DNA of 62,538 nucleotides, the filler included, from Stramenopiles sp. TOSAG23-2 (Eukaryota): the NCBI GenBank assembly GCA_900128395.1. It is 8 parts of 8 records of this genome, joined end to end, with 100 filler letters (N's around TTAATTAATTAA, not from the genome) between each part and the next. Parts side by side here need not be neighbours in the genome. Positions count along the whole stretch, not along the records: positions 1 to 26,313 come from LT649437.1; 7 more parts are not named here. One strand, written 5' to 3'. Made by a program: the position numbers and the translations under genes. Each line of letters starts with the position of its first letter. The stretch's first letter is position 1. The notes beneath the pieces are model-generated. The model made no database searches. It saw nothing but the letters and a program-made list of their open reading frames with translations, and was not told the DNA's origin. Below are positions 1-62,538 of the stretch, in pieces.

Positions 1-572
1 AATGGTATTTGTTTAAACAACAAGATCATTTTTGTTTTATTGGTTCTATATATATCTGTATAGTGTATACTATTCAGACAGAAAAAAGAAGAATTATTCC
101 AGAATTCCTCCTCACTCTCTTTCGTCGTGCGTAGCTTGTGGTTGCTGTGGTGCTGTGGTACAGTATTAATATTACCAGATTACCAGGTAATAACTGGATA
201 GTATAATATATTTATAAATAAAAAAATGTTGGTCCATGATGCCTTAATATTTTGCATTAGCCACAGGTTAGCAGGCCTTATTATAGTGCAGGAATATTAC
301 TTGTAATATTATAGCACCTACTGTATTAATATTATAATATTAAAAATAATTATTAAGTTTTTTTTATACTGTATTTTTTGCTTATCGATCTCTACCTAAA
401 CTCTGGCAACTCTGTGGCACTCTAGCACTCTACCCGAGACGACTAAAAACTCCGTCCAGTCCACAAAACCCCGTACGTTGATGCAATTTTAAATTCCAAA
501 TCTCTCCATAATGTATATCATATTAAATTTTATAGAGCACACAATTCTCATTTATTACGCTTGTAATGCTTA

Positions 573-3500
573 CTATTTCCCCCCTTTTCCTTTTTTCCCT
601 CCTTTTTTCCCTCCTTTTTTCCCACCTTTTCCTCCTTTACCATTTTTCCCCCACTTTGGCTTTCCACTATGCCATTTGTTCTTCGTATGTTGATTATTCG
701 GCTTATACTTTTTGTGTGAACCATTATTACCATTATATTTTTGCTTACCTGGCTTATTATTATAATTATTACTACCATCATATTTTCGCTTACCTGGGAT
801 ATTATTCTTACTATTATGTTTCTTAGTTATAGGAAGTTGTCTTGGAGCAATCATATCTATAATAGCATTTACACCGGGGTTGCTGGCATTGTCTTCAGAT
901 GCAAATTCATCGATCGAAATGTGCCCATCTTTATTTTTGTCCAGGTTTGTAAACAATATATCCAAACATTGAATTGAAAATTCTGACATATGCCCATATT
1001 GAGCAATAAACCCCTTTTCCAATTCTTTCTTTGATAATTTGCCATCACTATCGGTATCTAAATAGTTGAAGAAAATTTTTAATTTATCTACACGATTATT
1101 GCTGCTTACCTGATCAGCAAAATAACGAAACAAATTTAACACATCTTCCACATACACAACATCAACACCAGCCGATTTAGCCGCTAGTTCGAAGTATGAA
1201 TTAATATCCGCATCAGAAAGTTTGGCAGTATTACGTTCATACACCCTCATAATTTTATGGAATTCCTCTCGAGTCATAGAATCTTTCTGTGTTAATTGTA
1301 TATGGTTTTGGAGAATTCCAAAAACTTTATTTAAAAAATCAGTATTAACATTTGTATTCGCCATGAAACTTAACATTGCACCAGACAAATCTGCATCATT
1401 TACAAAGGAAGTCCCATTATCAACTTCCATATCACCACTGCCGCTATTGCTATTGAGACTATTGCTTCTGCTTACACTTGAAGGATTCCTAATAATAAAA
1501 GATTTATGAAGATTCCATTATCAACTTCCATATCACCACTGCCGCTATTGCTATTGAGACTATTGCTTCTGCTTACACTTGAAGGATTCCTAATAATAAA
1601 AGATTTATGAAGATTCTCACACCATGTTGTCATGTAATCATCACCTTTACAATCTTCTTGTAATAACTTGATAATATTTTTTAACGTTACTGATGCTTTT
1701 TCCCAATTGTCAGGACTATTGGCGTCGTTCCATTTTGCAGCTGCTGTTCCTTTCTTTGGATAAATTTTCCTAACGACAAAATCAACCACTTGCTGCATTA
1801 CTGACATGGCTGTAGAATTTAAAAACGATCCAGTTTGGCAAAGCTCCTCAATGCTATGTAGACACGCAGTAACTAAAGCCCAATTTACCATAGCAGCCAT
1901 ACCGAATTGATGTTGATAAAATGCATCTGTTTTATCAGCAGTTAGCAATGCATGTGCGAATGCTAGGAACACTTGTACTTTTGTGGCCACACCAATTAAT
2001 TTGTGATTTGTACCTTTGCAAAGGTCGGCAAGCAGTTTAACAGCAATTCTTTGTGATCTGCCATCAAGAGAACCTTTAATTAAATTAATCAATCCAGCCA
2101 TTAGAAAACTTTCCCCAAAAATTTTTGGTTTATTTGAAGGATAGTATAACAACACTCGTAAAAATTTCAATGCAATAAGCTGGTAAGATGGAATTAATAC
2201 GTTGTGTAACATGGCACCGATCATTAAAAATGACTTCTGGTAATTACCTTTCATCACTAAATGTTCACGCGAATCATCCATCTCAGCAACTATTGATATA
2301 ATACGTAATGCTTCTTGTCGAACCCGCAAACTTGATGAGACCATATCTTTTCTTACGAGTTTACTCGCTTGAAAAGATGTTTCATTTGGAAATGACGTCA
2401 CTATTTTGACAAACTCCTCCAGGTAGGCTGGATATTTTTCTGCCCAAGAAGTTGAAGTACGTATCACCAATGAGCCATAAGTATACAACACGTTACTTCG
2501 AATATGATTAATTGCTATTGTATAAGATGTATCATCATCAATGTCATCACCTTCATACTCAGCTGACATTGGACGTTTAGAAGCATGCCCAGATTGATAT
2601 AGTATTCTAACACAATTTTGGATATTATCCCCAGTCATTTTATTCCATAATGCAGAAATAATTTTTGTACCTTCAGTTTTTGCATCCTTGTCAATATTGG
2701 GCGAATTTTCACTGCTATTCATTCCACATATGACTGCCATGGTCCATGTCGCAGCTTGTAAACATACAAGAAAAGGTATTGGTGTTACATTCGTTGCAAC
2801 TCGTTCTAGACGTCTAAAAAACCAATCATTCAACCATACGAAGTATTCTTTTTTGCACATCATATCCCGTGCTTCTTTAAGGTAAGAAGCAAATGATCCA
2901 GGTAATCGGAGAAGATGCATGAATGCCATCCTCAATTCTTTTGGCACGTTGTTATCGGCATCCCAAATGTTGTATTCATGTGCAAGATACGTATCCACAA
3001 CGTTAGCTGTGTATTGAAACACATCGTCGACTCCCTGCGCTCGTATCATCTTGTGAAATTGACCTTTGCATAGTTTACTTGTATCATTATCATCTCTTGC
3101 ACCATTTAATAGCATAGGAAAATTTGGCCCAGTCGCATAGTAATTTAAAATGTTAAAGATTTTGCTCAGACAATTGTAATATCTTTTTCTCGTCAAATTG
3201 TTTCCTTCGCTTCGACCACCAACTTCTTCGTCTTCTGTTTGAACTTTAGCTAACGCTTCCATAATTTCCTTGACTTTGTTTAGCAAGCCCTCCGTCATTT
3301 TGTGCTGATAAAATGAATAAAAAACCTTTTCCAAATGCCTTCTTAATTGGAGTTTAAAATCACGCAATGGCCCAATTATATCCAATAGTTCGAAAATACG
3401 TAAATAATTATCTAATAAATTATTCAATGTATTTGTATCCTTCGCATTTTGAAGTTGATCAATATTAAATTCAAATGCTGCCACGTCATCTTTCCATAAT

Positions 3501-4000
3501 TTAAAATCATTAAGAACGTTTGTATAATATCTATCTCTGGATAATCCATTGGAAGCAGTAGCAAACAGAAGTTGTGCGTCTCGATTAAATTCAATACCAC
3601 CACCATTGTATTGCAACGATTGATTTCGCTTTGCTTCAAATCTTTTTAGCTCATGATTGTATTTATCATCTACAGCTGAGTGAGAATCTATAAATTCAGT
3701 CAAAACATGAAATGGATTTTGCATTCTCAAGGTATTTCCTCCTTTCTCGCCTATTTCAAAGGTAGCATGGATCTCATTCATAAAAGCCTCGAACTCTGCC
3801 TGGTCCACATGGCCATCATTATCTGTATCCATGCGGGTAAAGACGTCATCAATATGTTTTTTTGCATTTACATCCGCATTTTTAAACATACGAATCAATT
3901 CTGTTTTTGATATCGTTCCATTATTGTCAGTATCAATTAGTTGGAATGTTTGTTTAATTAGTATTTTGAGATCTTTAGTAGTACTAGCTATACTTGCCAT
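573..4000 (-). CDS. Multi-EF-hand protein: N-terminal EF-hand pair, long alpha-helical (ARM/HEAT-like) core, C-terminal EF-hands, Lys/Gly-rich tail; about 1108 aa when reconstructed
   Basis: EF loops DTDNNGTISKTE, DTDNDGHVDQAE, DTDSDGKLSKKE, DKNKDGHISIDE. ORFs 1472-4228 and 573-1430 join in frame (SGSGDMEVDNG|TSFV) once one copy of the 101-bp duplication at 1414-1615 is removed. Likely ATG at 4000 (MASIAST). Confidence 0.75.
1414..1615. repeat. Exact 101-bp tandem duplication, probably an assembly artefact
   Basis: 1414-1514 is identical to 1515-1615; the length is not a multiple of 3 and breaks the reading frame. Confidence 0.9.
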
Positions 4001-4110
4001 GATATTTGTTATAATATAATGTATATATATATATATGTTGCTTTGTTTACTTATTGTATAGTAATAATTATAATTATTATGTTCGTATTTTCTGTTGTGA
4101 TCCTTATACA

Positions 4111-6143
4111 ATGGCACCACGGAAACCTGCATCGAGCAAGGTGAAAAGAGGAAGAAGAAGAAGGAGTAGCCGCGTTGCAAAAAAAGATAAAAAATTAAAT
4201 GATGATGAACAATTCGCCTCGAAGACAAATAATGATAATGATATACTTGCTGATGAGGAGCTATCTTTTTTCAATAAAACCGTTCGTGCTTTGTCACCAC
4301 GTTCAATTAGTAAACGTTTGCGTTCCATCTCTCCATTATTTTCAAGTAGTGGTAGAGTAAATCGAGCTGAATCAGCATTAGATAATGTTGAAAAGCAAAC
4401 TGAACAATTCAACACGGAAGATACGTTTTGGTATGCAGTGAAATTTGGACAACGTGATAATTTAATGAATTTTATTGAAGGAGATAAAGATTGTTTACCG
4501 AAAGAAAAGCGTGTCGAAGCTAATGAAACTTGCTTAGAAGAGCGCGATCCAGTAGGCGCAACTCCGTTGCATTTACTTTGCCTTTTTGGCCATACTTCAC
4601 TTGCAATGGAAATCATATCAAAGTACCCTGAACGTGGATTAGATATGTATGATTTAAAACAATCAAAACAAAATGATGATAATGATGATAATACTGAGAA
4701 CAACAAAAAACCAACTTTATCACCTTATCATGGAGAAAATTGTTTGCATATAGCAATTGTAAAACATGATATGGAATTAGTCAAATGTTTAGTTGAGAAT
4801 TGCGGTGAAGAATTGTTTAAACAGGAAACTATTGGTTCTTTTTTTTTACCTTCCGCGAATGATGCTTTTGACAATAATGATAATAACGATCATGACGATA
4901 AAACAGTTTATTTTGGTGGCTTTCCATTAAGTTTTGCAGTTGCTTCCAATCAACCAGAAATCGTAAAATATTTGATAAACGAAGGTGCTGATATTACAGC
5001 AAAAGATTCTAGTACATACGCATTTGGCAATACAGCTATGCATATATCAATCTTATACGAATTACCAGAGATGTACGATTTGTTGTTGGAATTATGGCAG
5101 GAAAATAATATTCCAGGTGAATTCAGTTCACAATTAAATAAATATCAACAAAGTGCATTGACCTACTCTGCTGCAATTGCTAAAAGTGGTAAAATGTTTC
5201 GACATATATTACACAAGCAAAAAGTAGTGCAATGGAATTATGGTCCAGTCACATGCGTAGCATATCCTTTGAAAGAACTCGATGTCATGCAATTTAAACC
5301 CGGTGATAGAAAAGGATGCTTGGAATATTTTGTAGAAAATGAACATTTTGATTTAATATCGGATAAACTTGTATTGAATTTAATTGATAAGAAATGGAAA
5401 TGCTTTGCAGAGGAAGAATTTAATTTACGATTTTGGCGAACGACAGCATTTATTTGCTCCATTTTTTTGGTTAGTATGTTGCCTCGTATGGAAGAAAGTA
5501 TAGACAACAACACAACACTTTCTTTTAATTCTTTTTTTCAAATATGGAGCAATGGCTCCATTAGTAATTATGTAAAATGTAGATATATATTTGAAATTCT
5601 TGCAGTTTTACTAGCCTTTTATAAATCCCTTGAAGAATTGAAAGAAATGCATTTTCATGGCGTTTTGCAACATTTCACCGCGCAAGGAGCTGCTGTTTTT
5701 GAGAATGTTGCAAGTGCATTTTGCATTGTGACTGTATTTGCACTCTTTATTTTCCGCGTTTTTTTAATATTGAAGCTCATGAAGAAGATGCAATATTGGC
5801 AAGTTTAAATATTGCAGCATGGATTAATTTGTTATGGTTTTTTGTTGGAATGTCTCCCGATATTGGTATCTTTGTTATTATATTGCATAAGATGATAATA
5901 TCAGATTTAAAAACATTTTCATTGATATCATTTGTTTTTTTAGGTGGATTTTCCACTGCATTTCATTTACTTGGGGAAGAAGAAGGTATTGGTAGCTTGG
6001 GTGCACAAGTTGTTGATATGATGGCAAATATATTAGGTGATTTCGATATTTCATCGTATAGTAGCAAACGATACCCACATGTTGCCACTGGCTTAGCGTT
6101 GCTATATATATTCTTGTTACGGTACATACGAGTATCATATTAA
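4111..6143 (+). CDS. TRPV-like transient receptor potential cation channel (ankyrin repeats plus TM segments); frameshifted near 5760 and 3'-truncated
   Basis: TRPV-type motifs YHGENCLHIAI, GSFF, YFGGFPLSFAV, GNTAMHI, WNYGPVTCVAYPL, LIDKKW. S4-S5 and pore region (IGIFVIILHKMIISDLKTF...F..GFSTAF...LGDFD) lie in the -1 frame ORF 5721-6143. End of S6 and the TRP box are missing. Confidence 0.8.
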
Positions 6144-6490
6144 AAATTTTCATCGTTAAAAATAGGGACATAGAACATATTATCAGAAGAGTAAAAATTA
6201 AATAAAAAAATATACGAGTATATGAGAGATGCATATAGGTTTTTAGAAATATACGCGTTGTATACAATATACGAGTAACATATACGTATATAATATATCA
6301 TATATATATCATAAAATGTATAACCATTTAATTATTAAAATATATGCATATTATTTTTTAAATTTCCTGTATTTATTAAAAATATTACTTCTCCTCTTAT
6401 AAAACTTAGATTTTAAACCCCCATTCAAAAATTATTAATAAAATCCTCATTTTTTTTACGAAGCGTCAGTAAAAAAATCACACACCACAC

Positions 6491-6811
6491 TCATTTTAAA
6501 CTACTCCATTCACCAAGCTTTTCATAATTTTGAACTTGCAAATAACGATCAGTTGGATGATCGTTATTGATTTCTAAAATCCAATATCGTTTATGCTCCA
6601 TTGCAATTTTTGCTTTTTTGATTTGTTCTTCTAGTTTTGCTTTTTGTCGACGTAGTTCCTCCATTGTTGGAAGCTTTACAGTAAGACTACTATTATTCAC
6701 TTTAATTAATTGTGGTGACAAGGATATTGTTTTACTTATAATAGGCCTTACAACTGAGGAAGATGGTTGTACTTCAACACGTACTTTTGATGTTGATGAG
6801 TAGGAGGACAT
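6491..6811 (-). CDS. Small hypothetical protein with a coiled-coil segment
   Basis: ATG at 6811, one nt after the upstream stop codon; MEELRRQKAKLEEQIKKAKIAME helix; no recognisable family. Confidence 0.35.
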   Translation of the reverse strand: MSSYSSTSKVRVEVQPSSSVVRPIISKTISLSPQLIKVNNSSLTVKLPTMEELRRQKAKLEEQIKKAKIAMEHKRYWILEINNDHPTDRYLQVQNYEKLGEWSSLK

Positions 6812-6812
6812 G

Positions 6813-9041
6813 TTAATTGTGATTCTTGTTGTTGGATGGATGAGTATTGTAACAATCATAACTAATTACATCTGGTATTTTTTGAAATCCTAATTTAAAT
6901 GCTTCACTTTCATCATGTAAACGAAAATCATTATTATGTGGATTTAGAAATAATGGATTGATATTTAATTTTGAATGCATATCATACCCATTGCTTATCC
7001 ATGATTTCCAATTACCAACTGGTGTAATTTCCATGTTATTTATTAAATCAATTTCAAATTTTGGAGAATATATTAAATTGTAATCAGATGTATATGCATA
7101 TAATGTATGATTAAATGGTGTTTTTGCGCTTATCAATTTTGATCGATTATTTGTATACCAAATAATATTTTTCAAGAAGGAATTATTATATGAATGATGC
7201 TTCAAAAACGTACCAACATCAGATTGCCCTGCATCATAGTATCCATAACGACCTTTTTTTGGAAAATGATTTGAACAATTGATAAATATATTATTTCGTA
7301 CCATATTATCTTTACCGCCATGGAAAAACACACCACCATTCACATTTGTATTGACAACATTACCTTCGACTAGAAATCCGCTTGCATCATTATCTAAATA
7401 AATTCCCCAATTGAAAAATGGCGTTAATATTGTTCCATTTGGATTTGTATCAAAACCAATTACGTTTTTCACACAATTATTTTTAACAATTGTATTTGTA
7501 GTACCACCACCGATGAATGATAACCCACCTAAATCACGTGTTTTTTCTCCTAAATTTTCTAAACGATTTAATTCAACTATATTATGAATGGACATTCCAT
7601 TTGGACCATCATTTGATCGAATAGCAATACCCCATCGACTACAATTTGAAATATTGTTTTCTTTAATATGTATATAACTGCCGCTACTAACTAATACGCC
7701 ACCCGCACTTGCTAATATTTCCCCAACGCCATCTATTAGATTTGATTGAACTAAACAATGTCGTGCTTGACTTGTTGTATTACCAGTAAATATGATAGGA
7801 CTTTGTCCAATTTTATTAAATGTATTCTTTACAATATTAATATTAGTTGATTGGTTTGTTATATGAATACCACCACTGCCTAAATGATGAAACAAACAAT
7901 TTGTAATATTAATATTTTTAGATTGGCTAATGTGTATACTTGAATCTGATGGCATGCCTATACTTGATGGTAAAATATTAAATCCTTCTTGAAAGCCATT
8001 TGATATATAATCTACATCAATCAAATTTAAATTACGTATTTCATAATTTTGAACATTTTGAAAAGAAAAGATATAATCATTTTGTGGGACATATACATTA
8101 AGTTGTGATTGTGTGAATGGCAGTTTATCATCATCATCATTGTTGTTGTTGTTGTTGTTGTTACCAATTGTAGTAGATATATATAATTGTTTCATCTCAT
8201 AATCTAAATACCATCCATTACCACCACTATCACTTAACGCTTCGATAAAGGAATATATATAAAAACGATTGCCTGGTCGTATATGACAAGAAAGTGATGT
8301 ATTTGTACAATGTTTTGTATACATTAAAAAACATTTATAATCAGTTGGACATAATGGGTCCTGACTTTGTTCAATAATTGATGCTTCAAAATTAATCCAT
8401 GATAATGTTGGAAACATATGCACTTTCGCATTTTTTAACTTTGAATTTGCAATACTTTTCGATTTGATTTGATTTCGTGAGATACCAATTAAAAATGTAT
8501 TATTACCTTTATAAACATTTACCTTTGCATCAACAAATAACCAATCATCCTTTCCTGGAGGATATCGAGCATTTGGTAACAAACCATTTTCATTACGTAA
8601 TGTTTTAAAATCAATAATTTTTAAGTCATTGTATTGTTTTAAATCGCATACATATGTTGTAGATGATGATGGCATCATATCGATGATGTCCGTTTTTTGA
8701 AAGCAATCGTGTGGTATTTTATATGCTGTTGATACATTTACATTAATATTATTATTATATGCTTGATAAATTGTTTTTCCTCCTGAATTATTATTATTAT
8801 TACCGTGAAAATCAATTCCATTTTGTACCGTATATTGTCCTTCAAGAAAATTAACAATTATATCATCAGCAGTATATATTTTACGCATATTTGTAATTAC
8901 AGTTTGCACATGTTTTATGGTCTGATATGGTTTTAATATGGTGCCAGTTCCATCATTATCATTACCAATTTGAGAAGAAATAAAAATTTCAGTGTATGAT
9001 AATTTCTTTGCATCAATTTTGCCATTTACAATGGTTACATT

Positions 9042-9073
<32 letters not shown>

Positions 9074-9125
9074 TCGTCATTGCATTCCAACACCAATAAG
9101 AAGGTATTCGTTTTGTTTGTATCAT
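6813..9125 (-). CDS. Secreted right-handed parallel beta-helix (pectin-lyase fold) protein, putative polysaccharide-active enzyme
   Basis: Poly-Leu signal peptide; GNDNDGTGT..KPYQTI N-terminal motif; repeated N-x-I/G-I-x beta-helix coils; WGIYLDN..SG..VEGN; C-terminal PLF..P...DFRL..ESEAFKLGFQ.IP motif typical of bacterial beta-helix proteins. Confidence 0.75.
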
Positions 9126-9447
9126 GTTTTTATCCTATTGTTCAATAATATTTGTTAATAACAATAATATAAGAATAATATGAAACATCTATATTTTAAA
9201 ATTATGAAAGGAATGTTTACTTCCATATATATTTTTAAGATATATAATGGATATTTTTGTTTCCAATAAATATATTTTTTAAAATAATAAGAATTTTAGT
9301 ATAATCCTGGTATTATTATATATATATTAATTATTATTATTAATAATAAAATATTTTGTTAAATCTACGATTTAATAAAATTATTAATATAAAATTTCTC
9401 TCTCTCTCTCTAGATACACATAACTTTTATATATTCTTTTTTACATA

Positions 9448-10196
9448 TTATCGTCGATTACGCATCTTTCTATATTCACGGAAAATGAAATTTTCATATT
9501 TACTGATCAAATCACGTCCATTACTATATGCAAACCATAAGCCAAATAATGTTCCAGATAAATGTGCAGCATGCCCAATCGTCGTCCATCCCTTTATTAA
9601 TCCAACAACATCAACTGCAGATATTAAAGCAACAACTTGTTTACCACTCATTGATATCATTGGTAAAAAAATAATACTAAATGCTATATTATCATCTTGA
9701 CTCAAAATAGCTGCACATGCAAGTAATGCACCAGATGCACCTAAACCTGGCATTCCCATATGAATAGGTTTACGTATGGTATTGTAAACATTTGCACCAA
9801 AACTAGAAAATGTACCTGCGGTAACATATAATGCTAATAAATCTTCATGTGAATAATTCAATCGTGAAAGTAATATTGGACCAAAACTATACAATGCGAT
9901 TGAATTCAATGCTAAATGTGGTAATGTTGCATGTGAAAATGTAGATAACAAAAGTGCACGAGAATGTACATTGTAAATAGAAGACATAAAATTATGTTTC
10001 ATGACACCATGAAACGTTGGGATTTGATGCATACCAAATATTGCGACGTGTGAAGCTAATATTGAATTTGTAACTGTTGTATTGTCATAAATCGGTTTAA
10101 AATACTCTTGCAAATTATTATTATTACAAAAATTATAAAATCGTCTCCACAATTTATTTGTAGTATTATCCAATTTTTCACTTTTTACAACAGCTG
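9448..10196 (-). CDS. Rhomboid intramembrane serine protease (PARL/Pcp1-like), 5'-incomplete
   Basis: FSH...HLALN, catalytic GASG and TM6 GHAAHLSG; the frame is open to the junction at about 10197 with no ATG. Confidence 0.8.
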
Positions 10197-10819
10197 CAAA
10201 TTCAATATTAGCTTCACACGTCGCAATATTTGGTATGCATCAAATCCCAACGTTTCATGGTGTCATGAAACATAATTTTATGTCTTCTATTTACAATGTA
10301 CATTCTCGTGCACTTTTGTTATCTACATTTTCACATGCAACATTACCACATTTAGCATTGAATTCAATCGCATTGTATAGTTTTGGTCCAATATTACTTT
10401 CACGATTGAATTATTCACATGAAGATTTATTAGCATTATATGTTACCGCAGGTACATTTTCTAGTTTTGGTGCAAATGTTTACAATACCATACGTAAACC
10501 TATTCATATGGGAATGCCAGGTTTAGGTGCATCTGGTGCATTACTTGCATGTGCAGCTATTTTGAGTCAAGATGATAATATAGCATTTAGTATTATTTTT
10601 TTACCAATGATATCAATGAGTGGTAAACAAGTTGTTGCTTTAATATCTGCAGTTGATGTTGTTGGATTAATAAAGGGATGGACGACGATTGGGCATGCTG
10701 CACATTTATCTGGAACATTATTTGGCTTATGGTTTGCATATAGTAATGGACGTGATTTGATCAGTAAATATGAAAATTTTATTTTCCGTGAATATAGAAA
10801 GATGCGTAATCGACGATAA
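10197..10819 (+). CDS. Inverted second copy of the rhomboid protease, 5'-incomplete
   Basis: Translation identical to the C-terminal 194 aa of the minus-strand copy. Confidence 0.7.
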
Positions 10820-10850
10820 TATATAAAAGAATATAAAAGTTATGCGTATC

Positions 10851-11126
<276 letters not shown>

Positions 11127-11205
11127 ACACCCCAAATATTATGTATTGACATTCCCTATATAAACAAAGTAACTTATGCACATACAAAAGATAAAAAAAG
11201 AAACC

Positions 11206-11273
11206 TTCCGATGCCGGGATTTGAATGTGGGTTTCCTGTGTGAAAGGCAGAAATGCTGACCAACTACATTGGA
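11206..11273 (-). pseudogene. Degenerate, intron-less tRNA-Glu(UUC) copy
   Basis: Minus strand TCCAATGTAGTTGGTCAGCATTTCTGCCTTTCACACAGGAAACCCACATTCAAATCCCGGCATCGGAA; 5-nt deletion in the D arm and a broken T stem; flanks shared with the gene at 11431-11577. Confidence 0.85.
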
Positions 11274-11417
11274 TGTTGTTAAAAGATGCTTCACTTCTTG
11301 AAGCAATAAAAAAATAACTCTGTAGAATAATTTAAATTGTCAAATCTTTTTCCACTGCAAAAACATTGTTATAACACTTACAATTCAAACAAAGTAACTT
11401 ATTCACATACAAAAGAT

Positions 11418-11424
11418 AAAAAAA
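11418..11424 (-). terminator. Pol III-type T7 terminator of tRNA-Glu
   Basis: GGTTTC-TTTTTTT directly after the discriminator base on the minus strand. Confidence 0.65.
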
Positions 11425-11430
11425 GAAACC

Positions 11431-11577
11431 TTCCGATGCCGGGATCTATATATATTTATTTTATGATTTATTGTTAGAAAGAATATTTTTCATTTTTTTT
11501 GTTTGTTTTGTGTACATACTCGAACCCGGGTTTCCTGCGTGAAAGGCAGAAATGCTGACCAACTACACTACATCGGA
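11431..11577 (-). tRNA. tRNA-Glu(UUC) with a 74-nt insert in the T-loop (exon 1 11577-11520, exon 2 11445-11431)
   Basis: Joined exons give a full 73-nt cloverleaf: acceptor TCCGATG/CATCGGA, D stem GTGT/GCAT, anticodon arm TCTGC-CTTTCAC-GCAGG, variable AAAC, T arm CCGGG-TTCGAAT-CCCGG, discriminator A. Confidence 0.92.
11446..11519 (-). other. GT-AG (spliceosomal-type) intron inside the tRNA-Glu T-loop at 58/59
   Basis: GTATGTAC...TTTCTAACAAT...ATATAG; CTAAC at 11477-11473, branch A 28 nt before the terminal G; the boundaries cannot slide. Confidence 0.8.
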
Positions 11578-12007
11578 TGTTGTAAGATGCTTTACTTCTT
11601 ATGAGAAATGTGAAAAAAATAGTATATATACAAATAAAAAATTTTCTTCCGAGTTAGAAATAGGGTTCTCACCTTCGAGAAGTTTTTCCGTGATGCTATT
11701 CCTATACTAACTTTTCAAAACAAACGAACACCAAACACAACCACACAAAACTGAAGAATGATGCCGGGCACACAATACCATATCAACAACCAACAATCAT
11801 ATTATTATAATGCACTAATCATCAAAAAAACTCGCAAAAAAAATAATCGAACACTTCACATACACATAGTCACAGTCTACTACACACAATCATCTCTCTG
11901 TCTGTCTGTCTCTTTCTATCTATCTATCTACATACACATAACGTTGTATCAATTTGGATAATTTTGAAAACATAAAACAGACACATTAAAACCAACAAAT
12001 AACAACA

Positions 12008-14389
12008 ATGGCATCTATTGCAAATAATAATGAAAAAACTGTATTAGGTATTGATATTGGTACGACTAAAATTACTATATCATCTATTACTACAAACCCA
12101 ACAACTTTAACAAAACCATCAAATGACTTTACACCTATAGTATTATCAAGTGATACTGGTAGTAAATCCATTCCACCATTAGTTGGATTTCGTAACAAGA
12201 AAAGAAATATTGGGGAAACGGCTGCGTTAGAAGAAAACTCAAATGCAAAAAATACAATTAAAGATTTGATTTATTTTCTTGGTACCAATAATAATAATAT
12301 TGACAACGTCGTTGCACCAAATAAATTTCGTCAATTTCGACTTGTCAACGACGACAACAATGTATCATATGCAGTTATTGATTACAATAACAAAGAAACA
12401 CAATTGCGATTGGAATTGTTAATCTCTATGTTGATACGAACTGCAAGAAGTTACTCAAAAGCAACTAATATCGAAGGCGTATCTATTACTGTACCAGTAT
12501 CATATACAGAAGGTCAAAGAAAAGCACTTATTGATGCAGTACATATCAGTGAAATGAAACCAATGCCATTTATCAATACCTGTGAAGCTATGGTAATCAT
12601 GTTTGAAATAAAACATCGTGATCGTATTGTAGAAGCATGTAATGGTAGTGAAGAAGAGGAGAGGAATAATTACAATGTAATTTTATTAGATATTGGACAT
12701 ACTACTACTAATCTGGCTTTAGCACAATATCAAGTTGATAATAATAATAATGTTACTAGTAAAATTATTTCATCGGTTGGTAAATCAAATTTAGGTGCAC
12801 GCAACATTGATGATGGATTATTCAATGCAGTGACATCCATATTATCATCTAAGCATAAGTTAGATGTTAAACCAGCATCAAAAGTTGGTTCTAGAATATT
12901 AAGACAATGTAAAAAAGCAAAAGAAATATTGTCAACGATTGGTGAAACAAGTATTGTACTTGAAAATTTACCTGGTGATATTGATGCAAGAATACCAATA
13001 TCAAAATCAACATTGGAAGAATCATCGAAATATGTAGCAACAGAATTGGAAGCTTTATTCCAAACTTTATTTGAAAATTGCTCCTCTGTCGTTTCCAAGG
13101 AAAACGTGCATGTTATTGAAATTAGTGGTGGTGGTGTACGTATACCATTTATTAAAAAGGTAATTGAAAATGCTGTTTCAACAACAACGGCAAAGTGTCA
13201 AACGACATTGAGTCCAGAAGCATCCTCAAAAGCAGCTGCCATTGTTGCTGCTAATGCAATTGTGGCATCAAATAATGGTAGTAATAATAAAGATAAAGAA
13301 GTGGAAGAAGAGGAGAAGGTGAAGAAGAAAGAAGAAGAAGAAGAAGAAAAAGAAACAGATGAAGCAAAAGATGATACAGAAGAAACAACCAATGTTGCAG
13401 ATACAAAAGATGAAGAAACACCAACATCGAGTAGCATTATCACCAGCTTGGCAAATTTAGTAATAGATAATGAGAAATATGCAATTGGAAATATGAAAGA
13501 AAATGAAATAGAAATGGCGAAAAGCCTTGAAATGATAATGCAATTGCAAGATAATGCATTAGCAGAAATTGGGGATGCTAGGAATTCATTGGAATCATAT
13601 ATATATGAAATGCGAAGTATTTGTAATGGAAATACAGGAAGTCAACATTACAAATTGTTAAATAGCGAGAAATTATTACCATTGCTAATGGAAGCGGAGG
13701 ATTGGATGTATGAATCAGATGATTATACAAAAGAAAATTATGTGGAAAAATTAAATGAAATTACTACTGTATTTCAAGAAACATCTCCGGGATATTTTGA
13801 AGCTGTTGAAAAAGAACGATTGAAATTGGAATCAGAATTGAATGAGGGTGAAAAAATAGGCGATAAAGAACGTGCGTTGGAAAGTGAAAATGCGGAAGAT
13901 GATCATGATCGTAGAAAATTGAAAAAAGATGATCGTATGCGTTTAGTTGTACGGAATAAAAACGAAGGGACGGAATTGTTTAAAGGTGGCGTATATAAGC
14001 AAGCTGCCATACGTTATACGAAGGCGTTGCAAAATTGTACAAAATTCTTTGATTTATCAGAAGCTGATGAAAAAGAAGTGAATGAAATTAAAGTAAAATT
14101 GCATTTAAATATTGCAATGTGTTTTTTGAAATTGAAAAATAATCATAAAGTTATTAACAATTGCACAGATGCATTAGAGCTTGATAACGACAATGTAAAA
14201 GCATTGTTCCGTAGGGCAACTGCATATTACAACGAAAAAAAAATTAAAGAAGCAAAAAGTGATTTAAAACGCGCTGTAAAACTTAATCCAGAGGATAAAG
14301 CAATTAAGAAATTAACTGCAAAAATCGATGTAGTTATTAAAAAACAAAAAGCAAAAGAGAAAAAAATGGCAAAACGTATGTTTGGTTGA
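12008..14389 (+). CDS. Hsp70/Hsp110-like nucleotide-binding domain and lid helices fused to an FKBP/Cyp40-type TPR domain
   Basis: VLGIDIGTT, LDIGHTTT, ISGGGVRIPFIK, ARNSLESYIYEMR; C-terminal TPRs KNEGTELFK...LHLNIAMCFLKL...NVKALFRRA. Confidence 0.85.
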   Translation: MASIANNNEKTVLGIDIGTTKITISSITTNPTTLTKPSNDFTPIVLSSDTGSKSIPPLVGFRNKKRNIGETAALEENSNAKNTIKDLIYFLGTNNNNIDNVVAPNKFRQFRLVNDDNNVSYAVIDYNNKETQLRLELLISMLIRTARSYSKATNIEGVSITVPVSYTEGQRKALIDAVHISEMKPMPFINTCEAMVIMFEIKHRDRIVEACNGSEEEERNNYNVILLDIGHTTTNLALAQYQVDNNNNVTSKIISSVGKSNLGARNIDDGLFNAVTSILSSKHKLDVKPASKVGSRILRQCKKAKEILSTIGETSIVLENLPGDIDARIPISKSTLEESSKYVATELEALFQTLFENCSSVVSKENVHVIEISGGGVRIPFIKKVIENAVSTTTAKCQTTLSPEASSKAAAIVAANAIVASNNGSNNKDKEVEEEEKVKKKEEEEEEKETDEAKDDTEETTNVADTKDEETPTSSSIITSLANLVIDNEKYAIGNMKENEIEMAKSLEMIMQLQDNALAEIGDARNSLESYIYEMRSICNGNTGSQHYKLLNSEKLLPLLMEAEDWMYESDDYTKENYVEKLNEITTVFQETSPGYFEAVEKERLKLESELNEGEKIGDKERALESENAEDDHDRRKLKKDDRMRLVVRNKNEGTELFKGGVYKQAAIRYTKALQNCTKFFDLSEADEKEVNEIKVKLHLNIAMCFLKLKNNHKVINNCTDALELDNDNVKALFRRATAYYNEKKIKEAKSDLKRAVKLNPEDKAIKKLTAKIDVVIKKQKAKEKKMAKRMFG

Positions 14390-17300
14390 GAGTATATATA
14401 TTGTGAATCAGTATGTGATACACTACGTCCTTCAAGAACTATTGTTTCTTTTGGAATGTGGGAAATATGATGAGTTTGTTTTCCTTTGGTAGCGGCGTCG
14501 TTACTATTATGAATTATATCTTTCCTCTTTTCCGTATTCTCAAAACTAACATTACTGCCAACATTTCTAGGTCGAATCTCTACCTTTGACTTAGAAGTGG
14601 AAGATGATTTTTTACAAAATTTTTTACAAAATGTTTTACTTGAAACGAATCCATATCTGCATACACCAATGTACAAAGCATTTTCAAATACTAATGTACA
14701 AAATCCAATAAGAAAAACCGTTGCATTCAGGGTAATCAAAATATAGGCCATAAAAGTATCCTCATATAAACCATTGTCTGGATCGTCCATTTTCAATATT
14801 AATCCACCCAATAACGTTAATAATAATTGTATGCTTGCAAAAATCTGTAACCAATTGTCGGCTGGCTCTTTATATGGTTTTTTATCATTTAGATAAATCA
14901 CATAAAATTGACAAACAAGCAATCCTGATAACACTTGAGCGGATGTCCCAGGCGCTAATAATACCAATCCACCTGTTAATAATGCTTTTCGAAACATTTC
15001 TATTAACTCCCAATACCAAACATCATCTTCATAGGCTTCAAATAATGAGCCATATTTCATAATTATGGATTCCTTCAATATTTCCAATTTATCATTGTCG
15101 TCGTGTGGTAGTGTCAACATTTGACAATTGCATTTTTTTTTAACTTTTTTAATCTTCTTCACCAATTCTTTATTGTTCTTCTTACTTGCAGTAATACTTG
15201 TAGTAAAATCACCTGGAACATTAAAATAAACGCTTCTTCCCTTTCGCAATTGTATTGTTTTGCGTAATTTATTCAGTTCTATGCGATGATTAAAATTAAG
15301 CATTCGTTTATCTGTCGTTTCTAATAATTCTACTTTCTTTTCATCTGCATTATTATGATCATAATTTATCGCGGCAATAACCTTGCGATAGTGTCTTAAT
15401 AAAAGATATAAAAGTATAGGAATTCCTAATATATAAATTACGACAAATATAATTGCATACATTACTGCAATTGTATGTCTACCTTGCATACATTCAACAG
15501 AATAATCAGCAGACAAATAAAATTCATTTTTCGCACCAAGCTTTTCACAACGTAAAACACGAAATATACGAACAGTAAGACCTGGATAAATCAAAAATAC
15601 CATAAACATAAATGATGTTGTTGCACGGTCAAAAATTATATTCCATGTATTTTTTTGCTTGTGCTGTTTTGTATGTTTTCTACATAGTGATCTTGTTTTC
15701 TTTATGCATATTGCAGTGAATGCGGCAAGTAGTAAAATGGCTAAAAATATCGGCAGCACCATCATATGCATATAGAAAGCATCTAAAAATGGTACTGTTA
15801 AATTACAAACATCAACTGTACCAAATATAATTTGCATATCAAAGTTAATAAATGCAAAAGACCGAAAATACGTTTGAAATTGTTTTGGCCATGGTACATC
15901 AAACGTTAAATCTAAGTTGCTTAAAACTTGAATATATCCAACTACAATACGAAGCTGGCGCACTATGCGCTCTCTTTTTGACGATATGCTTTCATTCATG
16001 TGTTTATCAACTTGGCTATTTACTCTGCTTGATATTTGATCTTTTACTTGATTTTGTATATTCTCGTTTATTTCTTCAATCACATCATTGTATGGATCAC
16101 CAAGTGCTTCTTCCATAGCTTCATCTAAGATAGTTTCTTTTACAAAATGTTCTTCCCGTTTTTGTCGCACACGTTTTGTAGCACGCGCAGCACGTATTTT
16201 TAGTTTTGCATAAAAATCAACATGTTTTGTTGGGTTATTATTATTTTTTGTCAACTTTTTTCTTTCTTTCTCTGGTTTTTCCTTATGATTATCTTCATTT
16301 TCCTTTTTCTTATTATTACAAATCCAGCAATTACAACATGATATATCCAAGAGAAATAAAAGTATTACAATGTAAATGAAAAAAACAATACTTTCTATTA
16401 AAACGACCATACTATCACTATTTTGAGTACCTTCACAAATTTGGCAAATTGCAACTTCACCTTGTTTTTTATATCCAGTTTTACATACTTCGCATAATGG
16501 ACCTTTGTGGGAGTCAAAGCATTGGGTTTCATTCTTTGCAGATCCTCCCACACAATAGTTTTCATTATTACATTCAAAAAAATCTGTACTATGTATTGAA
16601 TTGCGCCATGTACCTTTCGCAGAGACTATTGATTCTAATGTTACTCCTAATGTGTCGTCACAATTGGAATTATCAGGGCATATTAAACAGTCCGAATATG
16701 GTGGCAAATAGTAGTTTAAAGAGCAAATGCATTTCCTACCATCCTTACCACGATTATATGCGCCTAAGAATTCACCTAGTCCACAACCGGTAGATGTGAC
16801 ACTTAAATCAAAGGATATTGCAGCAAGATTTTTGTAAACCATATCATCACTATCAACAACATGTTGCAATTCGCAATTGTATGAAACCGATTCTTTGGCA
16901 TAAAATTGACCATCGTCAGCAGCTGAAATTTGTACAGTTTGTGCAATATAATAATTATTAGTGGCAAAAGAAACCAGAGGAGTCATGACTTTGCAATTTT
17001 TATTGGAACTGATAATGTTAATCTTTACATCCAATGCTTCAGGGGCTGTTGTAAGTTTTAAATTGTATTGAAAAATCCCACCTTCCGATACAAACCCACC
17101 ATCTAGTGGAAAGCCAGATATACCAGCCGCTACGTCATTACTTGTAACTACTATGGTTTTACTGCTTTCTTGGTTTGAATATTTAGGATCTGTACTATTA
17201 CTTTTTATAATTAAATTAAACGTTGTGCCGGCTCCATAATTACCTTCTAAAGCTTTCACGACGATAGGATTGTTAATGTTCTTCCAATCATCATGGCCTT

Positions 17301-20300
17301 TTGATATTGTAAATGAGGTTGGGTTTACACTAATTAGACTAGAGACAATTGAAATCGTTATTGTTACATTTTCCATTGGTTTTGATGCAATTCCAGTGAA
17401 AGTAAATGTTTGGGATTGACCAGCTTCTTCCAATTGTATCACATTGTTGTTTGCCAAAACAATACCAGCGGTGTCATCATCCGTTACTTTGGTAATCACC
17501 GTACTATTTGTTGTTTTGCTGAAAAATATATTGTCTAATGTCTGAATGAAGTATAAAACTTCAAACAATTCAATATCAATATCATTGTCGATAGAGTCAC
17601 CACTTGCACTTAGCGTAATTAACTGTGGTATATCCCAATTATTTATCGTAAACGTTACTATCGATGGACTTAACATGATTTTTAACGGCGTTTTCAAACG
17701 CGGAGAAGTGATTTTAGAGTAAACCACCACAGAGTCTGTAGGTTTTGTATCTAATACCATTCCATACGATGTATTTGTCCCCTCTGTAATACCCAGAGGA
17801 CCAACAACTTTTAACTTGTACTCAAATCCACCACCTTGTTTTTGCAATTGTAATTTAACATCAGCATTATCATTGTTAATCGCGGTAATAGTAAATGATT
17901 GTGGGGAAGAATTTGCATCCTCATAAACAATATCTGAACTTGTAACTGTATGTGTTAATGTACATGTAAAGGAAGTGGCATCAGTTCCTTCATCCACATA
18001 GTTATCTTCGACATCTACAGTAACTTCAAAACTAGAATCATAATTGCTGAGGGTAAATATGAAAGAAGATTGTAACAACATGCATTTTGCATCAGAACTT
18101 GCAACTGATACTAGAACATCAGATGCTTCCGGAGCATCTGTTAAACTAATTATGTACGTATATGTTCCGCCTTCCGTAACTTGTTGCGGAGCTGGTATGT
18201 TCACACTACCTACTGCTGTATAGCAAATTGCAACGGAATTGCTCCTTAAACCTGACACAATTAATGTAACATTTTTTTGCAAACAAGTCCCTGGTACACC
18301 AGCTTCAGTGAATGTACATTTCGCATTGTTGTACGAATGGCGGATAGGATTGGGACATGTAGTAACTTGATTAGTTTGAATATCTTGGATTTCAATTGTT
18401 ATACTCGCATTTGCAAATTCAGATCCATTTAAAATTAAATCACCACCACCTAATGTTGGAGAAACTTTGGTAATGGATGGTATTTTGTATGAAAATGTTG
18501 TTGATGAAGCTGCATCTTGTGTTCCAATTTTTATATTTACTGGAAGATTTCCTCCGCTTCCTATAGGTGTTATTGCTGCAATCTCATTAGCAGAAATCCA
18601 AGTTATATTAGTACATGACTGGCCGTTTATTGTAAGTGAAATGATTGAAGATTCACTACCAAAATTTGTACCAGTGAAAGTAGTTAATATATCTCCACGG
18701 GAGGTACTTGGATTTGGAGATATGTGTGTAATGGTTGGAGGTGAATATGAAAATAATTTTGCTACATGTTGCGTATTTGATTTACCATTTGCAGCTGTTA
18801 CATTAATTACATGATTTGCACCATCACTAGGTGGAAGGGTGCATATTATTTCAGTGGAAGTCCATGATGATGGAGAGCAAGTTTTACCTCCGATATCAAT
18901 TTTATTTTGTTCGGATCCAGTTTGAATCAAATATTGCCCACTAAATTTTATTACTATGGCAGTTGTTGGACATTTATTTAAGTGGTTGTATAGACCGTTG
19001 TCGTTTATACAATTTGACGACGTTATGTTTGTGATGTATGGGTATGATGGATCTGGATCGCAGCGGACACCTAACGAAGATGGGCTTTCATCAGCACATT
19101 CTGTACCAGTTATTCCAACTGTGATGTATGGGTATGATGGATCTGGATCGCAGCGGACACCTAACGAAGATGGGCTTTCATCAGCACATTCTGTACCAGT
19201 TATTCCAACATCTAGACACATATTACCGCTAGTAGCGTATGAGCAAGATTTTGCTGCCGAAATCTCATTAAATGGAGTCACTGATGCAGGATATGAAAGC
19301 AATGCACCCATATTTACACGGATGTAAATCCCCTTATCATTTGTTAGATCAAAGTTTCCCATGTTCATACTAGAATCTTCGAATGTACACTCCACTATTG
19401 CCAGTGTCACTGACTCGGGATAGTCATTATAGGTCCTGATATCTATACTATATGTATTACCAGTTCCCGGTGGAGCATGGCCTATTACTGTGACATATTT
19501 TAGAATTATGTAACCAGGTACAAGATATAGATCCCTAGATTTCCCGTTTTGTATTTTGTTTCTAGCTATTATGCTATTGGTCATAATGACTTTACCTAAC
19601 CCGGCTCCTTCAATCGAAAGCCCACATGAATATGGGTAATCATATGTGCAGAGGTTGTCCGACACTTCTATGTCCTTTATTAAAATCGTACCCGTATCTC
19701 CAATCATAGTTACACGCAACCCGGCATGATCTTTCCCTGTGTTCCTGGAGAAGATACAGTTACTAATAGTTAGTGAAACAAAATTGTTTAGGCCATTATC
19801 CTCAATAGCCGCGTTCAGGCCACCACCACCACCTTCGGGGCATGAGTTTTCACTTATAATATTATTATGTATCTTTGTGATACCTGCAGTACCAGCAGAA
19901 ATTCCCCCGCCATAAAATTTAGCCCTATTTTTGGTAACAATGCAGTTCTGCAAAGTAAAATGATCAGCATTCCCGTTTTTTGATAAAAAAACTCCTGCAC
20001 CCCCACCCGAATTTGTATATCCGTGTGTCAATATTAGGTTATCAAGTGTAAAAGATTCCGAATTTAAATTGGCATCATGAAAGTGGTAAAATAATTGCAC
20101 CCCTACGTCTGAGTCCGGAACTTCATCCCATCCACCATCAATTGCAGGTTTTGTTCCAGTAGAATCTGGAATACCTGTAATTTTTAATGCACCCCGAATA
20201 TGAATAGTAGACGTTACTGAACAATTTACAGAAATTGTGTGTTCTCCAGTATAATATTTGTTACCACTGGTCCACGTACTACCATCGGAATTTGTCGATG

Positions 20301-20388
20301 TTCCAAAGTCACACAAACCATAACGTTGCAGCGAGGTTGTTGCGTGGATAAGCAAGACAGCCAACAATACCTTCAAAAATGTTACCAT
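14227..20388 (-). CDS. Large surface membrane protein: signal peptide, Pmp-like beta-helix (GGG repeats), IPT/TIG domains, Calx-beta/Ig-like repeats, Cys-rich region, multi-pass TM C-terminus
   Basis: GGGAG/YGGGI motifs; PPTITHISP...GTNFG IPT repeats; C..G..GPLCEVC; QVLSNLDLTFDVPWP, YLSADYSVEC and YGSLFEAYEDDVWYWELIEMFRKALLTG TM-region motifs. Confidence 0.8.
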   Translation of the reverse strand: MVTFLKVLLAVLLIHATTSLQRYGLCDFGTSTNSDGSTWTSGNKYYTGEHTISVNCSVTSTIHIRGALKITGIPDSTGTKPAIDGGWDEVPDSDVGVQLFYHFHDANLNSESFTLDNLILTHGYTNSGGGAGVFLSKNGNADHFTLQNCIVTKNRAKFYGGGISAGTAGITKIHNNIISENSCPEGGGGGLNAAIEDNGLNNFVSLTISNCIFSRNTGKDHAGLRVTMIGDTGTILIKDIEVSDNLCTYDYPYSCGLSIEGAGLGKVIMTNSIIARNKIQNGKSRDLYLVPGYIILKYVTVIGHAPPGTGNTYSIDIRTYNDYPESVTLAIVECTFEDSSMNMGNFDLTNDKGIYIRVNMGALLSYPASVTPFNEISAAKSCSYATSGNMCLDVGITGTECADESPSSLGVRCDPDPSYPYITVGITGTECADESPSSLGVRCDPDPSYPYITNITSSNCINDNGLYNHLNKCPTTAIVIKFSGQYLIQTGSEQNKIDIGGKTCSPSSWTSTEIICTLPPSDGANHVINVTAANGKSNTQHVAKLFSYSPPTITHISPNPSTSRGDILTTFTGTNFGSESSIISLTINGQSCTNITWISANEIAAITPIGSGGNLPVNIKIGTQDAASSTTFSYKIPSITKVSPTLGGGDLILNGSEFANASITIEIQDIQTNQVTTCPNPIRHSYNNAKCTFTEAGVPGTCLQKNVTLIVSGLRSNSVAICYTAVGSVNIPAPQQVTEGGTYTYIISLTDAPEASDVLVSVASSDAKCMLLQSSFIFTLSNYDSSFEVTVDVEDNYVDEGTDATSFTCTLTHTVTSSDIVYEDANSSPQSFTITAINNDNADVKLQLQKQGGGFEYKLKVVGPLGITEGTNTSYGMVLDTKPTDSVVVYSKITSPRLKTPLKIMLSPSIVTFTINNWDIPQLITLSASGDSIDNDIDIELFEVLYFIQTLDNIFFSKTTNSTVITKVTDDDTAGIVLANNNVIQLEEAGQSQTFTFTGIASKPMENVTITISIVSSLISVNPTSFTISKGHDDWKNINNPIVVKALEGNYGAGTTFNLIIKSNSTDPKYSNQESSKTIVVTSNDVAAGISGFPLDGGFVSEGGIFQYNLKLTTAPEALDVKINIISSNKNCKVMTPLVSFATNNYYIAQTVQISAADDGQFYAKESVSYNCELQHVVDSDDMVYKNLAAISFDLSVTSTGCGLGEFLGAYNRGKDGRKCICSLNYYLPPYSDCLICPDNSNCDDTLGVTLESIVSAKGTWRNSIHSTDFFECNNENYCVGGSAKNETQCFDSHKGPLCEVCKTGYKKQGEVAICQICEGTQNSDSMVVLIESIVFFIYIVILLFLLDISCCNCWICNNKKKENEDNHKEKPEKERKKLTKNNNNPTKHVDFYAKLKIRAARATKRVRQKREEHFVKETILDEAMEEALGDPYNDVIEEINENIQNQVKDQISSRVNSQVDKHMNESISSKRERIVRQLRIVVGYIQVLSNLDLTFDVPWPKQFQTYFRSFAFINFDMQIIFGTVDVCNLTVPFLDAFYMHMMVLPIFLAILLLAAFTAICIKKTRSLCRKHTKQHKQKNTWNIIFDRATTSFMFMVFLIYPGLTVRIFRVLRCEKLGAKNEFYLSADYSVECMQGRHTIAVMYAIIFVVIYILGIPILLYLLLRHYRKVIAAINYDHNNADEKKVELLETTDKRMLNFNHRIELNKLRKTIQLRKGRSVYFNVPGDFTTSITASKKNNKELVKKIKKVKKKCNCQMLTLPHDDNDKLEILKESIIMKYGSLFEAYEDDVWYWELIEMFRKALLTGGLVLLAPGTSAQVLSGLLVCQFYVIYLNDKKPYKEPADNWLQIFASIQLLLTLLGGLILKMDDPDNGLYEDTFMAYILITLNATVFLIGFCTLVFENALYIGVCRYGFVSSKTFCKKFCKKSSSTSKSKVEIRPRNVGSNVSFENTEKRKDIIHNSNDAATKGKQTHHISHIPKETIVLEGRSVSHTDSQYIYSQPNIRFAIFFSFAFCFLITTSIFAVNFLIALSSGLSFTARFKSLFASLIFFSL
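19030..19209. repeat. Exact 90-bp in-frame tandem duplication
   Basis: VGITGTECADESPSSLGVRCDPDPSYPYIT is encoded twice with identical nucleotides. Confidence 0.9.
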
Positions 20389-21062
20389 TCGGTGCTATTG
20401 GTTTCTCAATACTACCAATGATAATTGAAGCAAGAAGAGAAATCGCAAAGAGCATTTATGAACTTGTACCAATATAGTACTAATTATTAGTATTTACAGT
20501 TTTTTCAAAGAATAGAAGAAAGAAGAAAGAAGTTATTATATTTTAGAATTATACAATACTATCTGGTTTAGACTAATACCAGGTATTATAGCAAGTGGAG
20601 GCATAACCAGATACCAGATATGAAGTACACTAAATTTCCCCCTATGAAAAGTATACATACAAGTATAATACCAAAAGAAACAAAGAAACCAAGAACTAAA
20701 ACAAGAAACAAAAGAAGGACACCAACAAAACAGTATTTTTTTGATGCTATTATAACTGGGCTAACCAGGCTATAATCCCTTAATAGACCTAATAGCTAAT
20801 AGCTGAATAATTATAATATAATACTAATAATAATATCAAATAGTACAATACTGTAATAATAATAATACAGTAAAATTTTTGTTGCTGGCAATCTGTGCAA
20901 CCTGTTGTCTGGCAATAAACGTTAGAATTTTCTTTAATTAATTACCAATACATATATAAACAAAAGTTTTCCTTCATAAGAACTACACAAACTACCAAAA
21001 CTTCCCCAAACTAACCATACCGACACACACAACAACATCAACCACCACAACATGTTCTAATA

Positions 21063-21244
21063 AACAAAAAAAAATGTCAAGTCCTACGAAAAAAAAATCA
21101 AAAGCCATAGAAAAGGAAAAAGTTACACCACCTAAATATCGTTTAACATATCCAACAAAAAAAAATGTCAAGTCCTACGAAAAAAAAATCAAAAGCCATA
21201 GAAAAGGAAAAAGTTACACCACCTAAATATCGTTTAACATATCC
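21063..21244. repeat. Exact 91-bp tandem duplication of the gene start
   Basis: ATG at 21074 and 21165 with identical surrounding 91 bp. Confidence 0.9.
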
Positions 21245-24200
21245 TTTACATCGACGAAATGGTCGTATTGGTTATAAGTCCTCGACGGGGAGATCTATAT
21301 TTCCAAATCCTCCAAAATATTTAATTGGTAAATTTCGCATCGATGAGGAATATAGAGAAGCGCATCGCAATAGAAAAAAAATATTAGGAGACTTAGCACC
21401 GCCAATAGATTTGTATCACGAGCCATTGCCTCGAACATATGGTGTTCCAGACGATGTTCCAGAAATGCGCGTGGCCAGAGATAAAATATTAAAACGGACT
21501 GGTACAGTAAAAGAGCAAAACGAGGATGATAGATATCGAGAACTTGGATTTACACACGGATTTAAAACCTATGCCAAGGAGGAAACAGATGACGGAGCTG
21601 GTTTTTTACCAGAAGGCACTGCATTTTTCAAAGGCATGCTGGTAGAAGTCAATTATAAAGAGCAAGGACGGTGGTATACTGGTAGAATAACTAAAATACA
21701 TTTACAATATAAAAAAGGTCTTCCAACCACGTTTGATGTTCGATATGAGTGGGGCATACCGGTAGAATATCATGTCAAATGGAAAAATATTAGACCTAGG
21801 AAAAAGTTAAATAAATGGTACGAAAATCAAACGGTAATAATAAATTACAAAGGCAAAGGTGTTTGGTTTACTGGATATATCGCAAAAGTTTATAATGAAA
21901 AATACAATGATGAATTAACTATAGATGTAAAATATGATGGTGGATTTCCAAAATATGAAACTCGTATACCATTTGATGATGTAAGGTCGATAGAATGGCA
22001 TGTCAACCAACCAGTTTTAGCAAATTACAAAAGCAGAGGGCGTTGGGTAAAAGCTGATATAGTGAAAATACACGGTGATGTAATTTGGGGCAATGGAACA
22101 GTTACCTTGCGATATACGGAATGGGGCGATGACAGAATGGAATATTTGATACCACAAACACATATAAGACCACGAATAGATCATGATCGTGATTTATTGC
22201 CCGGTCCACATCAGCATTTAATATCATTAATATTGTCACCTTCACCATCAAAATTAAAACAACATCATGATACTAATAATATAAATAAACCATTACAATT
22301 AACAGAGATGATGAAAGGATTAGTTACAGTTGATAGTATTGTTAATGGAGAAAACGAAGAGGGCATCGACAACAACAAAAAGGACATAGCACCCCACGCT
22401 AATTATAGTAATAATCCTAACTTAACCCCAACCGCATGGTTTTGGAGCAATAATAATGGAGATGGTATGAATATGTATGGCACATCTTCGCATAATTTAG
22501 AAACAATGGATGAAAAAAAGAAAAAAGAGAAGTGGATATTACCAGAAAAAAAAAAAGAATGGGAAATGCCTATTCGTTTGACTGGATACACTTTGCCGGA
22601 AGATCATAAATTTAATCAGTACGACGCAACTGGCCATAAAATACCAAAGCGAAAGAAACAAATGAATGTATTTGAAAAGATGGAGGAAGAGAAACATAAG
22701 AAATTCAAAAAGCATATGAAATTGAAAAAAATAGAGGAAAAGCAATTGCTTGGATTTGGTCAATCAAATGCAGCAATGCGAGCTATATCAAGACCAGAAG
22801 CATTTGATGAAAATCTTAGAAGACGTGGTGCTGGTATGGAACGCGTAACTGTAAAATTGCCACATAAATATTTAGCAACTATTGGAATGGAATTACCTAA
22901 ATATGCAACTAGCATTGATGGAATCGAAACAAAAGGTAAATTTGTATGTTTTTACATTACCATTAAACCAGGCGAATCTGATACATTGCGGAAACGTATA
23001 TCAGATGGCAGCAAAGGTACAGGAAGCGTTACTACGTCTTCTACAAAGGATATACGAAAATTTCAATTAGTATCAACAGATATCCTATATAAACCACTGC
23101 CAAAGGATGAATTTTCCATTCATTCACCATCCTTTTACAATAGTATGCCACATGCGATTAAAAGTGGTAGTACTACTAATAATAGTACGATTGTTGATGA
23201 TAGTCTTCGGCATAGTAGTAGTAGTAGTAGTAGTAATAATAATAATAGTAATAGTAAATCGGAAACAAATGATAAAGATTCTATTTTTAAATCTACACAC
23301 CCATCTCGAGAGCAAAATTTTATTAATGCTTGTAGTTATGCTGCAAGAGGTGAAAGCAAGCGTCTATTAAATATATTAGAGTTGCATCCACATTTGTTAC
23401 ATTGCCATCATCACGTAACTGGAAAAACATTATTGCATTTTTCAGCCCTTAGTGGAGATAAAAAAATATGTGAATTATTAATACATTCAGGAGTAAACCC
23501 ATATACTCGTGATACACATGAAAAATTGGCATGTGATTTAGCTAGGGAAAAAGCATTATCGTACAACAATAATTCAGTGGATCGAGAAGATAAAAATAGA
23601 TATTTGTACGTAACTGGACTTTGTAATGCAAAATCAATTTTTCGTGCCGTCGTGGAAAAAGATATGTTGCATTTAATTTTTTTAGTCGCATATAAAAAAA
23701 AAGAAGGAATTTTAAATTCCCAAAATAACAATGGAATGACGGCATTGCATTTTGCAGTCATGTATCGGCGTAAAGAAATGGTTCAATGGCTTACTTCTCA
23801 AGGCGCTGATTGGTATGTTTCAAATAATGTAGGTCAAACGCCATTGGATATTTTATGGGATAGCGTACCGTCAGAAGAAGAAAGCACACGGGTAGTATTG
23901 ATTGAAAAGCAAATCGAACAATGCCATAAGGAAGAAGATCGTACGAGACGAATTTCAGCGAATGCTTTAAGACAAGTACGGGAAGCAGCAAATTCATTTG
24001 AAAAAGATGCTAGAGAAAAAACATTAGCTTTGGCCAGAGAAGCTCATGCAAAGAGTTTAAAAGCTACTGAAGATGCATTAATACGTTTAGATGTTTCAAA
24101 AGCACATATGGGCGAAGATGTATCGAAATCATTACATGATTTAATCGACGCTCGCGAACGTGGACTTCAGCAATTAAAAGCTCGTATGGAAATAAAAGTA

Positions 24201-24899
24201 CCAGTTCATGTGCCAGAAAAAATACCTCCTTGGCAACATACATCATCCCCTCGTCGTGCTGCAAAACATTCAGTATATTTAAGTGATATAAAGCAAAAAG
24301 AATCATTTGAATCTCGCTTAACGAAGGATAAAGCTTTACGCCAATATCATGATGGATCAAGTATTATAACTTCTTCACCAATGACGGGACGTCGTAGTAG
24401 TAAACGGATGAATGCCAGAAGACACAGTGCTACTAAAAAAAGAAGACCATATACTGCATCAACTTCATATGTAAATCATTCGAGTAAACAATTATCAGGA
24501 TTATCGCATTTATCATCAACAACACGGCTGTTGAATCAACGCCAGAACGAGGAAGGAAAGAATTTTAACAAGAGCAAAAGAAAAAATAAATCAATTTCAT
24601 CCTGTGATACAAAGAAAAAAAGTAGCATTGGGAACAAGAAAAGTTCAAAATATAAAAACAGTGTCGGTAGTAAAAGAAACAATTTTCCAATCAAGAAAAG
24701 ATCATCAATTATTTATGCTAGTAATACTGGTAGAGATGCTACAATGCCATGGCCGCCACCAGTAAATTCACCCCTTTTTGAAGTATGGGCAGAATCAATT
24801 GGTGGATTCGATGGTGTAGATCGTGCATTAGAAAGAGAAGAACGGGAGAAACGATGGTCTCAATTGCATCCTAGAAAAATAAATTACGACAAAATGTAA
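21165..24899 (+). CDS. Protein with three tandem Tudor/SH3-like beta-barrel repeats and ankyrin repeats
   Basis: Three repeats of V..NYK..G.W..(G/A).I.K......V.(Y/L); ankyrins GKTLLHFSAL, GMTALHFAVM, GQTPLD. Confidence 0.7.
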   Translation: MSSPTKKKSKAIEKEKVTPPKYRLTYPLHRRNGRIGYKSSTGRSIFPNPPKYLIGKFRIDEEYREAHRNRKKILGDLAPPIDLYHEPLPRTYGVPDDVPEMRVARDKILKRTGTVKEQNEDDRYRELGFTHGFKTYAKEETDDGAGFLPEGTAFFKGMLVEVNYKEQGRWYTGRITKIHLQYKKGLPTTFDVRYEWGIPVEYHVKWKNIRPRKKLNKWYENQTVIINYKGKGVWFTGYIAKVYNEKYNDELTIDVKYDGGFPKYETRIPFDDVRSIEWHVNQPVLANYKSRGRWVKADIVKIHGDVIWGNGTVTLRYTEWGDDRMEYLIPQTHIRPRIDHDRDLLPGPHQHLISLILSPSPSKLKQHHDTNNINKPLQLTEMMKGLVTVDSIVNGENEEGIDNNKKDIAPHANYSNNPNLTPTAWFWSNNNGDGMNMYGTSSHNLETMDEKKKKEKWILPEKKKEWEMPIRLTGYTLPEDHKFNQYDATGHKIPKRKKQMNVFEKMEEEKHKKFKKHMKLKKIEEKQLLGFGQSNAAMRAISRPEAFDENLRRRGAGMERVTVKLPHKYLATIGMELPKYATSIDGIETKGKFVCFYITIKPGESDTLRKRISDGSKGTGSVTTSSTKDIRKFQLVSTDILYKPLPKDEFSIHSPSFYNSMPHAIKSGSTTNNSTIVDDSLRHSSSSSSSNNNNSNSKSETNDKDSIFKSTHPSREQNFINACSYAARGESKRLLNILELHPHLLHCHHHVTGKTLLHFSALSGDKKICELLIHSGVNPYTRDTHEKLACDLAREKALSYNNNSVDREDKNRYLYVTGLCNAKSIFRAVVEKDMLHLIFLVAYKKKEGILNSQNNNGMTALHFAVMYRRKEMVQWLTSQGADWYVSNNVGQTPLDILWDSVPSEEESTRVVLIEKQIEQCHKEEDRTRRISANALRQVREAANSFEKDAREKTLALAREAHAKSLKATEDALIRLDVSKAHMGEDVSKSLHDLIDARERGLQQLKARMEIKVPVHVPEKIPPWQHTSSPRRAAKHSVYLSDIKQKESFESRLTKDKALRQYHDGSSIITSSPMTGRRSSKRMNARRHSATKKRRPYTASTSYVNHSSKQLSGLSHLSSTTRLLNQRQNEEGKNFNKSKRKNKSISSCDTKKKSSIGNKKSSKYKNSVGSKRNNFPIKKRSSIIYASNTGRDATMPWPPPVNSPLFEVWAESIGGFDGVDRALEREEREKRWSQLHPRKINYDKM

Positions 24900-24940
24900 C
24901 ACAAAAAAAAAACGTGTGTAAAATATTTTACACATATCAT

Positions 24941-25357
24941 ATATAAAAAATTCTCTTATTTATATTATAAATAAGAGAATTTTTTATATTATAATAATAT
25001 ACGAAGTATATATGCATATTGATATTATATAAATGCTATGACATATCATATTATTATCATACGAAGCGCGTATTCAATATCATATACGACGTATAATAAA
25101 ATGATCTATCATATATTATGATATTCGTGTATAATATATATATATATGTGTTTTTCTCTTACTCATATGTTATATAAAATTCTTTTACTCCCGTAATATA
25201 TATATATATACTCTTTCATTTTATGCAATTCTGTTTTTCGAAGGTAATATAGTATTAATTATTTCTGGTAACTACACATATATAATGAATATAACATTAT
25301 GAGTAAGTTCTAAATAAAATTTTTAACTCTTATTTAAATAAGAGAATTTTTTAATAT
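24941..25357. repeat. AT-rich palindromic dispersed repeat (MITE/foldback-like)
   Basis: Perfect 24-bp inverted repeat at 24941-24989, a near copy at 25331-25357, and the same 24-mer at 60878-60901 on another contig. Confidence 0.65.
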
Positions 25358-25411
25358 TTGTATGATAACAACAAAGTTCGTAAAATATTTGCGTGTTGTG
25401 TATAATTTTTT

Positions 25412-26313
25412 TTACATAAAATTTCTCTCAAGTCTTAGACCACCTTTTGAACGTATAAGATCAATGATCTCTTGTTTAATTGGACCAGTATTACGATATG
25501 CCCTGTCCAAGGGAGAGCGTCCCCACTGGCTCTGCTTATTAATACTGTCAATCGACATGTGATCTAATAATACTTGAATCAAATTAGTACTCCGTTTGTT
25601 TTTACGTGCTGCAAAATGCAACGCATTCCAGTCATGCTTATTTGTAATTTCAGGATCAGCTTCCCCTTGTTCAATTAAATGCTGTACTGTGTGGAAATGT
25701 TCGTTCTGTGCAGCTACCATTAAAGGTGTCTTAGAATAACCCTGACTATCACTACCGGCTTGATTTACCATTTCTTTCAATGCTGTAGTCAATAATTTCA
25801 CATCCTCAAAACGTCCTTTTTCACATGCACATACCAGTGGTGTACCTTTTGGAAATTCTTTTTTATATTTACGTATTATCCTTCTTTCTTCTTCCTCGCG
25901 TTTGCTTCTTGTTTCTTCATGCGTTCTTCTTTTTTCCTCTTCATGCCTTCTTTTTTCCTCTTCATGCCTTCTTTTTTCCTCTTCACGCGTTCTTCTTTTT
26001 TCCTCTTCATGCCTTCTTATTTCTTCCTCCTCACGCCTTCTTTTTTCCTCTTCACGCCTTCTTATTTCTTCCTCCTCATGCCTTCTTTTTTCCTCTTTAC
26101 GCCTTCTTTTTTCCTCTTCATGCCTTCTTATTTCTTCCTCTTCACGCCTTCTTCTTTCTTCTTCTTCACGCCTTCTTCTTCTTTCTTCTTTAATACGCAA
26201 TGCTTCATAATATCGTTTAAATTTTTCATTATGTTCAATTGTATAAATAACACCCTTTTTAATGGAACTTTGATTTTTACATGCATAATACAATGGTGTT
26301 TCTCCATATATAT
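25412..26313 (-). CDS. Ankyrin-repeat protein with an E/R/K-rich repeat stretch, 5'-truncated at the contig end
   Basis: TPLVCACEKG, TPLMVAA, WNALHFAA, GRSPLDRAY; EEEKRRH/EEEIRRR repeats of 21-24 bp. Confidence 0.8.
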
Positions 26314-26413
26314 NNNNNNNNNNNNNNNNNNNNNNNNNNNNNNNNNNNNNNNNNNNNTTAATTAATTAANNNNNNNNNNNNNNNNNNNNNNNNNNNNNNN
26401 NNNNNNNNNNNNN
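26314..26413. other. Artificial contig linker N44-TTAATTAATTAA-N44; also at 52712-52811, 54350-54449, 55988-56087, 57626-57725, 59264-59363, 60902-61001
   Basis: Identical 100-nt spacer with stop codons in all six frames. Confidence 0.97.
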
Positions 26414-27853
26414 TCGATAATTACTATCTCCATCTTTCAACTTAATTTTTTCCAATTCTTCTGATCGAGCGATGACTTTTCCTTTTCTATTTTTTAATTG
26501 CCATTGAACAAGATGCTTTTTCGCATGATAATTGGATTTTGTCTTCGATACTGTTTCACATGATATCATACTACCATTTGCATGGTAATATTTAGATATT
26601 CCTTCATGTACAACTCCATTTATCATTGAAAGTCGATCATTGTAATTCCACCATTTAGGTTCATACTCTCCAAATAAATCCATAAACATAGCCGCCTCAT
26701 TTTGATTCATGTTAACCCCTTTCCAGGATAGTAATAAATCATCCTTCTCTGAAAGATATGATAATGAATTGAAAAAAAACATGTTATCTTCTATATTCTT
26801 TTTATTCAATCCATTTTGACACTTCTTAATTGCTCTTCGCATTTGTGCAAATCCAATTTTTTGTTTCTCAGCAATCACCTTTTGTATAACAGGATCACTG
26901 CCTGATAATCCTAATAGCATTCCAAAGCCAATTGCATGATCAATAAGATCCAATCCATCAAACTCCAAAGAAAAATTAACGTATCTTCTCACTATCTCAT
27001 CTTTTTTATTTACAAACTTTTCAAAAAGTTCATTATCTCCATTTTTTTGAACGAGTATACTCAATTTACTACATTCTTTTCCTTCTTCAAAAACACCACC
27101 ATTCCATCTTTGGGCAATATTTTCCAGACTAACACGAAATTTTTCATCATCATCTGTATCAAATGTTTTCAATTTTGGAAACAAATTTAAGCATTCATCT
27201 AAATGTAATTGAATTGCCTTTGTTTGCATATCTTGGATCTCAATATATATTGGATTTGTCGAGTACGAGTCATGAAATATTTCAAGAATTCCCCGCGCTT
27301 GTTTCACAAACGTTAATAATTTATTCAAATTATTGCCGTTGTCTTGTTCAAACGCGTCGAACACATCTGTCATTTTTTCACGCTCCATATGAAGTATTTC
27401 TACACCAAATGTACGGCGTATTTCAAACGCTTTTTTGATCATTTGACTATTTTGATTCATCTTTAAACGAATACAATTATTTATAATTGTATTTATTTTT
27501 GTATATGTTACCAACGCGTTTGGGTCGTTAGCGATGAGCGTTTCACCAAACGCAGGATCCAAGATCTTTGCAAGCTCTATTCTTGCCTTTATGACATCTT
27601 CTATATTTGTAAGATCAGCACTGAACTGTTTAAATATTTGAAACTTAGACATAATTATAGATTCTTTTTTACCAATTTGAATCCAGTGACGACAAGATTC
27701 ACTTAACTTTGCAAAACTAGTTAAATTTGTTGATATTTTCTTTTGAAAATGTTTCTGTAAATTAGTAACATTTTCTTTCTCAATCTTTTCAATCGTTTTT
27801 AGGTTGTTAAAATCAAGAAAATCGCGAATAAGTTTTTCCGAAACATTTAACAA
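26414..27853 (-). CDS. Hypothetical helical protein, 3'-truncated, start uncertain
   Basis: Open frame of more than 480 codons running into the linker; no recognisable motif. Confidence 0.55.
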
Positions 27854-27930
27854 AAGATGAATACAATTAGTACGTTCAAAGTCCTTTATACCATACCATT
27901 GCGTTTTCCATAATACATTTAGTAAGTTGA

Positions 27931-30900
27931 TTATTTTGTTTTGACTCCCATCAACGCTCTTAATCCTGCTGTTCCAGATTTTCGTCTGTTTTTTGCTCGT
28001 AATGAACTACGTCTTGGGATTGCGTAATTACTACTAGTATCATTACTGACAGTAGTGCTAGTCTTAGAAACTGGACTTGTTGCTGTTGGCACTCGAAGCT
28101 GAAATTGTGGACTAGGGAAAGATTGGACTTGTTGCTTTGCAAATTGTGTTGCTGCTGTTGTTGACTGGGCCCGACCAAAATTGCCAATTGAGTGTCTTCT
28201 TGTAAGGCTTTTGTCTTGTTTCTTTAATATCGACAAAATACTTTTACGGCGAGGGGCTGGAACAGCAGCAACATCATCAACCAAAGTAGGTTTATTTATA
28301 TTTACTTTTTGCGCGTTTGTATCTTGCTTTTCTTTTATCTTCTTCACTTTTTCCTCGTATTGTATTTTCAATTTTTTTACTGCTGTATCAAATTCCATTT
28401 TCATTTTTTTAATAAATTTATCATTTGAAATTTTTATGCGTCCTTTATGTTGCGTCAATCTTTGAGTCAATTCATCTTTCAAATTGATCATTTTTTGTAT
28501 TTGTTTTTCATGCTTTATGTCACGCTCTTCTGTAATTGATTTTACACGATGTTCCCAATATGATTCAACTTTACGGAAATTTTCTAAAATACGTTTTCGT
28601 TGCGCGTTGCTACGTTTGATCAACGTTGTTCTTAACCATAGGGTAAATTTAGTTTGTGTACTACGAGCAATATTGTTTTGCATACAATTATAGAGCATTA
28701 ATGCCGCCGCATGTCGTTGTTTTTCAGTTTTATATTTGTTTTTCCAAGGATAAAATCCACGTCTTAATTTTTCAGTATAGATCCAGATAATTCTTTTCAC
28801 GCATGATTTCAACGTATGTGTTTCATGCTCTTCTTGTCTTATTCGTTTCTCTTTATTTACTTGAACTTCAAAATTTTCAGTCATCTCTGATATTTTTTCT
28901 TTATAATTACTTTCTACAAACCCTAAAAGTTCTGCCGTATCTGCTTGTTTCGTTGCCATTTCCCAAATTCGAAATGCTAAGTTCATAATATGATGCGTAT
29001 GTTTCTTTACATTCACCACAAATGATCTCAATACCATTTCCTTTATTAATGCACTTTCATGATTTTCATTAACTTGGGTCATTGTGTTTTCTAAATTATT
29101 TAATGCCTTTTCATGATTTTCATTAACTTGGGTTATTGTGTTTTCTAAATTATTTAACTTTTCAAGATGTTTCTCACGCTCAATAATTAGTTTCCATTTC
29201 GTCAAAACTTGTTTCTGTCGTGCTTTCATGCTTCGTATAATTTCCCGTATTATAAACGCTGCAACATCGTTGTAAGATTTATCTTTATTCTTTTGAAATA
29301 TGCCATATTTATACCATAAATAAAAGCTTTCCGATACACGTTTTTGCCATTTTGCTTCCACGACACGAAACCATCTTTTAAGAACTTGCTTGCCTTTTAC
29401 AGCTTTCATTTGACTGATGGAACGGGATTTTTGAGTTGCTTGTACCCATTTCATGAAATGGCCGTGTTGTTTCTTTCGAATATATCTTAATACGGAACGC
29501 ACGACAAATTTAGCAGCTTTATTATACCCTTCTTGCTTATGTCTTAATTCTTCAGTAACTTTTAGCCATTTCGAAAAACCTTTATGCTTACGTTTGAGGA
29601 AATGTTTTAAACAATTTTTAATGAGAATATTTAAATACAATATCATTTTCTCTTTAGTCAAATTAGCTGCATATTCATCCTTCAACACAGCAACGGACTG
29701 ATGGTGCTTGTCACGCATGTCAGAAATGGTTTTATTCATTTTACTTTCATATATATTTTCCACTTTCAGCTTCTCCTCTTTTAAACGGTCTATTTTGGAT
29801 TTAAATTGTGATGCGTCCTTGTCTTGTAAAACTTTTTGATTGGTGATTTCATTTTTCAACTCTTCGATTGCTGATTTGTAGCTTCCACTAGTTGAATTGA
29901 CAGTGCGCTGATGACTGTCTTCCATGAGTTTTACTCGCTCTTCAAATTGTTCTTTGACACGATCATAATCACGTTTTAAATTTAGATATCGCTCTTGATG
30001 CTCAAGCTTAACTTTTTCCCTTTCCTTCTCTAAAGCAATTTCATGCTCTTCTTTTAGCCTTTGCAAATCTTGTTCGTATTTAAGTTTAACTTCTTCATGC
30101 GCGGCTAATAGTTCCTGTTTCTTATTTTGATGTTTCTCATTAAGACCTTCTTTTTCTTCGTGAAGTCTATCATACTTTTCTTTCTGATCGTCGATTGTTT
30201 GTTGAAATTCTTGCAACAAATTACCTTTACGGGATTCGTATTCAACATTTAATGCAATTTTAAGATCCTCTTGTCGTTTCAACCATCTTTGTTCTAGCAA
30301 TTGTATTTGTTCTTGGTATTTTTCTCGTTCAATTTTTATTTCATGATTGTGCCTTTCCGCCTCATCTTCAAGTTGCTTCATCAACGTCTCATTAGCCTGG
30401 TGTTGTCCTTTGGTTAATCTTTCTTGCAATTCATGCAAATCTTTCACATGCCGTGCATTTAATTCCTCCTGGACTTTAACGTGTTGTATCATTATGTTAT
30501 TTTTATCTTCTTCCATTTTTTCAATTTCTATGGCATTTTCATTTCGTAACGCTGTTAATGCTTCGCTATGCATTTTCTCCATTGTCCTATATTTATCAAC
30601 GTGTTGTATCATTATGTTATTTTTATCTTCTTCCATTTTTTCAATTTCTATGGCATTTTCATTTCGTAACGCTGTTAATGCTTCGCTATGCATTTTCTCC
30701 ATTCTCCTATATTTATCAACGTGTTGTATCATTATGTTATTTTTATCTTCTTCCATTTTTTCAATTTCTATGGCATTTTCATTTCGTAACGCTGTTAATG
30801 CTTCGCTATGCATTTTCTCCATTCTCCTATATTTATCAACGTGTTGTATCATTATGTTATTTTTATCTTCTTCCATTTTTTCAATTTCTATGGCATTTTC

Positions 30901-33252
30901 ATTTCGTAACGCTGTTAATGCCTCGCTATGCATTTTCTCCATTTTCCTATATTTATCCTCTAAATCTTTGTATTTAAGATCTTTTTCATCTTTCTCATTT
31001 CCATAGTCAACTTTTAAATCTTCTAGCGTTTGTTTATGTGACATTTGCACGCTTTGTAAATGTTCTTTTAATCTCTCAATTTCTAACGCAGAGCTTTCTT
31101 GTATTTGTTGTCGAAAGTTTTCAAAGTTTTTCGATTGATCATCTAATTGTTTTTGGTTTATTTCATCTCTTAAAATCATTTGTTTCTCTTTTTCATCTTG
31201 CAAGCGTTTCAATTCGCTAGCAAGTCTATTGCTGTAGTTTTCTTCATTTTGCCGAATTGTTTGTTGCAGAGTGTCTACTTGGCTTTTTAAATGTTTCAAT
31301 TCGCTAGCAAGCCTATTGCTGCAGCTTTCTTCATTTTGCCGAATTGTTTGTTGTAGTCTATTGCTGTAGCTTTCTTCATTTTGTCGAATTGTTTTTTGTA
31401 GAGTGTCTACTTGGTTTTTTAAATGTTTCAATTCGCTAGCAAGTCTATCGCTGTAGCTTTCTTCATTTTGTCGAATTGTTTTTTGTAGAGTATCTACTTG
31501 GTTTTTTAAATGTTCGATTTCTTCTTCAAGATTATAAACTTCGCTGGAATGTCTTGCATCTAACGTCTGTCGTTTCTTACTGCGCTCCGAGAGTGTATGC
31601 TCTAGCTGCGACAATTGTTCCTCTAAATTTTGAGTTCGTTGTATATGAACCCTGTTAATATTAGCAATATCATTTATCTTTTCTTTTTCAGAATTCGTAA
31701 TTTTATTTTCAAGCCTTGAAATCGTTATTGCAGCTAATTTCAATTCCTCCTCTGTTTGCTGGTGTTTTACTTTAAGCATTTCCATATCTTTTAAATATGA
31801 CTCTTCTTTTTGTTGAAGTGATAATGTCAAATTTGATACATTGGCTTCATATTTTTTGGCCATTTCTTCTTTTTCGTGAAGTGCATGAAACAATCTTGTT
31901 TGCTCATCTTTTAATGCATTTGTATTTGCCGTGTTTAATTCTTCTATGGTCTTTTTGTGCGACTGTTCTAATTTTGTTACATTTTCCTCTTTGTTATGAA
32001 TTTTTTGCCTCTCATGATTCAAAGTCGTTTGTAAACTAGTCAATTCGCCAGTCAAACGTGCATTATCATTTTCTAATTTATGTAGACTTATTTGTACATC
32101 TTTTCTTTTAGCAATTTCATCATTTTTGACTTTTTCTATATTATCTACATGGTTTTGTTTCAATTCTTCTATTTGTTTTTGTAATTCTTGATGTTCTTTT
32201 TTTAACTTTACAACAATTTCAGTATGTTTTGATTTCATTTCCTCAATCGTACTTTTTTTTTCAGTTTGAAAGTTTTTTGTTAATTCATTTATACGTAACG
32301 AAGCATTTTTTCTGATTTCTATCTCATTTTTTGCCATACGATTAACTTCCTCTTTATATTTAGACAATTGCATTTCATAACTCTTTCTGAAATCATCCAC
32401 AAAGTTTTCAGTTTGCATTTTCGATTGATGCATATCCCGGTCATATAGTAATTGATTTTCCTTTATTTTCTTTTCTAAATTTTTAGTTTTCTCAACTAAA
32501 TCATTGAAACGAGTTGTCATATCACGCCTCTCAATATTATGTTGTGTTACATTCTCTTCGGTAATATCTTCTGATTCCAGCACTTTAAAAATTGGTTTGA
32601 CTAAAATTAGCTGTGAAGTCGCAAGTTTATACTTTTTTTCCAACGATTTCTTCTCTATGCGTGATTTTGATAAAATATCTTCAATATTTGTTGAATAGGA
32701 TAAGACATCATTTACTTTTTTTTCATACTTTTCAACTGTTTCCATCTTTTCTTTAATAAATGTTTCTTCTATTTCTTTTTTATCGTTCACATTATTTAAT
32801 TTAATTTTTTCGATTTCATTTCGAAAATGTTCTTGTATTTCTTTCTTTTGTAAGTTATGAGTTAAAATCTCACGGTACTGGATATTACATAAATGTCTAG
32901 TCACGCGTTTAAAAATTTGTATGCGCTTTCGTTCATCTGTTATGCCTAGTTCTGTTATATATTGTTCCGCTACTACTTCCGGATCGTCACCTACTTTTAT
33001 AGATATATCAGCCACACTCCCTCTTCTTTTTCTTGGGGAGGAAGGCTGTCGCGGGATCGAAGATAATGGAACGGTTTTTGATTCAATAACAATACCGCCT
33101 TTATTATTAGTTGGGGTGATGTTCGTTGTTGTAGTTTGATTACTATCAATGGAGACGGTAGTGTTATTATCAGATTTATTATTGGTATCAATGGAAGCCT
33201 CAGTCACAGCATTTAACTTTGATTGCATTTTTTTCATAAAATCTAAATTCAT
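27931..33252 (-). CDS. Long coiled-coil protein with C-terminal Sfi1-like (F/L-x-x-W) repeats
   Basis: Heptad-rich E/K/Q composition; FSKW, FMKW, FYLW, LTKW, FRIW, FYPW, FTLW at roughly regular spacing. Confidence 0.7.
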   Translation of the reverse strand: MNLDFMKKMQSKLNAVTEASIDTNNKSDNNTTVSIDSNQTTTTNITPTNNKGGIVIESKTVPLSSIPRQPSSPRKRRGSVADISIKVGDDPEVVAEQYITELGITDERKRIQIFKRVTRHLCNIQYREILTHNLQKKEIQEHFRNEIEKIKLNNVNDKKEIEETFIKEKMETVEKYEKKVNDVLSYSTNIEDILSKSRIEKKSLEKKYKLATSQLILVKPIFKVLESEDITEENVTQHNIERRDMTTRFNDLVEKTKNLEKKIKENQLLYDRDMHQSKMQTENFVDDFRKSYEMQLSKYKEEVNRMAKNEIEIRKNASLRINELTKNFQTEKKSTIEEMKSKHTEIVVKLKKEHQELQKQIEELKQNHVDNIEKVKNDEIAKRKDVQISLHKLENDNARLTGELTSLQTTLNHERQKIHNKEENVTKLEQSHKKTIEELNTANTNALKDEQTRLFHALHEKEEMAKKYEANVSNLTLSLQQKEESYLKDMEMLKVKHQQTEEELKLAAITISRLENKITNSEKEKINDIANINRVHIQRTQNLEEQLSQLEHTLSERSKKRQTLDARHSSEVYNLEEEIEHLKNQVDTLQKTIRQNEESYSDRLASELKHLKNQVDTLQKTIRQNEESYSNRLQQTIRQNEESCSNRLASELKHLKSQVDTLQQTIRQNEENYSNRLASELKRLQDEKEKQMILRDEINQKQLDDQSKNFENFRQQIQESSALEIERLKEHLQSVQMSHKQTLEDLKVDYGNEKDEKDLKYKDLEDKYRKMEKMHSEALTALRNENAIEIEKMEEDKNNIMIQHVDKYRRMEKMHSEALTALRNENAIEIEKMEEDKNNIMIQHVDKYRRMEKMHSEALTALRNENAIEIEKMEEDKNNIMIQHVDKYRTMEKMHSEALTALRNENAIEIEKMEEDKNNIMIQHVKVQEELNARHVKDLHELQERLTKGQHQANETLMKQLEDEAERHNHEIKIEREKYQEQIQLLEQRWLKRQEDLKIALNVEYESRKGNLLQEFQQTIDDQKEKYDRLHEEKEGLNEKHQNKKQELLAAHEEVKLKYEQDLQRLKEEHEIALEKEREKVKLEHQERYLNLKRDYDRVKEQFEERVKLMEDSHQRTVNSTSGSYKSAIEELKNEITNQKVLQDKDASQFKSKIDRLKEEKLKVENIYESKMNKTISDMRDKHHQSVAVLKDEYAANLTKEKMILYLNILIKNCLKHFLKRKHKGFSKWLKVTEELRHKQEGYNKAAKFVVRSVLRYIRKKQHGHFMKWVQATQKSRSISQMKAVKGKQVLKRWFRVVEAKWQKRVSESFYLWYKYGIFQKNKDKSYNDVAAFIIREIIRSMKARQKQVLTKWKLIIEREKHLEKLNNLENTITQVNENHEKALNNLENTMTQVNENHESALIKEMVLRSFVVNVKKHTHHIMNLAFRIWEMATKQADTAELLGFVESNYKEKISEMTENFEVQVNKEKRIRQEEHETHTLKSCVKRIIWIYTEKLRRGFYPWKNKYKTEKQRHAAALMLYNCMQNNIARSTQTKFTLWLRTTLIKRSNAQRKRILENFRKVESYWEHRVKSITEERDIKHEKQIQKMINLKDELTQRLTQHKGRIKISNDKFIKKMKMEFDTAVKKLKIQYEEKVKKIKEKQDTNAQKVNINKPTLVDDVAAVPAPRRKSILSILKKQDKSLTRRHSIGNFGRAQSTTAATQFAKQQVQSFPSPQFQLRVPTATSPVSKTSTTVSNDTSSNYAIPRRSSLRAKNRRKSGTAGLRALMGVKTK
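30478..30957. repeat. Four near-identical 120-bp in-frame tandem repeats (40 aa); further ~84-bp repeats at ~31200-31515
   Basis: DKYR.MEKMHSEALTALRNENAIEIEKMEEDKNNIMIQHV occurs four times with a few SNPs. Confidence 0.9.
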
Positions 33253-33968
33253 TTTTATCTATTTTACATATATATATATATATACAAATTATATCAGAAA
33301 CCTTGTATTATTATTACAGAATGTTTAAATTTATAGGTATTACATTTAAATAATGATATATATCTGGAATGAAACTACAATATGTACATACAATTAATTT
33401 AAAGTGAGTTGAAGGTTAACCTGATAAAGTAAAAAAAAAAAGTCTGTAATAAATAATAAAATAATAAATAATAAATAATCTATTAATAATAATAATAATA
33501 ACCGATGTTTTTTTTGTATTATTTGGTTGTTTGTTGTTTGCCAGGTTTGCCACATGTTTTGTTAGGTTTTTTTTTATTTTTGTGGTTTTTGTTATTTTTT
33601 GTCCCTTAATAACATTTCACTTTACTGTATAGTTATAGTACTAGCTAAATTACCAAGCTAAGGCAAGCCTTCCAAGCAAGTATTAATACAAAAATTACTG
33701 TAGTAGATGCTACAGCTATAGTAGATTACAAAGATAGTATGATGAAAAAAAGAAGATATGCCTTCTTTTCCAGGCTTCTTTTTTTTTCACAAAAAATGAA
33801 TAGAAAAAATAGAAAATAATATATAGACTATTATTTATACATACCTGGTATAGTATAACAAGGTGTAAACAACCACACAAGAAAACACAAACAAAATCAT
33901 AAATAACGTATTGTACACGACGCCAAAGACATACCGAAAATTTGAAGAAGAAAGGAACAAAAGAAAAA

Positions 33969-35657
33969 ATGATGAAAGATATTGTTTTAATTTTAGCAAT
34001 ATTATGTTATGCAACATCAGCAACGTTTCATCAAGAAATGGAAACAGATGCAAACTACATATCTGGAAATTCAATTTCACATGGTTATACTATTCGTAAT
34101 AGAACACCTAGAAATGAAAAGATTGAATTAGTTTTTGCTGTAAAACAACAAAATTTAAAAGAGCTAGAAACTATTCTATATGCTGTATCCGATCCATCAA
34201 ATAAAGAGGCGTATGGGAAACATTTGACGAATGATCAAGTACACCAACTTGTGGCCCCCAAACTTAAAGATATTAAGATGGTGAAAAAATTTCTTCATGA
34301 AAACAACGTAGAAATTACAAGTACAAGTATGAATAATGATTTTATTGTTGCTGTAGTACCAGTATCAGTAGCTGAAAGCCTTTTGCAGGCAGAGTATTAT
34401 GAATTTTATCATAAAGAAAGTGGCACATCTATACACCGTACCAAACAATACCACTTACCAAAAGATGTAGCAAATGCAGTTGATTTTGTATCTCCAACAG
34501 TTACTCTTCCAAACATTCGTAAAAAGATTGCTCAACCACCAAAGAAACCAAATAGCTTACTCAATGACCCTGAAGTACTTCGTAAATTGTATAGTGTTGG
34601 TAACACTCAAGGTTCTGGAAACAAGAAAAACAAGCAAGCTGTGACAGCTTTTTTGGAACAAAAATATAGTGCATCTGATTTGAAAGAATTTCAAGAGATA
34701 TTTTGCGGGAAAAACCAAACATTTCATTGTACAACACCAAGTGGCGTAGTTGTAGAAAAAGGTGACCAAAAAGGCACTGGGACTGGTACGGAATCAATGC
34801 TCGATATCGAATATATCAATGGTATGTCAGGTAATATTGATACTGAATTTTGGGGATTTTCTGGAAGATCTCCAGATAATAAAAACAATGAACCATTTTT
34901 AAAATGGCTAATGTTAGTTTCAAATACAACGGATGATGATGTACCACATATTTTTAGCACTTCGTATGGTGAAGATGAGGATTTATGTAGTTTTAATTGG
35001 GCGAAAAGAATCAATGCTGAATTTGTAAAGGCTGGTGCACGTGGTATTTCGCTATTATTTGCTGCTGGTGATAGTGGTGCCGCAGGTGACTCTGGTTGCG
35101 GTGGATCAAAACATAATGAATTTGTTCCTCAATGGCCATCTGGATCACCATATGTTACAGCGGTTGGTGGCACTGCAGGTCTTGGCAATGAAACAGCTAT
35201 CGGGCTTGGTAGTGGCGGTTTTAGCAATCGTTGGGCCCGTCCGTCATGGCAAAAAGACGCAGTTGCAAATTATAAAAAGACGACAAAATTGCCATCCAAT
35301 CCATTCAATGCTACTGGACGTGGTTTCCCCGATATATCAGCACAAGCTATTGATTTCATTGTAGTCATGCTTGGCATACCATTACCAGGAGTTAGTGGAA
35401 CATCATGTGCTTCACCAACAGCAAGTGGTATTTTCGGCTTGTTAAATGATCTTCGCTATGAATCTAATAAATCGCCATTAGGATTTTTAAATCCTTTTAT
35501 CTATCAAAATGCTGATGCATTTAATGATATTACCTCTGGAACTAATAATGGTTGCGGATTGAATCCAGGATATCCAGCGGCAAAAGGTTGGGATGCAGCT
35601 ACTGGAATCGGGAGTCCAGATTATCTTAAATTGAAATCTGCAGTTGAAAGTTTGTAA
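33969..35657 (+). CDS. TPP1: Sedolisin (peptidase S53), tripeptidyl-peptidase I-like, with prodomain
   Basis: Signal peptide, pro-domain (VSDP...YGKHLT), catalytic ESMLD, AAGDSG, GTS, calcium-site GWDAATGIGSPD. Confidence 0.92.
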   Translation: MMKDIVLILAILCYATSATFHQEMETDANYISGNSISHGYTIRNRTPRNEKIELVFAVKQQNLKELETILYAVSDPSNKEAYGKHLTNDQVHQLVAPKLKDIKMVKKFLHENNVEITSTSMNNDFIVAVVPVSVAESLLQAEYYEFYHKESGTSIHRTKQYHLPKDVANAVDFVSPTVTLPNIRKKIAQPPKKPNSLLNDPEVLRKLYSVGNTQGSGNKKNKQAVTAFLEQKYSASDLKEFQEIFCGKNQTFHCTTPSGVVVEKGDQKGTGTGTESMLDIEYINGMSGNIDTEFWGFSGRSPDNKNNEPFLKWLMLVSNTTDDDVPHIFSTSYGEDEDLCSFNWAKRINAEFVKAGARGISLLFAAGDSGAAGDSGCGGSKHNEFVPQWPSGSPYVTAVGGTAGLGNETAIGLGSGGFSNRWARPSWQKDAVANYKKTTKLPSNPFNATGRGFPDISAQAIDFIVVMLGIPLPGVSGTSCASPTASGIFGLLNDLRYESNKSPLGFLNPFIYQNADAFNDITSGTNNGCGLNPGYPAAKGWDAATGIGSPDYLKLKSAVESL

Positions 35658-36446
35658 AAATAAATGGAAATATATATATATATACTGCAAAAGAGAGAAA
35701 GAGAGAAAGAGAGAAAGAGAGAAAGAGAGAAAGAGAGATTCTTCAAAATTTATCTACTTTCTCTCTGTGATGTTTTTATTTCAAAAATATGTTTCTTGTA
35801 TTTATATTATTGGATATGCACATATGTACCTCGTATCATAGCTAGCTGGGCTAGCTCCTGGTATAATCCTGGAAATATAGCTAATGCTATTCCTATATAT
35901 ATAACTTCCATGCTATTCCAGCTTTATACGTTGGTCCTCCTCGTATGCATAGATGCAGAGACTTTTTACACACTATACCACCAGCTATTGGTAAATAGAC
36001 TACGACTGGTGATAGGACTTGTTCATTTTAAGTACATTGTTTTAAAATTGCGCAAAAAGTAAAAGTGTCCAAGTTGAGTCCGAAAGTTACATGATATTAT
36101 TTATATGTTGCTGATGTTTTTGCGTATACTATTTTAGAACTATACATCATGTACATGTATAAAAAAAACCATGCATAGTGTTACTAATCCACATGCGGGA
36201 TACGTATAGTGAAAACATGTTTATTAACCAATGCATTTAGAAGTATCCTCAATCCTTCTCTTTCTCCCTATTATCATTTTAAAAGAGATCGTATTATTAG
36301 ATAATTTAATAGAATATATCATACAAAAGTAATACAACAACGCGTCGTATTATATTCGTATATATATTTTACCACATTATTAATTAACATATATAGTATA
36401 TATTACAGATAAAATTAAATAGATATAGATTAATATATAGATAATA

Positions 36447-39066
36447 ATGTGTGCATTTTATCGACCAACTATTTATAAAGAATCTTTATATGCTTCGCCT
36501 TCAGAGAAAGAACTTATGATGAATAAAAAAAAATCACAACAAGAAGAGTTGAGGCAAAGTTATGTAAGGCAAATGGAAGAAATTAAACAACGTAAAAAAT
36601 TAGAAAAATTATTAGATAAAGCAGATGATTTAATATATTTGCAAACAGAAAAAGATTATTCACCATGGGGACGTGGTGGTGGTGGTGCACCCTTACGAGA
36701 TAATATGGGTGACGTTATTAGTGATTTAAATGCAGTTTATAGCGGAGAGCGCTCTCCTGTAAATGAACCGCTAAGTCCGACACGGAAAAATATTCTACAA
36801 GCTGCAGGAGCAACTGTTAGTGGGTTGGATGGTTTGTCTAATAAAAATTCAAGCATGATGTTTTCACCAGTCAAATCAAATAAACGAAATTCACCCCAAT
36901 TTAACGAATATAGAAAAAATGAGTTATTAAATGACTTATCGTACAAGTTAGAGCAACATCATAAAAGTAGCGCAGCAGCCTTTTTAGAAATAGATGATGA
37001 TAGGTCTGGCTCGATCGACGTCAATGAATTGGCAAAACTGTGCAAAAATTACAATTTGCCACTCAAACAAGTTCGTGAAGTAGTTCGTAGTTGTGATGTT
37101 GATCAAAATGGATTAATATCATTTGCTGAGTTTGCACAACAATTACGTTATTTGGAAGAATCTGGCAATGATACTATTATTGCACCAAATACAAAAAAAC
37201 GCCTTAGTCCAAAACCAGCAAACCATTTAAGCCCAAAAGGTGTATTGATGAAAGGAATGCCAGTTGGAATGAAAGCTGGCGAGAAGCGTCTTATATTAAT
37301 GGATACACCTCGTTCCTCTGAACAACGTAGACGAGATAGACATCGTAATAGATTGAAACGAGATTTAGATCAACAAATTGCGTATAAAAAAAGTTTAAAA
37401 CAAAAAGAAGAGGAAGAAATATTAGCCGAAGATTTACAATGGCAACAACAATTAGTACAAAAAGGGTTGGATTATTGGGGTCGACCAATTCCAGAAGGAG
37501 ATCCTAGAGGTACAGCAAGATTAATGGCACAAAATACGGTTGAAAAATTGCAAAGTTCTGGTTTATCACCGAAAGAAATATCGCAGAAAGCAGGTCGTAT
37601 GTATATACTTTTTTTTTAATATCCTATATAAAAACCAAAAACATTCTCTCTAACCAGCTAACATATAATAATTTATTTGATATGTAATATATATTTATTT
37701 ATATAAAAAAAAAATATAAAATGAAACAGGTCGTCGTCATAATCGAAATAATTTTGATGATATAGATAATGAAGAGGAAACAAAAGGTGAAATACCTTTT
37801 ATGGGAAGTTTACATGCAATGTATGCAAATCCAGAGGAAGAGGATAGAATGCAACGGACTCGAAATAGATTGCAAAATGATTTAGCAGAGCAAGTGATGG
37901 AAAATAAGACGAAAAAACTTGAGGAAGAATATACAAAGAAACGTGAAGAATTAGAATCACGTCAAAAAAAATTAGAGTCAGGATTAGATCATTGGGGTCA
38001 ACCAATTGCTGCTGGAGATCCATACCGAATTGCTAATAGAATGAGAAAAGAGGTAAAGGATATGTCTGATGATTTGCAGCAAATGAAAGAAAAATTAAGA
38101 AATGAAATGGATATTGATACATCGCCATATGATAATAGTAACAACAGTAATAATAATAATAATAATAATAATAGCAATCGCAAGTATGTAAATAGCAATA
38201 TGAATGAAATTTATGATCAGAATTTTGATGCATCAATAAATGATGAGTTGGATAAATTTATGACACCAAGGGATGTAAGAGAACGTATGATGATGGCACA
38301 AATACCTCGTACAGACAAAATGGATAGCGGAGAAAAACAAAATGTAGAAGAACGGCAATTTCAAAGAAATACTTATAATAATAATAAAAAATATGGTAAA
38401 GATGATGGGATGATGCTATCAAATGCAGATACACCAAGTGCAATGTCGGAAAAAAGCTTTGTCGGGTTGTTAAGTGATAAATTGTACGATATGATCAAAG
38501 GAGCAATGTGGAATGAAGCATATTTAAGACGTCTATTCCAACGTTTTGATTTAGATAATACAGGTAAAATTACAGCAACGAATTTCCGACGTGCATTTTC
38601 AAAGCTTGGATTAGCAGCAACGAAATCTGAAATTAATGAAATGTTAAAAAGATTAGATCCTAATCGTCGTGGAACAATTGATTACCTTGATTTTATTAAG
38701 ATTTGTGTTGTAAATGCGAAAACAAAACGAGCCAATCAATTACTAAAAGAAAGGAAGAAAAAGCGCCGTAATAAAGCTCGATCGGTACCAAAAGGTGGAC
38801 GAGGTGATTATGGACGCTATCGCAATGATCAAAGGAAACGAACAAAAAGACGTAAAAATCAAAATCCACAAATTGCATGGGAAGAAAGAAGAAATGCTGG
38901 TCGAACCGGTCGTTATCGTGCCTCTTCACAATATAAACAACCATCACAAAGTGACATTGATGCAAAGAAAATTGAACAATTAGTAACATTAACAAAACGT
39001 TTATTAAAAGAACAATCTGATTTACGAGCAAGTTTAGCACGAACAAATGAAGCATTGGGGGTGTAA
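36447..39066 (+). CDS. CSPP1/CCDC66-like centrosomal/ciliary protein with EF-hand pairs; two exons (36447-37596, 37730-39066)
   Basis: YSPWGRGGGGAPLRD motif; EF loops DDDRSGSIDVNE, DVDQNGLISFAE, DLDNTGKITATN, DPNRRGTIDYLD. Removing the intron joins ORFs 36447 and 37801 in frame. Confidence 0.75.
37597..37729 (+). other. 133-nt spliceosomal mRNA intron
   Basis: GTATGT donor, two CTAAC motifs (~37650-37662), A-rich tail, CAG acceptor; restores the frame. An alternative GT three nt upstream also keeps the frame. Confidence 0.85.
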
Positions 39067-39168
39067 AAAAATACGTACGTACCGAACACACGAGAAAGTG
39101 CGTACTGTACAGGTATTATAATAAAACTTATTCCATTTTAAATAAACTTTATATATGAATAGTTATAT

Positions 39169-39907
39169 CCTTGTCAATAAGAGGGAAATAAGTGCCTCGA
39201 AAAAGCGTTGCAGTGGTTGGGATAGGAGTAGGGTTAGAGGATATTTTTTAAAAAAATCAAAGAGAGTTATTTATTTCAATGCTATTTCAATGCTATTTGA
39301 AAATGACACATCTACACATACATGTGCATAAAAACATATATATAATCAAGATTTATAATAATACAACAAATCAAATATCATATTCAGATACATAAAAACA
39401 CCGTTGAATTATTATTTTGTTTAATATATGTATATATTTATTCAACGTGTACTCACTGAAAAAACATAATAATACACTGTGTATTAAAATATAATGCTGT
39501 GTAGTGTTAAATATGGGAAAATTTGCGTTGCAACTGACACATATCATGCTATTAACGGATTCAAATTCAAATTGTAATAAAAGCAACCATCAACATTATT
39601 TATTTATATCCCTGTGAACAACACCTGCTCGATATAGTATACTTCGTTGTATATTTGGTATGTTTAATTAACACATTTCTAAAATATCACAATGTTATTT
39701 TGTACTTGATTTTATTGTTTTGATAGGAATCATATCAGGCATATTTTCGTCGTGTGTTCCGACTACTTTTTGATTTTTTTTTAAATATCCTCTAACCCTA
39801 CTCCTATCCCAACCTACTCTGGACACCAGAGATTTTCCTGACAAGGAAAATAATCCCAACCACTGCAACGCTTTTTCGAGGCACTTATTTCCCTCTTATT
39901 GACAAGG
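39169..39907. mobile_element. Non-autonomous TIR element (MITE-like), about 740 bp
   Basis: Terminal inverted repeats CCTTGTCAATAAGAGGGAAATAAGTGCCTCGAAAAAGCGTTGCAGTGGTTGGGAT..., about 90 bp in total; non-coding interior. Confidence 0.8.
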
Positions 39908-40304
39908 TACATATATAAAATATTTTTTTGTGTTTCTAAAAAAATAAAAAAATTAAAATGATTTCAATGATGGCTGGTTTCCAATCATCACAGGATAATA
40001 GTTAATTTAAGGGTTGCCAGATTGACAGATTTGACCTTAACTTATTAACATTAAGCTACCACTCAGATGAAATATTTTAATTTTTTTTAGGGAGACAAGG
40101 GCAACACAAGTGCAATAATAACGAGTTGTTGCAATACACAAATAAAACAATAAGAAAAACTAAAAGAAAAACAATAATAAATGAATGAATGAAAACATTG
40201 AACATAAACAGAAAAAATACTAAAGACAAGATATTTCTAAAACCATAAAGATTCAAAACATATATACATACACACACATAAAGAACGCGCAAAAGAAAAA
40301 ATAT

Positions 40305-43037
40305 ATGAGTTGGTTTACAAATATTTCATCGACGTTAGGAAGTATCATGGAGGTGATGGCCCCTATGCCTGATGAACAAGAAAAATTAGAAGAAATTAAA
40401 AAAGTACAAGATGATAGAAAAAAAAGTACAGCTGGTGTTGGTGCAAGATTAGTGGCACAACGAGCTATGGGGAAGGATTCCCCATTTCAATCACCTATTA
40501 AAACACAACAACTAGTCAACATTCGCAATAATAATAATGCTGTTAGCAATAATAATAATAATATTAACAATGCGATGAAAACACCGACAGTATCAATACA
40601 ATCAAATATTAATAATTTTTCAAACAATAACAATAATATGAAAGTTCAAATAAATAATAATAATAGCAATAACACGCCATCACCATCACTAAATTATTCA
40701 TCGAATACCCCGTTATCACCATTTTTAAAAGCAACCCCAGTGCCTGAAACTGTAGTGCAACAAGCTGGCGATGCCGCGATAGTCACTGCGCAATATTTAC
40801 AAGCATCACTTACTATAAGTTTAAACAAACATTATAAAGATTTTTTCAAACACTGTGGTGCTAGTTCATCCACTGTAAAGGAAAAATATCTTGTAAATTT
40901 AAAAAATCAACTGAAAATAGACCCTAAATTGGTTTATGCAAGATCAACATTATCTCGTAGTGCAGATGAATTTGGATGGACTGGCTTGCATTTCGCTGCT
41001 AAATATGATAACATTGGTATGATTGAAACTCTTTTAAATTATAAAGCAGATCCAATGTCTGTGGATGTACGTGGATGTACTGCATTACATGTAGCTGCTA
41101 AAAATCACCGTGTCGATGCATGCAAGCGTTTAATACAAGCAATGTCCGATGCAAATGATGGGAAGAAACCTGTAGGCACACACGCACCAGTGGATTTAAG
41201 AGGATTTACTCCTGCTATTTATGCTAAAATTACAAAAGCAATCAAAGATCGAGCTGTTGATAAAGCAGTAGAAGATGCAGAGAAACGTAAAGTCGAATGT
41301 CAAAGTATTTTATATGCATTTGGTGATCGCCACATATCACCACGTAATCCATCGCCATCATCATTAAGAAAACATTTATTGAATACATCAGGCAGTGATT
41401 TACCAAGTTTGGAAAATTCATTGACATATACGCATCAATGGATGAAAGGATGGAGAGAAAATTTTGAAGATTCATATATTGCTGATGTTGGTCAAGCAGA
41501 TAAAGATTTATGTATATTTGGTGTATTCGATGGGCATCTGGGAAGTTTTACATCACAATTTTGTGCAGACAATTTACAGACAATACTAAATAAAATATTT
41601 TATCTAGAAATGCAAAAACATAATTTAAGTGCAAAGAAAGATTTATATGATAATATTGATAGTTTGTCTGAGATACTAAAAAGTACATTTATTGAGTTGG
41701 ATAGACAATTAAGAGAAAATCCTATGTTATCTGGTACAATCAACGAGGATACGAATGCAAGAGATGTGGTTCCAGAAGCTATTAATAGTACAACAGAAAA
41801 AGAAGGAGGATTTCAAGAAAGTTCTGCTATTGGTATTGGTCAAGCAAAAGCGCCTGATCAAAGTGGTTCCACGGCTGTAGTTGTATTGATCACTCCGCAA
41901 TATATTATTACTGCTAATGTAGGCGATTCACGTGCTGTTTTGCGAACTTGTTCTGGACGGGGTCAAACCATAGCGTTGAATCGAGATCATAATTATCAAT
42001 TGCCTGATGAGGTTGAACGTATCGAAAAAGCGGGAGGGATATTTAAAGGGACACGATTATTTCGCTGTACGAAGGAGGGAGAGAAACGCCATTTAGGCAT
42101 GACTAGATCTATTGGCGATTTTTATTACAAAGATCAACAAGACAAAGACATGCTATCCCAAGTAGTACTTCCAATGCCGGAGATATCTGTGTACAAACGT
42201 TGCAAGGAAGATGCATTGTTGTTAGTCGCTTGTGATGGCATTTGGGATGTTATGGATAATGCAGCTGCATGTGAAAAAGTATTAGAAAATAAAGATGATT
42301 TAGATGAAGGTGTGTTTCAACTGATGGTTGATTGCATGGATCGTGGATCGACGGATAATATGAGTGCCATTGCTGTATTATTTGATCATGTTTCACAAGC
42401 TCATTTACCGACTTATTTAAAACATGAAGGTACTTATTTTCAATGCGACTGGGATAAAACAGGTGCGAAAATTTATAGTCCGTATACAAAAACAAGTAAG
42501 CAAGTAGATGAAATTCTTGATGAAAAGAAATATGTAGATATGAATAACGTGGTGTTAAAACCGGCTCCTACAGTTTCAGATGCCTCATCGAGTAATTCTT
42601 CGAGTGGTACTGTAAATTCCAGTGTTAATGTGACAAAAGAGTTGAAGACGAAATTAGAAGTACAACGTAGTAAAATTACGGACGATACAACAGCTAATAT
42701 AACCATTAATTTCGAAAATGCTTTAGATATTAATGATATAAAAAAGAATGAAATTGTTGATGAAAGTTCTGGTGCATCAAATGAATTAGCTGAAAAATTA
42801 AAACGTAGAAGGGATAGTATGAATAATAATAATAATAATATCAACGATGATAACAATAAACTTGATTTTATTATGAGCCAAACATTTCCAGCTCCTGTTC
42901 CAACACCATTGAAAGTGGAAAATAATTCTACTACCACGGAGGATAAAAGTGTGAACGATTTAAATTTATCACTTGAAAGTGTTTCTTTAGATAGTAGTGG
43001 TGATAATTCAATCATCATAGGTGCAGATTCAATCTAG
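40305..43037 (+). CDS. Ankyrin-repeat plus PP2C (PPM) protein phosphatase
   Basis: GWTGLHFAAK and GCTALHVAAK ankyrins; PP2C motifs GWRENFED, VFDGHLG, GSTA, ANVGDSRAVL, TRSIGD, ACDGIWDV, GSTDNMS. Confidence 0.92.
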   Translation: MSWFTNISSTLGSIMEVMAPMPDEQEKLEEIKKVQDDRKKSTAGVGARLVAQRAMGKDSPFQSPIKTQQLVNIRNNNNAVSNNNNNINNAMKTPTVSIQSNINNFSNNNNNMKVQINNNNSNNTPSPSLNYSSNTPLSPFLKATPVPETVVQQAGDAAIVTAQYLQASLTISLNKHYKDFFKHCGASSSTVKEKYLVNLKNQLKIDPKLVYARSTLSRSADEFGWTGLHFAAKYDNIGMIETLLNYKADPMSVDVRGCTALHVAAKNHRVDACKRLIQAMSDANDGKKPVGTHAPVDLRGFTPAIYAKITKAIKDRAVDKAVEDAEKRKVECQSILYAFGDRHISPRNPSPSSLRKHLLNTSGSDLPSLENSLTYTHQWMKGWRENFEDSYIADVGQADKDLCIFGVFDGHLGSFTSQFCADNLQTILNKIFYLEMQKHNLSAKKDLYDNIDSLSEILKSTFIELDRQLRENPMLSGTINEDTNARDVVPEAINSTTEKEGGFQESSAIGIGQAKAPDQSGSTAVVVLITPQYIITANVGDSRAVLRTCSGRGQTIALNRDHNYQLPDEVERIEKAGGIFKGTRLFRCTKEGEKRHLGMTRSIGDFYYKDQQDKDMLSQVVLPMPEISVYKRCKEDALLLVACDGIWDVMDNAAACEKVLENKDDLDEGVFQLMVDCMDRGSTDNMSAIAVLFDHVSQAHLPTYLKHEGTYFQCDWDKTGAKIYSPYTKTSKQVDEILDEKKYVDMNNVVLKPAPTVSDASSSNSSSGTVNSSVNVTKELKTKLEVQRSKITDDTTANITINFENALDINDIKKNEIVDESSGASNELAEKLKRRRDSMNNNNNNINDDNNKLDFIMSQTFPAPVPTPLKVENNSTTTEDKSVNDLNLSLESVSLDSSGDNSIIIGADSI

Positions 43038-43578
43038 CAGTGGCTATATTATATACAATAGGAGATGGAAAAAAGAAGGAGCGTGTGTATTGATATCTTT
43101 CTCTTCGTATCATATGATATGATAATTATTTTTGTTGAAAGAAACGAATTTTACGAATTTTCGTTTTAAAGTAAGCGTGGACATGTAAAAAAAATATAAT
43201 ATGTGTGCGTGTATAATTTATATATATATATATAAATAAATACGTAATTGTTATTTTACGTAAAACATATATATAATACGAAGTATAAACTGTTCTTTTA
43301 TCTTCTTCTTTTATCTGGATGAGTTTTATTTATCTTATACAGTTGTGCCTAAAATTTTCTTTACTAAAGGCTAAAAAAAAAGTAGCATTATATTTTCTCT
43401 ATTTTAACTTTTTTTCAGTTTTATAATCCTATCTGGTTCTTTGTTTTTCTTTTTATGTTTATAAAATCTATGTACCTACATAAATTAAAAACTGGTAAAT
43501 ATTTTTATATTGCCATAGAAAGAAACGATATATATATATATATATATATATGTCAATTCAAACTGAACGTTATTGTAC

Positions 43579-43872
43579 TTAATATGATTTACCACTAACA
43601 TCGCTAATGTTGTGAGCTTTTGCTGCAGTGCGTTTTCTTGTAGATCTTCTTGCGCCAAGTGGTGACTTCTTCCGTCTGGATGGTGCCTTCTTAGCTTTTG
43701 GTGTTTTCTTTGCTTTACTTTTAGTTTTTGTAACTGTTTTCCCTTTACTTCCTGTAGCAGCTATTGTTAAATTGGAAGTATATAAAACGAAACCGAAGCA
43801 TAGGAAGGAAGCAACAACTAGACTAATAACTGGATGTTGTATCATCATTTCTTGAATCATAGCAGTAGACAT
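43579..43872 (-). CDS. Small membrane-anchored protein with a Lys/Arg-rich tail
   Basis: N-terminal TM helix followed by KTKSKAKKTPKAKKAPSRRKKSP.GARRSTRKR; clean ATG context. Confidence 0.6.
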   Translation of the reverse strand: MSTAMIQEMMIQHPVISLVVASFLCFGFVLYTSNLTIAATGSKGKTVTKTKSKAKKTPKAKKAPSRRKKSPLGARRSTRKRTAAKAHNISDVSGKSY

Positions 43873-44231
43873 GATCTATTTTTTTTTATTTATTTTGTTT
43901 GTTTATAATAATTTTATGAATAATAAAAATAACAATGATTTAGATATTAAATACAATATATTTATCTGGTTCAAAAGATTGTTTTAAAGTTATTCTTTGT
44001 TGGTATTGTGAGGTTGTGTGTTGTATATCTTTTTTTGCAATTTTTTTTTAATATTGATGATTTTCTAACTGTTTTCTAATAATGGTATTTACATGTTATT
44101 TCATAATTTGAAATTGGTTTGGCCCGCCCAGATTCATGAGAGATTTTTAGAAAAATATGCGGCGGTCGGGAATGCTAATGGTATTCCCTGCGTATTATAT
44201 GGTTTATAACGTTAACGTTCATAGCTCACGC

Positions 44232-44735
44232 TTATCTCAGTGATATTTGTACCTTAAAAAATATTCTATTATCAAAAATAATAGTTTTTTTCTTTCTTTT
44301 TCTTGGACGCGCGCCAGCTGCCTTCAAGTCATTTGCATTCTTAATCTCTTTTATTGATTCCCATAATTCATCTGGAAGTTCTTGTTCCTTCCAATAATTC
44401 CTGATCTTGATAATTATTATTGGGATACAGTCGACAGGAACTGTTACCTGCAAACATATTATTATAGGTACAGATATTGCCAAGTGCATTCTGGCCACCC
44501 CGCATTTCCGAAATGGCAACACTATTGCAATATTTTCCATTGCTTTTGCTGTTTCCTCATCTTTTAATTCAAATGTGGCAACATATATAAAATTTTTACG
44601 TCTTCCAAAGTTACAAAAGTTGAGACTATTTCGATAGTCCCAGATTCGACGAGCTAAATTGTTAGTCATTCCAAATTTATAAACTTTGTAATTTTGATTA
44701 TACAAAAACTGCAATAAGTACAGAGTTTCAGAATA
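44232..44735 (-). pseudogene. GIY-YIG (T5orf172/MUG113-like) nuclease remnant
   Basis: TLYLLQ...YKVYKFGMTNNLARRIWDY...AKAME; an in-frame TAG just upstream and no ATG. Confidence 0.5.
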
Positions 44736-44923
44736 CTATTGTTGTTTGCAATGCAGTAGCAGCTGCCCACAAAAGGTTACTGTTGCAACTGGCACTGTTC
44801 GTATTTCCACTTTAGTAGAAGAATTCTTTTTCTTTCATCAATTGGAGCACTGTCTTTTAAGCTCTTCAACCGCCATACCTTTTTTATGAAGTATCCAAGA
44901 CACTTTGTCTTCAAGCAACAAGA

Positions 44924-45562
44924 ATGGGAGTTGATCGAAGTGCATTATTATCAGGCAACATCCAACAATTACATAGACAACGTAGTGAAATGTCCACACT
45001 GATTCAAAATTATAATAGAGTACAAAAAGACGAAGCTGGTATAAATAGGGACGTACAAAATATAAATAATCAAGTTGAAACATTGACTAACCTTGGACGA
45101 TCACATGCACAAGCATTAGCACGACATTATACTCCAACGAATTTATATACTCCATTTGATATTTGTAAAAATATTTCAAACGATAGTAAAAAATTTACAA
45201 AATTTCAAAAAAATGTTTTAGCAAGTAAAACGAAAAAAAATGGAATTTTACAATTTAAAATCGATTTACATAAGAAACTATCTTCATGGAATTATGCACC
45301 GGATAATGAGAGTGATATTAAGAAACATTTAATAAATAAAAAATTAAATGCAAATAGCAAAAAGAAAACTACAGACTTTGAAAAGAAACATCAAAAAGAT
45401 ATGGATGAAAGGCAACCATATAGTTCATCTTTAGAATTAGCAGAAATTTGTGAAAATTTACTCATAGATACTGCAGATGTTGAAAATGATATTATTGATT
45501 TCAGCTTAGCAATTATCGATAAGACAAAACGACGATTGCACAATCGTCACCGCGTTGGTTAA
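44924..45562 (+). CDS. Hypothetical protein
   Basis: 212-codon ATG ORF, divergent from the GIY-YIG remnant; no family recognised. Confidence 0.45.
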   Translation: MGVDRSALLSGNIQQLHRQRSEMSTLIQNYNRVQKDEAGINRDVQNINNQVETLTNLGRSHAQALARHYTPTNLYTPFDICKNISNDSKKFTKFQKNVLASKTKKNGILQFKIDLHKKLSSWNYAPDNESDIKKHLINKKLNANSKKKTTDFEKKHQKDMDERQPYSSSLELAEICENLLIDTADVENDIIDFSLAIIDKTKRRLHNRHRVG

Positions 45563-45831
45563 GGGGAAAAAAAAATTATTAAAGAAGGGGGTGCGCGTGG
45601 TAATGGAATCAATAAAAATTAAAAATATCATAATTGATATGATAATACCGAAGTTTTTGTATTTTTTATATAAAAATTTAAAAAATTAAAGAAATACGAG
45701 AAAGAGAGACTATTATTTATAAAAATAGTGATTCTAAAAAAAAAGTATATATATGTTCTCACTTCCATTCTCTTTCCATCCATGTTCTTCAAGGAAATAA
45801 AACACAGACGACACACACACACTTTTAAATT

Positions 45832-47451
45832 TCAATCACTATCCCAGTCACTTTCACTTGCAAATGAATCTCTTGAATCTCGTCTAGTATCATCTGTTTC
45901 CCTTGCTTTTAATAATGCAGCTAATCCACCCATATTTTTCGTAGTAAAACCACCAGGTTTTGCTTCCTCTTTTTCTTCTATTGTAGGTGGTTTTTCATCA
46001 TTCGTACTTGCCTTTTTAAGACCTTTCAATCCTTTTGAAAATGCATTGACTGCATTGACCTTGGCTTTCAATGTACCACGCCTTGCTTTTGATTTTTTTT
46101 GTTCCTCTTTATCAGCACGACCACTCATAATATTTGCCCTCCTTGATAATTTCATTCGCATCTCTTCCGCTAATGATAATTGTTTTGGCTTTTCTGGCAA
46201 TGGTTTCTGTTTGCGTTTTTTTTGTGGTTTATTTTTTAATTTCTTTGCGCCACCAGCATTACGAATGGCTGCTAATAATCCACCTCGATTTCCTGCAGTT
46301 GGATCTACACCGCTTTCTGTAACAATCTTAGCCGCCTTAGCAGGTGCTGCTGTATTAGTTGCAGGTGGTGGCATTGGTGGAGGTGGAGGATTATTACTGC
46401 TTGGTGGTGGAGGTGGTGGCGGTGGTGGCGCAGCATTACTTGCAGCAGGCTGAGATGGTTGCGTTCCATTACTGCCACTACTACTACTATTACTATTATT
46501 ATTACTATTATTTTGAACTTTCGTCGTTGGCGCGGGTATGCTATCTTCAATACTAGGCAATGCTGGTAAATTTGCTTGAAATACAGTTGGTGCGATGGAG
46601 TTGAGATTATCATCTCCCCCTTGCCATGATGCATCTGCTGCTACAGCTGGTAGATCTGCACCAAAGTTTAAATTAGTTTGGAATTGCAACGTTGGTTGTG
46701 CTTTCATTTTTGGTTTATATGTCATATCTAGAGCTTTAACAGAAGGCAAATCATCGCCTTTCAATAATGTTTGCCCTTGTGCAAACATCTCTTTCTTTTT
46801 CTTTTCTTCTTCTTTCTCTCGTACTTTAACTTCAAAGACATTATCATATTGTTCATCATATTTTTTATATGGCATTTCATTTGTATTAAATAATAAAGTC
46901 GATGATACAGCTTGTAAATGCGACGGCAAAGGACCTAAACCGCTTACAGTTGACATACGCTTACTTTCATGTTGATTTGATCGCCATAATAAATCTAGTA
47001 ATTCACTTGTACTAGTAGGTCCACTAGTAGCATTTGTATTACCAGGAAAGTGTTGTCTTCCATCATCATCAAAATCTTCAAATCCACTTTTACGTTCATA
47101 TTCTTCCAATCCACCATATATAGTTTTGTATTCTGTACTTTCCGGGTTTGAACTATTATTATTATTACTATTATTTTTCCCACCTGGAAAACGTGCACTT
47201 GAAAATAATGTCGTTGCTCTACTACCACGTGAATTTGCTATTGCATTTACTTTACCTTTTGCCGTATTAATTCTAGCAGTTAAATTGTTATATCTTTGTT
47301 TTTCCTCACTTATTCTTGAACTAATGCGTTGGAACATTTTAGTCTGTACACTATTTAATTGCCTCAATGCATTGATCATATCTTCCACGCAATCCGATTC
47401 TTGTACGTCCATGTGGACGGTTGGCACGGTATATACCGTAGCCGACTGCAT
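45832..47451 (-). CDS. WASHC1: WASH complex subunit 1 (Arp2/3 activator)
   Basis: WAHD N-terminus (ATTLFSSARFP, GLGPLP...SSTLLFNTNEMPYKKY), poly-Pro, WH2 RGGLLAAIRNAGG, central helix LAEEMRMKLSRR...SG, acidic ESDWDSD end. Confidence 0.93.
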   Translation of the reverse strand: MQSATVYTVPTVHMDVQESDCVEDMINALRQLNSVQTKMFQRISSRISEEKQRYNNLTARINTAKGKVNAIANSRGSRATTLFSSARFPGGKNNSNNNNSSNPESTEYKTIYGGLEEYERKSGFEDFDDDGRQHFPGNTNATSGPTSTSELLDLLWRSNQHESKRMSTVSGLGPLPSHLQAVSSTLLFNTNEMPYKKYDEQYDNVFEVKVREKEEEKKKKEMFAQGQTLLKGDDLPSVKALDMTYKPKMKAQPTLQFQTNLNFGADLPAVAADASWQGGDDNLNSIAPTVFQANLPALPSIEDSIPAPTTKVQNNSNNNSNSSSSGSNGTQPSQPAASNAAPPPPPPPPPSSNNPPPPPMPPPATNTAAPAKAAKIVTESGVDPTAGNRGGLLAAIRNAGGAKKLKNKPQKKRKQKPLPEKPKQLSLAEEMRMKLSRRANIMSGRADKEEQKKSKARRGTLKAKVNAVNAFSKGLKGLKKASTNDEKPPTIEEKEEAKPGGFTTKNMGGLAALLKARETDDTRRDSRDSFASESDWDSD

Positions 47452-48317
47452 GATTGTATTGCGTTTCTATCTTTGTTTGTTTGTCTGTCTTGATCTGTTA
47501 CTCTTACTCTCTCAGATCTAAATCTATAAATCTATATTATAAATAATTGGACTTCTTCATCAATTATTCATTTTTTTTTTATTCTTCAACATTTTTAACT
47601 CTTCTATATTCTTAGCTTCTTTGTATCGTCTATCAAAATGACCAATAATTTATACTTTCTCTACTATATATTAATATTCTTCATATACCTTATTACATTA
47701 ATTTTCCAATTCTCTCTGATTTAAATTAGTGATGATGCTGAAATTTTTCCAATCGTGTATAGGACTTATACTTATTAGGCTAATTGAACTTTATCCATAA
47801 CCGACGATGTAAAAATAACGATGCATGTAGCTAGAGCGGATCCGATCTACACGTAGCCATGAGTATAGTTTTGTGGTACTGTGGGGCTCGAAAATGTTAA
47901 ATATTATGTTGTACTATATATTGCCACGTATTCCCTGCCTTTACTCCCTGCAAGCAGGGAGTACGTGGCATATAATACTGTAGATTATTGAAATTATAGA
48001 GCGTGTTGTGTTATAAAATTAAACATAAATGCACAAATGTTTAAATATAAATATACATAACAATAAATAACATGTAATATATGTAATTTATCATAATGCA
48101 CATATAAATATAAAAACTAGAAACATATGAGGAGATATATATCGCATGCATTGCGAAAAGTAATCACAATCATTGTAAATACAAACACATTAAAAAAAAA
48201 AAACCTTGATTCAATTTAATTGCAATCTACTAAGCCCAACGCGTAAAAAATATTGATACGTACATACCAAAATATTACCTGAAATATCTGGAATACCTGG
48301 AAACCGAAAAGAAAACA

Positions 48318-48975
48318 ATGTTTATCAAAAGAATATTCATATGCTTCACTCTCTCGTTCACTCTTCTTGCGGCCGTGCAGGGTGCATGCCATGAACATTG
48401 CCAATGGTGCGACAACGATATTTGCAAGGAGTGTCGACACAATCTATATTTATCAAACGGGACATGCGTTGAAATGTGTCCAGATGGATACGTAGAAAAA
48501 CGAAGAAATTGGATTTTCAAGTATGGGCGTATGGTTGGGAATAGGTGTGAATTGCTTGCGGTAATTTTATGCCTGTTAGCTTGCTGCACGCTGAATTATT
48601 TTAAGCCGCAAAAAAATAGAGTGGTCTTTTGGTTGGCGCAGTTATCCTTTATTATAACCAGTTTAAAATTTTCTAGTGCTGTTGTTTTAATTGCAGCCAA
48701 AAATTCAGAAGAACGTGAAAGTATTGGCTCATTTTTAATAGCATTTGATGCCGTCTTCTTTATCGGTAGCATTTTGGGAACTGTGATTGCCATTTATATT
48801 TTATGGGATAAAATCAAAGAGATTAAAAAGGGAACAGCAAAGATTGTTCCAACCACACTCCCTCCCCCCCCCGCCAACAACATCTAATCAGCAACTGTTA
48901 GAAGGGGTTCGTGTAAAATACGGTGCTTCGTCAAAAGAATACAAAGAGGCGTTGAGTGGTATGAGTGTAAAGTAA
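48318..48975 (+). pseudogene. Chimeric or internally deleted membrane-protein gene: signal peptide plus furin-like Cys domain joined to terminal TM helices; frameshift at the poly-C run near 48860
   Basis: CHEHCQWC...CKEC..NLYL..GTCVEMCPDGY abuts TM helices directly; a plausible C-terminal tail (LEGVRVKYGASSKEYKEAL) lies in another frame. Confidence 0.5.
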
Positions 48976-49454
48976 GGTCGAGATATAAATTTTAAAAAAG
49001 AATAATTAGTGAGTGAACTTTAAATAATACAGTATACTGTAGGAATCAGAATAAATATAGCTAAATATATAGTAGCTAAAAAAAAGCAAAAAAATTTTGG
49101 GTTTTATTATACCAGGTAATAGATTTTTATACAAAATGTTTTTCAATTAATTTACCTTAAAAATAATTGCACCACTCTCCTCCTTTATCACATTACTACT
49201 TTTTTTAGTTACTGTCTTAGTATATATATTTGGTTGTACTATTGAAATTATCGTAACAACATTTTCTATATATATATATATATATACTGTAGAACGTTTC
49301 ATTGTCACGTGTCTGTGTACAGCTATAATCTCGTATGTAAAAATAACATATTGTAAATATATAATTTTTTGTTTGTTGTGTGGGTGTGGGTTTATATATA
49401 TAGATATAGATTATTTATTTAATATATTTTTAAAAAATATAATAATAGAATATA

Positions 49455-50042
49455 ATGGGAGCGTTACTAGATATGTGTGCTGGACCGAGAAATATATTTA
49501 TGGAGGAAGCTATGGAAATGAAAAAAAAATATCATGTAAGTGATGAGGAAGAGATGAAAATTAGTACAGTACGTATGGCTGATGTATCTAAGAATTTAAA
49601 ACTGGATTTAAGTAAAAAAGAATTTTTAGAAGATGTTTTTGATAATTATTCAAAGAAAAAACCTGGTTTTTTAACTAGGCTAGAATTGGTTTTAATATTG
49701 AAACATTTAGTAGAAGTAGATACAACTGGAGGTTTTCCTATTCAAAACGATAAAGATGCAAAAGATGGTATGGAGCCTAAACGATCATTATTACTGCGCT
49801 ATGAAACTATCCCAGATGAACATGTTGTACGTGCCCGTGAAACGGCTGATATTGTCTTAACGTCAGAAAAACAAAATGCAATGAATGAAAAGCTAGATAA
49901 AAAAATAGACCGAAAAGGTTTTGCATTTATAAAGAAAGTTTATAAATCAATGGGATTAAAAAAAAATTCAGATATATCTAGAGATGATTTTGTAAATAAA
50001 TTTAAAGTAAAATATTATTGTGATGCTTTGAAAGTGCAGTAG
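49455..50042 (+). CDS. Small protein with degenerate EF-hand-like motifs and a possible N-terminal acylation signal
   Basis: MGALLDMC start; VFDNYSKKKPGFLTRLEL and MGLKKNSDISRDDF resemble EF loops. Confidence 0.55.
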   Translation: MGALLDMCAGPRNIFMEEAMEMKKKYHVSDEEEMKISTVRMADVSKNLKLDLSKKEFLEDVFDNYSKKKPGFLTRLELVLILKHLVEVDTTGGFPIQNDKDAKDGMEPKRSLLLRYETIPDEHVVRARETADIVLTSEKQNAMNEKLDKKIDRKGFAFIKKVYKSMGLKKNSDISRDDFVNKFKVKYYCDALKVQ

Positions 50043-50205
50043 CAAAGATTGTTTATGGGAGTGTGAGAGATATGTCTGCATAAGAATGTAAAAATATATA
50101 AAAGGTATAAAAAGAAAGGAGAGTGTGTATGTGTCTTAGTAAAAAATTAAAAAATGATATTTTTATTTATTAAATTAAACTATACCAATTAATCTCTCTC
50201 TCTCT

Positions 50206-51945
50206 CTACTTCTTCTTTCTAGCTTTCTTCCTTCTTGAGTTATTATTATTTTTATTATTATTTGCTTCATCTATTAAACTTCTTTTAGGTGGCAATGCAA
50301 GCATATCTTCATCTTTTTTACGCACCGCTTCCTCTTGCAACATATCTTGCAATTCTTTTGCTACATTTTGCCATCGTAATTTTTCTTGTTTTAAATTTTC
50401 TATTGTATTTTTTAACATTTTTACTTCATCATTATCATTCTTCGATATTTTTATAACTGCTTCCATATCATTATTATTATTAGTAGTAGTAGCAGCAATA
50501 CTATTATTCATCGTTTCTTTACTGGGTGTGGAATCGTGTAATGATGAATCAATTAATAATAATTCATTACATTTTAAATTTCTTTTTGTTTGTACTGGTA
50601 ATGATGATAATAAAATTGGTAGTTCCATCGTAGAATTACTATTCGAATGTTTTTGCAATGGTTTTAAAGGCCTTAAATTTTTCTTTCCCTTTTCACGTTT
50701 TGACATGGAAGATGATGAAGAATTTTGTTGTTGTAATGCTTGAGTTTTTGATACTAATAAATCTAATGGTTTGATAAGCGTATAAAGTGATGTAATTGGC
50801 CCTAAATGCATATCTAAACGTTTTAAAGATACACATGATGCTGCATCCCATACAACTATAATACCATCTACACCACCAGAAATTAAACGTGTTGAATCAA
50901 GTGTCATAACTAAACAATTGATACGACCATGATGTGCTTGAAGAATTTGTTGATTTTTTCTATTATTATTATTATTATTATTATTATTGTAATTATTGTT
51001 GTTGTTGTTGTTTACATTGTAACTATTATTAATATTATTACTACTATTTGCATTTCTTAAATATCGCATCGATGTTACATATATTTTTCCATCACCACCA
51101 CCAACATATACTTTTCTTTCTTCTAAATCTGTTACAACGGATGTAACATATGTTGGAAAGGAAATGGAATGTAATAAATGCTGTCTTGATAAAGACCAAA
51201 CTTTACATGTATGATCCATTGATGTACTCCATAAATGACCATGTACACCACCAATATTACAATAAATATCAGTGATCGGTAATGTATGATCAGTCCAACT
51301 AAAAAATGGTTTTACACTAACATTATCCATAGTATTGTTACTTTCAATTAAATCAATTATATTCCAAACATGTATAACAGCATCATCCCCACCTGTTATT
51401 AAATATGCACCATCTTTCGTCTCGCAAATTTTAGTAATTTTCTTAAAATGTGCATTTGTACTACGTAATAATTCACCAGATGCTAAATCCCAAACAAAAA
51501 TTCTACCAGTGACCGATCCACCAAAACAAAATACACCAGATTTGGTGACGCATAACGGTCCAATAGCTTCCGGCATGGGACATTTAAAATGTGGTTGTGT
51601 ACGACCCCATGACCATACATTAATAGCTTTTCTATCGGATTGTGATACAAGAAAAAAATCATATCCATCGGATGAATTTTTATTCGTAACAGTACCAGTT
51701 TTATATGCACATCCAGGGCCTCCTACAAGGGATAACCCATTTGATGCACCGGAACATCCTTTAAAATTCATTAATTTTCCACCTGTAGTTGCATCCCAAA
51801 CATGTATTGAGGATATAGTATCTGTACTGTTTTTATTATTGTTGTTGTTGTTATTGGAAGATGACGATTTTTTCTTTTTGGAAGAATTTGTATTTACATT
51901 ATTAGTGGTATTTCCAGATACAGAAATAACAATTTCATTGGACAT
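50206..51945 (-). CDS. WDR18: WD40 pre-rRNA processing protein IPI3/WDR18
   Basis: AINVWSW...CPMPE, GRIFVWDLASGELL...AHFKKIT, WTDHTLPITD, TSMDHTCKVW; C-terminal coiled coil LKQEKLRWQ. Confidence 0.85.
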   Translation of the reverse strand: MSNEIVISVSGNTTNNVNTNSSKKKKSSSSNNNNNNNKNSTDTISSIHVWDATTGGKLMNFKGCSGASNGLSLVGGPGCAYKTGTVTNKNSSDGYDFFLVSQSDRKAINVWSWGRTQPHFKCPMPEAIGPLCVTKSGVFCFGGSVTGRIFVWDLASGELLRSTNAHFKKITKICETKDGAYLITGGDDAVIHVWNIIDLIESNNTMDNVSVKPFFSWTDHTLPITDIYCNIGGVHGHLWSTSMDHTCKVWSLSRQHLLHSISFPTYVTSVVTDLEERKVYVGGGDGKIYVTSMRYLRNANSSNNINNSYNVNNNNNNNYNNNNNNNNNRKNQQILQAHHGRINCLVMTLDSTRLISGGVDGIIVVWDAASCVSLKRLDMHLGPITSLYTLIKPLDLLVSKTQALQQQNSSSSSMSKREKGKKNLRPLKPLQKHSNSNSTMELPILLSSLPVQTKRNLKCNELLLIDSSLHDSTPSKETMNNSIAATTTNNNNDMEAVIKISKNDNDEVKMLKNTIENLKQEKLRWQNVAKELQDMLQEEAVRKKDEDMLALPPKRSLIDEANNNKNNNNSRRKKARKKK

Positions 51946-52259
51946 TGTTGGAAGATTGATATATATATCGATTATTTATGTCGTGAAAAATATTGCAATT
52001 TGTATTGATATTAGATGCCAAGAAATGTTGGAAAGTCTTTGTATATATGGAATGTGAATTTCGTTTATCTTCTATCCCGGAACACATCGATGATGTTTAT
52101 TTTTTGTTTTTGTTTGTTTGAATGAAGCAAAGAAGAAAAGAAGAATTGTGGTGGTGGCCCCAAGGTCGTTTTTAAATATTTTATATATAGGATATTGTAG
52201 TTGGTAGTATATAGATATATATATTAATTATTAGGAGAATATCCTCATCATCACTTGTT

Positions 52260-52711
52260 GATATTAATACCCGTTTGATCCATCTTCTTTATTGTTGTTG
52301 TATAAAATATAATCGTGATTTCATATTATCACTATAAGTTGATTATTATGTAGGTGCAATCTCCTTAATGTATTGTTTGTTTTTAATCCATCAATAATAC
52401 TTTGTATTCCACTATCATCAGTAATATTATTATTATGTAGGTACAATAACGTTAATGTACTGTTTGTTTTTAATCCTTCACCCATGTTTGCCGTTTGACC
52501 CATCTCATTGTCAACTTCTCCATCAGCATCTCTGCCACTTGTTGATACCCGTTTGATCCAACTCTTTTATAATGTTGTATAGCTTTTAATTGTGATTTCA
52601 TATTATCACTAAGTTGATTATTATGTAGGTACAATATCTTTAATGTATTGTTTGTTTTTAATACATCAATAATACTTTGTATTCCACTATCATCAGTAAT
52701 ATTATTATTAT
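52260..52711 (-). pseudogene. Degenerate, tandemly duplicated RI-like leucine-rich-repeat gene fragments
   Basis: GLKTNSTLTLLYLHNNNITDDSGIQSIIDGLKTNNTL; 52265-52440 resembles 52545-52711; indels break the frames. Confidence 0.6.
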
Positions 52712-54036
52712 NNNNNNNNNNNNNNNNNNNNNNNNNNNNNNNNNNNNNNNNNNNNTTAATTAATTAANNNNNNNNNNNNNNNNNNNNNNNNNNNNNNNNN
52801 NNNNNNNNNNNTGTTATTATTATTATTATTATTCCATCTTGGATCTGAACTATGTGATGCAAGTGAAGACATTTTTGTGTATATATATATATATATATAT
52901 ATTGGTATATATTATTATTATATTATGATATAAGGTTAGAATTAAATCTATTATTGAATGATATATTATATATATATATATATATGTATATAGTTCAGTT
53001 CTATGTTTATCATCTGTATAACTTAACTCATAATATTAAAAAAGTTTTTAGTGTGTTTATATATGTCTATATGTCTATAGAATAGTTGCAATGTGCCAAT
53101 CCTGGCAATCCTGGCAATCCTGGCATGATATGTTCTTCTTTGTTGATCGATTTTTTTTTGCCAATATTAATTTTTACACTTTACAATGCTAGTCGGTATT
53201 ACAGTGCTATGTTCCTGCTAGGGGAATAACCCTAACGATAACATCGATCGGCTGGAACGATTTGTTGTTTCACCCCTAACATATGCATCTAGTAAATCAG
53301 CAAAACAGTCTTCATTTGATTTTGATACCTTCCCAACCCTAACATCACTACCTTCTGGATATTTCCAACAACAACTGTAAGTTCTTATAAATTCATCTTT
53401 ATATAGTTTCTTTTTCATGTCCCCATGTTGTTTTTCACTACCATGTATTGATATTAAATGTTGTACAATTCTTTTTGTTAATTGTGGTTTCTGACACGAA
53501 GTACCTTGAGTTTTTGAATTTAGGAGTGAAAATTATGGCATATAATGTTGGTGCAGCAAAGACAACTGATATACTATATGCACCAAAATCTGCTTCACGT
53601 CGTAAAAAAGAGTTAAATGCCAATGGGAAGCCTCCAGTTCATCGTAGGAGTGGTAATGTCCATCATCACACGGACCATTTACTTCACCACCAGATGTATT
53701 AATAAATGATACTGCTGCTGAATTGAAAGATATGTACAACCATGAGATATCCCAGCAAATCTTCCAAACTGCCTGCACAGAACACTACAATACATGCCTG
53801 GCATGCCAGGCATGGAAGAACACAGTTTAGTAAAATGGAACATAAACAGGTAAATAGCACATAATGCTATTTATAACCTAATAGTAATATTCCTTTCTCT
53901 GTGGCCACATATTTCAACATAGAGATCCCATCTATATATAGTACATATATAATATATACACATATACACGTACAAACAAAACAACACATTTATCAAAAGT
54001 TATACATCTACAATCACATATACTATAAATCACAAT

Positions 54037-54349
54037 ATGTCTTCCTTCAGAGATACTTCAAAAAAAAAGAAAAAAAAGAAAGAAAAGAAGAAGAAAGATG
54101 GAAAAAAAAAGAAAAAATCAAGTCATAAAAATAAATCATTAATAGATGAAGATGACGATAATAATAGTAAAAGTAATAAACGAAAGAAAGAAATTGAAGA
54201 GGCTTTAAAAGAATTTACAAATTCAAATGAATTAGTAGATCCTGATGCATTCGATGCTGATTTTCAAGATGGTACCAATGCTTCAGCAAACACACCAAAT
54301 AGTAAATATGATAGTAGTAATATTGATAATTCAGAATTTGGACCTTCTG
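54037..54349 (+). CDS. 5' fragment of a Lys-rich nuclear or nucleolar protein
   Basis: ATG followed by poly-Lys and acidic tracts, running into the linker; weak resemblance to the AATF/Bfr2 N-terminus only. Confidence 0.5.
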
Positions 54350-54792
54350 NNNNNNNNNNNNNNNNNNNNNNNNNNNNNNNNNNNNNNNNNNNNTTAATTA
54401 ATTAANNNNNNNNNNNNNNNNNNNNNNNNNNNNNNNNNNNNNNNNNNNNTTTACTTGTTATTGTTTTTGAATGATGTTGGTTACGATTCTTTTTGAAGAG
54501 AATAAAATAGTAATGTTTGATTTGTCTTGTTGTTTCTTTTATGTTTATCTTGTTGCTGTATTGATGATACTATAACTACATGCAATATATACGGTATATA
54601 TAATAATCATATGTTGATTATATTTGAAAATCAATAAATTAAATGTATTTTAGTTATTATTATTATTATTGCTTTATATATTGTATGGTTGGTATTAATA
54701 TGAGCGTCGTACGAAGTAAAATACCAGAGGGGGTATAATTCATAAAAAATATAAATATACAAACGTAAAAATTTGTTTTAAAAAAAAATTTT

Positions 54793-55650
54793 TTAGAAAA
54801 GAGGCACAGTTGATTTTTGTTGTTTCAATATTGCTAGTTCCTTTTTCAGCTTCTCGTTTTCTTGAATAAGTTTATAATCTGTTATTTCACTCGCTTTTTC
54901 CTTTTCGTGTGCTGCCTCTTCCTTTACTTTCTTAAACTTTTCTAGTTCACGTGTATTCTTTTCCATAATATTGTTGTAGATCTCCCAAAAATTATTCCCA
55001 TAGTCAGTCAACAATTGTTTGCCTGATTTTATTTCTTTTATATTAGTTAAGCAAATGTGTAAAACCCCGTCTTGAATAAAATCAAGAAAACCCACATTTG
55101 CTTCCCGTTCTTGAGGTCCATCATAATTGTTTATGTCATTACGGTAGTCATTTATGTATGCACCATAACCTCTATAGTTTGACGCATCGCCAGTAATATC
55201 AGGCACACTAGAAGTAGGGTCATATGTGTACATGTATTTGTATTCATTTGAAAGTACATCCTTATCAACTTTAATGTTATATTCAACCTCTGTTACATAT
55301 TCACACACATATTCCAATTTCAATTCATGGATAGCAAGGTCCTTTTTTGCAAAAATACCAGTAATCGATCCATGTTCATAATTGTATGCTGGATCTTCAC
55401 AATCCAACTTTCCCAAACAGAAACTTTGACCATGCTTTGAAAAGGATTGTCTTTGCCATTTCTTCCACCCACCACTGATTACAAAATGATCTTTAAATTT
55501 TCTGGATATGTAATTTTGCTTCTTCTGATTTGCAACCACATTTTGTATAATTTTTTTTGCTTTTTTACTATAAACGTTTTCAGTTTTAATTGAATTACAA
55601 AGTTGTTCGATATGATTATCTTGTGTCCCTTGGAACACAACTTCTTTCAT
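54793..55650 (-). CDS. Divergent SET-domain protein
   Basis: GIFAKKDL...LEYVCEY; DASNYRGYGAYINDYR...ANVGF; IKEIKSGKQLLTDYGNNFW. Confidence 0.75.
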   Translation of the reverse strand: MKEVVFQGTQDNHIEQLCNSIKTENVYSKKAKKIIQNVVANQKKQNYISRKFKDHFVISGGWKKWQRQSFSKHGQSFCLGKLDCEDPAYNYEHGSITGIFAKKDLAIHELKLEYVCEYVTEVEYNIKVDKDVLSNEYKYMYTYDPTSSVPDITGDASNYRGYGAYINDYRNDINNYDGPQEREANVGFLDFIQDGVLHICLTNIKEIKSGKQLLTDYGNNFWEIYNNIMEKNTRELEKFKKVKEEAAHEKEKASEITDYKLIQENEKLKKELAILKQQKSTVPLF

Positions 55651-57212
55651 TTCGTTGTTACTCCTTCATTAAAGTGCGAAAAGGTATATTTCCATTTTCA
55701 TCGTATTTGTTTGACTTGCAACCAAATCGACGCATACGACGTTGCTAATCTTGATGACAAAGTAGGAAAGGAATTAACAAAGGCACGAAAGAAAAAAAAG
55801 ATAAGAAAAACAGATTTTTATGTAGACACTATTAACACACGTTCTACATTAGATGATAATCATGATAATGTTGAAAACAAAAAGAATGCAAAAAAAGTAT
55901 CTGAGACATCCAATGCAACGAAAGTTCAAAAAGCGAAGATCCAGCATACAATTATGAACATGGATCGATTACTGGTATTTTTGCAAANNNNNNNNNNNNN
56001 NNNNNNNNNNNNNNNNNNNNNNNNNNNNNNNTTAATTAATTAANNNNNNNNNNNNNNNNNNNNNNNNNNNNNNNNNNNNNNNNNNNNAATTCTACATTTT
56101 TGCACCTTTTTATGGATATTTTTATGTTGATAAATATGATATCCCCTTAACTTTATGGTAATTATTTAAGGTGGTTTACCAATTTACCTATTATAGGCGG
56201 AGGGATAAAAGTCTACCATATGTTGCAAATAGTACTACAAAAAACTAAAAATGAAGATTTTTTAAGAATTTTGCATCATTTTTGCACGGCTAAAAACAAT
56301 AAAAAAAGGAGGGCGTTGACATATAAAACATAAAACAAATAGATGTGTGCACATCGTGTCAGCGTCCGTGTTCGTTGTTAGTTTGTGGCATCAATTTTAC
56401 TTTTATATTTATGCGTAGGAAGAAGAAAATGCTGTCATTGTTTTTAAAACGGTTCTTTACGCTAGCCATCGTCTCCACTGCATTCTTGGGTATATTTGCT
56501 TATGGGCAGGGAAGAAGAGGTAAATGCAACCGCGGTTGGCTCTCAAAAAAACTTAGTTCTGGAGATGAAGTCATAATAGACTTCGAAAAAACGCTTCTCG
56601 GCAATTCACATAAATATGATCCTAGGAATGGATGTGGCGGCATACTGTTGGAAGACCATACGTTTCATATGGGAAATAGGTTTACGGTTGAGCTTGACTG
56701 TTTTCAGAAACTGTTGAAATTAGGAGCACACCGTGGGAGTACAAAAGATTGGAGTAGAAAGAGAAGGACGATCCGGAAAGTTAAAGAAGTACACCAAGCC
56801 GAAGAAAAGTTTGAAGATGATGATGTTTGTCGACCCGATTCTAACTCTAAGGGTACTATGAAACATTCTGCCGAGAACGAACGTGATAAGTACAAATACT
56901 GTTCACACAAGAAGTGTAAGGTAGGCACAAGAGTACAAGTTACTCGAACACCACAGAAGAGTCATATGATGAACTGGAAACTCTTTATCCATATATGGGC
57001 GGCTATTTTTATTTCCCATTGTTGTTGTTGTTCGTTGTATTGGTCTTCACAATGAGGTTATATATATAAAGTCACAAATAGAATAGTAATATATATGTCG
57101 ACATCCCATTTGATGTATATATATATATCTACGAAATATATCTTGATGTGTTCATTCGTTCATTCAATTCGGTCATAAATATATACTAAAAGCACTCTAT
57201 AAATGGACAAAA

Positions 57213-57448
57213 ATAGATTTCCAAAACTCCCCGTGTATTTGAGTATTAATTTTAGTATACTACTTTATGCATATTTGATAGTGAGGTATTTGGATATTAC
57301 AAAAAATCCAAAAATAGCCAAATATATAGTTTGATGAATAAAGTAAGAATATCCGATTGTTTTGGTAATATCCAATATCTCTCTATCAAATATATATAAA
57401 TTAGTATACTATATTAGTACTTAAATTAAACGTCGTTTTGAAATCCAC
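57213..57448. repeat. Imperfect foldback (inverted repeat), about 95-bp arms
   Basis: 57243-57308 matches the reverse complement of 57356-57420 at roughly 80%, with weaker similarity extending outward. Confidence 0.65.
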
Positions 57449-57725
57449 TAATAATAACTAGCTGAGCTATCCTTTAACGGGGGAATGGCACAGATCTGTG
57501 CCATTCAGGACCTTTTTCGAAAAAAAATTCGAATTTTACCGAAATTCCAAAAATGAAGTAATGAGAATATCACGAATGTGTTCTACACATAAAACTGATT
57601 TCAAAACATCCAACTTTTATAACAANNNNNNNNNNNNNNNNNNNNNNNNNNNNNNNNNNNNNNNNNNNNTTAATTAATTAANNNNNNNNNNNNNNNNNNN
57701 NNNNNNNNNNNNNNNNNNNNNNNNN

Positions 57726-59129
57726 CTATAATTTGTATTTGTTTAGGAGTGGATAGCATTTTTTCGCGGGTATGAGGTATTACAAAATAATACCCCGGAA
57801 CGTCGAGATAATCAAATAAAAATTGATATTTTGTTTGACACACTTTGTATGATTGTTCCATTGAGTATTATGTGGTTTGGATATAAAGTTCCGATTTCCA
57901 TCGGCGAGATGATTCAAGTTACATTATTTCCAGCACTGTGCCTTTTTACAAAGTTACGATCAATATTTCGTGAGATTGTTCGTTTACGAAGTTTTGACGC
58001 GGTAAAAAAGCAACAATCCCAGACAGCAGAAAGTGTTGGTCGAAAACGAAGAAGTATTTATGCTGTATTAGAAACAACCAAAGTGGCGAAAATGCAACAA
58101 AATTCCATGCCTAAAAAAGTACGAAAAGGGTTTGCGGTTTATAATATTTTATATGGAGTGTTTATGTTTATAGTAGCGATTGTGCAACTGATATTAAGGG
58201 TGACTGTCAATGAAACTTCATGCGATAAAACTTTATGGAACAGTTGTAAAGTCAGAACACCATTTTGCGGAAAGTTGTTTAATGCAACATGTAATTGCGC
58301 TGTGCTAAATGTACGAAAGCATAATTGGACAAGGTTTCCACCTGAAATATATAAGATGAATGCCTTAAAAGTGATGCAAATTAATCATGGTAACTTACAA
58401 GAAATTCCGCACAATATTGATACAGAATTTGAGAAAATCAGCGAATTGGATCTAAGTTACAATAAGTTAACAGAAGTTCCAGATGCTTTAGGAAACATGA
58501 AATATAACAAATTAAAATTAGAAAACAACAAATTAAATACATTACCGGATCGTGTCTGGGGTAATGAATTTACGTATTGGCTGGAATTAGATAACAATAA
58601 TATTTCAATTATTCCAAAATCCATCAGAACCTCAAAAACATTGACTGAGTTTTTGATAAGCAATAATAGTTTATACGAACTACCAAGTGAATTGTTCAAA
58701 TTAAAGTTGGTTATGTTCTATGTTGGAGGAAACAATCTAAAAGATATACCATTAGAAGTTGGGGACGCAACATCACTTCTGTATTTAAGATTTAACAACA
58801 ATAATAATATTACAATTATACCGGATGAAATACAAAATTTAAAAAAATTAGTAGATTTTGATATTAGAAACAATGCTATTGAAATTCTTCCTGACAGTAT
58901 CGAGTCTATGAGTATGCTGAAAAATTTGTATCTTTATGATAATCCGATATGCTTGAATGGGTGGATTGAAAAGGCGTCTAAAAAGATGCAAGATCTGGCC
59001 AATCAAAATGGCGCAGGATGTAAACCACAGTGTTCAATGTATTGCCAAGATGTTTTTAAAAAAGATAAGTATTGTGACAGCGATTGCAATTCGGCAATAT
59101 GTGATTATGATGGTGGTGATTGCGTGTAA
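57726..59129 (+). CDS. Multi-TM plus leucine-rich-repeat plus C-terminal LNR/Notch-like Cys domain protein, 5'-truncated
   Basis: TM helices, C..RTPFC...F..TCNCA cap, about 9 LxxLxLxxNxL repeats, CSMYC...CDSDCNSAICDYDGGDC; an indel near 57760. Confidence 0.85.
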
Positions 59130-59363
59130 TAAAAAAATATGAGTGGTATCTTGGTTAAATGGTACGAACGTGAAAGTTAATACTCTTATGATATTTAATG
59201 ATATATATGCAATATATGATGGTTAAAATCTAAGTTATAATATTTTTACACTTCTCGTGTTAANNNNNNNNNNNNNNNNNNNNNNNNNNNNNNNNNNNNN
59301 NNNNNNNTTAATTAATTAANNNNNNNNNNNNNNNNNNNNNNNNNNNNNNNNNNNNNNNNNNNN

Positions 59364-60646
59364 GTATGAAAGGAGATCAAGGTATACAAGGTATGAAAGG
59401 TAATGATGGACAAAAAGGTGAACGTGGTGAACGTGGTACACCAGGTATGCAAGGTATACAAGGTATGAAAGGTATGAAAGGTAATGATGGACCAAAAGGT
59501 GAACGTGGTATGAAAGGAGATCAAGGTATACAAGGTATGAAAGGTAATGATGGACAAAAAGGAAAGCGTGGTGAAAGTGGAGAAATCGGTATACAAGGTA
59601 TCCAAGGTCCGCAAGGTCCAAAAGGTAATGACGGAGAACAAGGAGCCCAGGGTGTACAAGGTCCAGCAGGTAATGATGGTCGCAATGGTGCACGAGGTAT
59701 GAAAGGTGACAAAGGTGACCATGGTGAATTTATTGTTGGTGCTAAAGGTGAACGTGGTGAGGCTGGTCCTCGCGGTATGCAAGGTGTAGAAGGTCCAGCT
59801 GGGAAAAGTGGTAATGCTGGACCACGTGGATTACAAGGACCACAAGGTATTCGTGGTAATGATGGTATGGGATTAACATTTAGAGATTTTAAACTCCAGT
59901 CATCATATTCACGTGGCAACTATGTATTTGCAAAATCTACCAAAGATAGTACACAAGATTCTATGTATATTGCTCAAAAAAATATTCCATCTGCTGATAA
60001 ATTGCCATCTCAAGATTTAACAAGTGGTAATTGGATTGAATTTAAAGCACCGACTGGTGCAACTGGTATCAATGGTAAAGATGGTGCAACTGGTGCGACT
60101 GGTATCAATGGTAAAGATGGTGCAACAGGTGCAACAGGTGATAGAGGTCTTCAAGGTAATGAAGGACAAAAAGGTGAACGTGGAGAACGTGGAAATGATG
60201 GAACCGGCTTGATTTATAAAAATTTCAAATTGGGACAAATATATCATCGTGGAGATTATGTAATCCAACCATCGACAAAAAAAGCAAGTGAATCAACCAT
60301 ATTTGTTGCGCAAACAACATTTAATGCAACTATCCTGCCTCGTTTGAACGTAGGCAACAATACATGGATGGAATTTGCAGCTCCACGTGGTGAAATGGGC
60401 CCTGCAGGTCCAAAAGGTAATAAGGGTACGACAGGTCCATCCGGCGTTGCTGGAAAAACTGGTACACGTGGTATCCAAGGTCTTCAGGGTATTCAAGGTA
60501 TTCAAGGTATCAAAGGTCCAACTGGTCTACCTGGTGTAACTGGTCCTGCGTCAACAGTCCCTGGCCCGCGCGGTATAACAGGTTTAAGAGGTGCAAAAGG
60601 TGATAAAGGTTTGCGCGGATTCCAGGGTATACATGCAAATAAATGA
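59364..60646 (+). CDS. Collagen-like (Gly-X-Y) protein with two interspersed globular modules; 5'-truncated, 3' end probably not the true end
   Basis: Long Gly-X-Y tracts; two homologous ~60-aa inserts GL.(F/Y)..FKL...Y.RG.YV...ST......(Y/F).AQ......P......W.EF.AP. Confidence 0.85.
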
Positions 60647-61901
60647 AAGTAAATAAAAATAAATATAATTTTATTATATATGCATAAAAAATAAAATTTT
60701 AATATTTTAAAATATTAAAATATACATATAAAATGTTCTCTTACTCATATATATATTAGTTATATCTTTCATTTAATTATAATAATTTCTGGTAATATTA
60801 TATAAAAAATTCTCTTATTATATACGTACATATATATATATATATATATACAGTATGAGTAAATAAAATCTTTAACTTATAAATAAGAGAATTTTTTATA
60901 TNNNNNNNNNNNNNNNNNNNNNNNNNNNNNNNNNNNNNNNNNNNNTTAATTAATTAANNNNNNNNNNNNNNNNNNNNNNNNNNNNNNNNNNNNNNNNNNN
61001 NAATTAATGCACTTGTTGCTTCATCTGCATCTGCCATGATATATATATATATATATGATTTGTATGTGTGTGTGTATATATATATATAGTTGTATGTATT
61101 TGTATAATATATTGATCAGTGATATAAATACCTACCTACCTATCTATCTGTTTATCTAAATATATCTATCTATATCTATATACAGTACAATCACACAGTT
61201 ATTATATAATCGTATTGTATATTAGTCGTCTATAGATTCAAAATATAAAAAATAATAATATTATACCAGATTAAGATCATATGATGTGCATATCTTTCAA
61301 TTATTATTATTCTCATCAATCCATTTTTTCCGCGCCACCACCATCCAAGCCGGGCAAGCCAGGCAATAATAAATTTTTGTTCAATATTAATAAAATACCG
61401 ATGGTGTGTTCTGCTATTTGATACTGTATTCCCGCTAATTTCATTAAAGAGTTTATTTTTGGCAACAAACATTTCGATTTACCTATCAAATGGTGCAAAT
61501 GACACATAATTTATACTTGGATGGGAAATTAGAATGCGCAAAAATGTTGGCTCTCTCGGATTTTGTTGCTGGCCTTTTGGCTGGCCTTTTGGATACCAGG
61601 GATACATGGTTTGGATTATTACTATCCAAAAATAATATTAATCATCACAATTTCCCCCTATAGTGTGTTGTGTTAATATTTTATTAATACTAATATTATT
61701 TAACAACTACTAAAAACAACAATTTTTAATTAATGAAGGACATCGAATCAATAAAATATCTGTATAAGGAAATAGACAAAGGGAGCAATACTGAAAGAAT
61801 AGATATATAGATGTTATTTCAGTTATAGGAACAAGAAATAACAAGAAGAATAATATTACTAGAAATATAAAATAAAAGAACGAAAGCATCTGTAAATAAC
61901 G

Positions 61902-62538
61902 ATGGCGTCATTTGCTGGTGGTAGTGGTGGAGATGGTGATAAAGATGGCCATAAAAATGTTTATAAAAAAGGTGTTGACTTGGACGAAGGACGTCGTAGA
62001 CGTCAAGAAACCACTGTAAATATACGAAAACAAAAGAAAGCAGAAAGAATGAAACAACGGAGAAGAATGGTAAGGGGTGCTGGAAATAACAGCAATGCGA
62101 ATAATGCCATGACCAATGGTGGTAACACTGCATTCAATACGACACCCGCTATGACGGATCAAAGCGTCGCGGTGAAACTGCAAAACTTACCGCAAATGGT
62201 ACAAGGTGTTATGTCAGGTGACCCAAGAGTTAAATTGGAATCGACGACAGCTTTTCGTAAATTATTATCGATTGAACGAAACCCACCAATCGAGGAGGTT
62301 ATAAAGTCAGGTGTCGTACCACATTTTGTAGAATTTTTGCAAGATGCTCAAAACCCAGCTTTACAGTTTGAAGCAGCATGGGCTTTAACAAATATTGCCA
62401 GTGGTACTAGTGACCATACACGCGTGGTTATCGAACATGGTGCAGTGCCAAAATTTGTTGATTTATTATTGTCAAACAACGATGACGTTAGGGAACAAGC
62501 TGTTTGGGCACTTGGTAACATTGCTGGTGACTCGAAAT
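61902..62538 (+). CDS. Importin subunit alpha, 3'-truncated (absent from the ORF track)
   Basis: IBB domain [29 protein letters not shown] repeats [49 protein letters not shown]. Confidence 0.95.

Follow-up and report, generated by a model that had tools for sequence, protein, structure and literature searches.

The 62.5-kb window, by which we mean the whole stretch of DNA analysed, carries on its minus strand at 11431-11577 a tRNA-Glu(UUC) gene that is split in the T-loop, and its sequence is as the initial annotation had described it. The 5' exon (11520..11577, 58 nt) provides tRNA positions 1-58: the 5' strand of the acceptor stem, the D arm, the anticodon arm with its TTC, the variable region, the 5' strand of the T-stem and T-loop residues T54-A58. 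This exon contains an intact A-box-like stretch at tRNA positions 8-19 (11559-11570) and also the B box as far as its seventh nucleotide (11520-11526). The 3' exon (11431..11445, 15 nt) provides positions 59-73, namely A59, T60, the 3' strands of the T-stem and of the acceptor stem, and the discriminator A. Six nucleotides (GGTTTC) after the discriminator, a T7 run at 11418..11424 forms a site resembling a Pol III terminator, and this run is kept in two relatives that share the locus, L001 and L002.

Between T-loop positions 58 and 59 stands an insert of 74 nt (11446..11519), of the form GTATGT..CTAAC..TATAG, which we read as a spliceosomal-type intron on the evidence given below. Its 5' splice-site hexamer, GTATGT, occupies 11514..11519; the hexamer is the same in a third relative, L004, and the independent metagenome X4 lists no difference in it. 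The branch-site motif TTCTAACAAT lies at 11470..11479, with CTAAC at 11473-11477 (insert positions 43-47); the A at 11474, from which 28 nt lead to the 3' end of the insert, is the presumed branch A. The 3' splice site, TAG (11446..11448), contains the single AG of the insert, which is terminal (AG positions within the insert: 73 only) and is also the first to follow the branch motif. The insert consists of 58% A and 26% T, and its longest T run is 3. When 11446-11519 is cut out, ARAGORN recognizes in the joined flanks a 73-nt tRNA-Glu(ttc) with four paired stems and a 7-nt T-loop, the exon junction reading ..GGGTTCGA joined to ATCCCGG..; the unspliced stretch 11431-11577 receives no tRNA call from the same program.

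Tandem copy and neighbourhood

A repeat search found the tRNA unit and its flanks to be duplicated 225-299 nt downstream. This tandem second tRNA-Glu unit, copy B (11206..11273, minus strand), has no interruption at the intron site but is degenerate: it has lost part of the D arm, other bases replace three G's of the T-stem as well as G57, and A4 and A39 cause mismatches. Neither ARAGORN nor Rfam calls copy B in the window. Between the lineages compared below it has substitutions at 5/68 to 6/73 positions and, in addition, 2-7 gap columns, whereas copy A, the gene described above, has 0 differences. Judged by these counts, copy B shows what decay looks like at this locus, in contrast to the unchanged copy A. 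A CT repeat occupies 10870-11122.

The tRNA gene lies approximately 430 nt upstream of a gene for an Hsp70-TPR protein (12008-14389, plus strand) and faces away from it. The window as a whole has a GC content of 27-38% and is densely packed with long uninterrupted ORFs, among which are those for EF-hand, ankyrin, rhomboid, Hsp70-TPR, IPT/TIG-TRP, sedolisin, PP2C, WASH, LRR/LNR and collagen proteins. A scan of the window for mRNA introns by ORF joining gave 16 candidates, 13 of which lie inside open frames; the three plausible candidates belong to only two sites, one at 37597.. and one at 49536.., where there is a choice of two acceptors. The source is an intron-poor eukaryote. The runs that contain the stretch are marine metagenomes and metatranscriptomes, and searches with the Hsp70-TPR, WASH and sedolisin proteins returned environmental relatives or scattered protists at 50-55% identity; the source is an uncultured marine protist.

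The same locus in related lineages

Metagenomes were scanned with a 32-nt query from the 5' exon, which stops just short of the insert and was chosen to catch interrupted and uninterrupted genes alike, and five loci were obtained (L001-L005). L001 and L002 share with the window the locus, its flanks and copy B, and their tRNA-Glu gene is uninterrupted. L004 is again the same locus with the insert present, its contig ending 62 nt into the insert. L003 is another locus, in which an uninterrupted gene with identical exons is followed by tRNA-Gly(GCC). The initial annotation had proposed looking for an intact, uninterrupted tRNA-Glu(UUC), and such genes do exist, both at this locus in sister lineages (L001, L002) and elsewhere (L003).

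Over 2.2 kb of upstream flank the window and L004 are 99.2% identical, and the other five pairs among the window, L004, L002 and L001 are 97.4-97.6% identical. The locus is thus represented by three nearly equidistant lineages, approximately 2.5% diverged, of which one only carries the insert. The alleles differ by exactly the GT..AG unit, without duplication. The window, L004 and X4 carry this unit; L001 and L002 lack it, their sequence at the site being GGGTTCGAATCCCGG. These natural alleles bear out the earlier statement that the ends of the insert are non-slidable and that it has no target-site duplication.

One might suspect that amplification or misassembly produced the insert in the source assembly, as a 650-nt inverted duplication of 99% identity lies nearby (9432-10835) and the window disagrees with all four aligned runs after approximately 14400. 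Nevertheless, the insert recurs in the independent X4 and in L004, which stems from another data set, each with variants of its own, and we regard this explanation as refuted and its probability as next to nil. X4, a DNA metagenome, spans 11125-11766 at approximately 99% identity with no joint that skips the insert; the one change within the insert is at 11483 (intron position 37), and no change is listed for the exons.

The substitutions are unevenly placed. The 5' exon shows 0/58 differences in all six pairs among the window, L004, L002 and L001, and the 3' exon shows none among the window, L002 and L001. Between the window and L004 the intron differs by 7/57 substitutions plus 5 gap columns (12/62 aligned columns), and the 5' flank by 2/100. 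Two 18-nt blocks of the intron are identical in L004 and the window: one opens the intron and contains the donor hexamer, and the other surrounds the branch motif. Conserved exons and splice signals around a diverged interior had been named beforehand as a pattern that would support function, and this pattern is seen among the window, L004 and X4. The 0 exon changes between the window and L004 are not significant alone, given the short time since insertion; we estimate that approximately 1.4 would be expected under neutrality at the rate of copy B. Since two sister lineages have no interruption at this locus, and the gene in L003 is likewise uninterrupted, the intron is a lineage-specific, polymorphic feature of one gene copy, and it is probably young.

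A second interrupted tRNA-Glu gene

The fifth locus, L005, belongs to a different organism and lies on a contig of 47% GC, with flanks that differ from those of the window. Its tRNA-Glu differs at three positions and has intact exons. An insert of 68 nt, GTAAGT..TTCTAACAAT..CAAACAG, separates T-loop positions 59 and 60, one base past the site of the insert in the window. Excision of these 68 nt yields a perfect 73-nt tRNA-Glu(UUC) by ARAGORN, and two other choices of acceptor mispair. The longest T run within this intron is 2, and a T run of at least 10 follows the gene in the same place as the T7 of the window.

Homology between the two introns was assessed by alignment. The score of 47 was reached by 207/2000 shuffles of the interior and by 411/2000 shuffles that kept the branch motif. 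A common origin is not supported by these alignments, and the introns appear to be either independent or too diverged to tell. The 10-mer TTCTAACAAT occurs once in the 62.5-kb window, counting both strands, and is found again in the introns of L004 and L005; an intron-poor genome would be expected to have an extended branch consensus, which this shared 10-mer may represent. Because the intron of L005, at 59/60, is a second and unrelated-looking one, the comparison suggests that the T-loop of tRNA-Glu(UUC) is a recurrent, tolerated intron site.

Nature of the insert

The initial annotation had taken the insert to be of spliceosomal type, and donor, branch and acceptor all agree with this reading in both the window and L005. 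The donor is GTATGT in the window and L004 and GTAAGT in L005. An A was looked for 10-50 nt upstream of the 3' splice site; the presumed branch A lies 28 nt upstream in the window and 23 nt before the intron end in L005. The 3' splice sites are of the form YAG, with TAG in the window and CAG in L005, and in each intron the tRNA is restored by cutting at exactly the AG that comes first after the branch motif. The product in both is a perfect tRNA-Glu, and the natural uninterrupted alleles show exactly the predicted junction. We calculated the joint chance that a random 74-mer starts with GTAWGT, has CTAAC 10-45 nt from its end and ends in a YAG that is the first AG after CTAAC. This chance is 1.2e-7 at the local intergenic composition and 1.8e-8 at the composition of the insert itself. 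The reading of the insert as a spliceosomal-type intron is strongly supported by these sequence signals together with the comparison of alleles and loci.

Introns of nuclear tRNA genes are ordinarily of another kind. The bulge-helix-bulge (BHB) motif has two 3-nt bulges that contain the cut sites, with a 4-bp helix between them, and its eukaryotic position is 37/38. The insert could be imagined as an ectopic tRNA intron that is cut by the tRNA splicing endonuclease and sealed by a ligase, its GT..AG and CTAAC being coincidental; ectopic introns in D- and T-loops are present in some eukaryotic lineages. The pairing required is lacking, as had been claimed earlier for the window: the canonical register pairs 2/4 in the central helix, 2/4 in the outer and 0/4 in the inner helix, and that of L005 pairs 1/4, 4/4 and 1/4, respectively. 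Among 144 relaxed registers, 0 have a fully paired central helix in the window or L005. The best relaxed register of L005 does reach 3/4 (central), 4/4 (outer) and 4/4 (inner), although with bulges of 2 and 4 nt and misplaced cuts. In addition, the coincidence of three splice signals, at approximately 1e-7, would have had to occur twice independently. We therefore consider cleavage by the endonuclease to be very improbable.

[quoted passage not shown] The inserts measure 74 and 68 nt, too short for either, as the initial annotation had pointed out, and no such Rfam family was found; a group I or II intron is excluded by size together with the lack of an Rfam match (11300-11720 at E<=10; L005 at gathering thresholds). 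Introner-like families typically consist of many near-identical intron copies per genome, often with TIR or TSD. No further copy of either intron was found in the 62.5 kb of the window and the 25 kb of loci, the L004 orthologue aside, and the remaining matches in the window and the five loci were of low complexity and 23 nt or less. Searches of genome-contig and viral-contig collections gave 0 matches to the pattern GGTTCGA, 0-1 nt, GTAWGT, 15-45 nt, TTCTAACAA, and likewise 0 matches to a 30-nt exon pattern.

Detection by standard tRNA tools

It had been suggested that standard finders could miss such genes, and the window, L004 and L005 were indeed missed. ARAGORN reports 0 tRNA genes and Rfam 0 families at gathering thresholds in the whole 62.5-kb window, and neither calls a tRNA in L004 or L005; the uninterrupted genes are called by both, with 66.7 bits each in Rfam. 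At E<=10, Rfam finds in 11300-11720 only a partial tRNA match of 15.6 bits, against a threshold of 29, and a chance snoRNA match. Counts of tRNA genes in protist genomes and metagenome bins may accordingly be too low.

A scan for split tRNAs, as advocated in the initial annotation, was run on the window and the five loci. In silico excision of 2001 GT[AG]NGT..AG candidates led to 15 ARAGORN matches across the junction. Five of these are the two real cases (two matches in the window and three in L005, alternative acceptors counted), and the remaining ten fall on tRNA genes of L001/L002 that ARAGORN already finds uninterrupted. The scan thus recovered the cases of the window and L005 and produced no further split tRNA in the window and the five loci, where only tRNA-Glu(UUC) is affected.

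Transcription and processing

The gene has the architecture of a Pol III unit, with an A-box-like stretch, the first 7 nt of a B box, the T7 run after the gene and a short leader. Neither intron contains a T run of 4 or more, compared with 42.5% T in the local sense-strand intergenic DNA. We propose that the gene would be transcribed by Pol III in the manner of an ordinary tRNA gene, giving a precursor of approximately 147 nt. The spliceosome would then remove the 74 nt from this precursor, as it does with the Pol III-made U6 of fission yeast, and splicing would rebuild the T-loop from T54-A58 and A59-T60 to give a normal 73-nt tRNA.

One difficulty concerns the internal promoter. The B-box consensus is GGTTCGANTCC; counted by eye against this consensus, the unspliced gene retains 8/10 specified positions in the window and 7/10 in L005, the intron taking B-box positions 59-62 away. 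By this comparison, the split of the B box may weaken or abolish Pol III transcription.

The difficulty would vanish, together with that of splicing an uncapped transcript, if the tRNA were released by RNase P and RNase Z from a longer Pol II transcript, of which the intron would be an ordinary Pol II intron. The RNA contigs of three runs, X15, X16 and X19 (polyA, cDNA and 'other' metatranscriptome), cover the mRNA of the neighbouring Hsp70-TPR gene, in which they show no splice joint, and place no piece on 11431-11577; the nearest piece is 18 nt at 11626-11643, upstream of the gene. That polyA/cDNA contigs cover the neighbour and not the tRNA gene speaks weakly against a Pol II host, since contigs cannot show absence. 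The complete Pol III architecture, with A box, T7 terminator and short leader, speaks against it as well, and we judge a Pol II host to be improbable, if less so than cleavage by the endonuclease.

Origin and meaning of the intron

An exact GT..AG unit without duplication points to one of two routes of gain or loss. The first is a spliceosome-linked route, in which the unit would be gained or lost by reverse splicing or through a spliced-RNA intermediate. The second is gene conversion from an intron-bearing paralogue. Recent gain is favoured over loss, as copy B is intronless in all lineages, although this is not decisive, the three nearly equidistant lineages being unrooted.

The initial annotation had also inferred a possible dependence of this lineage's tRNA maturation on the spliceosome. 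Such dependence is not established: uninterrupted genes with identical exons are present in L001 and L002 at the same locus and in L003 at another, so that the cell may not need the interrupted copy. The interrupted gene might then be a dead allele. A spliceosomal intron, whole or in part, would have entered a tRNA-Glu(UUC) copy that was redundant, whether through reverse splicing, through gene conversion or as filler DNA, breaking the B box and the T-loop; the copy would be neither expressed nor spliced and would have had no time to decay, and uninterrupted paralogues would supply the tRNA. Several observations agree with this explanation besides the uninterrupted alleles and paralogues themselves. 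The insert is confined to one young clade (the window and L004), the conservation of the exons since insertion is not statistically significant, no RNA contig piece falls on the gene, and the locus already has a decaying copy in copy B. Nevertheless, random inactivating insertions should be rare and should occur at varied positions, whereas two of the three independent loci that carry the exon pattern (those of the window and L005, the third being L003) have complete intron signals in the same loop of intact genes. In addition, the donor, the branch motif and the acceptor were kept while the interior changed at 12/62 aligned columns, and both introns are free of T runs of 4 or more in a T-rich setting. 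A dead allele is a serious alternative which we nonetheless consider rather unlikely.

The reading that we favour, and hold to be somewhat more probable than all the others together, is a genuine U2-type spliceosomal intron (GT-AG, with a CTAAC branch) in a nuclear tRNA-Glu(UUC) gene of Pol III type, young and polymorphic, from which splicing is inferred from the sequence signals. A broader proposal can be put forward only tentatively, as we are slightly inclined to doubt it: introns of this kind would form a fourth class of tRNA intron, in which the spliceosome of a marine protist group matures Pol III-made pre-tRNAs, such introns land repeatedly in the T-loop of tRNA-Glu(UUC), and gain or loss of the exact GT..AG unit takes place within 2.5% divergence. 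If true, this would be a natural and datable instance of spliceosome-mediated intron transposition into a non-mRNA gene. At approximately 2.5% divergence, the alleles with and without the intron are a natural case of unusual clarity on which models of intron gain and loss, namely reverse splicing, cDNA-mediated loss and gene conversion, could be tested.

Eukaryotic nuclear introns have been divided into those handled by the spliceosome, by the tRNA endonuclease and by IRE1, with tRNA introns cut by the endonuclease only, according to the introductions of two articles (PMC12530127, PMC10275265). A spliceosomal intron in a tRNA gene would, if true, cross the divide between the spliceosomal and the endonuclease classes. 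[quoted passage not shown] The initial annotation knew of no established case of a spliceosomal intron in tRNA, and in agreement with this we found no report of one in the openly available full-text articles searched. The consulted parts of a 2023 tRNA review name the spliceosome once, as a contrast, and make no mention there of ectopic introns, introns at noncanonical positions or T-loop introns.

Comparison with known systems

Ectopic tRNA introns, which lie outside position 37/38, occur in Cyanidioschyzon merolae, in nucleomorphs and in Archaea, where they are cut by the tRNA endonuclease at a BHB. The intron described here resembles them in that it interrupts the gene outside the anticodon loop, at a site (the T-loop) that is included among theirs, and in that standard tRNA finders miss it. 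It differs from them in that no BHB can be drawn and in that GTATGT/GTAAGT, CTAAC and YAG stand at spliceosomal spacing.

The closest parallel is found in some fungi, Schizosaccharomyces pombe among them, whose U6 snRNA gene contains an mRNA-type intron (Tani and Ohshima 1989, 1991, cited in PMC5855946). The fission-yeast U6 is a Pol III transcript (PMC5855946) whose splicing has been shown experimentally, and a title in the reference list of that review indicates that Schizosaccharomyces U6 introns contain a match to the B box. As in S. pombe U6, a short GT-AG intron with a branch site lies in a small ncRNA gene of Pol III type, in a highly conserved and functionally central part of the RNA, with an interplay between intron and B box. 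There are three differences. The first is the host: with a tRNA as host, an explanation by reverse splicing into an RNA at the catalytic centre is not directly applicable. The second concerns the B box, which the window intron splits and does not carry, and the third concerns splicing, which is here inferred.

Spliceosomal introns have further been described in the U2, U5 and U1 snRNA genes of Rhodotorula hasegawae (PMC5855946) and in rRNA genes (Bhattacharya 2000, cited in PMC5855946). They share with the present case a spliceosomal intron in the gene of a structural RNA, but none of those hosts is a tRNA. The ncRNA hosts listed in this 2018 review on U6 are U6, U2, U5, U1 and rRNA, without tRNA, and the determinants of intron insertion into ncRNA genes are called unclear there (PMC5855946). 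Our comparison suggests that tRNA would be a new host class for spliceosomal introns in ncRNA genes.

According to PMC11146597, introner-like introns that are short and lack both TIR and TSD may owe their transposition to the spliceosome, and introns have been reported to transpose in experiments. Unlike introners, the 74-nt sequence has no second copy in the window or the 25 kb of loci beyond the L004 orthologue, and its target is a tRNA gene and not a protein-coding one. Like introner-like introns, it shows presence/absence polymorphism, is non-coding and shorter than 200 nt, forms an exact GT..AG unit without TSD and occurs in an aquatic microbial eukaryote.

Neighbourhood of the tRNA-Glu locus

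The second, degenerate tandem tRNA-Glu copy (copy B) was compared in the window and in L001 and L002, metagenome contigs that carry this locus from sister lineages. The L002 orthologue (1413-1485, minus strand) is still called by ARAGORN and Rfam (44.3 bits), and its acceptor stem carries a compensatory change, in which A4 pairs with T; in place of this T the window and L001 have C. The window and L001 copies are each broken, in differing ways; copy B has thus decayed, or been kept, to differing extents in the three close lineages.

At lower window coordinates than the tRNA locus, a 650 nt inverted duplication of 99% identity (9432-10081 and 10186-10835) carries a copy of the same 194-residue rhomboid ORF in each arm, and is followed by a (CT)n tract of about 250 nt (10870-11122). 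In the corresponding neighbourhood of L001 and L002 the rhomboid is single-copy and a tRNA-Gly(GCC) is present (L001 5388-5458; L002 978-1048), which the window lacks. The window's arrangement reflects either genuine rearrangement or chimeric joining within the source assembly.

The tRNA-Glu(UUC)–tRNA-Gly(GCC) linkage occurs at two different loci, that of L001 and L002 and that of L003, a metagenome contig that holds another locus and in which the pair lies at 6588-6658 and 7228-7300; the Rfam scores are identical. The two genes share a strand in L003, and have opposite orientations in L001 and L002. These observations suggest that the Glu–Gly gene pair is dispersed in this group.

Further structural differences and repeats

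The L001 alignment covers window 9445-10205 and then, after 448 nt, jumps to 4110-1516; thus, this contig lacks about 5.3 kb of the window (4111-9444), which comprises an ankyrin ORF and a β-helix ORF. At window positions ~14398-14403, the match ends in contigs from all four runs compared (three RNA and one DNA), and beyond this point the contigs continue as non-window sequence. A 793-residue plus-strand ORF and a 2053-residue minus-strand ORF overlap at 14227-14389. This pattern points to a misjoin or a structural variant in the window. The 2053-residue ORF, an IPT/TIG-TRP ORF, contains a perfect 90 nt (30-codon) tandem duplication at 19030-19209.

Elsewhere, 44 nt N-masked stretches occur in pairs every 1638 nt across window 52712-61001 (seven pairs from 52712), with one further pair at 26314-26413. 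The pairs were read as marking a tandem array of ~1.6 kb units; the stretches at 26314-26413 and those recurring from 52712 lie in the filler between records. The ORFs of the ~1.6 kb units (52712-61001) include SET, LRR/LNR and collagen-repeat proteins.
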